A stretch of 63,153 nt of DNA, filler included, from Thraustochytrium aureum (taxonomy: Eukaryota): the NCBI GenBank assembly GCA_012862495.1. It is 3 parts of 3 records of this genome, joined end to end, with 100 filler letters (N's around TTAATTAATTAA, not from the genome) between each part and the next. Parts side by side here need not be neighbours in the genome. Positions count along the whole stretch, not along the records: positions 19,381 to 49,819 come from BLSG01000145.1; 2 more parts are not named here. One strand, 5' to 3'. The notes beneath the pieces are model-generated. The model saw nothing but the letters and a program-made list of their open reading frames with translations. It did not search any database and was not told the origin of the DNA. Shown in pieces: positions 1-63,153 of this stretch. How positions within the stretch are numbered: position 1 is the stretch's first letter; each line of letters begins with the position of its first letter. The position numbers were made by a program, and so were the translations under genes.

Positions 1-72
1 GATTGGTCTGGTGCATCCAAGGCTTCGCGTCTTTGTTCCGGAAGCTACGTATCTGGCTCGGGGAGGACCGGG

Positions 73-1660
73 ATGTCCGGGAGGACGGCGGCGATGCTCG
101 CGAGCGCGTGGGCGCGAAACGCGGCCAGGGCGCGAGGCGGCGCGATGGCCGCTGCTGGCCTGGCCGTAGGCGCTACCGGGGTTGTTGTGGGCTGCTCGGT
201 TGACGCCAAGACGGACATGCCGCGCTGGATGGCGTGGCGAAGTGACGCTCTGCGCCTCGCCGGGAGCTTGGCGCGCGTGGCCTACGCCGACGAAGGACCA
301 GGGGAGCTGGCCCGAACCGGTGGAGAACTGGTCGGGGACGCACTCGTGCCAGGTGCGGCGCATCATGCGGCCGGCCTCGCTCAGCGAGGTGCAGGAGATC
401 GTGGCCAACCTGGGGCAGCGCAAGCTGCGCGTCCTCGGGTCGGGCCTATCGCCGAACGGCATCGCCTTCACCGACACGTACTTGCTATCGATGGAGAAAA
501 TGGACCGCATTCTCGCGGTCGACAAGAAGCGCAAGCAGATCACCGTCGAGGCGGGCGCTCTGGTCGGTGACGTGCTAGAGGAGCTCAAGGCGCACGGCCT
601 GACGGCTGGCCAACCTGGCCTCGATCAACCAGCAGCAGATCGGGGGCTTCATACAAGTCGGAGCCCACGGCACTGGCGCCACTTTGCCGCCGGTCGAGGA
701 GCAGGTCGTGCGCATGCAGGTCGTCTGCCCGGGCCTTGGGACGATCGAGCTTTCGCGCGAGCAAGAGCCGGAGTGGTTCAAGTACGCCAAGCTAGGCCTC
801 GGGAGCTTTGGCGTGGTCACACAGGTGACCTTGCAGTGCGTGGACGCGCACAAGCTCAAGGAGGACACGGTGGTCATGTCCCGCGCCGAGGTCCGCAAGG
901 GCCACGCCGCGCGGCTCCGCAACAACAAGCACGTTAGGTACATGTGGATCCCTTACACGGACAGCGCCGTCGTGGTGACGAGCAACCCGGTCCCCAACTC
1001 GACCGCGTCGACCCCGCAGCCGACGCCTGAGGAGCACGCGCGCAACGTCAAGGCCATGGTGGAACTCTTGCGGGAGGCGGACGCTGAGAACCCCGGGGGG
1101 CTGCTCGAGTTTGGCGGTGTCCCCAAATCCGTCGAGCGGCTCGGATTCGGCGAGCTCCGCGACTGGCTGCTCAAGGCAGGCAACGGCTCGCTCGACACGG
1201 CACACGTTCGTCGGACCAACGAGGCAGAGCTCGAGTATTGGCGGAGCGCGCAGTGCAAGGGCGCGGTGGACGAATCGTTCAACGTGCTCGCGTTCGACTG
1301 TGGCGGCCAGCAGCTCGTCCACGAGGTAGCTCTGCCGTGCGGCACGCGTTCCAAGCCGGACGAGCGAGAGCTTGACTTTGTTGAGCGGCTCCTGGACGCT
1401 ATCGAGGCCAGCGAGTACCCGGCCCCGGCCCCCATCGAGCAGCGATGGAGCTGCGGGAGCACGGCCCCGCTCAGCCCGGCCTCGGCGCTGCCGGGGGAAG
1501 AGAACGCGGCCCCGCCAGACGAGCAGCTGCACTCGTGGGTCGGAATTATCATGTACCTGCCGACCAAGGACCGCTGGTCGCGCGTGGCCTCGGAGAACAG
1601 TTTTACGGTACAAGCGCTTGGTGGACGAGGTCGCTCGCGAGGGTGACTTTCAGCTTGCCA
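73..1660 (+). CDS. GLDH: L-galactono-1,4-lactone dehydrogenase (mitochondrial FAD oxidoreductase); 3' end lost in gap; apparent frameshifts near 310, 607 and 1605
   Basis: Joining frames gives an Arg/Ala-rich targeting-like N-terminus, then VENWSGTH, GSGLSPNG, LANLASINQQQIGGFIQVGAHGTG, GLGSFGVV, FDCGGQQLV, PAPAPIEQRW and SWVGIIMYLP, all typical of GLDH. Confidence 0.9.
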
Positions 1661-3292
1661 NNNNNNNNNNNNNNNNNNNNNNNNNNNNNNNNNNNNNNNN
1701 NNNNNNNNNNNNNNNNNNNNNNNNNNNNNNNNNNNNNNNNNNNNNNNNNNNNNNNNNNNNNNNNNNNNNNNNNNNNNNNNNNNNNNNNNNNNNNNNNNNN
1801 NNNNNNNNNNNNNNNNNNNNNNNNNNNNNNNNNNNNNNNNNNNNNNNNNNNNNNNNNNNNNNNNNNNNNNNNNNNNNNNNNNNNNNNNNNNNNNNNNNNN
1901 NNNNNNNNNNNNNNNNNNNNNNNNNNNNNNNNNNNNNNNNNNNNNNNNNNNNNNNNNNNNNNNNNNNNNNNNNNNNNNNNNNNNNNNNNNNNNNNNNNNN
2001 NNNNNNNNNNNNNNNNNNNNNNNNNNNNNNNNNNNNNNNNNNNNNNNNNNNNNNNNNNNNNNNNNNNNNNNNNNNNNNNNNNNNNNNNNNNNNNNNNNNN
2101 NNNNNNNNNNNNNNNNNNNNNNNNNNNNNNNNNNNNNNNNNNNNNNNNNNNNNNNNNNNNNNNNNNNNNNNNNTACCAACACGAGCTCAAGAGCTGAGGT
2201 GCCGCCTCTAACGGTCGACGGGCTTCGGGTTGTTGGGTACGTAGTCTTAGTCTATAGAGCAACTCTACTGGGCATGATGATGTACCCGCCGAGGCCACGA
2301 TGCTCGCCTCCGCGGACGGCTGCGCGGCGGGATTGGAGCAGGCCGCGACTCTTGCTTGCGCCATTGTGGCGCTGTTCTGTGGAACGTTTTTCTCCTGCCA
2401 AGCGCGCGGCTTTCGCGGCTTTCCTGCGCGCGGCGCGGTGGATCCTGTTGCGATGATGCCGATCAGCGCGGCAAGAATGCGCCACCTGGTGTGAACGGAC
2501 TCGTCTGCTGCAGGCATGCAGGTACTCACTCACTCACTAGCACCTTGCCTTCTGGCTGGAGACTCGAGCCTGGTGCGGGTAGATCACAGTGGGAGTGCTC
2601 AGCCGGCCGGCGCGGCGAAGCGGGCTGGCGTGCTAGTAGGCGGTGGTGGCGGTCAGAAAACGAACGCAAAGCGCACCAGGGCCCACTCGATCGAACTCAG
2701 CCTCCAGCCGGGCAGACCAGTAGCGAGGAAGGGAACACTTTCGTTCCCTGAAGCCGTGACTCGCAACGGAATAGAGCATATTCATCGACTCGAAGCAGTT
2801 CAGCACATGGACGCCAACTTGAAGGATCAAGTTGGGGCAAAACAGGATCAACTCCTTGTGCTGTGAGGGCTCTGGAGACTCGAGAGCATAGCAAACAGGC
2901 GTCTGACCGGCTGCCGCGAAGCACTTGCTCTACGCACCATTCCGAGTCTTGTCGGCGGGCAGGCCGCATCGAGGATCAAGAGCAGGGATCTTGTTTGGCT
3001 GCTGCGCACTGGCGTGGCTGGCGATCTCGGTTTGGGCCAACTCGGCAGGCGCTCTATAGCTTGAAGCCATCCGCAAAGACCAAGCTTTGAGACGTGTCTC
3101 AGCCTGAGCAGACGGCTCGAACGGGGAAGCCGGCAACACGTTCGCGCCGGTCACCGAAGCACGAGCTGTTGAGCAGTTGAGTAGAGCCCTCTACTACTCT
3201 CTGGAGGCAGCCAGCCCACGTTGGCCTTCGCCATCACTCCAACAACAAATCCCTAATACCAGATCGCAAGCGACACACCACGTCCAAGCAAG

Positions 3293-4021
3293 GTGCTGCA
3301 ACAGCAAGCTATCGCCCGAGCGCTGAGGAACCAACTCGATGGGGAGGCCGGGGTCTTGCGACCAAACCTCGATAAAGCACAGCGAAAAGACAATAACCGA
3401 AACGCGAAGCGAGCAACCAAACCCGACGGCGACGCGCTCGATCTGCAAACCAGTGACGGGCCAGAACGCGGAATGGCGAGAGACCCCCGTTTACTTGCCT
3501 ACGTGAACAGGTTCTCAACGGCGAAAACGATGGCGTGGCTCGAGGAGGTCAAGCGCGTTCGGCGGCGCAGCGAAGCAGCGGCGAGCGACCCAGCGAGCCG
3601 CTGCACGACCCCTGACCCAAGCGAGCAGGACATGAGCGCGAGTGCGAGCTCGAGCCAAACCCCGCGTGGCGGACCAGCGAAACAAACGTTCGTCGCGGCC
3701 AAATCGGCGAGCAAAGCGCGAGAACAGCTGCGCATCCTTCACGAACTCGGGGCGCTTGAGCAGCTTCCCCAAAAGCGGAATCGCCCGGCGCGCTGGGTCC
3801 CGCTCGCGCCTGCCTCAACGACCGAGGCGGCACAAGCTCGCGCCGCACTGCGCCGCTGCGCGGCGCTCCGAGCCAAGCCGCGCGCCCCGCGCGGCTATGG
3901 CGAGCCCAAGTACGTGACAGCCGGCGCTGAGATTCGCTGGGCGGACGAGTTTGACCCTGAGCTTGACGCGTTCCTGAGCAGCGTCCTGCCGGTGCGCAAG
4001 CGCCGCCGGCGCGAGGGCTGA
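3293..4021 (+). CDS. hypothetical protein (start uncertain; first in-frame ATG at 3473)
   Basis: 242-codon ORF with plausible composition, convergent with the next gene; no recognisable domain. Confidence 0.35.
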   Translation: MLQQQAIARALRNQLDGEAGVLRPNLDKAQRKDNNRNAKRATKPDGDALDLQTSDGPERGMARDPRLLAYVNRFSTAKTMAWLEEVKRVRRRSEAAASDPASRCTTPDPSEQDMSASASSSQTPRGGPAKQTFVAAKSASKAREQLRILHELGALEQLPQKRNRPARWVPLAPASTTEAAQARAALRRCAALRAKPRAPRGYGEPKYVTAGAEIRWADEFDPELDAFLSSVLPVRKRRRREG

Positions 4022-4137
4022 GCAGCGCAAGCAGAGCGGCAGCAGCGCGCGGGGCAGCCGGCAGCAAGCCGCACTATAGGCGTATGCAGGAAGAAAAACA
4101 TTTGTACATACTCTACGCGAACGGAGCCCGCTGTGAG

Positions 4138-4887
4138 CTAGCTCGAGGTCCCTGGGGCGGCTCGGTCGTGCCGGGCTTTGCGGAGCTCGTCGTACTTTTG
4201 CAGCACGCGCGCGCGCATCGCCTCCAGCTGCAGCTTTTCATAATCAGACTTGGCGGCCTTGCCGGCTGGCGCCACTACGCTGGCCTGCGCGGAGAAGCTC
4301 AGCTTGGCGAACCGCGCGCGGTCGTTGGGCGTCTCTTTGCGCTGCTTGAGCGCGTGCGCCGCAGTAAACTCGGGCGGGGCGTCCGCGCGGTCGCCCAACG
4401 CTCGGGGCGGCTCCGACTTGTACACCTTGCGCTCTTTCTCGTCGAGGTCATCTTCCGCATCGGCCCGCGCCCGTTTCCGCGACTTTATCTTTTCTTTCTT
4501 TGCGGCCAGCTTCTCCTTGCCGCGCGCCGCCGTGCGAGTCGACTGCTTTGTGACGCGATTAACCTGGGCCTGCGTCTCAGCTCCGATGCGCAGGTTAAAG
4601 TCGCGAAGAGACTCGCCCGGGCGCCTTCCCTCAAGCTTGAACGTGGTGCTCAGCTTGTCCCTGTTCGCTTTGCGGCCGTTTCGGATCAGCTCCAGCCGAC
4701 TCTTCTGCGCTGGGTCAATGGGGGCGCCATTCGCGTCAAACTTGACGATCATCGAGCGCTTCTTCGACTTTGACTCGTGCTTGAGCCGGGCCACGGTCAC
4801 CGGATCGTCGTGCACTTCGTCGCTCTGGTGGAGGTTGTCCACGTCGAACGTGCGTTTCGCCCGCTTGTACCGCGCAACGCGCCCCAT
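4138..4887 (-). CDS. CCDC137-like basic coiled-coil (probably nucleolar) protein
   Basis: ATG-started 249-aa Lys/Arg-rich ORF with GRRPGESLRDFNLRI, GDRADAPPEF and LEAMRARVLQKYDELRK, resembling CCDC137 family blocks. Confidence 0.6.
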   Translation of the reverse strand: MGRVARYKRAKRTFDVDNLHQSDEVHDDPVTVARLKHESKSKKRSMIVKFDANGAPIDPAQKSRLELIRNGRKANRDKLSTTFKLEGRRPGESLRDFNLRIGAETQAQVNRVTKQSTRTAARGKEKLAAKKEKIKSRKRARADAEDDLDEKERKVYKSEPPRALGDRADAPPEFTAAHALKQRKETPNDRARFAKLSFSAQASVVAPAGKAAKSDYEKLQLEAMRARVLQKYDELRKARHDRAAPGTSS

Positions 4888-5155
4888 TCTCGCGACCTCC
4901 TCCGAGAGCTCGCCGCCGCTTGCTCACTTGCGTGGCGCCTTGCGTTCTACCGCCTCGTCCTGCGCGCGTCCGACTCGATGCCAACTTCGGGCTCTGCACT
5001 CGCGATGCTCGCGATGGTTGGTTGCTTGTTGGCGCCGCTGGTACCTTAACCTTGAGAGGAAAAAACAACTGTGCGCCAAGGTGCGGTTAAGGCGGCCCGG
5101 CCGACGCCCGACGACGAGGCTGCTGCCTTCGGTCGCCGGCGGGCGCCCAGCCACT

Positions 5156-5659
5156 TCAGCTGGCGTGCAGCAGGGCCTCGTCGGCCAGGGGGTTGGCGTG
5201 GATTGTAACGCGCTCGATGGTGATCGGCTGGTCGGGTCGGTGCTTTTTGCCGACGGGGACGCGCTCCATGGCGTCGAGGACCTCCGCGCCGCCGATGATT
5301 CGCCCGAATGCGGTGTAGACGTCGTCCAGGTGGGGCTGTGCTGCGTACGTGAAGAAGAACTGGGACCCGTTCGTGTTTGGGCCGCGGTTGGCCATGCTCA
5401 GCACGCCGCGGCGGTCGTGGCGCAGCAGCTCGTGAAACTGGTCGTCAAACTTGCCACCCCAGACGCATTCGCCGCCCTTTCCCTTGCCCGTCGGGTCCCC
5501 GCCTTGCACCATAAACCCTGCCATGTTGCGGTGGAACGTCAGCCCGTCATAGTACCCAGCCGCCGCGAGCGCAAGAAAGTTGAAGCACGTCTTGGGCACC
5601 AAATCGCAGGCCAGTTCGACCTTGAGGTCCCCGAGGCTCGTGTGCAGCGTGGCCGACAT
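5156..5659 (-). CDS. PPIL3: cyclophilin-type peptidyl-prolyl isomerase, PPIL3/Cyp10 class
   Basis: MSATLHTSLGDLKVEL, FHRNMAGFMVQGGDPTGKGKGG, SMANRGPNTNGSQFFFTY and C-terminal VTIHANPLA. Confidence 0.9.
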   Translation of the reverse strand: MSATLHTSLGDLKVELACDLVPKTCFNFLALAAAGYYDGLTFHRNMAGFMVQGGDPTGKGKGGECVWGGKFDDQFHELLRHDRRGVLSMANRGPNTNGSQFFFTYAAQPHLDDVYTAFGRIIGGAEVLDAMERVPVGKKHRPDQPITIERVTIHANPLADEALLHAS

Positions 5660-6379
5660 CTCAGTCGTCGGGCCAAAGCGGCCAGGGGCGACCTCTGCTC
5701 GCGGAGAACGTCCAACCGCCACGGACCGTGCGGCAGCGCGCGGCCAGGCCTGTGCGCTCGGTCTTCCAGACGACTTGAAGTCGATTGAATTGGTCGTTGG
5801 CCATTTTCATCATATTTTCATCGAGGAACAGTTCTTCGATCGCTCCCTCGCGGAAGCTTCGCGAGCCTCCATCTGCCTGCGCGCGTGCACACCAATCGAG
5901 TCGGACAAGCCCTTTTTTTTCTTTTTTTCGTCCAGAAACGAGACCGACCCTCTTGGCCAGTTTGAACACGCTCCTGGCCACAAGCGCGCGTGACGGTGAC
6001 GGCATGCCATGCCATGTGGATGCCGCCGTGTCCATGAGCAACGGGACACGAGAGGCGGCTGCGAAAGATGCTCGTGCCTCGGAGTCGGGCAGTGGGCAGG
6101 CAGAGTTTTGTGACATTCACACGCCGCTGGCCTCCTCCCTGTGTCCAGGCCGCTCCACGGATGTGTGAAGGCCCCCCGCTCACAAGGGCCTGTGAGGACG
6201 GCCGTGCACGTGGCAGCGCTTTCGGTCAAGCCAGCGTGGCGGCTCTCGAGCTGGCACCACACTATCATCGCAGCTGAAGCAGGCAGCTGAAGCAGGCCGC
6301 TGCAGCTGCAGCTGGAGCAGACAGACACCACCGCTGCCCGACAGACCCCAATCGCATCCAACAGACGCCTCGTGCTCGT

Positions 6380-6409
<30 letters not shown>
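6380..6409 (+). repeat. (AGC)10 microsatellite in the ankyrin gene 5' leader
   Basis: Perfect trinucleotide run read directly. Confidence 0.9.
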
Positions 6410-6410
<1 letters not shown>

Positions 6411-6439
6411 GAAAGCTCGCGAAGGAGGAGGAGAAGAAA

Positions 6440-6889
6440 ATGTCGGGGCTGGACCTGTGCGAGTGCGCGGCGGAGGGCGACGTGGACGGGGTTCGCACGC
6501 TGCTGCACAAGAAGAACGTGAACGTCAACTCGCGCGACGAGTCGAACTGGACGGCGTTGCACAACGCTTGCTACAACGGCGACACGGACATGATCATGCT
6601 GCTGCTGACGCAGGACGGCGTGGACGTGAACGCGACGGACAACTCTGGCACCACGCCGTTCATGAACGCCGCGCTGTCCGGCAACCTCGAGGCCGTGCGC
6701 ATGATGCTGTCGGCCAACATCGACATCAAGAAGAAGGACAACAACGGCAAGATGGCCATGGACTACGCCAAGGAGCGCGGCGTGGAGGACGTGTACAAAC
6801 TGGTGAAGAAGGAGACCAGCTTGGCCATGAAGGTCAAGAAGGGCGCCGCGCGGCTTTCGCAGCGCATGACGGGCTCGCGCAAAAAGTGA
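6440..6889 (+). CDS. small ankyrin-repeat protein (3-4 repeats)
   Basis: WTALHNACYNGD, GTTPFMNAALSGNLEAV and GKMAMDYA; strongly G/C-ending codons. Confidence 0.9.
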   Translation: MSGLDLCECAAEGDVDGVRTLLHKKNVNVNSRDESNWTALHNACYNGDTDMIMLLLTQDGVDVNATDNSGTTPFMNAALSGNLEAVRMMLSANIDIKKKDNNGKMAMDYAKERGVEDVYKLVKKETSLAMKVKKGAARLSQRMTGSRKK

Positions 6890-6945
6890 TTGCGGCGCTG
6901 CAGCTTCGATGACCATAGGCGCTTTGCGTAGAGTTGAGCATGTTT

Positions 6946-7151
6946 CCTAATCACCTTTGATTTTCGCTTACCCGCTACCCCGCCGCGACGCTCCGCTTGA
7001 TGCGTCACATCAGAGCATATTCTGCTCGGCCGAGCCAACCGCATGATCCCTAATCACCTTTGATTTTCGCTTACCCGCTACCCCGCCGCGACGCTCCGCT
7101 TGAAGCGTCGCATCAGAGCATATTCTGCTCGGCCGAGCCAACCGCATGATC
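6946..7151. repeat. 103-bp tandem duplication (6946-7048 and 7049-7151)
   Basis: Two adjacent copies of cctaatcacctttg...ccgcatgatc that differ at 2 positions. Confidence 0.95.
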
Positions 7152-9219
7152 TGCGCTCCGAGCAGCCTGCCAAGCAAACCACTCGGCCACCGCCCGGCTC
7201 TTGTTGTAGGCATTGAACGAGACGCTGCCCTCGCGCTCAGCCAAGACGTCAGGCGTGATCGTGCTCCAGTGGTCCGCAACGACGATGCGAGCGAGGTCCA
7301 CAAAGGCCCAGTGGAACTGGTCCCGAAACACCGCGGCAGGCAGCAAGTCTAGGGCAGCCTGAGGCGTGGCCACGAGGCCAAACTCGACCGCGGCACCCAC
7401 AAAGGCGCTGTGGTAGGCGTTCAGGTACGCGTCCAGCGCCTCGCCCTCGTCCACTGGAACCGCCTCTGCACTGGCAGAGGCGGCAATGCAGTATGCGACG
7501 TCGACGGCGCCCAAACCACCGCCAGACCACTGCATGTCGATCACTCCCACTTGAGGCAGCTGCCCTGGCGAGTCAGCGGCGCGAAAGAAAAAGTTTGGCG
7601 CTTTGGGGTCCCCGTGCACGATCGTGCGGTACGCCGCGCCTGGCCAGGCCGACGCCGGAAGCGAGGCCGCCGCGCCGCTCGGCGATAGAGTGACACCGTG
7701 CGAGCGCTCGGAAGCTCTGACGGCCAGCGACCGGAGCGCGGCCCCGAGCCTGTCGCCCGCGCTCTGGAAGNNNNNNNNNNNNNNNNNNNNNNNNNNNNNN
7801 NNNNNNNNNNNNNNNNNNNNNNNNNNNNNNNNNNNNNNNNNNNNNNNNNNNNNNNNNNNNNNNNNNNNNNNNNNNNNNNNNNNNNNNNNNNNNNNNNNNN
7901 NNNNNNNNNNNNNNNNNNGGGCGCAATCGCAGCCGGCAGGCTACGCTCTGCTTGTAGCGTACGGCTTCCGATTCGCGCGCCTCGAACGAGGCCACCGCGC
8001 CGGGGTCGCCGCAAATTAGCCGCCCCAGCTCCGCGGCGGTCAGCAGCGCGCCGTCCACGTCCCGTGCGATGTCGAGAGCCTGCAATTCGCTTGCATCGCT
8101 CGGAGAAAGGCCCAGCGGCTGGAGCTTGGAGGCTAGTTCCTGGCATCCAGCAGTGCGGATGCGCTTGCACAGCTCGTCGTGCGTATAGCCCGCCACGCTT
8201 GCAAAGGTAGCCGAAGTGGCCACTACAGGCAGAGAATGTGCTGTCTCGGACGCGGCAGAGTGCTCGATTGGAGACGCCGCGAGCGTGGTCATTTTGCCCC
8301 CCGCAGCGTGCAGTAGTGCCTCCGTCGCGCACGTGTCCCACAAGCTGGCGCCGAGGTTGAACAAGGTCGCGTCGGCTTGGCCCGTCAGAAGGCGCAAGGT
8401 CTTGTTCCCGCACCCTCCAGCAGTGATGCCCACCCCCCCGAGCACCTGTTTCGTGGCCACGAGGATCGGCCGCGTGAGTGTCTTGGAGTGCGCAAGGACG
8501 ATCGTGTCCGCAGGGCTCGTTCTGTAAAACGGACCGCGGCGTCGCTCTGGTGCTGCACGCCGCCGTCCGGGAGCCCGCGTAGACCAGCCCCCTGGACTCC
8601 GGTCAGCACGACGCCTCGCGCAGAAGAGATCGGGACGCACGTAGCGCCGATGGTCCCGTCATGGAACGGAAGCCCGACTACGCCGGCGATGGCTCTGCCG
8701 CGCCAGGCGAGACCCAGAAGCGTCTGCACGGACGAGAGCCTCCCCTCGACGAATTCGCGCGTCCCGTCCACGGGATCTACGAAAAGACACAACTCGTCGA
8801 TCCGCACTTCGTCCAGCTCTGGGTCGATCTCGTCGGGCTCGGGGACAAGGCCTTGGCTCGCGAGGTGCAGGCCGGCGGCCGTGGCGGCGCAACCCGCCTG
8901 CGAGGGCCTCGGCCTCGTTGTTCTCCTCTTCCTCGCCCACGATCGCCAGCCCGGGGAACGTTGCGCGCAGCTTGTCCACGACCAGCTTTTGCGCGCGTAC
9001 GTCCGCGACGGTCAAGTACGACCTCGAGTCGGTCGGGTCCTTGAGCTCAGCGCCAAGCGCCGCGGCCGCGGCCGCCGCGCCGCCCTCGGCGGCCTTCTCC
9101 CTGAGCAAGTGCACCTGCCGGATCACCTCTGCTGCCTCCACGGCGACAACCGCGAGCTCCCGCACAAGGGCAGCAACGAGCGGTCGCCCCGTTTTCGCCA
9201 TCCCGACGTCGTCGCCCAT
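7113..9219 (-). CDS. inositol monophosphatase/BPNT-family phosphatase fused to an APH/ecdysteroid-kinase-like kinase; internal gap 7771-7918; frameshifts near 8905 and 8527
   Basis: LTVAD, IVGEEE, FVDPVDGTREF, GGCGNK and WDTCATEALL are FIG-superfamily motifs. After the gap, VHGDPKAPNFFF and VIDMQW are the catalytic-loop and metal-binding motifs of APH/choline-kinase-like enzymes. Confidence 0.75.
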
Positions 9220-9676
9220 TCCCGCGTTTGCGATCGGCCTCGCAAGCCACGACGCGCAGAACAATGCAGGGAAAACGCGTACCACTGCGAGCTCGCAGGC
9301 CTCCAAGCTCCAAGCGCAAGCACGTCGCCGCGTTGTGATCGGCCGGTCCTCGACGCAATGCGAGTCTGCACGCCGTTTCCCAACTCCAATTTCTCCTGGT
9401 TGAAATCAATCCTTCAATCCGTCACTCTTGTCGATCGCTGGCGGCCAAGGCGTTTGCTGGCAGTTCGCCATCGCCTCGGCGCAGGAGCGAGTGCGCGAAG
9501 GCCTCCAAGCGCGAGTCCAGTGAACGCAGCGCAAGCTTTGCGAGGAAAGCGTTCGCAGGCCCGAACCGTTGTGCTTGCAGCCTGGATGATCTCTCTCTCT
9601 CGCCAGAGCGGAAGCTGGTGAGCGACCTCCGCTTTCGACCCACTGGCCACCCCTGCACATTCCGGCAAACCAGGGC

Positions 9677-10268
9677 GAGTACTCGTTCGCCAAAGGATCA
9701 TCGACCTCGCCGCATCAAGAGCGAGCAAGTTCTCACGCGCTGAGGAGTACTCGTTCGCCAAAGAGTCAATCGCTCTGACCCAGCGCACTGGCGAGCACGA
9801 GCATGCCGCCCATGCAGTTCGCCAAAGAATCGCTTTCGCCTCGCGCAGGAGCGAGGAATGCGAGAAGGCCGGGAGGCCCACGAGTCGGTTTTGGAAGTGA
9901 GGCGCGCGAGCGAGGACTCAGTTCTCGAGTACCCTACTCTACTCTACTCTACTAGCTCTGCCTACATACGAGTTCGCGCAAGAATGAGCGAGCGCTTCAG
10001 CGGTGCAGGGTTGAGAAGTGTAAGAGTAGGTCTATGCTCCGCTTTGTGGAGCAGTTCGCCTCAGAGCTGCCGCATGCGCTTCGATAGTGTTTAGTTCGCC
10101 CATGCGCGAAAGGCCAACGCAGCACGTCACTGATTTCAGCTGCTCGAGTACTTGCTGTTGCGTCGGTATTTCGACATGATTCGGGCCGGAGTGAGCACAC
10201 GAGCCCGCGCCGATTGCACCTTCCGGGAATGCGGAAGGCGCAGGGGCGGCCTGTTCGCTTTGGCGAAC
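9677..10268. repeat. dispersed GTTCGCCAAAG motif (3 direct copies plus 1 inverted)
   Basis: Direct copies at 9685, 9753 and 9817 (the first two extend to GAGTACTCGTTCGCCAAAG); reverse complement at 10258-10268. Confidence 0.8.
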
Positions 10269-11554
10269 ACGGCCGAGTCCGCCAGTTGCTCTGCGCGGGC
10301 ACCAGGGTTTAGTGCCGTCCTTGCTGAGCACAAGCCGCTTGACTGGGACGGAAAGGGACGCCTCGCCTTCGTTAGCCTCTCGATTTCAACTGTCAGCTCA
10401 ACCGGCCACGCGTTAAGGGAACCATCGCGAGCAGAGAGCGTGCTCCAGAGCGGAAGGTGCCCTAACGGCGCTCGTCAAGGCGGTCTCTGTCGCGGCGGCA
10501 CCTCCAGGGCACAAGTCCGCCGCCCCATGCCTGCGCGGTCCGAACAAGGCCGGGCTCGTCGTGATGGGAGGGTGTTTGGAATCAAGTGAGAAGCAAGATC
10601 AAGCGCCTGGCCGTGAAGCAGGCCCTCGTCAGCTACTCGCACAGCCGCGCCGTCGACGAGTCGAGCAGCAGCAATTGTTGTTGTGTCAGCACAAGACGCG
10701 CACGCAGATACCAAGCTGCCTGCGCGTTCGCCAGAGGATCTCTCGCTGCACAAGCAATTCTTGCCTGTGGGACTCGAAACAAACGCTGAGCTGTCCACTT
10801 TGGCGCTCGCACAGCGTGCCCCAGGGACCTCGCCAGGGCAAACACGGCCCCGACTTGGCGCAGGGGCCGGCCATACATAGGCCTGCAGACGGGCGAAGAA
10901 TGTGATGGCGCTCTTGACGCTCTCCACCCACCAGTGGCCGGCTGGCTGGCTGGCTGGCTACAAACGAGAAGTATCCGTTGGGCTGGAAGGAGTTCCGTTG
11001 AACTGACGCGATTGCCGGCGTCGGCTGTCGCCGAAGCGCCCGAAGCGCCCCAAGCGCCCCAAGCGCGAGCCGGCCACCGGTTTGAAACGAGGAGCGGTGC
11101 TATTGTGACGACATAGACTCGACGCGCGTTGCCTGGTTGAGCTGGATGGCGGCGTCGCTTTTTGTCGATTGTTGCAGGACTGGTGCTGGGCATCTGAATT
11201 CTGAATTTTTCCGTGAGCGCTACCACTCAACCGACACGAACTGACAGCGGCGTGCTGAGGGCGGCGTGCAGCACATCTGACTAATCTTGGCTTACTTGGT
11301 TGCTTGCTGGGAAGGGCAGAGCCGTGCGGCCTGTCTGCAGGAAGCGGCCTCTTCCTGCAGTGAGGTTTGCTCCATGCGTTTTCATGAATGAAAACCGTGT
11401 CGTCGCCCTCGCCGAGCATTTATTCGTTTGAGTGCGACCATCCAGCGGCAGAGCACAAGCCAAGTGCGCCGCAGGCTCCACAGCCTGGGCAGCGCTGTTC
11501 GCGCACACGCGAGTTGAGCACGTCGCGTTGGCTCGGCTACGGGCGGCGAGCGAC

Positions 11555-14500
11555 ATGGGGGGAGCTGCGTCGACCAGGTCGAAACGCGCCGACTCGTCGA
11601 GCAGCGGCAAGTACAAGGCGAGCGGCGCGCAGCTCGACGAGTCTGGCAAGCAGCGCTCGTCCAAGCGGCAGACGCTCAGCGAAGACGCGGAGAGCTCCTC
11701 AGATCACTACACGCTGCGCGAAGATGCGGTCGAACAGCGCGCTGTAGAGCGCGAGGTGGACCGAAGCATTCGCAAAACGATGAAGAGGCTGTCTATTTCC
11801 AGCAAGGTCGTGTCTCGCGACTTTATGNNNNNNNNNNNNNNNNNNNNNNNNNNNNNNNNNNNNNNNNNNNNNNNNNNNNNNNNNNNNNNNNNNNNNNNNN
11901 NNNNNNNNNNNNNNNNNNNNNNNNNNNNNNNNNNNNNNNNNNNNNNNNNNNNNNNNNNNNNNNNNNNNNNNNNNATTTCCAGCAAGGTCGTGTCTCGCGA
12001 CTTTATGCGGACCGCGCAGGATGCAGAGACGTTCAGGCAGTTCGTGGAGCACAGCGCCAACAACGAGGACGCAGCGTTCGCGAACGAGCTACTCGCCGGG
12101 GTTCACGGCGAGTCGGGCAAGGTGTTTCTGCGCGACACGCTGATCGAGCTCAAGCGCGTCTTGCAAATCAATACTCTGGCGCGCGAGCTCTCGCTGCGAC
12201 ACGACTCTCGGTCGCAGTTCGCGCTAATGATCCGTACGGTGTGCGATATCGTGGGGGCGGATCGCGCCGTGCTGTACATGGTCGACAACGCACAAGAGTT
12301 GCTGCGCGTTCAGGTGGTACGGCAGGCGGGCCTGCACTCTACCGACGACAAGTTCTCCATGGCGATCCCGATGGATCAAGACGTCTCCGGATGGGTGGCC
12401 AAGAACGGTGTTTCCGTCAACATCCCCGACGCGTACAGCGACGCCAGGTTCTGCCCACTTTTGGACGAGACAACAGACTACCAAACGCGGCAGCTTCTCA
12501 CCGTCCCCGTCGGCTTTGCTGCACGCGAGTCCGCGGCGCGGCGCGGAAGCGTCGCCCCGGAGGACAGCCTCCGGCTTGTCTCGATGGTCGAGGAGATGCA
12601 AAAGGGCCAAAAACGCCACGGGCCAGCTCAGCAATGGTCACGCCGGAGCCGAGGGGGGTGGTTCAATATACGCGTCCAGCGGGTCTGCAAGCCCACAGCA
12701 CCCCGCAGGCCACCAGCACAGCCCACACGCACCATCGACCATTCGGCGGACGAGCTCGGTGGCCTCACTAGGCGGGCGGCAGTCCAGCACAGCGGTTGGA
12801 GATCGCCTGGAGGTGGAGGCCGTCATTCAGGTCATGAACAAGATCGACGGCACCCCTTTTTCTGATGAAGACGTGGCGCTCCTGGAGTCGGTGGCGACGA
12901 TCATTGCCGGTTTCGTCTCGCATGCCAAGCTCCGCGAGAAGGAGCGCCGCGAACGCTTGCGCAAGGAGGCCGTGCTCGACGTGGCTGTCTCGCTCGGCTC
13001 GCGCTTGGACGTGCACTCGCTGATTCACACGATTGTGAACAAGCTCCAAGTGACGTTCCGCACAGACCGCTGCTCGCTATTCTTCGTCAACCGCGACGAG
13101 CAGGTCCTCTGGACAGTGGCGAGCAACTTTGCTAACGAGTGGAGCAGCATTAGCAAGGACGACATTATTACCCTTCCGATGGACAAGGGCGTCGCAGGGT
13201 TTGTGGCGCGCACCGGCGAGCTGGTCAACATCAGGGACGCGTACCAGGACGAGCGGTTCTGCAAAGACGTGGACCTCGCCACGAACTTTCGCACCCGGTC
13301 AATTCTTTGCGGGGCCGTAAAGAACTCTCAGGGCGATGTTGTGGCGGTTGTGCAGCTCATCAACAAGCGCAGCGACATGCTGGTCGGGATGCAAAGCATG
13401 CGCAAGGGGCAGTCGGTCAGCAGTCTATCGTCCTCAATGCGTGCGGCGCCCTATCGGGCAGACTCTGGCCGGCCCTCTTTCATGACCCGCAACAGCCGGT
13501 CTTCCATGAGCAAGGACTCGTTCCGCGACTCGTTCAGGGACAGTATCGCGTACGGGGGCGGCGGCAACCTGGACGCTTTGTTTGACCAGGAAGACGAGCA
13601 GCTTTTGAGCGGAATGTTCTCAATGCTGGGCGTGGCCATCTCCAACATGGAGCTATTTTCGCAAGCCTTTGTCGTGCAGAACCGGCTCAAGTGCGTCTTG
13701 GAGAACGTGTCTGAGCTCGTGCTCACTGTCGACAGGAACGGCAAGCTGATGGGCAGCAACCGTGGAAGCCGCGCGATAAACGTTCTGTTTGGCTGCGAAG
13801 AGGACATCGCGGCGGAGCGCATGCGGAACGAGACAGTCGCCGATTGGCTCCCAGATGAGCAGATTGCGAGGGACCTGCAATCTGTGCTCGAAGAGTCGCG
13901 CAAGTGCTCGTCGCAGGAGACAGAGATGGGCGAGATAGGCGTGGCGCGCTCGGAGCACCTGGTCAACAGCACGGGCCACGTGGTCAACTACACGATCAAG
14001 CCCCTTATTGGCGTGGGGACGAGCTTTTCCAACCTCATCCGGCTGCAGAGCCAAGTGGCGCGGGTTTCCAGCAATACGCGGCCCACACTCCCCAAGTCCG
14101 AGTTTGGATCCGTGAACGAGTTTCCCTTCGCCGCCGACACGGCGGTGGAGCTGCCCGCCAGTGCCGAGCCGGCCGAGCTCGCGTGGGGAGGCGGGCGGAA
14201 CGAGCCTCATTTGCTCAACAACCCGAAGGGTTCGCAAAAATCTGACAGCCAGAGGAGGCCCAAGGTGTATTGTCGAGAAGAGTCCCTCCTGGAGCTCAAT
14301 TCGAGCGACTCTGTGAGCGTTTGCAACGGCAACGAGACCCGCGCCACAGAAAAAGAGTTTCTTGGTGCAGTGCTGTGCATTGACGACAAGACTCCGGAGC
14401 AAAAGCTGAGGCAGACACTGAACAAATACTTGGCCCCAGACCTCGTCAACCACCTACTGACGCAGGACGGCAAGTTGCAGCTCGGCGGCGTCAAGCAAAA

Positions 14501-15826
14501 GGTGAGCATTCTGTTCTCGGACATTCGAGGCTTCACCACGTTTAGCGAGGAGGTGGGGCCTTCCGAGGTGTTTCAGACCCTGAACGAGTACTTTTCCTGC
14601 ATGGTTGAGGTGATCACTCAGCACGGCGGGATCGTGGACAAATTTATTGGCGACGCGCTCATGGCCGTGTTTGGCGTCCCGAAGGCCACGCCGCACGACG
14701 CCACGAACGCTTGCAAGGCTGCAATCGCCATGGAGCGCGAGCTGGGCGCCTTCAACGAGGGGCGAATGGCCGCCGGCAAGCCCGTCATTAAGATTGGCGT
14801 CGGCGTCAGCACGGGCGAGGTCTACAGCGGCAACATTGGCTCCGAAAACCGATTCGAGTACACAGTCATCGGGGACGCCGTCAACGTGGCCTCTCGGCTA
14901 GAGTCGAGCACGAAGGAGTACGGGCTCACCAACCTAATCAGCGACTCGACGTTTCAGGATATGCTCGACAGCGGTGCCGAGGTAGTCGTCTCAACGACAT
15001 GGCAAACTGCGAGAGCGAGCTGGACCGAGAGGCGGCAAAGCCGCGAATGTTCCTGCGCGAGGTGGACGTTGTGCGGGTGGCCGGCAAGGACGACGTGACG
15101 CGGCTATTTGAGGTTTTGGGCTTTGCAACGACCCTCTCTCAAGTTGCATCCCCTGAAAAGATTGCTGCACTTCGAGAGTACGGCGCGGGGCTCCGCGCGT
15201 ATCGCACCAAAAACATTAAGGGGGCGTTCACCCACTTTGAGCGTGCCGCAGACATGGGCGACACCCCATCGATCCTGTTTGAGGAGCGATGCGACCACTT
15301 GCTCGAGAACGGCGGGTTTGAGCACCCAGACTGGGACGGTGTCTGGGACATGCAAAAGGTGAGCGTTTGGACATACAAGGCGCTCGAGCGCCCGCCGCTC
15401 ATGCGCCGTGCCTCGACGCGATGCAATTTGTTGTCCTTTGACAAGGACCTCGCTGAGGCGGATTCAGAAATCGCCAAGTCGGCAAGTTTTGGCGGGACCC
15501 GTACTCAGCTCTTGAGCTCTTCGTATCGCGAGAAAAGTACCAAGCGTGTGACCGAGCTTGACTCATTCAAAGAGACCGTCACTGGATACGACTCGGAGGG
15601 CGAGGGCAAGACGGACGCGTTGTCGGCAGACCGCGCTCCAAAGCAGCGGCGTCGCGATCGAAAGCAGTCGATAATCATCAAGCCCTCTGCTCTAAAAAGC
15701 GGGGAGATTGACACGCAGACGCTGCAGCGTCCAAGGCGCTCGAGTGAAAAAGGCCAAAACTCGAATCTCGTTGAGCATCTTGATGCTGCGGAGATGGCCA
15801 ACTTTGAGACCAACATAGTTACCTGA
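11555..15826 (+). CDS. GAF-GAF-PAS class III adenylyl cyclase with TPR-like C-terminal region; spurious gap 11828-11974; frameshifts near 12601 and 14990
   Basis: Two GAF domains (ADRAVLYM...IPDAYSDARF...NKIDGTPFSDED and TDRCSLFF...IRDAYQDERF...NK...FDQEDE), PAS-like LENVSELVLTVDRNGKL, and catalytic ILFSDIRGFT, DKFIGDALM, EYTVIGDAVNVASRLE; ends the conserved part with WDGVW. Confidence 0.9.
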
Positions 15827-16769
15827 AAGCCAAGGCCAGCGTTTAAAAAAGGAATAGCTCTAGTCCGCAGCGCGCGCAGCTGTCTCCGTCCCCAGCTCAA
15901 AGGCGACCAGAGGTTTGCGGCGGCATTCCAACTGCTTCGGTCTCCACGCCTGCTGGTGCTGGTACTGCTGCGGCTGGTGCTGCTGCTGCTGCCACCGCAA
16001 GCTCCTTGTCGTGCCTGCGGAAACACGGCCATCTAGCTTTATCGTGCCATGACGCTCAAAGACGGCGTGGCGACCTTGGCAAAGTAGAATGATTTGATGC
16101 CAACATCGTCCCTGCTGGTCTTGTCGCGAATCATACGCTCTTCGCCCCGAGGCAGGCGCGGAGGCCGGTGCATGGCCCTCCAACATTCTTGGACACGACC
16201 TCGNNNNNNNNNNNNNNNNNNNNNNNNNNNNNNNNNNNNNNNNNNNNNNNNNNNNNNNNNNNNNNNNNNNNNNNNNNNNNNNNNNNNNNNNNNNNNNNNN
16301 NNNNNNNNNNNNNNNNNNNNNNNNNNNNNNNNNNNNNNNNNNNNNNNNNNNNNNNNNNNNNNNNNNNNNNNNNNNNNNNNNNNNNNNNNNNNNNNNNNNN
16401 NNNNNNNNNNNNNNNNNNNNNNNNNNNNNNNNNNNNNNNNNNNNNNNNNNNNNNNNNNNNNNNNNNNNNNNNNNNNNNNNNNNNNNNNNNNNNNNNNNNN
16501 NNNNNNNNNNNNNNNNNNNNNNNNNNNNNNNNNNNNNNNNNNNNNNNNNNNNNNNNNNNNNNNNNNNNNNNNNNNNNNNNNNNNNNNNNNNNNNNNNNNN
16601 NNNNNNNNNNNNNNNNNTTTGCCGCTTGCCGCAGGGTCCGGTGCTGTCCGCGCGGCCGCCAGAGCCGTGTCGATCACTCAGTCTGTAAGCGCGCCGCGCC
16701 GGCCCGCTGAGTCTTGTCGCCTGGCGCAGAGGCCCCCGGAGCGAGTGCACGCAGCGCAGAGTGCAATCG

Positions 16770-17767
16770 ATGGCCACTGATGAGATGGCAGGATTGGCGC
16801 AGGCATGTGCCTGCGAGGTCGTGGTTGGCGCCGCGCGGCTGCGCGTGGTGTGGCCGTGCGCTGATGCACAAGCAGGCGCAGGCGAGCCGACCGCGAAGCG
16901 CTCCAGGGCCGCGAGCAGCAGCGACGGACGCCCTGGCCGCTGGGGCGCGGCCTCGAGGCAAGTCCCGGCCAGGCCGAGCTGGGTCGCTCGCGGAGACGCC
17001 CTTCCCGTGGTGTTTCTGCTGCACGGGCGCAAGCAAAACAAGCACAAGCTGGACGAGATTGCGTCGCGGTTTTCCAAGCTCGGGCTCCTCTGCGTGTACG
17101 GCGACCAATCGAATCACGGCGAGCGACTCGTGGACGGCGAGCGCAACGAGGCGTGGGCCCGCGAGAACGCGACGCACGCGACGGACATGTACGGGCAGAT
17201 GCTGACATCTGTTCGCGAGCTGCAGGTACAGCTCGATATATTGCCAGCTTTGCTTGACGTCAAGTTTTCCCGGGTCGGCGTCTTTGGGATCTCGCAGGGC
17301 GGCCATGCCGTGCTGCTGTGCATGACGAACGAGCCGCGGGTGGACGTCGGCGTCTCGCTGATCTCGTCAGGCGACTACGCGCTCAACATGCGGAAGCGTT
17401 ACACCTCGTTGGTGGCAGACACCAAGGACCCCTCAACTCTGGGCGCACTGCCAGCGTTTGAGGAGCTGTTTCCGGCCGCGCTGGCGGCGTCATAGAGACG
17501 AGCGACCCAATCAGGAACGTGCAGCGTCTGGCGGCTGGGCTGCGTCCTATTCTGATGATCAACGGGGCGGCCGACACGCTCGTGCCGGTGGAGTGCAACG
17601 TTCAGCTGCACAACGCGATGCTCCCTCACTACCAAGCGTCTGGGCAGGAGGACCGACTGCGGCACTTGATCCTCACTGACGTCAAGCACGAAGTGACGGA
17701 GACGATGCTCGTGGAGTCGGAGGGCTGGCTGGCCAAGTACCTTGCGGGCGAGCCCGCCTCGGAGTAG
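16770..17767 (+). CDS. alpha/beta-hydrolase (esterase-like); frameshift near 17489
   Basis: FLLHG, nucleophile elbow GISQGG, NGAADTLVP (Asp) and KHEVT (His). Confidence 0.85.
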
Positions 17768-17960
17768 CGATCAGCGACGTTTCCAGTGGGCTGCGGGGAC
17801 GGCGACGCGCGCCAGCTGGGCACGCTGCGCTGTCGGCATGAATAAAGAAAACGGACGCCTGGCTTCCGACCACCGCCACCTTCTGTAGAAAGAAAGAAAA
17901 CGAAAAGAGAAAAGCGCGCCGATACGCGGTCGGAGAGAAGCAAGGAAAAGAGTAATACGC

Positions 17961-18415
17961 TTAGGCCACGAGGGTGGAGGCCGTGCTAGACTCGTACTTC
18001 CAGGTAGGGGGCAGGGCCTTGACGCGCTTGTAGTAGCGGGCGAGGCGGTGGATGCGCGACTCGACAAGAATCAGGCGGTACTTGGAGTCGCGGTCGCGGC
18101 GGTTGCGCTCGAGGTGCTTGCGCATGCTGACCGCCTTCTTGATCAGAAAGTACAGGTCCTCGGGGAGCTCGGGCGCCATGCCGTTCTTCTTGAGGAGACG
18201 GAACATCTTGTGGCCGACAACGGCCTTGACCTGGGCGATGCCATGCGAGTCGCGAAGATCACGCCGATCTGCGACGGCGTGAGGCCCTTTTTGGCGAGCT
18301 TGCAGATCTGCTCCTCAATCTCAGCCGGGTTGACGTTCAGCCACGACGGCGGCGTGCGCTTGTAGGGCAGCGCCGAGTCGGAGATACCCTTACCATTCCC
18401 GTACACGCGGCCCAT
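17961..18415 (-). CDS. RPS13: 40S ribosomal protein S13 (uS15); 1-nt deletion near 18257
   Basis: [66 protein letters not shown] and [13 protein letters not shown]. Confidence 0.97.
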
Positions 18416-19280
18416 CTTTCCTGCTCGCTCGACCGCCACATCCCGTCAGCTCCAACCCAATCCGCGCATCCCCGGAGCCACGCCCACGAGCGCCACGGCG
18501 CAAGGCCAACNNNNNNNNNNNNNNNNNNNNNNNNNNNNNNNNNNNNNNNNNNNNNNNNNNNNNNNNNNNNNNNNNNNNNNNNNNNNNNNNNNNNNNNNNN
18601 NNNNNNNNNNNNNNNNNNNNNNNNNNNNNNNNNNNNNNNNNNNNNNNNNNNNNNNNNNNNGAGAAACGCTCTGCCTCGACGTTTCCTCTGCAGCATACCT
18701 TTGCTCTGTGGTCGGCCGCCGCCAGCCACTCACCGATGCGGGGAATGCGTTCCGCAATAGTAAAGACGCAAGGTGGGGCTGCTGGGCGGAGGTGACGTGC
18801 GAGGCGTGGCTGCGTTCCGCGATGGCCAAGGCGCAAGGGGAGAGCTGCTGGGCGGGGGAGTCTGCGAGCTCGGGGAAGGGCGTTCTGCAGGAGATGCGCG
18901 CCAAGGTGCAGCTGGTGGGCTGGGGTGTGGCTAGGGCAAAGGGGGGCTCACTTGCGTTCTTCAAGAGACGCGCGCCAAGGTTGAGCTGGTGGGTTGGGGC
19001 TGTTCCCGATGTCGTTCGAGAGATTTGCGTTCTGCAGGATACACGAGGCAAGGTACAGCTGCTGGGCTGGCCTATTCTATGGTGTGCACTGGCGCGAGAA
19101 ACCCTAGCCCTACATGGTTTGTGTCCGCCCAGACAGTGATGTGCCTGTGACGGGCAACCCACGTCGGCGTCTGCCTTGCTCTGCCCATGTCACCGCGAAC
19201 GTCGCGCAAGGCGGCGTTTTTGCGCATGTGCATGACCGCGAGGCGGCTTACGAAGACAAGGGCTCGGCAGGGCAGGGGCG

Positions 19281-19380
19281 NNNNNNNNNNNNNNNNNNNN
19301 NNNNNNNNNNNNNNNNNNNNNNNNTTAATTAATTAANNNNNNNNNNNNNNNNNNNNNNNNNNNNNNNNNNNNNNNNNNNN
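19281..19380. other. artificial scaffold linker N44-TTAATTAATTAA-N44
   Basis: Six-frame stop 12-mer at 19325-19336 centred in exactly 100 nt; identical structure at 49820-49919. Confidence 0.97.
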
Positions 19381-19387
19381 GGGCCTT

Positions 19388-20895
19388 GTGAACGCCGTTT
19401 CGGCCAGCCTAGGCCTGCTCGGCGGCTACTTGGCGCCACTCGCCCCGGCCGACCACGTCGCGTCTGCCGCGCGCGCCCCGCTCGCGCTCTCGATCGACGG
19501 CCTTTCGCCCATTTCCCAGCGCGGCTCGCCGGTCCACGCAGGGGCCTCGAGCCAACACCGGTTCGTGCCGCGCCTGCAGGTCCAGAGCAACGGTGCTTCC
19601 AAGCACTCTGCCTCCCTGTGCGGCCCCAACGGCGCGCAGATCTCCAGCGTGGGGGACAAGGCGGCGCTTCCGAAGCTCTTCCCGGAGGCCTACAACGCCA
19701 AAGAGGCCCTGCGCCCGAGCGAGCACGGCGTGCACCTCGTGCGCCTCACCAAGAACCAGCGCCTCACCCCCCTGGACTACGAGCGCAACGTGTTCCACCT
19801 CGAGTTTGACATCTCGGGCACCTCGCTCAAGTATCAGATCGGCGACGCGCTCGGCGTGTTCGGCCACAACGACGAAGCCGACGTCGACGCGTTCATCGCC
19901 GCTTACGGGCTCAAGGCGGACGCGCTCGTCTCGATCCCCTCGCGCAAAAAGTGGACAAGGGCCTCGCCGAGCTCGTCAGCGTGCGCAACCTGCTCATCAA
20001 GCACCTCGACATCCTCGGCAAGCCGTCGAAAAAGTTTTACTGCGCGCTCGCCGGCCACGCCTCGTCGCGCTACGAGTACCTCAAGCTCATGCACACCGGC
20101 ACGGACGACAACGAAGCCTTCAAGCTCGGCGTCAACGAGGGCGTCACCTACGCCGACCTCCTGCTGCACTACAAGACGGCGCGCCCCACCATCGAGCAGA
20201 TCGTCGAGATGGTGCCCTTCATCCAGGCCCGCCACTACTCTATCGCCTCGTCCATGAAGCTCAACCCCCGCTCGGTGCACCTCCTCGTCGTGGCCGTGGA
20301 CTGGGTCACCCCGCTCGGCCGAACCAAGTACGGCCAGTGCACGCGCTACCTGGCCAACCTGGATCCGTCCAAGGGCGGCGACATCTGGGTCTCTGTCGAC
20401 GTCATGCCCAGCGTGCTCCGTCTCCCGGAGGACCCCAAGCGCCCCATCGTCATGTCGGGACTCGGCACGGGCATGGCCCCCTTCCGCGCCTTCGTGCAAG
20501 AGCGCAAGTACCAGAAGGAGCTCGGCATGGAGGTTGGCCCCGTCGTGCTCTTCTTCGGCTCGCGCCACCGCCACCAAGAGTGGCTCTACGGCGACGAATG
20601 GGAGCAGTACCACGAGGAGGGCCTCGTCACGCACCTCGGGCTCGCCTTCTCTCGCGATCAGGACGAGAAGATTTACATCCAAGACCGGATCGAGCAGTCC
20701 ACTGAGCTCATGGGACAGCTCATGGGCCCGCAGAAGGGAACGTTTTACCTCTGCGGTCCCACATGGCCGGTGCCTGCCGTCAACGCCGCGCTCTGCCGCG
20801 CGCTCAACCCGGAGGCGGCCAAGCGGGGCGAGGTCGACATGGACATCATCGAGAACCTCAAGGACGAGGGCCGCCTCCTCTACGAGGTGTACTAG
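19388..20895 (+). CDS. NADPH-dependent sulfite reductase flavoprotein (Met10-like), FAD/NADPH-binding C-terminal part; 5' truncated by scaffold start; frameshift near 19947
   Basis: NQRLTPLDYERNVFHLEFDI, RHYSIASS, GQCTRYL, GLGTGMAPFRAF, FYLCGPTWPVP and terminal YEVY. A PNO-type fusion cannot be excluded without the 5' end. Confidence 0.8.
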
Positions 20896-21810
20896 ACCAG
20901 CGCAGAGCAGAAGAAGAACAGTACGCGACGAATCGCATCCTTGCCAGTTTCTACCTATCTTTTACAAATTTCGGCAAAGCCGCGGGGGTCGCTTGGCCGC
21001 CCGCCGCCCCGACTGCGGTCGTTCTGCTCCTGACGGCACCATTACCAGTTGCCCCTCCGGTATGAAGAGGCTTGCCGCGAGTTGGTCACCAACGCCAGTC
21101 TGAGGCCAGGAAGGATTGCCCGTGGGTGGGTGGGTGGACCCCCGCGACCCACGCCTTGCGCTGTTGTCGCTTATGTTGTGGGCGGTCAGTGCCGGCGCAG
21201 GCTTGCGCGGCCGCTCGGCCAGGTCCGCCGACTGCCTTGACAACGACGGCCCAGTNNNNNNNNNNNNNNNNNNNNNNNNNNNNNNNNNNNNNNNNNNNNN
21301 NNNNNNNNNNNNNNNNNNNNNNNNNNNNNNNNNNNNNNNNNNNNNNNNNNNNNNNNNNNNNNNNNNNNNNNNNNNNNNNNNNNNNNNNNNNNNNNNNNNN
21401 NNNNNNNNNNNNNNNNNNNNNNNNNNNNNNNNNNNNNNNNNNNNNNNNNNNNNNNNNNNNNNNNNNNNNNNNNNNNNNNNNNNNNNNNNNNNNNNNNNNN
21501 NNNNNNNNNNNNNNNNNNNNNNNNNNNNNNNNNNNNNNNNNNNNNNNNNNNNNNNNNNNNNNNNNNNNNNNNNNNNNNNNNNNNNNNNNNNNNNNNNNNN
21601 NNNNNNNNNNNNNNNNNNNNNNNNNNNNNNNNNNNNNNNNNNNNNNNNNNNNNNNNNNNNNNNNNNNNNNNNNNNNCGCTGACCGATGGCCCTTCTTCCT
21701 CGCTTGACCCAGCTGCCCCCCGAAAGCAGGAATGGCGCAAACGCTCGAGGCGCTCGTCGACGGACTGCGGAATCCACATCAGCCTCTCTTCGATCCCTTA
21801 CTTGATCTTC

Positions 21811-24415
21811 TCAGCCCTGGTCTGTCACAGACGACAGGCCGCTCAGGCGCCGACTGGACCTCCGACTCGACGCCTGACCGAAGCTAAATCGGCGAGACAG
21901 GCTCGTCCGTGACTGACTTGCGCGCTTGCTGTGACGCGAATGGCAGCGGGACAAGGCCCGCACCATCTCGTCCGAGCCAACCTTGACGTTGTTCAGGTCG
22001 CAGCCTGTCGCAACCCAGTGCCTCAGCAGGTCTGAAAGGCTCCACACAGCCCCGTTGAGCCGAACCGGGTCTTCTAAAGGACTGCCAACTAGGTCGGTCC
22101 ATGAGAGGCTGAGCCGCCGGCTGTTGCGAGGCAGCTCCTCCCAGCGCAGCGAGGCGGCCACAAGGCCGCGCTCGTGCCGCTGCCACTCGGACCACGTTGC
22201 GAGCCATGCTTCAAACTGAGCTTCGCTCACGCCGAGCGCGTCTCGGCGCGCTGCGTCGAGCTCGCTCTCCGGGATCTCGATGTAGCGCGAAAACAGCATC
22301 TCGACGGCCGAGACGGGCAAGTCCAGCTCTTCGCGCAGCGCGATCTCGAACTTGAGGTACACGCAGACGTCGTCCACGGCGCCCAATTCGGCGATCTTGC
22401 GCTGCACGTGCTGGTGCACAATCCCAAGTCGCATCACGCCGCGGCCGACATCGCGCAGGGCAACAGCGTCGTCGCGCGCCTTGGCCACTCGCGCAAGCAC
22501 AGCCAGTTGGTTCAGCGCCCAAACCGGCTTGTCGCTGCACGTGTCCACGCTGCTCACCATCCGCGTAATGACCTCCCCGCGAGCAAACTCGTCCGAGCAG
22601 AGCGTCTCGAGCGCCTCCACGACTCGACGCGCAAGCCCGGGGCGCGACTCTGCTGCCGTGAACTCTTTGGCGCCTTTGAGCTTGGACAAGAAGAGCAGCA
22701 CGCCCCGCTCGTTGTCAGCGCTGACATGAGCGCCAACATCGAGGTGCTCGCCGGACGGCAGACCTGCTTCGTGGGCCCAAAATTCGACCGCCTGCGGCAC
22801 GGATGTAAAGTCGGGCACCTCGTGCGGCAAGGGCTCGCCCCAGCCCGTCGCTGCGCGTTGAACGATCTGGCCGACCTGGAAACGCACGTTGATATTGCGC
22901 ACTCCTCGGAGGCGCTCCATTTCGAGAGGATCGAGCCCAGTGCCAATCAGGTAGACCGTGTGCGGACGGCCGATCGCTGTCGCGCCCCACTCGAGGACGG
23001 CGTCTGGGAGGCGGCGGAGCGAGCTGCACCCAGAAAAGTCGGCGTCCTCGCCCGCTTGCGTGTCCACGGGCAGGCTCTGGAGCAAGGGGCAATTAACGAC
23101 GACCAGGCCTTCGCCCGCGCGCAGCCGCCCGCGGAACCTCCGCAACACCGTGCAGAGCTCGACGGTGACGTCGCCTCCCGACGAGACCCCGGGCGCATCC
23201 GTCAGCCGAAGGCACTCCACCAGGCCAAAGCTCCCTGGCACGTGGATCTCCTCCTCGGTCTCTACAAGCTTGTGCAACTGGCTAAGCCTCGAGAGGACGA
23301 CGTCCTTGCCGACGTCGAGCGTCGGCACAGTCTCCAGCGCGCTGCAGGCCATGACGCAGAGGCTTCCGCTCACGGTCAAGCCCTCCGGCATGTTCACGAG
23401 GCTGCTGCACTCGATCACGTCGAGGTCGCCGCGCACGGGCGGAAACCTCGCGGGGAGCTGCGCGAGCGCGCGCAGCTTGCGAAGGTGAATGTTGCCGCCG
23501 ACCGCGAGGCCGTCTGGGAGTGTGCGGAAAGCCGCAAGGTCAGTGAGGACCAGGTCGCCCTCCACTTGGAGGCCGGCGTCTAGCTCTTGGAGATTTCGGC
23601 AGCTCCGGACCACCAAGTCCCCGCGCACCGTTCCCAGCGAAACGACTGACAGGCCGTCCATGCCTAATAGAGTAACGTTGCCGTGCCGAGGATCCAGCGA
23701 AGACAGCGCACGCAGTCCGCACCTCTGGAAAGACACGTGGCGACCGACCTGGACAGTGCCCCTTACGCCGTCCTCCACAACGTGCTGCAGCTTGGCGCAG
23801 GCAAATGCAGTCAGATGGCGCCCGACCGAGGCCCCGCCGCCTGCGGCGACCTGGCGGAGCTCGGGGCACAGGCTAATGTGCAGGTCATCCCGCACCGACA
23901 GGTGGCGCCCCAGGCTCCTCAGCTTGGAGCAGTTGCGGATCCACAGCGATCCCTCAATGGCGAGGTCGTCCGGGAGCGACGTCACGTGTGCCAGCCCGGC
24001 GAGGACGAGGCCGCAGCGGACGACGCAGCCCTCGGCCGCCTCGCTGCTTTCCTCCGCCCCGCCATCTGCGCTGAATTGCTCTGCGTCGGGGCGCGACCCG
24101 CGCGGGCGCGGGCGGCGGCCCGGAGCTCCCTGGCGCCTATCGTTTTCGCCTGCGATAACAAGGCTCTCGTCCGTCTCCACAGCGTAGGTGAGCAAGGCCG
24201 CCAGAATGCGGCTCCTCTCGGCGGGGCTGACGAACAGGTTTTGCAGCGTGTACCGGTCAATGCGATGCGCCGCAGCAGCAACAGTGTCCATGCCCCGTTC
24301 CACCAAGGTCATAAACACGGTTGCTCCTCCGTTGCCGCTCTCCGCGAGCAATTCGCTCAGCTCGCAGAACGACGACTCGCGCCCCACGGCGCTCACGCGC
24401 GTGCCCCACGCGCTC
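21811..24415 (-). CDS. LRR plus NEL (IpaH/SspH-type) E3 ubiquitin ligase with U-box-like tail; 5' end lies in or beyond gap 24416-24970
   Basis: Many ~22-aa repeats of the form LPxxLxVxGxLxlxxCxxL, then FLSKL...RRVVEALETL...VDTCSDK...LRDVGRGVMRL...VDDVCVYLKFEIALREELDLP...EMLF...WLATWSEWQ, which is colinear with the NEL domain. Confidence 0.85.
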
Positions 24416-25810
24416 NNNNNNNNNNNNNNNNNNNNNNNNNNNNNNNNNNNNNNNNNNNNNNNNNNNNNNNNNNNNNNNNNNNNNNNNNNNNNNNNNNNNN
24501 NNNNNNNNNNNNNNNNNNNNNNNNNNNNNNNNNNNNNNNNNNNNNNNNNNNNNNNNNNNNNNNNNNNNNNNNNNNNNNNNNNNNNNNNNNNNNNNNNNNN
24601 NNNNNNNNNNNNNNNNNNNNNNNNNNNNNNNNNNNNNNNNNNNNNNNNNNNNNNNNNNNNNNNNNNNNNNNNNNNNNNNNNNNNNNNNNNNNNNNNNNNN
24701 NNNNNNNNNNNNNNNNNNNNNNNNNNNNNNNNNNNNNNNNNNNNNNNNNNNNNNNNNNNNNNNNNNNNNNNNNNNNNNNNNNNNNNNNNNNNNNNNNNNN
24801 NNNNNNNNNNNNNNNNNNNNNNNNNNNNNNNNNNNNNNNNNNNNNNNNNNNNNNNNNNNNNNNNNNNNNNNNNNNNNNNNNNNNNNNNNNNNNNNNNNNN
24901 NNNNNNNNNNNNNNNNNNNNNNNNNNNNNNNNNNNNNNNNNNNNNNNNNNNNNNNNNNNNNNNNNNNNNNCACGCGGCCCGAGTCCCGGCTGGGTTCGTG
25001 ACGTATTTGTGGATGTGGACTTGGCGGCGAGCAAGTTGACGCGCAAGCAGTGGCTCAAGCTCGCGGTCGAGACAACCAAGGACCGGGCCCTCCAGGACGC
25101 CATCGTTTCCCGCGCGGCCCGGACTGGCCCGGCTCGTCGTGGTTGGGGGCGCCGGCAGGATGTAAGAATGCAAGAACACCACCTTGTCGGCACCGGGCGC
25201 CACGATGAAGCGCCTGGCTGGCCGTGAAAACGGCCCGAGAGCTGGCACATCCGCATCGTCAACGAGGCGCACACCAGCAAGCGCTCATCCTGCTGCCACT
25301 CGCACGGCATGCAGGGCGAGCACTGCCCACTTTTGAACGAGCCGGCCGCACTCGCACATGGGCCATCATCAAGCATCTTGAAGTTTCGTTAGGTATCCGT
25401 TGAGGCGGCGGGCAAACGCCCGACGCCAACGACGCCGTCGAGGTCTCTGCCCAGCGCGCTCTCCGTACTCTGCTGCGCTTTCGTCGACTTGCTGCGTGGC
25501 CTTGCAGAGTGTGGGTGTTCTGTCCGGTTTGGCTTCTTTCCAGGTGGTTGATGGCTGGTTGTCCTCTCTCGAGTGTTGCGGGCCTCGCAAGCGACGGCGG
25601 CCTGCGAGGCTTCACTTCATTTGCAGTTGTTAGATGCAATTCGTGTCAAGCCAGGTTCGCTTGGCGAGGAGGTCGTGCATGTGGCAAGAGTGATCGAGTG
25701 CCAGGCGCTCGGCGACTCGCGAAAGGCGCTTCGTTGCCAGGGTGCAGGCAGCGGCGTTCGAGGCCTGCGCGGTCGTCGCGTTTGGCGTTGAGCCTAGCAG
25801 CCGAGGCGCG

Positions 25811-26923
25811 ATGAGCGATGCCGAGTCGAGCGAGATGTTCCGGATGACAAGGCACGACTTGGACGGGCTCGGGGGGGCGCTGGCAGAGCTCAACGCGCAC
25901 GTGAGCAGCCTTGAACCAGGCGAGCCCCACTTTGCGCTTGTGATCGGCAGCGGGTCCGCGCAAGCGAACGGGATCTACGCGCGCGCCGCGAGGCTGCACG
26001 AGGGGGCGCCAGTGTATATTTCGCCCGCAGGGCACGCAATCAGCTTGGAGGTCATCAATGGCGTCCCTGGGTGGATACTCGGCAAGTGGCCTCGGGTGCT
26101 CTACGGGTGCTGCACCGACCCAGACCGCGTGCCGTTCCGCGAGTCGTTCACGGCCTACGCCGGACTTGAACCAGCGTGCAGGCTGTTCGCACTAAACCAG
26201 AATATGATGCGGATTTGCGGTGCGCTGCGCGTCCAGGGCTCGCGCGAGCGCGAAGCTCGCGAGGTCTGGGCTTGGGTTCAGGGTCAATTCTTTATGATTA
26301 GCGCAGCGCGTGGGTCTCCTGTGCTCGACCAGTTCGACATGACAGAATTTGCCGTCCGACCGCGCCAGCAGAACGCCGGCGGCAACGCGGCGCTCGAGCT
26401 GGTGAGGCCACCCAACGTAGACGCTGACCAGCGCCCCAGCAGCGTAGTTTCCCCTCAAGCTCTCAGCAAGGGAGTACCAGACGGTGTCGTTGTGGATGCA
26501 ACCATCACGTGCCCCAGCAGCGAGGATATGCTCTTGTGGCTTGCAACCCTCGAGGTCATGGTGGCCTGCTTTCGCGTCGACGTGCGGACGCGCGACGGTG
26601 GGGCAGAAGTGAAGCGCGCTGCACAGAGCGGCACGCCCGCGAAACCCAAGCAGGTCGAGTACGAGAACAAAACGAGCGAGGAGGAGCTGCTTGCGCACTT
26701 TCGCGGCGTCAAGGCGCACATGGAAGCCGAGGAGGACCGGAGTCGGCGGTCGCGGGAGCGGCGCCTCAAGCGCATGGACACCGCGGAGCGCGAGGCACTT
26801 TTGGCAGAGGAGGCTGCTACGAAAGAGCACGAGGAGCGCAAAGATCGCATGCTCAAGTCGCAGCTGCGACAGTACGCGAGCGCAAACCCGCTCAAGTCGG
26901 GCGGCCGCAAACCGCGCGTATAG
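25811..26923 (+). CDS. hypothetical protein with PH-like domain and charged coiled-coil C-terminus
   Basis: ATG-started ORF; ICGALRVQG...VWAWVQG...TCPSSEDMLLWLATLE resembles the PH first strands and terminal Trp helix. Confidence 0.55.
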   Translation: MSDAESSEMFRMTRHDLDGLGGALAELNAHVSSLEPGEPHFALVIGSGSAQANGIYARAARLHEGAPVYISPAGHAISLEVINGVPGWILGKWPRVLYGCCTDPDRVPFRESFTAYAGLEPACRLFALNQNMMRICGALRVQGSREREAREVWAWVQGQFFMISAARGSPVLDQFDMTEFAVRPRQQNAGGNAALELVRPPNVDADQRPSSVVSPQALSKGVPDGVVVDATITCPSSEDMLLWLATLEVMVACFRVDVRTRDGGAEVKRAAQSGTPAKPKQVEYENKTSEEELLAHFRGVKAHMEAEEDRSRRSRERRLKRMDTAEREALLAEEAATKEHEERKDRMLKSQLRQYASANPLKSGGRKPRV

Positions 26924-27440
26924 TTGCTGGTTCGTCGCGCAAGGCGAGAATCAGCGAAGCGACGCGGCTCACGGGGCGCATTTGCCAGTGACTGCCAAGG
27001 CGCGACCTCCGCAGGGCGCCGCAATTGATTTGACGCGCTTCCTAGCGCGACTGGAGCCAACAAAGAGTCTACCGTATTGCTGTACCACATGCGCGCTGCC
27101 CTGCCCGTGAAACAGGCTCAGGCCCGGTAGCCTTGCTCGACCTCTCGCCCATGCTTCCCAGCGCTGGCCGCAAGCTGTGCCACACCTGCGAGAGAGTTTG
27201 GCCCTGCGCCAGTCCGAAGCCCATCGTGTGTCGCATAGGAGTGGACGACAGGTAGCGTAGAGTCCTGTACCCTCAACCCTCTCGAACGGCAGGCGCTCGT
27301 GGCCGCCTCGCCTCCCGAGCCCTCTTCGCAGCGCGCGGCTGAGCTCAGGCTGCCGCCGCAGAGCCAACGCGCTGCTGCGGCGCCGCTTCTCGGTCAAGTC
27401 AACTTGGGGTCGCTGCCAGCATCGGCGCATTTTGGACGGC

Positions 27441-28787
27441 ATGGACGCGCCTGCCACCGACCGACACGGCCTGGCGCTGTGGGCGCGGACGCCGACAGGA
27501 CTGGAGCGCGAGCTGTGCCGCGAGGTACTGGGGCTGCTGGGGGAGCGGGCCGATGCGGGGGCAGCCGAAGTGAAGGACGGCAACGTGGTTGTGCCACTTC
27601 GGGAAAGCTGCAAGGTTGGAGCAGCTGAAGTTCTCCGGCTGCGTTGCGCGGAAAAGGTACTGGTGCGCCTGCTCAAGGCCACAGATGATGCTTTGAGGTA
27701 AGCAACGACGACGATGGCTTGGCGGGCTCGTTGGCCTCGAAGGGCCAAGGCTTGCACTTTGGTTTTGTAGAGGGCTCTATATAGTTGGGTTGACAGTCAA
27801 AGGCGCGCTCTTTATCACGCCGTTTACCACCGACGACGCGCAGCAGCACCGACAAGGAATCTGCTCTTCTTGCGGTCGAGCGCCTCGTCGGCTCCATCGC
27901 GGCGCCGGCCTGGGAGAGCGCCCTCGAAATGCGGCTCGACTTTGCATGCCAGGTTTCAAGCGGCGGGAAAGCCTCTGCAGGTCAGCGAGCAGGCGCCGCA
28001 GCAACTCTGCCGCGCCCCCGCCTCGACGTGGCCGCGGGCCCGCTTTTCCAGGTCAAGGGCAAGCGAACGGGCACTCACCAATTCGACAGCACAGAGATGC
28101 GCAAGGCGGCCTACAAGGCCATCAAGGCGACAAACCCGCGCTGGGAGGGGGTGTACAAGGGCGCCGAAGTCGACGTTGATCTCGCCGTGAGCGACTCGAC
28201 GATACAGGTCGGCATGCTTATCACCAGCGTTGAGCTGTGGCAGCACACGATGCTCCAGTACCCTCGCGAACTCGTTTCGACGCCGCTCAAGCCCATTCAC
28301 GCCTTCGGGCTTGCGAAGCTGACGCAACCGCAGACTGGCGACCTGCTGATCGACCCTGTCGCCGGCAGCGGGACAATCCTCGAGGTGGCCGCTCGAGAGC
28401 TTCCAGAGCGGCTGTTTTGTCTGGGCGGCGACGTCGACCCGGACAATGTCGCCAAGGTGGCCCACAACGCCGCTGCCTGCGGGCGAGGGGGCTATATCGA
28501 CGCGGTCGTTTGGGACGCGACTCGCCTTCCGCTGCGCGACGGCGTCGTGGACCGCATCGCTGCGGACATGCCCTTTGGGAAGCGGTGTGGCAACAAGGCT
28601 TCGAACCGCAAGCTATACTCGGCCGCTGTGAGGGAGTTTCTGCGCGTCATGCGGCGCGATGGGCAGCGCAGCGCAACCTCGCGTTGCGATCTTTTGTCTG
28701 CCGACATGGGAGCGATCGTGTCCGTTTTGAAGAACAAGCAGCTGCGCTACTCGCTCAAACTACACCGCCAGGCGCGCATGCACATCG
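27441..28787 (+). CDS. THUMP-domain tRNA m2G methyltransferase (THUMPD3/Trm14-like); intron 27698-27843; 3' end in gap
   Basis: Exon 1 has RTPTGLE and LRLRCAE. A GTAAGC donor at 27698 and CAG acceptor at 27843 restore the frame. Exon 2 has DPVAGSGTILEVA, GGDVD, WDATRLPLRDG and DMPFGKR. Confidence 0.85.
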
Positions 28788-29688
28788 NNNNNNNNNNNNN
28801 NNNNNNNNNNNNNNNNNNNNNNNNNNNNNNNNNNNNNNNNNNNNNNNNNNNNNNNNNNNNNNNNNNNNNNNNNNNNNNNNNNNNNNNNNNNNNNNNNNNN
28901 NNNNNNNNNNNNNNNNNNNNNNNNNNNNNNNNNNNNNNNNNNNNNNNNNNNNNNNNNNNNNNNNNNNNNNNNNNNNNNNNNNNGCTTGACGGCTCGTTTG
29001 CTGAGTTTAGTCCTTTACACTTGCGACGCTGGCCAAGCCAGACAGGAGGCGCCTTGCGCTGCGCCTGATCGGCGCGAGAGGGCAGCGAAGCGCCCTCGCG
29101 AACAAGCCCCGTCCGCAGCCGATTAGCTGTGCAGCACCGTCCCCCTTTCAAGGTCGATCCGGCCGGCCGAATTGAGCAGCCAGGACAAGAGCAAGATCCA
29201 GCTTCCTTCACGTCCATGCGCGCATCCAGCCTGCAGGCCAATCTATCAACCGTCCCGCTTTCTCATTGACTGTCTCGGCCATGCGCCGACATCCGCATCG
29301 TGGCGATCAAAACATGTCGCTGGGGACCTGGCCCCGCGTCGGGGGTGGGCATGAAAAGGCAGCCATTGCGTCGCGGCTACGAAGAGCTCGCCTGCCCAAG
29401 GCCACCTGCCGCCGTCCTGTTGGAACGGGAACGTGATCGCCCGAGTCGCGTTGGAGTTGCATAGAGGTTCGCATCGTGCGTGGCGACGTACTCCTCGCGT
29501 ACCCCTCGCGCACTCCTCGCGTAACCCTCTGGGCTCGAGCAGCCTCTAGAGCTAGCGTCCACGGCAAGGGCTCTGCTAGGTAGCGCGTTTGGCGAATGCA
29601 TTTCTCTTTTTTTGACTGAATCTCTCTTGATTGACTTGAGCAAGATGAATAGGGCGCAACCTGAGCGAGCTGCCGTTTCGCCACAAAG

Positions 29689-30681
29689 CTAAAGGTTGAT
29701 GACGAGCCTGTCGGCGAGCGGCGTAGGCAGCGCGCGCAAGAGCAAGTACATGACCTTGAACAGCGGCGTGGCCACCACCCTTCGCGCTGGGGGCGCAGTG
29801 TCGACCGCAGCAGAGCAGATTGCTCGTGCAACGTCGCCCGGAAGCACGAATGCTAGACCACCCAAAAAGCTGTCCAATGGCAAGCTTTCGTGGTTGGCCA
29901 CAGTCATCTGCATGCCGCTGAGGAAGAGGTCGTCGCCGTTGGCAGCCAACCACTCGGGGAGTTGCTTGATCTGCGTGTGGATCATTGGCGTGTTAATCGG
30001 CCCAGGCTTGATCAACACGACGCGCAGGTTGAGGTTGGACGCGAGCGCCTCGCGCCGTATCGCGTCGGAAAAGCCCTCCAGGCCGAACTTTGTGGCCGAA
30101 TAGATGCCCTGAAACGGCCAGCAAACGGTCCCCGCAACGCTCGACACGTTGATGATCGTGCCGCCGCGCGGGCCGGCCGCCAGCAGGCGCTGGAACAGCT
30201 TGCACAGCCGAATGGGGCCGAGCAGGTTGACCTGCATCTGCAGCTCGATTTGCTTTACCGTCGCACTCAGCGCGGGGACACCAAACGCGACACCGGCGCA
30301 GTTGACGAGGCAGTCGAGGCCATCGCGCACGACAGCTGCGTCACGGCTCACGGCCTCGAAAAACTGCTCGCATTCCTCCTGGTTGGAGATATCGACGCGG
30401 TGCGCCAAAACCTCGTGCCCGGCTTGCGCTGCCTCCTGGCGCACCTCTTCGAGACCAGCCAAGTTGACGTCAACAGCGAAGACCCGCCAGCCCTTCGTCG
30501 CCAGCATCAGCACGAGCTGCTTCCCCACGCCGCTGGCGCCGCCCGTCACAACGCAGGTGCGTCCCGCCGCATCCTGCTTGAGCATTTCCTCGTCATGCGC
30601 GCGCTGCATCCACTCGTGCGCGGCGACGCCGACGAGGCCGGCCGCCGCAGCCCACTTGGCCACACTCCGCACGCGAGACAT
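29689..30681 (-). CDS. classical short-chain dehydrogenase/reductase with N-terminal hydrophobic segment
   Basis: VTGGASGVG, LVNCAG, NVSS, catalytic YSATK and IKPGPINT. Confidence 0.93.
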   Translation of the reverse strand: MSRVRSVAKWAAAAGLVGVAAHEWMQRAHDEEMLKQDAAGRTCVVTGGASGVGKQLVLMLATKGWRVFAVDVNLAGLEEVRQEAAQAGHEVLAHRVDISNQEECEQFFEAVSRDAAVVRDGLDCLVNCAGVAFGVPALSATVKQIELQMQVNLLGPIRLCKLFQRLLAAGPRGGTIINVSSVAGTVCWPFQGIYSATKFGLEGFSDAIRREALASNLNLRVVLIKPGPINTPMIHTQIKQLPEWLAANGDDLFLSGMQMTVANHESLPLDSFLGGLAFVLPGDVARAICSAAVDTAPPARRVVATPLFKVMYLLLRALPTPLADRLVINL

Positions 30682-30702
30682 TATCAGTGCTCGCACACAG
30701 CC

Positions 30703-30765
30703 AGACAGCCAGCCAGCCAGCCGGCCAGACAGACAGACAGACAGACAGATTGACTGACTGACTGA
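30703..30765. repeat. compound tetranucleotide microsatellite (CCAG/CAGA/TGAC) in the SDR 5' region
   Basis: Read directly from the sequence. Confidence 0.85.
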
Positions 30766-31550
30766 CGGGCAGTCGCCACGAGTTATCGATGCGAATCGAG
30801 CGCGCTTGCCGTCCTTCAAGCCAGCGATGTGATGATGGCACTGCCGATGCGACTGTCGAGGAGGACTCCGAGCAAAACGTATCGCCTCGGCCTACGTCCG
30901 CTCATCCATCCACGGTGTGAATTCACTGCGCGACGTCAAACGATGCTCGCGCCATCCTCGGTATTGATCACGCTCGCGNNNNNNNNNNNNNNNNNNNNNN
31001 NNNNNNNNNNNNNNNNNNNNNNNNNNNNNNNNNNNNNNNNNNNNNNNNNNNNNNNNNNNNNNNNNNNNNNNNNNNNNNNNNNNNNNNNNNNNNNNNNNNN
31101 NNNNNNNNNNNNNNNNNNNNNNNNNNNNNNNNNNNNNNNNNNNNNNNNNNNNNNNNNNNNNNNNNNNNNNNNNNNNNNNNNNNNNNNNNNNNNNNNNNNN
31201 NNNNNNNNNNNNNNNNNNNNNNNNNNNNNNNNNNNNNNNNNNNNNNNNNNNNNNNNNNNNNNNNNNNNNNNNNNNNNNNNNNNNNNNNNNNNNNNNNNNN
31301 NNNNNNNNNNNNNNNNNNNNNNNNNNNNNNNNNNNNNNNNNNNNNNNNNNNNNNNNNNNNNNNNNNNNNNNNNNNNNNNNNNNNNNNNNNNNNNNNNNNN
31401 NNNNNNNNNNNNNNNNNNNNNNNNNNNNNNNNNNNNNNNNNNNNNNNNNNNNNNNNNNNNNNNNNNNNNNNNNNNNNNNNNNNNNNNNNNNNNNNNNNNN
31501 NNNNNNNNNNNNNNNNNNNNNNNNNNNNNNNNNNNNNNNNNNNNNNNNNN

Positions 31551-32330
31551 AGAAAAGTCGCTCCGTCGGCGCAGCGAAAGCTTTTCGCTGCTCTTGCGCT
31601 TGACAGCATGGATCTCGCGAAACAGCGGGACCTCCCCTGAGCTCCTGCCGCCCGGCAGCAGGCGCGGGGCCTCGACCTCAAAGGTGTCTCCATCCTGCTC
31701 GTCGTCGCTCAAGCCGACGTTGAATGGCGGCGCGAACGCTTCGCTGGACACCTCGTTGCTCGGCTCGGCGGCAGCCTTTTTGGCGAGCGAGGGTCGCGCC
31801 GGGAGGGGCGGGGCTCCAGTGGCTTCCTTGCCGCCCTTGAACGAGATTCTCCTCGTGACCATCCGGCTTAGGCGGAAAAAGGTCGAGGTGGTGCGTGGAG
31901 CGACGGGGGGAGCCGTGCTGCGGGGCGGCGGAGCCGGGTGCCCGGCGATGTCGGATTCGTCGTTCTCGGCGTCCCATGGTTCGCTGCACCAAGTCATGGC
32001 GCGACCGCGCTCCTCGTCGACGGGGCTGGCGTCCTCATCAGGGCCGTCGCTCACCGTGGTGGCGTCGTCCTGGAAAAAGGCGTCGTGGCGGAACGAGGGG
32101 ACATTCCGCTTGAGCGATTCGAACTCCTCGGCGAAGGCTCTGTTGCTCACGCGCTTGTCGCGCAGCGCGTCCAGGAAGCTCGCGTCGACCTCGAACTCCC
32201 CAGGGTCCTTGAACACGTGCCTCACGGATACGTACGCGGTGGCCATGCGCTCCCGCTTATTCCTGGCCATCGTCCCATCCTCCTTCTCCGGCCCTCTGGA
32301 GCCCTTGCGCATCCACTTGATCCGCCTCAT
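31551..32330 (-). CDS. hypothetical low-complexity protein, N-terminal part (runs into gap)
   Basis: ATG-started open frame of about 260 codons rich in Ser/Pro/acidic residues; no domain recognised. Confidence 0.45.
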
Positions 32331-33020
32331 CTTCGCGAGCGCTTTCTCGCTCGGCCAGCGCGGCCCAATGTGGCCAAGTGGGTATAGGGGAGAGGGTGGG
32401 GGGGGAGTAAAAGTCCGTCACGTGCCTCGTCGAGCGTCGCGTCCGCAGTCGGCGTCCGCGCGCGAGCAGGCCGAGCGCCGGGCGGCAAGTCGCGGCCCGC
32501 GCCCGCGCAAGGCCACGTCCAGCACCAGGCCGCCTCGCGTCCGGCCAGCTTGCGAGCGCACCAGCGCGTTCGATTGGTGTCTGCTCGTCGTCAAGCTCTC
32601 CTGTTCTCTTCCGCTTGTCTGCAATCGCGAATGGGCTCTGCCCGCCTCACTCCGAGTCACGCGCTCTCGGGCGCCTCCACGCTCTTGAAAACCGCGGCGC
32701 GACCAACCTCGAAAAAGTGCGAGATCAAGATTGTGCATCGCCGAAAGTGGAACCCGCCAAACAGAGCCCCAGCAAGTGGGCTGGGGGGAGTGGGAGACGA
32801 TTGTGGTAACAGGGAGGGGCTATCCTGCAGGGAGGGCGCACGGCTGATAGGCGAAAGGTGGCAAAAGGGAGGGGCGGGACGTGCAGGGAGGGCGCGCGCC
32901 GATAGGCGCAAGGTGGCCTCGGCTTTGTGAGGCGCGCCTTCGCGCAGATGAACCCACAGAGGAGAGTGGCGATATCACGGCAACTCTTGAGTGAGTGCGT
33001 GGCACAACGGCGCGCGCGTG

Positions 33021-33160
33021 AAAGTAATATTGGATGTCAATAGTAGGTAATGAACGTCAAACGCGTACATGTATTGAAAGTCAATAGTTTAATTAAATAC
33101 GGAACGTCAATATTTCAACTAATGAATTTCAGATACATATATGGAACGTCAATAGTAGAC
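33021..33160. promoter_or_regulatory. AT-rich island with five copies of a TAnnGAACGTCAATA-like pseudo-palindrome
   Basis: GTCAA cores at 33036, 33056, 33080, 33106 and 33148, between divergently oriented genes. The regulatory role is inferred. Confidence 0.55.
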
Positions 33161-33200
33161 CACTCTCTTTTTCTTGACCAAGATCAAGGTCAAGACCAAG

Positions 33201-34629
33201 ATGGAGTCAAAGCAAAGGCGGACTCGCGGTGCACGAGGCTCGGAGAAATGTGGACGCGACCCGCGCCTTCGAACACGAAACGCTACGACGACAGCCCAAC
33301 TCGGAACAGAACAGCACTCACTGGCNNNNNNNNNNNNNNNNNNNNNNNNNNNNNNNNNNNNNNNNNNNNNNNNNNNNNNNNNNNNNNNNNNNNNNNNNNN
33401 NNNNNNNNNNNNNNNNNNNNNNNNNNNNNNNNNNNNNNNNNNNNNNNNNNNNNNNNNNNNNNNNNNNNNNNNNNNNNNNNNNNNNNNNNNNNNNNNNNNN
33501 NNNNNNNNNNNNNNNNNNNNNNNNNNNNNNNNNNNNNNNNNNNNNNNNNNNNNNNNNNNNNNNNNNNNNNNNNNNNNNNNNNNNNNNNNNNNNNNNNNNN
33601 NNNNNNNNNNNNNNNNNNNNNNNNNNNNNNNNNNNNNNNNNNNNNNNNNNNNNNNNNNNNNNNNNNNNNNNNNNNNNNNNNNNNNNNNNNNNNNNNNNNN
33701 NNNNNNNNNNNNNNNNNNNNNNNNNNNNNNNNNNNNNNNNNNNNNNNNNNNNNNNNNNNNNNNNNNNNNNNNNNNNNNNNNNNNNNNNNNNNNNNNNNNN
33801 NNNNNNNNNNNNNNNNNNNNNNNNNNNNNNNNNNNNNNNNNNNNNNNNNNNNNNNNNNNNNNNNNNNNNNNNNNNNNNNNNNNNNNNNNNNNNNNNNNNN
33901 NNNNNNNNNNNNNNNNNNNNNNNNNNNNNNNNNNNNNNNNNNNNNNNNNNNNNNNNNNNNNNNNNNNNNNNNNNNNNNNNNNNNNNNNNNNNNNNNNNNN
34001 NNNNNNNNNNNNNNNNNNNNNNNNNNNNNNNNNNNNNNNNNNNNNNNNNNNNNNNNNNNNNNNNNNNNNNNNNNNNNNNNNNNNNNNNNNNNNNNNNNNN
34101 NNNNNNNNNNNNNNNNNNNNNNNNNNNNNNNNNNNNNNNNNNNNNNNNNNNNNNNNNNNNNNNNNNNNNNNNNNNNNNNNNNNNNNNNNNNNNNNNNNNN
34201 NCTCTTCGCCGTGGGCTCCGAGGTCTGGGTGTTTGTTTTTGCGCTCACAGTCGTGGGTGTGGGATGGAACCTCGCCTTTGTCCGGCATCAGCTCGCCTGG
34301 CCTCGTTGGCTTCACCTGCCGAGGCGCCGCGCTTGCACTCGTTCAACGACTCTGTGGTCTTTGCGAGCCTCGCGGTGGGCATTCTCACTGCCGGCGTCCT
34401 CGTCGAGGCGCTGAGTTGGATCGGGTTTTCCATCTTGCACGGCTGCATCGTTTTGGTGGCGTTTCTCGCGCTCGTTCCCAACGCACTCCGCCAACAAAAC
34501 GCCTCGCCGCCGCGCCGCGCCGCGGGAAGGGCATCGTCGCGCCCTTCTTTCTCCGAGGTAGGCGACGATGACACTGCGCAGGACCGACTCGAGAGTGCCA
34601 AGCCAAAAACCGGCGTGTCCGCGGTTTAG
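33201..34629 (+). CDS. MFS transporter (RfnT-like family); most of the gene in gap; frameshift near 34283; start tentative
   Basis: After the gap, VVGVGWNLAFV...RLHSFNDSVVF...AGVLVEALSW matches the GVGWN...ND..VF C-terminal pattern of this family. Total span suits a 12-TM protein. Confidence 0.6.
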
Positions 34630-35782
34630 CCCGCCGACAAAAGCGGAAGCCAAGCAAGCCCGCCGGCATGCCGCGGGCAATCTTGGGCTTGGGACGAAGC
34701 TCCATGCGATTGACGTCTCTAGGACGTCGGGCCGCAGGACGAGCCGCAGAAACGGCTACCTACTGTAGTGTAGAGCTCAGACTTGCAACTGTGAAATGAC
34801 CTTATACTTGCGGCGGGGCCATAGCTGCGAGCCGCCGTGGCGGTAAATGCTGATGGCCCAGCGCGGCCCCTCGCTGCTGCCCCAAATCTGACCTTCCCCG
34901 AAGCGGCAAGATGACGCGCTTTGCGTGGCTGGCTGACTCGAAACGCTACGACGAGCCTCGTCACACCGATGGACTGGACTGGGCAATCCTTCCTGTCGCA
35001 TGCAAGGAAAGAAGGTTTACGAGCACTCAAGCTAGAGTACTCCGTAGCCTGAGGCTTCTGCGTGGGGGAGATCTGGTGGGCGGGTTCGGCGTGAAGGGCC
35101 AGGGGCGTCCTTGTTCGCTGTGCCCTGTCGTGCCATGATGGAGTCGCAATTTGTCGAGCCTGCGCGGTCTCAAAAAGGAGCCTCGAGTGTGCGCGCCCGC
35201 CCGATCTCAACTCGGAGTCGCGCGTTGGCGAGCCTGCGCGGTCTCAACTTTCGGAGTCGCGAGTGGAAGCCGAGTCCGTCGGGGATACAGTTCTCCCGAG
35301 CGCCGCCCTCGACGCGAATTCCACCGCGAGGCGCGCGCCGAGTATCTTTCGCGGCGCGCAGCAGCGCCTGCACGTGAGAGATAGATTTGGCCAGCGAAGG
35401 ATCACCCGACAGGAAGCTCAAAAAGACAGACCGACCAGCGAGCACGGCTCCAGGCACAAGACGCAGACAGACAGACACCCATCGCGAGAACAGCAGGAGC
35501 AGCAGCAGGAGCAGCAGCAGGAGCGGCAGCGGCACGAGGAGCGTTGGTTGCCAGGGAGCTACGAGCAGCAAGGTGCGTTTGGCTTTGTCGGCGTTGGTTG
35601 GAGTTGGAGCGCAATGCATGGCTCGACGGAGGACGGATGGATGGCATGTTGCGCGCAGGGATGGACGTAGCAGTGTTCTCGAAGGCGGGCCGCCGCCGGC
35701 GATGCGGACGTTGACGCGGACGGAGTAGGCTGGGCTGGCAGGCGGACTGGGCTGACGGGTCGTGCGCTGGTGGACAGGCAAG

Positions 35783-35811
35783 ATGGGCAAGTTCGATAAG
35801 GAGCTGATCGA
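35783..35811 (+). CDS. start of an unidentified gene (MGKFDKELI) after a probable 5'-UTR intron 35573-35777; remainder in gap
   Basis: AAG|GTGCGT donor, GCTGAC branch site at 35751 and ACAG|GCAAG-ATG. Confidence 0.4.
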
Positions 35812-36763
35812 NNNNNNNNNNNNNNNNNNNNNNNNNNNNNNNNNNNNNNNNNNNNNNNNNNNNNNNNNNNNNNNNNNNNNNNNNNNNNNNNNNNNNNNNN
35901 NNNNNNNNNNNNNNNNNNNNNNNNNNNNNNNNNNNNNNNNNNNNNNNNNNNNNNNNNNNNNNNNNNNNNNNNNNNNNNNNNNNNNNNNNNNNNNNNNNNN
36001 NNNNNNNNNNNNNNNNNNNNNNNNNNNNNNNNNNNNNNNNNNNNNNNNNNNNNNNNNNNNNNNNNNNNNNNNNNNNNNNNNNNNNNNNNNNNNNNNNNNN
36101 NNNNNNNNNNNNNNNNNNNNNNNNNNNNNNNNNNNNNNNNNNNNNNNNNNNNNNNNNNNNNNNNNNNNNNNNNNNNNNNNNNNNNNNNNNNNNNNNNNNN
36201 NNNNNNNNNNNNNNNNNNNNNNNNNNNNNNNNNNNNNNNNNNNNNNNNNNNNNNNNNNNNNNNNNNNNNNNNNNNNNNNNNNNNNNNNNNNNNNNNNNNN
36301 NNNNNNNNNNNNNNNNNNNNNNNNNNNNNNNNNNNNNNNNNNNNNNNNNNNNNNNNNNNNNNNNNNNNNNNNNNNNNNNNNNNNNNNNNNNNNNNNNNNN
36401 NNNNNNNNNNNNNNNNNNNNNNNNNNNNNNNNNNNNNNNNNNNNNNNNNNNNNNNNNNNNNNNNNNNNNNNNNNNNNNNNNNNNNNNNNNNNNNNNNNNN
36501 NNNNNNNNNNNNNNNNNNNNNNNNNNNNNNNNNNNNNNNNNNNNNNNNNNNNNNNNNNNNNNNNNNNNNNNNNNNNNNNNNNNNNNNNNNNNNNNNNNNN
36601 NNNNNNNNNNNNNNNNNNNNNNNNNNNNNNNNNNNNNNNNNNNNNNNNNNNNNNNNNNNNNNNNNNNNNNNNNNNNNNNNNNNNNNNNNNNNNNNNNNNN
36701 NNNNNNNNNNNNNNNNNNNNNNNNNNNNNNNNNNNNNNNNNNNNNNNNNNNNNNNNNNNNNNN

Positions 36764-38925
36764 GCAACCTCGTGGTCGTGTTTGGAGACAAGCGCGCCAA
36801 GCTGTGCCGCGGCACGCTCGGGCCGGCCGGCGGAGCCTGCCTCGAGCTCGTCCACGACTTTGGGCAGCTTTTGGACCTCGTCTGGGACGTCTCGGGCTCG
36901 AGACGGACGCAATCGCCATGGGGTTCGCTCAGGGATACGTACAAGAGTGGCGCGCGGCGGGCGCCTCGTGGACCTGCACAAGGCAAGTGCTCTCCAAGGC
37001 GCGCTGCATCCTCTACTCGCTTGCGTTCGCGCCACGGGCGCTGGCCACGGACCTCCCACTCGCAGCAGGCACGGTGTTTGGGGACCTCATTCTCTGGAAC
37101 GCGCGCCGCGGCTCGCAAGGTGCTGTGGAGGAGCGCCTCAAGGGGCACGCTGGCCCGGTTTTCCGCGTCCAGTGGGCAGACGACCGCCTCGCCCTTTGCA
37201 CGGTCGGCGACGACCGGACCGTGCGGCTGTGGCGACGCGAAAACGAGGACTGCGCCTTTTCGCAGGCTTGGAGCTCGTTCGGCCACACCGCTCGGCCTTG
37301 GGCGTGCGCCTTTTTGCTCAACGCGATCGCCACCGTCGGCGAGGATCGCGATTTGCGGCTCTGGGAGATTGACTCTGGCAAGCCCCGGGCCGTGGTGGAC
37401 GCGCACTTTGGGCGGAACGTGTGGGCCTGCGTGGCCAGCCCAGACGGCCGCTTGCTAGCAACGGGCGGCGGGGACGCGGCGGTCAAGCTCTGGGATGTCG
37501 CCAGGGAGACCGACTCGCGCCTTGACTACTTGGAGGGGCTCTTCCACAGCTGCGCTGTCGACCCACCTTTGCCTGGTGCCCAAGCTCCCTCCGATGCGCA
37601 AGGCGGGCTCGGCTCGGCGAAAAAGCGGCGCAAGACGGGGTCCGCGTTGGGCTTGCACTTTGTCGCATACCTGAAACACGTCCCTGGAACCGAGCAGCTC
37701 GTGGCTGTCGTGACTGGGGCGATGGAGTTTTGGCTTGTTGACGGCTGCCTACGAAGCGGGTCCTCCACGCAGGTCTGGACCCAGCTGCGGCAGCAACCAC
37801 GCCAAGAAGGCGGCGGCGGCGGCTCGCATGACTGCAAGCCTGCCTCCCTCGCGACGGTTGTTGTCTCAGCCGGGTTTTTGCGGCGGTCGGGACCGACGAG
37901 GGCCGGCTTGTTGTGTACGAGCTAGACGCCAGCGCGGGCAGGGCACACGTGGTCCTTGAGCTGCGGCTGCACGAGCGCATGACCGTGACCTTTGTCCACG
38001 CCGCCAGCGGTGCCGAGGGGCGGCTACGTTTCGTGGCTGCCACTGCGCACGCCGCCGTTCACACCGTCGAGGTGCGCGTTGTTGGGTCCGACGCACTCAT
38101 GGTACAGCGCCTGCAGCAAGCCGCGCCGACAAAGGTCGTCCTTCGTCGTATTGTTGCCGGGTGCTTTTTCGGATCCGAGACCGTGGTCGCCGGGGACCAC
38201 CACGGCAACCTGCACCACGCCCCTTGCTTTGAAGCGGAGACACGCACGGAGGTGAGCAATCCTGAGCGAGAGCCGCGCGCGATGGAGACCCTCACGAGCC
38301 TGCACGGGAGCTGCCCTGTAGGGTGCGTTGCCGAGTGGCAGGGGCGCCTCTTCTCTGGTGGGCACAATGGCGCAGTTGCCGAGCTCGCCCCTGTCTCGAT
38401 GCTCCCGTGTGGGGCAGTCGCACGGTTCCAGGTCGTGCGCTTGCACAAGCTCGCGCCGCTCATGACGGTGGTCCAATACCTGCGGTGGACTCCTGGGGGC
38501 AACATGATCGTCGGTGGCAACGAGTACAATGACTTTGTGCTGTGGGACGCAACCGATCGCTACGTGCTAATGCGCGAGCGCCGCGCGGGCTGGAAGCGCC
38601 CGGCCGAGCTCGTCGTCGGACACGCGCCGCCAGGCGGCGCTCTCCCGGCCTGCGCGCTCCTCACTGCGCTGACAAGCGCCGAGGCGAGCAAGCAGGGCGA
38701 TGCCGCGCTCGGCCTCAAGCGCGTGGGGCGCGCGGCACAGTCCGCCTCATTCGCCAGGCCATCGCTTGGACCGAACTTTCACAGCCGCAGCGTCTGGTCC
38801 GCCGTGTGGATGCCCGGGGGCCTTGGCGACGACCTCTTGCTCACCGGCTGCGAGGATGGCTCGCTCAAGGTCTTGCGAACGACGCGCAGCCCCCTGGAGA
38901 ACCGCCGAGGCACCCCTGCATTGCC
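36764..38925 (+). CDS. WDR6: WDR6/Trm734-like WD40 protein (tRNA 2'-O-methyltransferase partner); both ends in gaps; frameshifts near 36895 and 37877
   Basis: CILYS, AAGTVFGDLILW, GHAGPVF, GDDRTVRLW, FGHTARPW, ATGGGDAAVKLW, AGWKRP and FHSRSV in the WDR6 order. Confidence 0.8.
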
Positions 38926-39777
38926 NNNNNNNNNNNNNNNNNNNNNNNNNNNNNNNNNNNNNNNNNNNNNNNNNNNNNNNNNNNNNNNNNNNNNNNNNNN
39001 NNNNNNNNNNNNNNNNNNNNNNNNNNNNNNNNNNNNNNNNNNNNNNNNNNNNNNNNNNNNNNNNNNNNNNNNNNNNNNNNNNNNNNNNNNNNNNNNNNNN
39101 NNNNNNNNNNNNNNNNNNNNNNNNNNNNNNNNNNNNNNNNNNNNNNNNNNNNNNNNNNNNNNNNNNNNNNNNNNNNNNNNNNNNNNNNNNNNNNNNNNNN
39201 NNNNNNNNNNNNNNNNNNNNNNNNNNNNNNNNNNNNNNNNNNNNNNNNNNNNNNNNNNNNNNNNNNNNNNNNNNNNNNNNNNNNNNNNNNNNNNNNNNNN
39301 NNNNNNNNNNNNNNNNNNNNNNNNNNNNNNNNNNNNNNNNNNNNNNNNNNNNNNNNNNNNNNNNNNNNNNNNNNNNNNNNNNNNNNNNNNNNNNNNNNNN
39401 NNNNNNNNNNNNNNNNNNNNNNNNNNNNNNNNNNNNNNNNNNNNNNNNNNNNNNNNNNNNNNNNNNNNNNNNNNNNNNNNNNNNNNNNNNNNNNNNNNNN
39501 NNNNNNNNNNNNNNNNNNNNNNNNNNNNNNNNNNNNNNNNNNNNNNNNNNNNNNNNNNNNNNNNNNNNNNNNNNNNNNNNNNNNNNNNNNNNNNNNNNNN
39601 NNNNNNNNNNNNNNNNNNNNNNNNNNNNNNNNNNNNNNNNNNNNNNNNNNNNNNNNNNNNNNNNNNNNNNNNNNNNNNNNNNNNNNNNNNNNNNNNNNNN
39701 NNNATTCGTTTGTTTTAAAGCGAGGCGAGGCAGCTCGTGGTTGTTACCCTACCGATGTACTATCTCACCTCGTGGAG

Positions 39778-41151
39778 CTAGCGGCCGATGCTGCGGCCAG
39801 TGATTGCGACCTGCGGGAGGCCGCCGGTCGACTGCGTCCCGCTTGATGAGGCAGACAAATACGAGCGCGACGAGCCGGAGGAGCGCGAGGTCGCCCGCGA
39901 CGATGGGCGCCGCTGTCGATGGCGCTTGCCGTCCGGGCTACTGTGGCAGCAACAGTGCTTGCAGCACGCGTCTGCCGCGCCCTTGCCGCGGCGAGGTGAC
40001 GGTTTTTGGTCCAGGGGCGAGCAGTTGCGGCTGATCCGCTTGACAAACTCCGCGAAGTCGATGATGCCGTCACCGGACGAGTCGTACTTGCGGAAAAGGC
40101 GGCGCACCATTTTGAGCGGGATGTCGACCAGGCCGAGCGACTCGAGACCAGTCCGAAATGAGGCGATGTCAATCTCGGCCGAGTCGCCGTGCTCCTTATC
40201 GAAAAGGCAGAATGCGCGCCTGAGCGCGTCCGAGCCGCCCTTGAGCTTTTGCAAGACCTTGTCGATGAAGAGACCCTCAATATCCATGTTTTTCTCCGCG
40301 TAGCGCCAATGCAGCTCGTTCCCTATGCGCTGTTTGGTGAGGGCCTTGTCACGAAGGCGCTGGGCCTCGCGCGCCGCAGCATCGATGTTGAGGCTGATGG
40401 AGTTGTGAGACGCGGAGCTTTTCATGACAAACTCGACAAACTCGGAAAACTCGATGGTGCCGTTCCCGTCGGCGTCAAACTTGCGGAAAAGGTGCAGTGC
40501 GTCGTCGCTGGCAATGCCTTGGAGCCCGAGCCGCTTGAGCGACTCTTGGAACTCGTCAAAGTTGATCGAGCTGTCGCCTTTGCCGCTATCGAAGCGGCGG
40601 AAGGCGAGGCGGAGCGCGTTGTTGCCGCCTTTGAGACGCTGCTCGATTTTCTCGAGCAAGAGCCGCTCCGCGTCGACCGATATGGTCTTCCAGCCAGTGC
40701 GAACCGCTTGCTGCTTGAGGATGCGCGCGCGGTCACGGGCCCGCTTGGCGTCCTGGATATCTGTGGAGGAGTAGCCAATGTTCATCGACTTGTTGAAAAA
40801 GTTTGCCACTTGGGCGCTGAACTCTCTGAACGAAATGGTGCCACTGCCGTCCTCGTCGTACTTGCGGAAGAGCTTGCGCGCGTCTTTGTCATGCAGGCCC
40901 TCGAGACCGAACTTTACGAGGCAGTCTTTGAACTGGTCGAACGAGATCTCCGCCTGGTCCCCGGTGGTCGAGTCGAGCTTCTTGAACTGCTGCATGATGC
41001 CCGTCGAACCCCCCTTCGTGCGCTGCATCAGCTTGTCGAGCAGCAAGGTCTCCACGTCCACGTTCTTCGTCAGCTGCTTGGCAAACACCTCGCGGGCGGC
41101 AGCTTGCCTCGCCTCTGCCCTGCGCCGACCGCGCTCAAACGGCGACGACAT
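39778..41151 (-). CDS. EF-hand calcium-binding protein with three tandem EF-pair modules
   Basis: Canonical loops DEDGSGTISFREF, DADGNGTIEFSEF and DSSGDGIIDFAEF, each preceded by L.DK..Q..KGG and a variant EF-hand. Confidence 0.9.
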   Translation of the reverse strand: MSSPFERGRRRAEARQAAAREVFAKQLTKNVDVETLLLDKLMQRTKGGSTGIMQQFKKLDSTTGDQAEISFDQFKDCLVKFGLEGLHDKDARKLFRKYDEDGSGTISFREFSAQVANFFNKSMNIGYSSTDIQDAKRARDRARILKQQAVRTGWKTISVDAERLLLEKIEQRLKGGNNALRLAFRRFDSGKGDSSINFDEFQESLKRLGLQGIASDDALHLFRKFDADGNGTIEFSEFVEFVMKSSASHNSISLNIDAAAREAQRLRDKALTKQRIGNELHWRYAEKNMDIEGLFIDKVLQKLKGGSDALRRAFCLFDKEHGDSAEIDIASFRTGLESLGLVDIPLKMVRRLFRKYDSSGDGIIDFAEFVKRISRNCSPLDQKPSPRRGKGAADACCKHCCCHSSPDGKRHRQRRPSSRATSRSSGSSRSYLSASSSGTQSTGGLPQVAITGRSIGR

Positions 41152-41518
41152 CTCGCCCCAGCCGGTCCCGAGTGCCTCGCTGCAGTCCCCGGCGCTGCGC
41201 AGCCCAGCCTTTGCGTGTCGCTGGCTGTGCTGGCCTGATGCCAAGTCGATTGCGCGCGGGTTTGCATTGGCATGCGGCGCCGTCCATCCCAAGAAGACAA
41301 CAATTTCACACGCTTCGTTAGCCGAACTTCAGAAGCGCACAGGGCGGGCGACCAAGTCCGGGGACGTCCCTCCCAGCTCTAGCGTAGGTGGACTCTGCAG
41401 AAAGCGCCGCGCGAGAGCTGCCGATTAATTGTTGCTCGACCCAATTCCGGGCTCCGCGCCGTAAACGGATCGCAACCGAGCAATTCCTAGCTCGCGAATG
41501 GTTGCTGTTCGACGCTCC

Positions 41519-41527
41519 CAGCCAGCA

Positions 41528-41557
<30 letters not shown>
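41519..41557 (+). repeat. imperfect (CCAG)n microsatellite
   Basis: Read directly from the sequence. Confidence 0.85.
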
Positions 41558-41558
<1 letters not shown>

Positions 41559-42460
41559 TCGAGTCAGCTGCCGCGAGACGCGCCGCCGCGCCAGGGAGGT
41601 GCGGGCGACTTGCTCGAGAGTCCTTCCATGTCGTCTCGATGGGCGGAGAGCTTCTTGAGGAGGCTGGAGGTGCTCGCATTTTTATGTCCGTTGGGTCGCA
41701 GCGTGCACGCCAAGAGCTCCAACGCAGCCGTTCTACTGGAGAGCCCAGCTCTCTACTGTTGGAGACCCCACCGCGGGAGACGTGTCGTTGGAGGACGCTT
41801 CGTCAGATCAGCAAGCAGCAAGAGGCCGTGCCGACCGACAACTTGAACTGCACTAGCTGTTCGGAACGTTAATCTGTTCGAAAGGGGCAAACGCGAGCGG
41901 TCGCTCATCTTTGGGTACACGCGCGAGCAAGTCGAGTCGCTTTTGAGCTAAGATGACGTGCATTCTCGCCGTCAATGAAAGCCTTGCGACGCTGTCGTCT
42001 GTCAAATTTTGCGTCACCTCGGTACGCACCCGATTGGAACTTTGATTCGCCCTTGGCCCCCAGCCCCCATGGGCCTGGTCTGCGTCCTCCACAGCATGTA
42101 GCCCCCGTGGCGCAGCGAGACGCCCAACGCGGTGCCGACGAAGAGTTTCGGCAGCGCCGTTTCGTTCAACGTCTCGAGGTCGCGCCTTCCGCCTCATCCA
42201 ACCCCACAGCGGATCGAGTTGATCATCGCGGCCATCGCGGCGGCCTTGGCCTCGGCCTCGAGGATGCTCTCCAGCGCCGCGAGGTCGCCGTGCCAGGCAT
42301 CGACGTTGACGGCGTGGATCCTGCAGGTCGTCCGCCAGCTCAGTGGGCCAAGCCCTTGCAGGCCATCGTTTTTGCACGCGAACAAGCGAGGCGCGGATGT
42401 GCCTGCGCGTACTGAGCAAACGACCAAACAAGGCGGCTGGCACGGGACAACGAGGAGGCG

Positions 42461-45400
42461 ATGGCCGAGCAGGGCGCCGAGCGCGAGGTCCAGGTCGTGC
42501 TGCTGCACGAGGACGAGACGGTGGTCGACGGACGACCCGCCAAGGATGTCGCGACCGCCGTTGCGGAATGGATGGAGCTCACCAAGGGCTGGAGCGNNNN
42601 NNNNNNNNNNNNNNNNNNNNNNNNNNNNNNNNNNNNNNNNNNNNNNNNNNNNNNNNNNNNNNNNNNNNNNNNNNNNNNNNNNNNNNNNNNNNNNNNNNNN
42701 NNNNNNNNNNNNNNNNNNNNNNNNNNNNNNNNNNNNNNNNNNNNNNNNNNNNNNNNNNNNNNNNNNNNNNNNNNNNNNNNNNNNNNNNNNNNNNNNNNNN
42801 NNNNNNNNNNNNNNNNNNNNNNNNNNNNNNNNNNNNNNNNNNNNNNNNNNNNNNNNNNNNNNNNNNNNNNNNNNNNNNNNNNNNNNNNNNNNNNNNNNNN
42901 NNNNNNNNNNNNNNNNNNNNNNNNNNNNNNNNNNNNNNNNNNNNNNNNNNNNNNNNNNNNNNNNNNNNNNNNNNNNNNNNNNNNNNNNNNNNNNNNNNNN
43001 NNNNNNNNNNNNNNNNNNNNNNNNNNNNNNNNNNNNNNNNNNNNNNNNNNNNNNNNNNNNNNNNNNNNNNNNNNNNNNNNNNNNNNNNNNNNNNNNNNNN
43101 NNNNNNNNNNNNNNNNNNNNNNNNNNNNNNNNNNNNNNNNNNNNNNNNNNNNNNNNNNNNNNNNNNNNNNNNNNNNNNNNNNNNNNNNNNNNNNNNNNNN
43201 NNNNNNNNNNNNNNNNNNNNNNNNNNNNNNNNNNNNNNNNNNNNNNNNNNNNNNNNNNNNNNNNNNNNNNNNNNNNNNNNNNNNNNNNNNNNNNNNNNNN
43301 NNNNNNNNNNNNNNNNNNNNNNNNNNNNNNNNNNNNNNNNNNNNNNNNNNNNNNNNNNNGACGCTCGAGCAGCTGCAAGAAGACGACGACACGTTCCCGG
43401 AGGGCCTCGACGACATGTACCGCATCAACTTTCTCGCTTTTTGGAAGGCCCGCTCAAGGGCGACTATGACAAGTACCAAGCACTCTTCGGAAGCATGGCC
43501 GTCGCTCGCGAGCCGCTCCCGCTCGAGATCGTCGGCAGCCTCCTCGGCTTCGACGAACGCGCCTTCAAGATCTTCCTCCACAGAGCGGGCGTCTTGCTCG
43601 AGGTGCGCGAGGACTCGGTTGCGTTCATTCACAAGTCGATGAGCGACTTTCTGCTCGGCGAAGACCGCGCAGGGAAAATAGAAGCGCAAGGCAAGCCGTA
43701 CCACGAAGCGTCGTTCGCTGTTCAAGTCAAACAAGGCCACGCGCACCTCGCGCAAGTGTTGCAACCATACGCGGTGAAGAAACGCTCTGCGTTCGCAGCC
43801 CGCCAATTGGTGTTCCACCTTATCAAGAGCGAGCAGAACGAAGCCGCAGATAGAATGCTGCTCGACTTTGCCTGGCTTCTCAAGGTCGCCGAGACTGGCG
43901 CTGCCGCGCAGCTCGTGCAAGACGTCGAGCTGGCACTCAATCTCGCCGAGGACGTAGAGCTTGCCGTGCGCGCCATTGAGAAGAGCCTCCACGTCATTAG
44001 CCGCGACTGGCGCGAGCTCCCGAGCCAGCTGATCGGCCGCCTCCCTGAGGACCATCCGCTCGTTTTGCAAGCGAGGTCGTTCCGCCATCCCGACTTTTCC
44101 TGGCTGCGCCCCGTGCTTCCGACGCTCACGGCTGCAAGCGATCCACTGCGCAAAACACTCTGGCACAACAGTCTAGTCACGTCAGTGGCCCTCTCGCGGG
44201 CCGGCGACCGTATCGTGTCGGGCTGCGAATTCAACGTGCGGGTCTGGGATGCTAGAAGCGGCAAGGAGCTATTGCGGCTCGAGGGACACACTAAAGTTGT
44301 CTGCGCCGTGGCGCTATCGCACAACGGCGACCGAATCGTTTCGGGGAGCTCCGACTCAACCGTGCGGATCTGGGATGCCAAGACCGGCCAGGAGCTCCAG
44401 CGGCTTAAAGGGCACACCTCGAATNNNNNNNNNNNNNNNNNNNNNNNNNNNNNNNNNNNNNNNNNNNNNNNNNNNNNNNNNNNNNNNNNNNNNNNNNNNN
44501 NNNNNNNNNNNNNNNNNNNNNNNNNNNNNNNNNNNNNNNNNNNNNNNNNNNNNNNNNNNNNNNNNNNNNNNNNNNNNNNNNNNNNNNNNNNNNNNNNNNN
44601 NNNNNNNNNNNNNNNNNNNNNNNNNNNNNNNNNNNNNNNNNNNNNNNNNNNNNNNNNNNNNNNNNNNNNNNNNNNNNNNNNNNNNNNNNNNNNNNNNNNN
44701 NNNNNNNNNNNNNNNNNNNNNNNNNNNNNNNNNNNNNNNNNNNNNNNNNNNNNNNNNNNNNNNNNNNNNNNNNNNNNNNNNNNNNNNNNNNNNNNNNNNN
44801 NNNNNNNNNNNNNNNNNNNNNNNNNNNNNNNNNNNNNNNNNNNNNNNNNNNNNNNNNNNNNNNNNNNNNNNNNNNNNNNNNNNNNNNGCTAGTGTCAGGG
44901 CCGTCGCCCTCTCTCGCGACGGCGCCTGGATCGTTTCCGGGGGCTCCGACAAGACCGTCCGTATCTGGGATGCCCACTCGGGGCAGGAGCTCCGGCGGCT
45001 CGAGGGACACACCTCAGGTGTCAACGCCGTGGCCCTGACGCGCGACGACGACCGCGTCGTTTCGGGGAGTAACGACAAGGCGGTCTGCATCTGGGATGCC
45101 CAATCGGGGCAGGAGCTCTGGCGGCTTGAGGGACACACCAACAGGGTCAGCGCCGTGGCCCTCTCGCGCGATGGCGACCGCATCGTTTCGGGGAGCTACG
45201 ACAATTCAATCCGAGTCTGGGAAGCCACGACCGCACAGAGGCTTCGATCGCCCAAGGGACATACCTCTGAAGTCTGGGCCGTGACGTTTTCGCGTGGCGG
45301 CGACCATATCGCGTCTGGGGACAACAGCGGCACCATGCATGTCTGGGACGCCAAGACCGGGCAAGAGCTCCGGCGACTCGAGGGGCACAGTGGCTGCGTC

Positions 45401-46027
45401 AATGCGTTGGCCTTCTCTCTCAACGGAGACCGTATCGTTTCGGGTGCCGCCGATGTCGGGCAGTTGGACAACACGGTGCGTATCTGGGACGTCAGGACCG
45501 GGCAGGAGCTCCAGCGACTCGACGGGCACACCGATTGGGTCTCCACCGTGGCCTTCTCGCGCGACGGGCACCACGTCGTTTCGAAGAGTCGGCGCGGGAG
45601 CGTACGGGTTTGGGATGCCATGACCGGGGAGCAAGTCCGTCGGCTCGAGGCGCCCAGAGAGAGCGCTGTGGCCTTGTCTCGCGCTGGGGACCGCTTTTTT
45701 ACCAGGGCGCCATCTGGTTGCGGGCCGGTTTCGCCAGTGACTACGAGCGAGCTGTTGGAGGGCTTGGACGCAAGTGCGATTTTCGCCCAAGAGAGCATGC
45801 AAATGGTATCGCTGACGAACAGCAAGATGACGGTCTCGGTCTCGGTCTCGGTCGCCGGCGACGGCGAAGGGGAGGCGCGTTCAGCGGGTTTTACGTGCGA
45901 ATCTGCTGTCTCGAATAGTGCGGCGGCAGCGGACGCGTCGGCCGTGGCTGTGTTCGACAGGTCGTATCAGCTGTGCGTGCTGGAGCGGATACCGCGGGGA
46001 AAGAGCAAACTCTACCATGAGGCCTGA
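42461..46027 (+). CDS. NLR-like STAND protein: putative TIR-like N-terminus, NACHT (mostly in gap), winged helix, helical domain and WD40 array (NWD/HET-E-like); frameshift near 43440
   Basis: FPEGLDDMY, AVAREPLPL and FIHKSMSDFL (NACHT C-terminal/winged helix); LVFHL...LLDFAWL (APAF1-like helical domain); 8 visible 42-aa WD40 repeats. The P-loop is not visible because of the gap. Confidence 0.75.
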
Positions 46028-46539
46028 CTTCTCACGTTTTCTTTGCTTTCTGTTCGTCGTCTGTTTTCTCACGATTTCTTTGCTTTCTGTTCTTCGCCCG
46101 TTTGGTGGCTGTCCGATCGATGGAGCGCCTCGGGCACTCGGCTTGGTTAGTTTTTTGTTAAAATTAAATCGCCGCACCGTCTCAGGCTCGGCCTCTGGAG
46201 TTGGCAGGGCGAACCTCCAAGCGGCTGCCGGTCGACGACCCGACGACATTCGCTAATGATGGGGATTCGCCTCTCCCTGGGCTCCCCGCAGGTGGCCCCA
46301 ACGATGATCGGCCGCGGCTGGCCCCGAGCTGAGGCTTGCAAGCTTTGGAGCTTTGGATTGGGGCTGAAATCTCGGCATCTGTTCCGGTGGCGGCAAGGCG
46401 TTGGTGATTTTGGCCGCGAGATTGGAACCGTCGGTGTCGACACTCGGCCGCCTCGGCAGTTCACGCGGGCTGCAGTTCCCAGACAGTCACTACAATTTTA
46501 GTCTCGAGCCCTACTAGCTAGAGCTGGCTACGCTAGTCG

Positions 46540-47106
46540 CTACAAGCTTTTCGTCGAGGCTGTGGGGTCTTCTTCCGCTTGCACTGGAACCCCAAGCGAC
46601 TGTTGCATTTGCAGGTTGTGGTCTGCCAGCGCGACGGCAAGACAGAGCGCCTTTGTGAACGCCTTGCGCGCTCGCTCCAGCTGTCCGCGAGGGACGATGC
46701 CAAGCCAACGCTGCGCGAGAAGGTCGGCGGGGGAGACACCCGGCACTGCCGCCTCGGCCGTGGTTGAGCTCCCCGCTTTGCGGTTTCGAAGCGAGCTCGA
46801 CCCCGCCGACTCGGCCCCTTTGCTGCCAAGCCCGTCGATCTCGACGAGGCGCAGTCTGCTCACCGCGGGGTCGAGGCCCTGTTCAGAGCTGTGGTCCACG
46901 GCCACGCCTGCCAGGGCGCTCGCGGTTTCTGGAAAGCTCACGGTCGAGATGCCTGTCGTGGACGCAAATCCTCTAGAGAACTTGGCGCTCGAAAGGTTGA
47001 CCCAGCCGTCGCGCAGGGCGGCGGCGAGCGCCTCCTGCCGCTGGATCGTCTCGTTCACAGCGCGAAGCGCCTCAAGCGCCCGGTCAGAGTCGTCGCCTTT
47101 CGACAT
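46540..47106 (-). CDS. V-ATPase assembly factor Vma22/CCDC115-like
   Basis: LRDGWVNLSSAKF and RWLGIVPRGQLERARKAFTKAL match the two conserved blocks of the family; 188 aa. Confidence 0.7.
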   Translation of the reverse strand: MSKGDDSDRALEALRAVNETIQRQEALAAALRDGWVNLSSAKFSRGFASTTGISTVSFPETASALAGVAVDHSSEQGLDPAVSRLRLVEIDGLGSKGAESAGSSSLRNRKAGSSTTAEAAVPGVSPADLLAQRWLGIVPRGQLERARKAFTKALCLAVALADHNLQMQQSLGVPVQAEEDPTASTKSL

Positions 47107-47830
47107 CTCGTCAGCCAGCAGTGATCTTCGAAGCCCGAAAGTTTGTCGCAGGTCCGTGCGCGCTGGTGCATGCGATGCGGGGTTCTTGTCCTTGTTTCGC
47201 CCGCGCGCGCCCAGGCGCGAGCTTGTGTGCTTGCTCAGCGGGCAGAAGGCTTTCTGTGTCCGCTGGAAGTTGCGTACGTTCGTGCACTGTTCCCTCAACT
47301 TGANNNNNNNNNNNNNNNNNNNNNNNNNNNNNNNNNNNNNNNNNNNNNNNNNNNNNNNNNNNNNNNNNNNNNNNNNNNNNNNNNNNNNNNNNNNNNNNNN
47401 NNNNNNNNNNNNNNNNNNNNNNNNNNNNNNNNNNNNNNNNNNNNNNNNNNNNNNNNNNNNNNNNNNNNNNNNNNNNNNNNNNNNNNNNNNNNNNNNNNNN
47501 NNAAAGAATCGAGAGACCCCCCGATGACGAGATCTCGAGTGTCTTGCGCCCCTGCTTGAGCGAATTGCCGCCGCGGGCGACCGCATTCGTTTGGCGAGCT
47601 AGCATGTTGCCCCGGCGCGCCGCGCGGGCTTTTTCAACGTTGTCGTGCGGGAGCAAAATGCGCTCCAATGCCGATCGTGCAGGCTGAGGATTATTACAGT
47701 TCAATCAATCAATCAATCAAACGATTGCACAAGCGGGGCGTTCAAGTTGTGCGAAGTGACGTGCGAACTGTGGCGACGAGCAGCATGTATGAAAAAAGCA
47801 CAAGAAATTTATCTTTGAAAAATTGTTGGA

Positions 47831-49645
47831 TCAGAGCAGGTTCAGAAACTGTTTGAGGTCGCTGCTCGATTCATAGTTTGGCAGAGGCGGCGGGCCGCCG
47901 CTGCCGCCCCAGTTCAAGTTGCTGCTACCCATCTTGTTGAGCCGAGTGGCCGGGCCTGGCGCGGCGGCGCCCCCTCCAGTTGTGTCCGGCAGTCCGACGG
48001 GAAACAGCCCAAAGTCGCCACCGCCCAAACTGCCCCACGAGTTGTACTGCCGCAGCCCCTTGGTGGGCGGCCCTTCGATCGGGGGCGAGGCGAGAAAGTC
48101 GTCCCCAGGTGGTGGCATGGTGCTCTCCCCCAAGAGCTTGTCAAGCATGGCGAGATTGGAGGTCTCGGCGCGTTGCAAGCCCTTTTTCGGCTGTTGGTAG
48201 GGCGCCGCGCCGCCCTGCGGGTAGGACATGACCTCGTTGCCATCGGTGCGGAGAAAGTCGTGGAGAACGGTCTGGCTATTGGTGCGGCGCAAGCCCACGC
48301 CCATGTCGGTGCCGTACGTGCCTAGCGCGCTCGTGCTGCCGTTCCCGTCGAGGTTGTCCACGACACCAGCCATCCAAGACGAGCCGTACTTGCGATACAT
48401 GCCCTTCTTCGGCGCTTCGGCGCCGTGCTGCTGCTGCTGCGGATACTGCTGCTGGAACTGCTGCTGGGACGTGGACGGGTTGGCCGGAGCAGGTGCCGGC
48501 GGCGGCTGCGCCTGCGGGTAGTATGGTGGGGTCGCACCCCAGCCTTGTGAGGGGGGCGGGATGTCGGGTCCAAAGTCACGGTCGCCCCCCCCGCGCGTAA
48601 AGTCGACGGTGGGCGTGATAAAAGGCGAGGTGACCGGCGCCCGCGTTGGCCGCTGCCCTTGCTTTTGCGCGATGAGGTTCTCCTTCAAGACTTGCGCGCC
48701 GATGGGCTGGATCGGAGGCGGCGGCGGGTTGGGAGCCTGCAGAATGCCCTTGGCGAGCTGTTCTTCAATCTGCTGGACCTTGCGCACGATGTCGGGCTTG
48801 TGCTGCGTGAGAACTGCGAAGCGCTTCTTGAGCTGGCCGCGGCTGCGGCCGGGGAGCTGTTTGACGATCTTGCTCCAGTCGCGGCCGAAGACGACCGTTG
48901 CGTTGATGAGCGACGAGTCCTCCTCGCTGGTCCAGCCGCGGTTGCGGGCCTCTTGCCGCTGTAGGCTGTGGTAGCGGGTCTTGACGAGGTTTTCTGTGCG
49001 GCCTTCCATGTTCTTGGCGATTAGAGACCAGCGCCCACCGCACTGCGCGGCGAGCTCGAGGAGCCGGCGGTCCTCCTCGGGCGTCCAGGGGCCGCGGTTG
49101 ATTGCTGGGTCCAGGTTGAGGTACCAGCGCTCGCGGCATTGCTTTGCGTTGCGGCCTTCAATCTGCTGCGCTATGGCGGCCCAGTTGATGTTGTTGATAG
49201 ACCCCTTGGCCTGGTAGCTCTGGATCATGCTGAGCAGCGTGGAGTCTTCCTCCTTTGACCAGTGGCCCTTGATGAGGCCGGGCTTTAGCGCCTTTTTCCA
49301 CCGCTGCAAGCACTGTAGATGGTTTCTCCCGGGAATGTCCTTGGCGATCTCGCGCCAGTTCTTCTCCCCGTGCCTTTGCACGGCTTCGCGCAGGTTTTCG
49401 TCCTCTTCTGCGGACCACATTTTTGGGACGACGCCGGGCTTGCGCGCCCCGAGAAAGTTGACGCGTTGAAACTTGTTGTCGTACAGCGCCCCTGGTGTAT
49501 TGTCCACATACGCGCCGGCCGAGATCTGCCGTTTCGTCATCCGCCGTTGCGCGCCACTGCTTGGGGCCTCGCTCTCCGCTCCCACATCATTCAAACTCAG
49601 ACTATCCATCAGAATCCGTCCAGACTCCGCCATCGCTTCCGCCAT
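47831..49645 (-). CDS. Myb transcription factor with four tandem Myb repeats and a Pro/Gln-rich tail
   Basis: WSAEEDE..QCLQRW, WSKEED..QCRERW, WTPEED..GRTENLVKTRY and WTSEED..GRSRGQLKKRF. Confidence 0.92.
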   Translation of the reverse strand: MAEAMAESGRILMDSLSLNDVGAESEAPSSGAQRRMTKRQISAGAYVDNTPGALYDNKFQRVNFLGARKPGVVPKMWSAEEDENLREAVQRHGEKNWREIAKDIPGRNHLQCLQRWKKALKPGLIKGHWSKEEDSTLLSMIQSYQAKGSINNINWAAIAQQIEGRNAKQCRERWYLNLDPAINRGPWTPEEDRRLLELAAQCGGRWSLIAKNMEGRTENLVKTRYHSLQRQEARNRGWTSEEDSSLINATVVFGRDWSKIVKQLPGRSRGQLKKRFAVLTQHKPDIVRKVQQIEEQLAKGILQAPNPPPPPIQPIGAQVLKENLIAQKQGQRPTRAPVTSPFITPTVDFTRGGGDRDFGPDIPPPSQGWGATPPYYPQAQPPPAPAPANPSTSQQQFQQQYPQQQQHGAEAPKKGMYRKYGSSWMAGVVDNLDGNGSTSALGTYGTDMGVGLRRTNSQTVLHDFLRTDGNEVMSYPQGGAAPYQQPKKGLQRAETSNLAMLDKLLGESTMPPPGDDFLASPPIEGPPTKGLRQYNSWGSLGGGDFGLFPVGLPDTTGGGAAAPGPATRLNKMGSSNLNWGGSGGPPPLPNYESSSDLKQFLNLL

Positions 49646-49819
49646 TCTCCCGTCCGTCCTGCCGACCCGCCAGCCGCCGGGCCTCGCCACCACAGCCGCC
49701 TTTCCCGCCAACCCGCCGTCACTCGACCTCTCAAACAGTCTATCAATCAGTCAATCAACAAAACAAGACCAAAACAAGACAAACCACGCGCCCGGCGCTC
49801 CAGCCCTGCCCGCCCGCCT

Positions 49820-49919
49820 NNNNNNNNNNNNNNNNNNNNNNNNNNNNNNNNNNNNNNNNNNNNTTAATTAATTAANNNNNNNNNNNNNNNNNNNNNNNNN
49901 NNNNNNNNNNNNNNNNNNN
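49820..49919. other. artificial scaffold linker N44-TTAATTAATTAA-N44
   Basis: Six-frame stop 12-mer at 49864-49875. Confidence 0.97.
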
Positions 49920-50360
49920 GTTTGATGAGCCTGCCTGCTCTGTTGCGGTCACGGTGGTGTTTGTCCAGCGTGCGTGCACACATTTCACAAGTTCAAAGGT
50001 GCTGCTCTCCGCATGCCTTTTGGCCCAAATCGCTCTCACGCCGCGCTTCGATCAAGGTCGCGGTCACTGAATCCGCGTTGTGCTCTCCCATCGCAGCCAA
50101 GTGACTGTGCACAAGTTGGTTCATACAGGGGTTTGTGCACGCCATTTTGACTCGCGTGCGTCGTTCGACCTTTTCCCATCAAAATTGGTCGTCTCGGCGC
50201 TTGAGTGGGCGGCGGTGGGCTCGTCGGCAGTCAAGAGAATCCAAACACAACCGCAAGCCGTGGTGGTTGTTGCCGCGTCCCCCAGCGAAGCCTGCTGGGT
50301 TCGTGAGGCTTGAACGAATGATTGTTTTTTTTCAATCTTGATCAAGATCAAGAAAGGGGG

Positions 50361-50650
50361 ATGGATTCTGGATTGACTGCGACAAGCTCAGCAAGCCCAT
50401 CTCGGCGGCGGAGGCGCGCAAGTCGTGTGCAGGCCTACGGGGACTACCGACCCAACGATCGCAACTACGCGCTGAGGATCAGAGGCTCTACAAGATCATC
50501 GAGAACGCCGCGAAGGACGGGTGCGACAGCGTCGTCTTCGTCGCGCCCGAGTTCATCCTGGGCCGACCCGATTACCTGGCCAAACACCTGAAGGCGCGGC
50601 TGAGCAAGCTGGGCTACCGCGTGCGTGGAGCGGATTCAACTCTGTCCTAG
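50361..50650 (+). pseudogene. short frameshifted ORF resembling a small giant-virus protein family (DUF5759-like)
   Basis: The frame from 50369 reads WIDCDKLSKPISAAEARK...RLYKIIENAAKDGCDSVVFVAPEFILGRPDYLAKHLKARLSKLGYRV. It is absent from the ORF track; the family resemblance is from memory. Confidence 0.4.
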
Positions 50651-50699
50651 ACCGGTACGAGAGGCGCCCAGAGCGCGCCTCCAAGTGCCGGAATGACCA

Positions 50700-51741
50700 C
50701 GCGAAGGTACAATTGAAGAACCTGAATCTCTTGGGTTGCGCAGAAGAAGGCATAAGACCAACTCGGACTTCAACCTCCGCGACGGCATTTGCCACATTTG
50801 GACTACCAACTGCAAGAAGGACCGCCACGTCTACATCCCCGACGAGCACTACGAGCTGCGGTTTCCCATCGGCTCGACCGACGCGCAACGCCGGGCCTGA
50901 CGCAGGGACCGACCCAGGGCCCCACCAGTGGGCCGACACAAGGAACCCCAGCCAACCTCTTGTCCGTCAGTCCCCAGGGGCTCCCCACCCACCAGCGCAC
51001 CCGCCGCTGGGTCGGAGAGCCCCACCGCGGAGGCGTCGACCAATTGGGCCATGATTGGGGTGTCGGCTTCACGGCCTTGCTGGTTATCGGCGCGCTCGCT
51101 TACCTGCTGCTCAGGCGAAGACAGCCAGGCAGCGAGGTCACGGGCAAGAGTAAACCAACGAGAAAAAAGCCTAGTCGGTCGGTAATGGGATGAGCGACTC
51201 ACCCGAGACCACGACGGCGGCCCCGACGACCACCACCCCACGACGGCGGCGGCCTCCGGTACAGCCATTAGCGACAAGGACTCGACGCATAACTACGCCA
51301 TCACTGCAGGTCTGTGGCAAACACATTTTCAGTTCTCTCCTCCAGCAATCAAGTTGACGATGGTGGCGCCACCGTCCCTGCAGCAGACGAGCACACTGCC
51401 AAAACCGAGAAAGGGGACAGCGATGGCGGCACCGGCTCCAGTGCAGCACACTGCGGCACAGCCTGCGCAGGTTGCCGCCGCGCAGCCGGCGCAGCCCAGC
51501 GTGGCGCAACCCGCGGCCCAGCCGGAGTATGGCCCCTACAAGGACCCTAACTCGGCGATCATCGAGACCATTTGGTCTGCGGCGACGTTCATGAAAGTGT
51601 TGGGCTTCCTCTTCGTCCTCCTGGTGGTTTTGGGCGCCCCTTTCGGCTACCTCCTCGCGCACGGGTGCGTCCAAAGAAGGCGCGCCTGGATTCCTCGACG
51701 ACATGGGCGTGCCCGAGTGGGGCGAGAAGCGCGCAATGACC
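50700..51741 (+). pseudogene. cluster of short or fragmented Thr/Pro/Gln-rich single-pass membrane protein ORFs
   Basis: TQGPTQGPTSGPTQG plus TM GFTALLVIGALAYLLL (ends 51193); MSDSPETTTAAPTTTT from 51190; AAQPAQ repeats plus TM VLGFLFVLLVVLGAPFGYLL (51360-51741). Confidence 0.4.
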
Positions 51742-52516
51742 NNNNNNNNNNNNNNNNNNNNNNNNNNNNNNNNNNNNNNNNNNNNNNNNNNNNNNNNNNN
51801 NNNNNNNNNNNNNNNNNNNNNNNNNNNNNNNNNNNNNNNNNNNNNNNNNNNNNNNNNNNNNNNNNNNNNNNNNNNNNNNNNNNNNNNNNNNNNNNNNNNN
51901 NNNNNNNNNNNNNNNNNNNNNNNNNNNNNNNNNNNNNNNNNNNNNNNNNNNNNNNNNNNNNNNNNNNNNNNNNNNNNNNNNNNNNNNNNNNNNNNNNNNN
52001 NNNNNNNNNNNNNNNNNNNNNNNNNNNNNNNNNNNNNNNNNNNNNNNNNNNNNNNNNNNNNNNNNNNNNNNNNNNNNNNNNNNNNNNNNNNNNNNNNNNN
52101 NNNNNNNNNNNNNNNNNNNNNNNNNNNNNNNNNNNNNNNNNNNNNNNNNNNNNNNNNNNNNNNNNNNNNNNNNNNNNNNNNNNNNNNNNNNNNNNNNNNN
52201 NNNNNNNNNNNNNNNNNNNNNNNNNNNNNNNNNNNNNNNNNNNNNNNNNNNNNNNNNNNNNNNNNNNNNNNNNNNNNNNNNNNNNNNNNNNNNNNNNNNN
52301 NNNNNNNNNNNNNNNNNNNNNNNNNNNNNNNNNNNNNNNNNNNNNNNNNNNNNNNNNNNNNNNNNNNNNNNNNNNNNNNNNNNNNNNNNNNNNNNNNNNN
52401 NNNNNNNNNNNNNNNNNNNNNNNNNNNNNNNNNNNNNNNNNNNNNNNNNNNNNNNNNNNNNNNNNNNNNNNNNNNNNNNNNNNNNNNNNNNNNNNNNNNN
52501 NNNNNNNNNNNNNNTC

Positions 52517-54073
52517 GCCGACCTCGAGCCGGAAGATCTCCTTGAGGACACGGTGGGCGAGCTTGCACAGGCTCGCGCCGCGCCGGCGAGCTCCGCGGTC
52601 GGCTTTGAGGCCACCTTGCCCTTGCCGGCGGGCGACGACAAGCTGCCCTGGCCCTCTGTCGCGTTGCAGACGTTCTTCAACGCGCACGACTCGCTCATCT
52701 GCGTTGACGCGGCTAAGGAGGGCCGCGTTTTCGCGGCGGGATTCGATGACTCGGTCTGCCGGGTCTGGTACTACCCGAAGGAGCCCTCGCCGCTCTCCAC
52801 ACAAGTCGTCGACCCAAAGCTGGACGCGTCGCCCCCGCCGCCGACATCTGGCGCCTCGGCGCAGCAAGACACGGCGGCGTCCGCCGCTCCGGCCGTAGCG
52901 GCACCGGCCCCTGCGCAAGTTCAGTCTGCGGAAGACCCGGACCAAACGGCGACCGAGCCTATCTCAGAAGAGCTGTTTGGGCACGCTGGGCCGATCTACG
53001 CCTGCTCCGTGAGTCCGGACGGGGCGAGCATCTTGACAGCCTCGGAGGACGGCACTGTTCGGCTGTGGACATACTTTACTGGGCTCGACCGCGAGGTGCA
53101 AGTCGAGGCGGCGGCCGAGGCGGCGGCAAATGCAGCTGCCGACGACGACATGAACGCGCAAGCCAACAAGAAAAAAAGGCACAAGCGCCGCAAGTCTGTC
53201 GGGTCGCGGACAAAGCACCACCGCCTCACGGCCTGGCGCAACACTTTCGCGTTCAGGAGCAGGCCGGCCTGCCCAGTGTGGGACGTGCGATTCAGCCCAG
53301 TGGGCTACTACTTTGCCACGGGGAGCTACGACGGGATGGCCAGGCTGTGGAGTCTGGAGCACCCAGAACCGCTTCGCCTGTTCCACGGCCACCTCGCCGA
53401 CGTTGATTGTGTTGTGTGGCACCCGAACTGCCAGTACCTTGCATCTGGGTCCGCCGACAAGACGATTCGTGTGTGGGACATCCTCGCCGGGAAATGTGTC
53501 AGGCTTTTCACGGGCCACACCTCGGGGATCAACTGCCTTGCTTGGGCTTCGTCAGGGCGTTACCTTGTCTCCGGGGGCCAGGACGCCCTTGTTGGGGTTT
53601 GGGACTTCGCCGCGGGAACGCGGCTGATGATGGTCGAAGATCACCTCCAATCTATCCACACTATTGCTGTGTCGCCCAGCAACGACTATTTCGTGACGGG
53701 CTCTGCGGACGGCTCTGTGCGCGTATTCGACACGGAGCGCATCTGGGGTCGGAAGAGCGTGGCTCACTACGTCGCCGTCCACGGGCACGATCAGCACAGC
53801 GCTCTCTACGCAGGCGCTGCAGACGCCGCAGACGCGGAAAGTGGCGAAGACGGAGCTCCTGCGATCACAACGCCGACAGCGGCGGCGCTCGCTGTCGAGT
53901 CGAGCCGCAAAGGGGCCAAGGCGCTGCACATCCCCAAGGCGCTGCTTGCTGCACCACAGCATCGAACCTTCCCGACAAAGTACACGCCGATCCACTTTGT
54001 TCAGTTCCTGAACGAGCGCCTGGTCCTGGCGAGCGGAGGTTTTGCACTCCCGGTGATGAACTCGGGCGCGTGA
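52517..54073 (+). CDS. TAF5: TFIID subunit 5, C-terminal WD40 region (5' end in gap)
   Basis: GHAGPIY..SEDGTVRLW, PVWDVRFSPVGYYFATGS, LRLFHGHLADVDCV.WHPNCQYLASGSADKT.R.WD, CVRLFTGH and FPTKYTPI. Confidence 0.9.
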   Translation, partial: ADLEPEDLLEDTVGELAQARAAPASSAVGFEATLPLPAGDDKLPWPSVALQTFFNAHDSLICVDAAKEGRVFAAGFDDSVCRVWYYPKEPSPLSTQVVDPKLDASPPPPTSGASAQQDTAASAAPAVAAPAPAQVQSAEDPDQTATEPISEELFGHAGPIYACSVSPDGASILTASEDGTVRLWTYFTGLDREVQVEAAAEAAANAAADDDMNAQANKKKRHKRRKSVGSRTKHHRLTAWRNTFAFRSRPACPVWDVRFSPVGYYFATGSYDGMARLWSLEHPEPLRLFHGHLADVDCVVWHPNCQYLASGSADKTIRVWDILAGKCVRLFTGHTSGINCLAWASSGRYLVSGGQDALVGVWDFAAGTRLMMVEDHLQSIHTIAVSPSNDYFVTGSADGSVRVFDTERIWGRKSVAHYVAVHGHDQHSALYAGAADAADAESGEDGAPAITTPTAAALAVESSRKGAKALHIPKALLAAPQHRTFPTKYTPIHFVQFLNERLVLASGGFALPVMNSGA

Positions 54074-54338
54074 TCTGCCGCAGACCTGATGGGTGGTAGG
54101 GGGCCGGGAAGGGGCACGAAACCAAGCGCGATTTCGTACGGTGGCGATAGCGCATGCGTTGACGCAGCCGAACGCCTGGCGCCTCTGTCTCTTGTTGAGC
54201 TCCCGATCTGACATGGTTTCCCACAACTCGCAGCCTAGCCGTGCTGGTCGATAAGAGACGCACCAAAAAGCGCGCAACACGGTCAATCAAACATCATTTT
54301 CTTGCCATCTCTGCTGCATGTTGGTGAAGGTTGGCGCG

Positions 54339-57300
54339 TCAACCTGGGAGCGCCGCAGGTCTTGTCAACGTCAGCTCAAGGTTCGACTGCTCCACCTGGG
54401 CTTGCACTGCGCGACGGTGGCGCTGAGCCGCATCAATGGCGTGCCCTCCAGCAGAGGTTGATGCATCGAGGTTGTCTTCCAGACGAGCCCAGCCCACATG
54501 TTCAACGTCTGCCCTAATCCCAGGCTGGAAGCTGTCAAACGTGACCTCTTCGCGCTCGCGAAAGATGCGTCCAACCATCTCGAAGGAAAGCATGGGCCTG
54601 CCAAACAAAGACTCGTGCTCCGCTGTGATTCGTTCCCGCGCCTCGCTCGTTGGGAGATCTTTCAATGGGCCAAACTTGGCCTCGGCCGACAGCACAGCGC
54701 GAAAGCACCGCCGATGCGCGCGACCACGTATGGCGGCCTGCAAGCACATCGCAGCAAGGCTCTCCTTGACGATTTGAACCTTGCGAAGCCGATCAACGAG
54801 CTCGGCGGGGGAGAGGGAGCTTGGGTCCACGTTCACCAGGATGATTACTTCGAGGCACTCAAAGAAGCCGATACTCGGCACGTTTGCCACAACCTTGAAG
54901 CTGGTGCAGTCATGATTGACGGGGCAGCTGCACGGACGGCTGGTGTGGATGACCTGAAAGATTTCGAGGCGGGCTTGGTTGTACTGCTCGCGTTTTTCGC
55001 GCTCTCTCCATGGTGCACAACCAGAGCTCGTAAAGGGCACGCCCAGGGCGTAAAAGAACGACCGAAATGCGCTGACGCTAATCCGCCCTGTGGCGTGCGG
55101 GTCGTACAGTCGCCACTTCTCCTCGAAGCGCTCAAAATCGTCCTCCGAGAAGGCCCACCGGAAGGAGACCAGCTTGCTCTTTGACTCGAAGGCGTCGATT
55201 ACCGTCGCCGCGTAGAGGTTGACAAATACCCCAAACGTCAGAAAGTAGAACGAGAAAAAGTAAGCGTGCGCGAGCTTGTAGGATCCGCAGTCGACACCTG
55301 CCTCGCACGCTGGCGCCTCGACACTGCAGTCGCGCATTATGGGTATCCAGTTGTCGCCCGCCGCAATCTGAAAAAGCGTCAGCAGCGAATCGGAAAAGGT
55401 AGAAAAGTTCGCAGCGCTGCCTAGCACCGCCCCGTGCCGCACGCGCGCGAAAAGCTGCATTCCGAGGACAGCGTACACAAACAAGAGCAGGAAAAAGACC
55501 ACGGTCACATTGACCATTGAGGGCAAGCACTCCACGAGTACAGCAACCATTCGTCCCGCTTTGGAGCTCGTTCGGGAGTGCCCGTCGACAATGCGAAGCA
55601 GCCTCGAGATGTCGATCGCGCGAATGACCACGACGATGTCAAGTGACCGACCCGACCAAAGCAAACCAAGGAGCAGCGCGAGCGAGACCGCCTCTACAGC
55701 AGGCGAGATTCGGAGGTATCGCACGTGCGCCAGTCTCTGCGGGTCATATCCGGTGCGAAAGTAAGTCCGCTTTGGCCCAAACGCGGCGAGTCGAGCTCCG
55801 TGAACAAGTGCGTGCTCGGTCGCGAAGACGCCGTGGACGACTAGGCGAAACTCTGGCGGGATTGCCTCCGTGCGCAACAGAGTCACGCACAGTACATAGC
55901 CTATCGTGCACCCAGCTGCCACGGCCTCAAACCATTCGGCCTGGCACAAATTGAACAACCGTCGCCGAACCGGATTGGCTGGAGGATTCACGTGAGGCTG
56001 CATGTTGGACATAATCCGGCGCATCTCCATCCACTGGAGCTGACCGGGGGTGAGCAGCAGCGTTCCAGAGAACGACCTATAGGTGCCGACGATTACGCCG
56101 ATGAAGAGCTTCATCATAAAAAAGCTTCCGAGAAAGATAAACCCCACGAAGAACACGGGGGCCGCCCGCGTGACGTTTAGTCCTGCCCAGAGCTTCTCGG
56201 GCCATGCTTTCATCGAGATCGTCTCAACAAGGGTGCCCAGTGCGTCCCCCGCCGAATCGAAGGTGAAGGGCAGATTATCCCACGTCCGCGCGCGCAGCAT
56301 GCGACTTGAAGAGTCGATGTAGTGGCCGCGACAGTGCTCCTGGTTCGTGACGGCGATGTCGGAGCACCGAGAAAACGCTCCCATAAACATCTCCATTCCA
56401 ATCACTGCGAACCCGTACATGAACGCGACTATCACAACGCACGTGTACGAGACCGGCTTTATGGCGAGAATAAGAGAATCCACGATTACCTTGAGCCCTT
56501 GGTTGCGGTTAACCATTCGAAGCGGCCGCAGCACGCGCCCAAGTCGCAAAATGCGGCCAACGCCCGAGCTGTCACCGAAGAGACCGACGTACGAAACCAC
56601 TAGGACGACGATGTCAAGCGCGTTCCAAGAATCGCTCAAGTAGGCCCGGGGCCCCAGCCCGACGACCTTGATGGCAAACTCAGCTGTAAAGAATGCTGCG
56701 AAAACACTCGGCAACCTCGAGCAGAAGTTGGATGTTCGGCGTTTGTTTTCGTACTTGGGCGACTCCAGCGTGAGCAGCACAGAGCTGACGAGAATGCCGG
56801 CAATCACAACGCCTTCAAACCCGGGGTGAACGGCCAGCGCTGCAAGGGCTCCGCGAGCGCGCTTTGCCATTGACAGCTTACTGTGAAGATCTTGCTGCAC
56901 AGGATGAGGTACTGGAGAAACCTGCGCCAGCTTGGGTCTATCGGTCGGCTCCAGTTGCTCAACGCCCCCCCTCGCTTTGCCCTCCGCCATGCCGCGATTG
57001 TTGCGACGCAGAGCCGCGAGAATGCGCTCGTCGCGCTCGGCGCGCAGTTGGCGCAGCTCATCCTCGGACTTGGCAAAGCCAGCCATGACAACCACGCCCA
57101 GAAAGTTGAGAACGATGACTGTGCCAAACAGGTGGAACGTGAAGAAGAACGGCGCGGCCATCGCCTTGGTCTCACTCTTGAGGACGTTGTAATAGATTGG
57201 CCACATTGCTCCGCCGGTCATGATCTGAAACAGCGTGAGCATCGCGTCCCAGAAGTGTCAAAGTTGGCTAGGGGTGGTGCGTAGAGCTCGGCGAAGGTTG

Positions 57301-59959
57301 CGTTGGTCAGAGCAAGAACCTCTGCGGGTACTGGATTAAGCTTGGCACCAAACAGCTGCATGCCCAGAATGGCAAATACCGAGAGAAGGAGCGTGGAAAA
57401 CAGGACGAGGTTGGCCATGGCAGGAAGGGAAACGACCAGTGCGGTGAGGATGCGCAGCAGGTCCTGGTTTCGGCGCAGCAGGCGCACAATCCGAAGGAGC
57501 CGCAGCATGCGGAGCAGACTGAGATTGACCATGTCCTCTGCTAAGAGGTCCACGATGCTGCAAAAGACGAGCAAGAGGTCGAACACGTTCCAACTCGAGG
57601 CAAAGTATCGCATCCTTAATGCACCGAGTTTCAGAAGCGCCTCGCCCATGTAGAGAAACGCAAACGCCTGCTCCAGCCCGCTCAAAACCGCCGCGCGGCG
57701 CGCGCTTTGGCTTGCATAGTCCATGCCAAGTGCAATAAAGTTGGCGAGGATGGCGGCGCTGATGAGGCCTTCAAAGGCCCTGTGGTCGACAAGGGCCACC
57801 AGCTTTGCCCGCCATTTGCTCTCCCCTGACGCGCTGCAACAAGGGGATGCGGCGTGCGAGTCAGGCTCAAGGGCAAGCTCGACAGTGGGGCTGGCGCTGG
57901 CCCCGTCTTTTGAGGATCGCACGATCCCTTCCGCTGGGGCGATCTTCTGGTTCGATCTGCGCCACGCAGGGAGGAGAGATTTCTTCTCGGCAGTCTTGGT
58001 GTTGCGCAGCTGCGTTTCCCGTCGAATCGTGGCGAACGTGCTTCGAATGATTGCGATGAAGATGCTGAGAACCATGCCCGTCACGAAAAGGTTTAACGCC
58101 GTGAAGAAGAGCAGGACTGCAAAGTAGTTGCCCAACGCCGGCGAAACGCTCGACAATCCCTGCAAGTAGGTCCCGCTGCCAGCCCTGACGCTGATCGAAT
58201 AAAGGGCCGTGAAGGCCCCCCCAAAGCTGTCCAGCCCGTACGCAACGGTGCCCGGGACAGCGTGGGCCTGCGGCGGCGAGCAGTACGATCCGGCAGGGCA
58301 CGCCGATGACTCGAAGCAGTACTTGGGTGGAAAGATTTGGCGCGACGTCCGCTCACTCGCGCAGTGCCTTGCCAAATCGGACTGCCAGAGGTCAAGAGCG
58401 ACGATGGTGAAGAGTACCAGTACGTACATGTAAACAATCATGCCCTGAAACACGATCGCAAGCGTTCGGATGAAGGTCTCCACAATCTCTCGCAAGCCCT
58501 CGAGCACCTTAAAGGCCCGCAGCACGCGGAGAACCCGGAGTGCGCGAAATGCGGTCAAATTGACTTCGACAGAGCGGTGCTGGCCGTCGTGTTCGCCCGC
58601 ACCGTCACTCATCGCTCCTGTAACCCACCCAGAAACCACGACGAACAAGTCGAGCGCGTTCCACGGGTCGCTGAGGTAGAATGAAAAGCTTTCCAAGGAA
58701 AGAACGCGCAGCACCACCTCAACCGTGAAAATCCAAGCAAACACGCGCTCAAGAACATCACCGAGCGCGATGAGGTCCGCGTACTCCGCTGCGCGCTCTG
58801 GGTCCACCTCGAGCAGAGGGCTCTTGCAGGCCATGGATATTGCAGAGCACATTATGGCCAAATAGACGAAAGTCGTGAGCGCGCGCCCGTCAACAAACCC
58901 ATGCAGTCTTGTCGCGAGGTCGTTTGGGCGCTGGTCAAGAGGGTGCGGTGCGCGCTGGGCGACTCGAACACCATAGACATCGCGGAAGCCGTCGACGAGA
59001 CGGTTTCTTCGAGCCTCCCCGCCCTCTGAGCTCGGAACCGCAAAGTCAACCGACTTGAGCGGCCCGTCAGCGGACTCCCGAAAAACGAGTGAGAAACAGC
59101 AAAAGTATGCTTCTAGCCTCTTTTCCGCCGGCACAAACTTAAGCGTGCGAGCGAACGCCGTCGTCTCCATGCCCACGACCACTTGCTCGAGTTGGCAAAG
59201 TGGCACGCGGAGAACCTTGCTCAACCGCATGTTTGCCCAGCAAGTGCCCATCACGACCTCAACGTGCGGCGTTTCACCGCTCGTCTCCACTCGGAGCACC
59301 CCTCGCCTCGGCGGGCCCGACCAGGCTGCGGGGTCGTGAAACATCACCCGCGCCCCTCGTGCCACGAGGGATACGAACTTGCTCGCTGNNNNNNNNNNNN
59401 NNNNNNNNNNNNNNNNNNNNNNNNNNNNNNNNNNNNNNNNNNNNNNNNNNNNNNNNNNNNNNNNNNNNNNNNNNNNNNNNNNNNNNNNNNNNNNNNNNNN
59501 NNNNNNNNNNNNNNNNNNNNNNNNNNNNNNNNNNNNNNNNNNNNNNNNNNNNNNNNNNNNNNNNNNNNNNNNNNNNNNNNNNNNNNNNNNNNNNNNNNNN
59601 NNNNNNNNNNNNNNNNNNNNNNNNNNNNNNNNNNNNNNNNNNNNNNNNNNNNNNNNNNNNNNNACCTGTGCGCGTAGGCGCGTGCAGCGCCCGCTCCGCC
59701 CGCGCCCTTCGCTGGTTTCCGGCTCTGAGCGGTGTCTGAGAGCCTGGAACAAGAGGAGGTCCGCTAGATCCGTTGCCATTCGAACGTCAGCATGTTGGTC
59801 GTCGTTTGTACTCGGCGAGCGCTCACCACCGACGTTGGCGGTCGAGGATGCGCCCAGGGTCCCCAGAGCGGCACGGGATTGCAGGTGCCGAGCCTGAGTT
59901 TCGAGTTTCTCCCGGGGCGCACCTCTGCGAGACGGGGGGTCGGTCCACTGGATGCTCAA
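54339..59959 (-). CDS. four-domain voltage-gated cation channel (Cav/Nav/NALCN superfamily) with N-terminal PH-like domain and C-terminal EF-hand and IQ; frameshift near 57255; gap 59389-59663; start uncertain
   Basis: S4 helices RALRVLRVLRAFK, RMLRLLRIVRLLRR and RILRLGRVLRPLRMV; WNALD/WNVFD S3 motifs; III-IV linker LLLTPGQLQW; FSEDDFERFEEKWRLYDP; AAMCLQAAIRG. Confidence 0.88.
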
Positions 59960-60136
59960 CGTCGAACAGCAAGCAGCTCGAGACGATCGTTATCGCGCCT
60001 TACACAATACTAGCTAGCTAGAGAACTGTCTGCCTGCGCTGGGGCGGACAGGGTGGCGCGCGCGTAGCGGCGGGGCTCGGGCTGTGAACAAACAAGTCCG
60101 AAGGCGCCGAGTCGCTGCGCGCGAGAAGGGCAAGAA

Positions 60137-60964
60137 CTACGCACCCGACGCCGGGATTTCGTCAAAGAGCTCGGCCTGAGCGTACATGTCCGACTCGGAG
60201 CTCGAGCTGTCTGTGCGCTTGAGCTCGCTGTAGCGTGCCTGCGCATGTCCAGGCGAGCCGGGCTCGCGGATATCGTCCTTGAAAAGGTGGATGAGAAGTG
60301 GCGAAGCCAGCGTTGTCAAGAGGATGACGAGCCACATGTAGCGCGGGTGGCGCTCCTGAGGGGGCGGGCACTGCTCGAGGTGGTCAGTGCAGCCAAAGCT
60401 GCGTTCGCAAAACCCGCAGGTTTCGTCGCACATCCCGGCGAGCACGAGACGCGTGCACGAGTGGCAAAAGTCCTTGGCGCAACTGGCTAGGCCCGTTTTC
60501 AGCCACTCTTTGCACGTGGTCTGGTTCGGGACACAGACAGGGTCTGGCGCGCAGTACTCGTGCAACAGGTAGCCGGAAAGGTAGCCCACGGGGAGCTTGG
60601 AGAGGAAGAGCGGGGCCGAGGCGAGAGCCATGAAGGCGGCCTCCTTGCCGCGCGGCGCGATGGAAACCTGATAGTCGAGAAACCGTGGGCTCCAAATCGC
60701 TTCCCCAAGCGAGAGCTGCAGGACGAAGAGCAGGGCAGCGGCGATCGTGTCGGAAAAGACAAGGTAGATGCAGCTCGTTGCAGATATGTAGCCGCCAAGG
60801 ATGATCATGGTGAAGGCGTCAGCTTGCGCCGTGAACGCCGAGATGAGCGGGACGAGCCCGATGATCACGGCTGGGTTAACCGCGTAGATCATCCCCTTGT
60901 TGACGGCCTGGCCATGCACGCGCACGAGGTACTTTGGGAGCGTTGCGTCCAGGTGGCGGAACAC
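60137..60964 (-). CDS. MFS/POT-like transporter, C-terminal half, with a Cys-rich ShK-like insert; 5' half in gap
   Basis: FRHLDATLPKY, IYAVNP, GEAIWSPR, IAPRGKE.AFMALAS.PLFLSK and several TM helices. Confidence 0.8.
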   Translation of the reverse strand: MFRHLDATLPKYLVRVHGQAVNKGMIYAVNPAVIIGLVPLISAFTAQADAFTMIILGGYISATSCIYLVFSDTIAAALLFVLQLSLGEAIWSPRFLDYQVSIAPRGKEAAFMALASAPLFLSKLPVGYLSGYLLHEYCAPDPVCVPNQTTCKEWLKTGLASCAKDFCHSCTRLVLAGMCDETCGFCERSFGCTDHLEQCPPPQERHPRYMWLVILLTTLASPLLIHLFKDDIREPGSPGHAQARYSELKRTDSSSSESDMYAQAELFDEIPASGA

Positions 60965-62105
60965 NNNNNNNNNNNNNNNNNNNNNNNNNNNNNNNNNNNN
61001 NNNNNNNNNNNNNNNNNNNNNNNNNNNNNNNNNNNNNNNNNNNNNNNNNNNNNNNNNNNNNNNNNNNNNNNNNNNNNNNNNNNNNNNNNNNNNNNNNNNN
61101 NNNNNNNNNNNNNNNNNNNNNNNNNNNNNNNNNNNNNNNNNNNNNNNNNNNNNNNNNNNNNNNNNNNNNNNNNNNNNNNNNNNNNNNNNNNNNNNNNNNN
61201 NNNNNNNNNNNNNNNNNNNNNNNNNNNNNNNNNNNNNNNNNNNNNNNNNNNNNNNNNNNNNNNNNNNNNNNNNNNNNNNNNNNNNNNNNNNNNNNNNNNN
61301 NNNNNNNNNNNNNNNNNNNNNNNNNNNNNNNNNNNNNNNNNNNNNNNNNNNNNNNNNNNNNNNNNNNNNNNNNNNNNNNNNNNNNNNNNNNNNNNNNNNN
61401 NNNNNNNNNNNNNNNNNNNNNNNNNNNNNNNNNNNNNNNNNNNNNNNNNNNNNNNNNNNNNNNNNNNNNNNNNNNNNNNNNNNNNNNNNNNNNNNNNNNN
61501 NNNNNNNNNNNNNNNNNNNNNNNNNNNNNNNNNNNNNNNNNNNNNNNNNNNNNNNNNNNNNNNNNNNNNNNNNNNNNNNNNNNNNNNNNNNNNNNNNNNN
61601 NNNNNNNNNNNNNNNNNNNNNNNNNNNNNNNNNNNNNNNNNNNNNNNNNNNNNNNNNNNNNNNNNNNNNNNNNNNNNNNNAGTCTGGGCAACAACCCGTG
61701 CACCGATCACGGTCTCTGCGGCCCTAGCTCTAGCTAGAGGCCTTGAGCCTCTCTCGAGCTAGAGCTAGGCCTTGAGCTTCGGGGCTGGCAGCTTGCCGGA
61801 GTGGCGGGCGGAAACGGGCGGCAAGAGCGCGCTGGAAATACTTTGGAATAATAGCGAGCAACCCGCCGAGGCCGCTGGAGCTAACGAGGCGCTGATCGCA
61901 GCAACGCAATGCGTCGCTCATCCGTGTGCGTGCTGCGACGACGGCCGAGGGCGCGCAGCGGACTGCGCACATGTTAGCACCAGCTTGGCAGAGGCGCGTC
62001 TCGCGCAACGGGTAGAAAGCCGGAGCACCGCCCTCTATGACGTCCGCGCCTACGGCCGTGGTAAAAATAAAATAACGCAGGCAGAGCACGGAAGCGGGGA
62101 GTCGC

Positions 62106-62787
62106 TCACGTCGTGGCACCAGCACGCTGCGCCTTGATGCGCTCCTTGAGCTGCTTTTGCTTGGACAGCTTTTTCTTCGCGCTCGAGTCGGGCAGTTTGT
62201 TGATAATGTTCTGCTGTGCGTATACACCCCAGGCAACGAGCCCGAGAAAGAGCAAGACCACAAACCCGAGGATCGTGCCGCGCGGGTCGGGTTTGTCAGC
62301 CTCAGACCCGGGCTCCTCGTTGCTTGAACCACCAGCCCCGGCTCCCTGGCCAGGCGGCACCAGGACGGACTGGATCTCGTGCTTGCATTCCGAGGAAACG
62401 TCTTTTCCCTGCAGGTCCAAATTGTGAGTCAAACGCACCGGAATCAGCTGGGTTTGCGAGGTGCTGCCACGGCCTGTGCCTGTCAACTTACCTCGTGTAG
62501 GCGGCTTGCATCTCCTCGCGGCAACCGTCCGACAGCTTGGAGAACAGCTGTTGAAGCTTTTCAAGCTCGGCCGGGTCTGGCTGCCCTTCCTGCTGACCGG
62601 CGGCAGCTGGCTCTTCGTCGGTCACCTCAACCTCCTCTTCTGCGCGAGCGACTTGCACGGCGTTCCCCGCTGCAAGCAGCACAGCCATCGCCGGCCCCAC
62701 GACCACCGCCGATGCAGCGCCATCACATCCCGCCCACACGCCCGCGGCGCCCACGACCGCCGCGGCAAGGCACGACGCCGTCTTCAT
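62106..62787 (-). CDS. hypothetical single-pass membrane protein, 2 exons (intron 62491-62409); needs a 1-nt correction at the junction
   Basis: Hydrophobic N-terminus, acidic stretch, GCREEM|..SECKHEIQ, TM ILGFVVLLFLGLVAWGV and basic tail; GTAAGT donor and CTGCAG acceptor. Confidence 0.65.
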
Positions 62788-62824
62788 CCTCCCGACCTGC
62801 AAGCCCTGCACCGCTTTCCAGCTG

Positions 62825-63050
62825 TCACCGTTGCGCAACGTCCACGGCCTCTCCCAACGACAGCCCGACGAGCCCCAGCGTTTGCCCAAGCGCGGCCAGC
62901 AGCCCGTGCAGCTCCACCTTCACCGCGCGCAGCTCCAGCACCTGCTGCACTCGCTCGTTCGCGCTGTGCTCGAGCACCAACTGGGTCTGCTGCGCATCCA
63001 ACCTGGCAGGCACCTGGCCAACCTGGATCTGCCTTTCGCTTTGGTAGCGC
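62825..63050 (-). CDS. possible last exon of an upstream hypothetical gene
   Basis: Helical-looking frame QTQLVLEHSANERVQQVLELRAVKVELHGLLAAL ending 37 nt before the next ATG. Confidence 0.3.
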
Positions 63051-63153
63051 CCAACCATACCTCCTGCTCGGTCGATCGACGCCCGCCGCTGCCGCAGACC
63101 GCCCAACGCACGCAGCACGCAGGCACGCAGGCAGGCAGGCATGAACGCACATA

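Follow-up and report, generated by a model that had tools for sequence, protein, structure and literature searches.

A NEL-type ubiquitin ligase gene with a predicted degenerate U-box in the protist Thraustochytrium aureum

Bacterial NEL ligases (Pfam PF14496) such as IpaH, SspH1, SspH2, SlrP and NopM, which the bacteria inject into host cells, have leucine-rich repeats (LRRs) followed by a helical NEL catalytic subdomain, in which a CxD motif and a second Asp are found. Transthiolation activity, K48 chains and autoinhibition by the LRRs are further traits of these ligases. To our knowledge, NEL ligases have been described as exclusive to bacteria and as structurally unrelated to RING and HECT ligases. 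The C-terminal subdomain of the NEL, known as the thumb, binds E2~ubiquitin, and the cited excerpt describes no structural capture so far of the E2-to-Cys step (PMC12506513). No paper on a eukaryotic NEL family or on a NEL–U-box architecture was found in the literature. One report of NEL in algal NLRs was considered as a precedent and rejected; what its cited portion equates with NEL is the LRR superfamily SSF52075 rather than a catalytic domain (PMC7145615).

Here we describe a NEL-type gene of T. aureum, located in a 63,153-nucleotide stretch of DNA, filler included, that was analysed as a whole (the window). We consider it probable that this labyrinthulomycete-type gene, which is under purifying selection, encodes a likely cytosolic hybrid E3 that unites LRRs and an intact NEL core with a predicted, degenerate U-box, and that it probably stems from a bacterial effector cassette. 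A hybrid ligase is likely because the NEL catalytic core is present and the enzyme-docking part is replaced by the predicted U-box.

Reading frame, sensor region and catalytic core

The ligase frame lies on the minus strand (21811..24414) and comprises 867 visible codons, from 24414 to 21814, with no stop and no intron before the stop codon at 21811–21813, as the preliminary description had it. Long uninterrupted frames are common in neighbouring host genes as well. The 5' end runs open into a gap at 24416, and the start codon is probably located upstream, inside this gap. A DNA contig from one sequencing run extends 202 bases into the gap, and in the 30 letters shown the frame, read by eye, continues without a stop. 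The contig that carries the gene spans 21677–24415, rather than starting at 21676 as first given, and has gaps on both sides (21256–21676 and 24416–24970), as first given; neither gap was bridged by any contig when those of seven sequencing runs were compared. Artificial linker islands are present in the scaffold. A hydrophobic N-terminal stretch was absent from 21 relatives and from the seen part of the protein (15-residue mean at most 1.41), by a crude test for which the true N-terminus is missing here.

In the structure model, residues 12–81 (24172..24381, minus strand) form a five-helix bundle of SAM-like layout (helices 12–24, 29–39, 45–51, 54–58 and 64–81; pLDDT 56–83). LRSAM1 is an example of a SAM-domain protein. 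The five helices follow a SAM-like order in the model, and a SAM HMM built on family members gives the region only E 0.19; a clear SAM domain was seen only in the relatives P0004 and P0047. The bundle had no homologue in the family set and no usable match in the ESM Atlas.

The bundle is followed by approximately 16 LRRs of 21 amino acids (aa 130–478; 22981..24027, minus strand), recognised by motif and model, with two short strands per repeat; they are a predicted substrate or ligand sensor. The LRR motif was matched 15 times at a median spacing of 21 amino acids (range 20–24, with one double gap), which gives the repeat estimate, and the region is modelled as an LRR solenoid. The long LRR run of the preliminary description is therefore upheld, with its period corrected from about 22 to 21 residues. 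By VIA-align the region resembles Leptospira LIC11098 (Z 23.4, rmsd 6.0, 357 aligned), the RPP1 LRR (Z 22.7) and YopM (Z 19.9), and no Pfam LRR model matched the ligase protein. An LRR C-terminal cap, common to bacterial NEL–U-box proteins, was identified by HMM at aa 479–516 (22867..22980, minus strand). The cap HMM, which covers aa 455–516 and was built from eukaryote-clade rows only, exceeded 20 bits in 49 of 58 bacterial-type U-box NELs, 41 of 73 eukaryote-clade rows and none of 58 thumb-type NELs. The packing of the domains against each other is unreliable in the full-length model because its pTM is 0.61.

The NEL catalytic (N-terminal) subdomain occupies aa 536–750 (22165..22809, minus strand) and is supported by Pfam, PDB sequence matches, Foldseek and VIA-align. 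Pfam NEL PF14496 matches aa 568–747 with 87.9 bits (E 8.5e-25), far above the cut-off of 24, and 12 of 13 phmmer matches in the PDB are sequences of NEL structures (E 1e-11 to 3e-9). An AlphaFold model of aa 519–827 (pLDDT 91.8) has NEL structures as its nine best Foldseek matches. SspH1, SspH2, IpaH and SlrP are the top structural matches of the core by Foldseek and VIA-align, with a Foldseek E of 5.8e-6 to SspH2 and a best VIA-align Z of 14.1 to SspH1. The NEL domain claimed at the outset is confirmed by HMMER and by AlphaFold/Foldseek, two of the checks then proposed, and the claim of a eukaryotic gene for a ligase of NEL type is supported.

By alignment, all three IpaH catalytic residues are retained. 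Cys626, at the codon named earlier (22537..22539, minus strand) within DTCSDK, corresponds to IpaH9.8 C337 and is Cys in 88/88 eukaryote-clade rows. Asp628 of the CxD motif (22531..22533, minus strand) corresponds to D339 and is likewise Asp in all 88 rows; the role given to it here follows the cited part of PMC9320238. Asp681 (22372..22374, minus strand) corresponds to D397, which lies 60 residues beyond C337 in the aligned IpaH9.8 row, and this position holds Asp in 84, Glu in three and Lys in one of the 88 rows.

The domain at the thumb position

Likeness to IpaH ceases at the C-terminus. Profile matches to IpaH end where the NEL core ends, and a comparison of the IpaH tail with the protist tail gave no similarity (E = 18). 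The protein has no thumb. At the position where IpaH binds E2~ubiquitin it carries instead a domain predicted as a degenerate U-box (aa 772–827; 21934..22101, minus strand) by profile, hhalign, Foldseek and VIA-align. The initial reading as a plain IpaH/SspH-type LRR-NEL protein holds for the NEL core and is incomplete at the C-terminus. The Arg/Ser-rich tail reported then is present at aa 828–867 (21814..21933, minus strand) and is predicted to be disordered (pLDDT below 50 for 833–867); the folded U-box-like domain between the core and this tail had been missed.

A profile of 30 NEL-plus-tail rows gave 24 matches in the PDB, consisting of 12 NELs and 12 U-box proteins, the latter matched at the tail with E values of 0.0012–1.5. 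The tails of 16 bacterial loci alone matched LubX (E 4.6e-7) and Prp19 (E 6.6e-5), and hhalign aligned the eukaryotic with the bacterial tail at a probability of 95% (E 3.3e-8). With the tail HMM, 16 of the 17 frames from loci L006–L021 gave a match versus 0 of 68 classical NEL frames, which have tails of similar length. The U-box fold is a zinc-free, RING-like one with a hairpin, a central helix and two loops. The tail model (model residues 254–309) superposes on the Prp19 U-box over 53 of 56 residues (Z 4.8, rmsd 2.1 Å), with VIA-align Z scores of 4.7 for Ube4B and 6.7 for AvrPtoB and a Foldseek probability of 0.99; this model leans towards the U-box fold because the alignment that fed AlphaFold included bacterial rows with more canonical U-boxes. 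No U-box was matched in the PDB by the eukaryote-only tail profile, nor by the single protist tail sequence, and neither Pfam U-box PF04564 in the ligase protein nor the ESM Atlas for the tail gave a usable match. Even bacterial members do not reach the cut-off of the Pfam U-box (3 of 16, best E 0.016), and the relatives that score best give E 0.016–0.02.

The predicted domain is present in 83 of 88 eukaryote-clade rows, and its E2-contact positions are hydrophobic, with L, F or V at 775 and W at 800 each in 76/83 rows. The ligase has L807 and N809 instead of the Pro of the second loop and the linchpin Arg, with N at 809 in 71/83 rows, a register that is deduced because the eukaryotic loop is shorter by one residue. 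The first-loop Cys/Pro is also lost in eukaryote-clade U-boxes. An Asn can act as a linchpin, as described for RBX1 N98 in the cited part of PMC12326332. The DPxxR/K motif occurs in none of 75 eukaryote-clade tails versus 37 of 72 bacterial-type rows. The NEL–U-box cassette does not need linchpin loss, because roughly one in two bacterial-type rows has both the Arg and the catalytic Cys.

Two other functions of the domain were weighed against E2 docking. The protein could be an active NEL ligase in which the U-box is vestigial or serves for structure or dimerisation, with E2~ubiquitin engaged by another surface or a partner. The erosion of the hallmarks (first-loop Cys/Pro, second-loop Pro, Arg) and the failure of eukaryote rows alone to match any PDB or Pfam U-box speak for this, as do the best sequence matches, the U-boxes of Prp19 and LubX. 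Non-canonical uses are known for both: the Prp19 U-box dimerises, and the second U-box of LubX binds substrate. We regard this explanation as unlikely, since the domain occupies the exact place of the E2-binding thumb, of which nothing is left, and has been kept in 83/88 rows with its E2-facing hydrophobic residues conserved. In a two-mode ligase, the U-box would also act as an ordinary RING-type E3, with direct transfer from E2 to lysine, and the NEL Cys would serve a second E2 or chain type. Retention of DPxxR/K in the 37 bacterial-type tails fits such a scheme, as does the ability of non-Arg linchpins to work, described in the same excerpt (PMC12326332); its chance is slight, however, given that the motif is missing from all 75 eukaryote-clade tails while the catalytic Cys is invariant.

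A protist gene family and its history

In the scaffold the neighbours of the gene are eukaryotic, and the genome is labyrinthulomycete-like. Its closest relatives, at 50–57% identity, include named Hondaea genes and protist transcriptome entries, and Hondaea fermentalgiana has at least nine paralogues, whose contigs measure 18–939 kb. On an independent contig of 47% GC (L001), a relative adjoins Spo11/TopVIA-like and ALG6-like genes, identified by eye. The host-like composition reported earlier is borne out by a GC3 of 0.80 and a CAI of 0.70, within the neighbours' 0.61–0.86. Strain variants in the gene comprise 16 synonymous versus 6 replacement changes (p = 5e-6), which indicates purifying selection. 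Two sequencing runs that are probably of RNA cover the gene and also splice a neighbour's GT..AG intron; both come from one study, and their RNA status is an automated guess.

These observations bear on the alternative that the contig is contamination from a bacterium, placed between protist contigs by the scaffolding. Such an origin would fit the unbridged gaps at both ends, the lack of introns and the artificial linkers in the scaffold. It is nevertheless very unlikely, its chance next to nil, because of the Hondaea paralogue clade, with named genes on contigs of up to 939 kb besides the transcriptome entries, the host-like codon use, the purifying selection and the coverage in spliced probable RNA runs; the eukaryotic neighbourhood on L001 also fits a nuclear gene, and many host neighbours likewise have long uninterrupted frames. 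The initial reading as a eukaryotic gene agrees with these data.

Trees were built with FastTree on 145 and 226 rows (7 duplicates dropped from the latter) and with IQ-TREE on 54 hand-picked rows of the 226, from which the unstable long branches P0084 and P0145 were excluded. In the 54-row tree the eukaryote clade, a label that rests on its named members while most clade records are unnamed, has support of 100/100, and all U-box NELs are separated from thumb NELs at 90/95. The taxon id in the header of P0058, a marine transcriptome entry, maps to a fungus, which is a poor fit to such an entry, and it was set aside. A chlamydial group is sister to the eukaryote clade at only 81/68. An AU test in which the bacterial U-box rows form one clade gives p = 0.43 and so does not discriminate between the directions of transfer. 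The gene belongs to a large, old labyrinthulomycete family in which LRR, ARM, SPRY+LRR and multi-SAM sensor domains are joined to the NEL–U-box module. The acquisition and domestication first suggested are plausible, and the family was probably acquired from bacteria; a lone acquisition by this gene is not what is seen.

Among named bacteria, the LRR-cap–NEL–U-box cassette was seen in MAGs of Chlamydiota and in an unclassified gammaproteobacterium. Nothing supported the Endozoicomonas lead, as no such genome occurs among 77 loci, although the query was chlamydia-leaning and so not a fair test. Two exact-word scans of viral contigs, which are insensitive, found no relative, and a metagenome scan found only 2 loci.

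The same enzyme could have another history. The U-box is a eukaryotic domain. A bacterial NEL may have been fused to a host U-box in a labyrinthulomycete ancestor or other protist and then passed to intracellular bacteria, or an unsampled donor may have supplied both. Besides the eukaryotic nature of the U-box, this is favoured by the tree, which does not reject the eukaryote and bacterial U-box groups as sisters, and by rows labelled bacterial-type, e.g. P0095 and P0110, that could be eukaryotic. We find it unlikely: bacterial U-boxes are more canonical whereas the eukaryotic ones are uniformly derived, and NEL cores occur widely among bacteria (in 388 of 472 candidates and in 50 of 300 Chlamydiota genomes) whereas named eukaryotic members are nearly all labyrinthulomycete.

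Proposed mechanism and comparison with known systems

On the favoured reading as a hybrid ligase of bacterial descent, the U-box would dock an E2~ubiquitin of the Ubc4/UBE2D type in lieu of the thumb of IpaH. With the second-loop Pro and Arg linchpin lost, a closed E2~ubiquitin clamp is unlikely to form, and the unclamped conjugate would favour transfer to Cys626. Asp628 and Asp681 might then hand ubiquitin to a lysine of a substrate bound by the LRRs, which may also hold the NEL core in check until a ligand binds. The first description likewise took the protein for a ligand-gated E3, which might act in immunity or feeding. A single acquisition would have been followed by multiplication and joining to the LRR, ARM, SPRY+LRR and multi-SAM sensors, giving a lineage-specific E3 family. 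For the transfer to Cys626 the parallel is RING1 of RBR ligases, described as lacking the linchpin in the cited part of PMC5462532. For a broader proposal the balance appears about even: an undescribed RING/Cys-hybrid class, 'NEL–U-box', would have begun as an injected effector of protist-infecting bacteria, e.g. environmental chlamydiae, and been captured once by a labyrinthulomycete ancestor. It would there have lost the linchpin, keeping a dedicated E2 dock and the catalytic Cys, and expanded into a family of native E3s that exchange LRR, ARM, SPRY and SAM sensors and may be directed against intracellular microbes or viruses.

With a conserved multi-gene NEL family present in a free-living eukaryote, the E3s of eukaryotes would gain a further catalytic class, and a host lineage would be seen to have adopted a weapon against the ubiquitin system. 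The predicted natural exchange of thumb and U-box suggests that the NEL core is modular and offers a new approach to how E2~ubiquitin is presented to a catalytic Cys. The contacts between U-boxes and E2s are well mapped. Knock-outs and substrate trapping are feasible because thraustochytrids are culturable and transformable.

The protist ligase resembles IpaH, SspH1, SspH2, SlrP and NopM in the order of LRRs and NEL subdomain and in its CxD and second Asp, and these ligases provide its top sequence and structure matches. Unlike them, it has a predicted U-box for the thumb, the 21-residue LRR type and another cap; it is encoded by a eukaryote in a separate clade and is not a bacterial type III-secreted effector. 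The LRR–NEL–U-box proteins of environmental Chlamydiota and the gammaproteobacterium (L006–L021), of which no description was found in the literature, have the whole cassette in common with it, with LRR type, cap, NEL core and U-box ordered and spaced alike. Their U-boxes, in contrast, keep C-P-I-T and D-P-x-x-R, and their NEL motifs read CxDR and DE-x-E versus CxDKP and DD-x-C in the eukaryote clade. Each of the four bacterial cassette genomes tested has a near full-length gene of the SctV/FlhA family. The bacterial proteins would presumably reach a host by injection; the protist copies, in contrast, are genes of the host itself. Prp19, UBE4A/B, Ufd2, Legionella LubX and AvrPtoB share the predicted fold of the tail domain, but these U-box ligases have no catalytic Cys, whereas in the protist protein a degenerate U-box is joined to a putatively transthiolating domain. 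No RING1–IBR–RING2 zinc domain was matched by Pfam in the protist ligase. RBR ligases (HHARI, parkin) and other RING–Cys hybrids would be alike in function, in that a linchpin-less RING-type domain recruits E2~ubiquitin and hands ubiquitin to a catalytic Cys, as the cited excerpt describes (PMC5462532). Their catalytic domain is not homologous, and the protist U-box is zinc-free and lies C-terminal of the core, so that the likeness is one of analogy rather than of membership.

A NEL ligase gene in a probable labyrinthulomycete genome

The contig at 21677–24415, flanked by gaps, is filled by a single stop-free frame of 867 codons on the minus strand (24414–21814). The preliminary description of an intronless LRR–NEL frame with a catalytic Cys holds: the Pfam NEL domain (PF14496) scores 87.9 bits on aa 568–747 (cut-off 24), C626 and D628 align to the CxD motif in phmmer alignments with PDB NEL chains, and about 16 LRR copies with a median period of 21 aa occupy aa 130–478. 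The phmmer search of the PDB with the ligase as query returned 13 sequences, 12 of them IpaH/SspH/SlrP chains (E 1e-11 to 3e-9); the remaining match is an LRR protein. D681 aligns to the Asp 60 residues past the Cys of IpaH9.8, D397, and D339 and D397 are described in the accessible text of one source as important for activity (PMC9320238). These residues are kept in the rows of the eukaryote clade (C626 88/88, D628 88/88, D681 84/88). In the predicted full-length model (pLDDT 83.6, pTM 0.61) the repeats fold as an LRR solenoid whose best structural matches are Leptospira LIC11098 (Z 23.4), then RPP1 and YopM, and the six top Foldseek matches to the whole model are all NEL effectors.

Gene content marks the window as eukaryotic, with WD40, Myb, EF-hand, four-domain channel and cyclophilin domains. 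Domain searches identified a GAF–adenylate/guanylate cyclase (12231–15095, plus strand), a multi-repeat Myb factor (47834–49750, minus) and a multi-domain voltage-gated-type ion channel (54342–59386, minus), and a 40S ribosomal protein S13-like gene (17963–18420, minus) was read by eye and appears frameshifted, probably through sequencing error. The THUMP/RlmKL-like methyltransferase gene (27489–28787, plus) contains a GT..AG intron (27695–27842, about 146 bases) that is skipped in sequencing runs X2 and X3, which are presumed to be RNA and both come from one study. On the far side of the gap, a 409-codon frame (25694–26920, plus) points away from the ligase gene; its codon use is host-like and it has no Pfam match. 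The neighbouring C-terminal part of a MET10-like sulfite-reductase flavoprotein (19382–20895, plus) has its best named matches in Aplanochytrium (62–64%), Hondaea (59%) and one Batrachochytrium-labelled entry (64%), with lower matches of about 50% in oomycetes and other fungi. The one extra base that runs X1, X2 and X3 all carry near 19951 identifies the frameshift there as a mistake of the assembly. Two 12-base A/T-only islands amid 44-N runs (19325–19336 and 49864–49875) resemble linkers put in artificially during scaffolding, and the order of the contigs on either side is accordingly no biological evidence.

The flavoprotein matches make a labyrinthulomycete the most likely host, and relatives of the ligase agree. 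One search found 21 proteins with 37–57% identity. Together with two further searches, the relatives include nine genes named as Hondaea fermentalgiana, whose contigs measure 18–939 kb, and several MMETSP transcripts; one, from an 11-kb contig, bears the label Durusdinium trenchii and is suspected to come from a co-cultured labyrinthulomycete. Entries P0184 (Batrachochytrium salamandrivorans) and P0025 with other CAK-prefixed proteins (Durusdinium trenchii) rank among labyrinthulomycete sequences, a placement that suggests contaminated assemblies. On metagenome contig L001, a relative adjoins Spo11/TopVIA-like and ALG6-like genes (identified by eye). Codon use is like that of the host genes, with a GC3 of 0.80 and a leave-one-out CAI of 0.70, inside the range of 13 neighbouring frames (0.61–0.86). 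X2 contigs 95–100% identical to the frame cover the larger part of it. Strain differences are synonymous in 16/22 cases versus 26% expected (p = 5e-6, pN/pS about 0.13), counting 20 from X2 and 2 from X1 (among the X1 differences listed) and excluding one from X5; X1 may lie close to the assembly source. No contig of the runs compared bridges either gap beside the ligase. Loose contig ends and a joint occur at 22251–22374 and 23233–23250 in X2/X3, and other expressed paralogues in the same organism are suggested.

A U-box-like tail in place of the thumb

The first reading of LRRs followed by an IpaH/SspH-type NEL core stands; it had missed that the tail is a U-box-like domain. A representative protein search with the ligase found 655 proteins at E ≤ 0.001 (85 at E ≤ 1e-30), and in nearly all of the best 150 of these the match runs on beyond the end of Pfam NEL, through ~55 conserved residues that, as read from sequence, resemble a U-box in more distant relatives. 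A 30-row profile of NEL and tail matched 24 PDB sequences at E ≤ 10, namely 12 NELs and 12 U-box proteins, and all 12 of the latter align on the tail. Tails of 16 bacterial frames matched LubX (E 4.6e-7) and Prp19 (E 6.6e-5), 16 of the 17 matches being U-box or RING-type, and the eukaryote-clade alignment matched the bacterial tail alignment with a probability of 95% (E 3.3e-8). In the predicted model of aa 519–827 (pLDDT 91.8, pTM 0.86), whose underlying alignment contained bacterial rows, the tail superposes on the Prp19 U-box with an rmsd of 2.1 over 53/56 residues (Z 4.8) and gives Z 4.7 with Ube4B and 6.7 with AvrPtoB; Foldseek assigned this model probabilities of 0.95–0.99 against several U-boxes, but E-values of 0.5–1. 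A U-box was not found in the PDB with a eukaryote-only profile or with the ligase tail alone, and Pfam U-box scores were under the cut-off in the relatives examined. The tail domain is taken as a degenerate U-box.

According to the accessible text of PMC12506513, the N-terminal subdomain of a NEL is catalytic, and its C-terminal subdomain is a thumb that binds E2~Ub. Classical NEL frames end mostly 76–94 aa past the core. A tail HMM scored in 137/146 family proteins, in 16/17 frames of the bacterial loci L006–L021 (tails 72–92 aa) and in 0/68 classical NEL frames (duplicates included); as it was built from the family itself, the zero is the informative figure. The ligase tail has no similarity to the IpaH tail (E 18), and the U-box stands in place of the thumb.

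Bacterial relatives and origin

NELs have been called exclusive to pathogenic or symbiotic bacteria (PMC9320238, accessible part). The portions available of a 2026 review (PMC13720258) and a Simkania paper (PMC12591485) treat proteobacterial NELs only, with no U-box fusion, and chlamydial NEL ligases are not mentioned in the reviews consulted. PMC7145615 and PMC7029713, judged on their available text, were rejected as precedents. No publication on a eukaryotic NEL family or NEL–U-box architecture was found in a search that mostly covered open-access journals; domain tables in supplements may contain such a mention. The NEL domain in these proteins is already latent in databases: automated annotation marks PF14496 on Hondaea proteins, and one relative is named after SspH1.

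Loci L006–L021, drawn from the best 80 of 388 with a chlamydia-leaning query, represent Rhabdochlamydiaceae, Chlamydiales, Chlamydiae MAGs, unlabelled MAGs, one Verrucomicrobiae-labelled MAG and one gammaproteobacterium. Among 300 Chlamydiota genomes, NEL is matched in at least 50, and in at least 6 the match extends through the tail (NEL–U-box). NEL copies are numerous in some Chlamydiota genomes (among G002–G295), with 372 candidates in G223, 6 of them scored. An SctV/FlhA-family gene is present in 4/4 bacterial genomes tested. In the 1.8-Mb Verrucomicrobiae-labelled MAG (G004, contig C15 14119–18508; L011/L016), the NEL–U-box gene lies ~1.4 kb from such a gene and its sequence clusters with chlamydial sequences; this MAG is possibly a mislabelled chlamydia.

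An HMM that covers the last LRR with its cap, and for which eukaryote-clade rows alone were used, matches 49/58 bacterial-type U-box NELs and 0/58 thumb NELs, so the whole cassette is homologous. About 40 of the "bacterial-type" rows carry no organism label and some may be eukaryotic. IQ-TREE on the NEL core alone (54 chosen rows) recovered the eukaryote clade at 100/100, with 90/95 for the split between the U-box NELs as a whole and the thumb NELs. A single origin of the eukaryotic NEL–U-box family is shown. Horizontal acquisition of the NEL, as first proposed, is plausible; donor and direction are tentative, as a chlamydial sister is supported at only 81/68 and monophyly of bacterial U-box NELs is not rejected (AU p 0.43). 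Transfer from bacteria to protist is favoured: NEL occurs widely among bacteria, and bacterial U-boxes are less derived. P0095 and P0110 are placed among bacterial-type rows; these long LRR–NEL–U-box proteins, whose ends are low-complexity Ala/Gly sequence, could mark a second eukaryotic acquisition.

Family architecture and proposed mechanism

Within the family, ARM, SPRY+LRR or multiple SAM domains precede the same NEL–U-box module, a variety that suggests a native E3 family of modular design. Fusions with TPR, kinase, PCI, tubulin and LSm may be artefacts of the gene models. A hydrophobic leader was looked for in the ligase relatives and none was found, which suggests a cytosolic location. 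A role in defending against intracellular microbes or viruses is conjectural.

Hydrophobic residues are retained at L775 and W800, the U-box positions that face the E2 (W800 in 76/83 eukaryote-clade rows). The second-loop Pro is present in 65/72 bacterial rows, with L/F instead in 75/83 eukaryotic rows, and the Arg after it is lost in the eukaryote clade (N in 71/83), although this register is read across a one-residue deletion and Asn can serve as a linchpin, as N98 does in RBX1. In the accessible text of the sources, linchpins of RING/U-box domains hold E2~Ub closed for direct transfer (PMC12326332), and RBR RING1s are without a linchpin and pass ubiquitin on to a catalytic Cys (PMC5462532). 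By comparison with RBR RING1, the U-box is likely an E2 dock. It would bind the E2, ubiquitin would then be transferred onto C626, and from there it would pass to a substrate held by the LRRs.

The ligase is judged to be real and conserved, and to be more unusual than the first reading had it, with a NEL in an unexpected kingdom and an unexpected, putatively E2-recruiting module. It would work like the NEL ligases, of which it is a non-canonical member, lacking both the thumb and a bacterial-effector context; to the RBR ligases it is likened by analogy, not as a canonical member.
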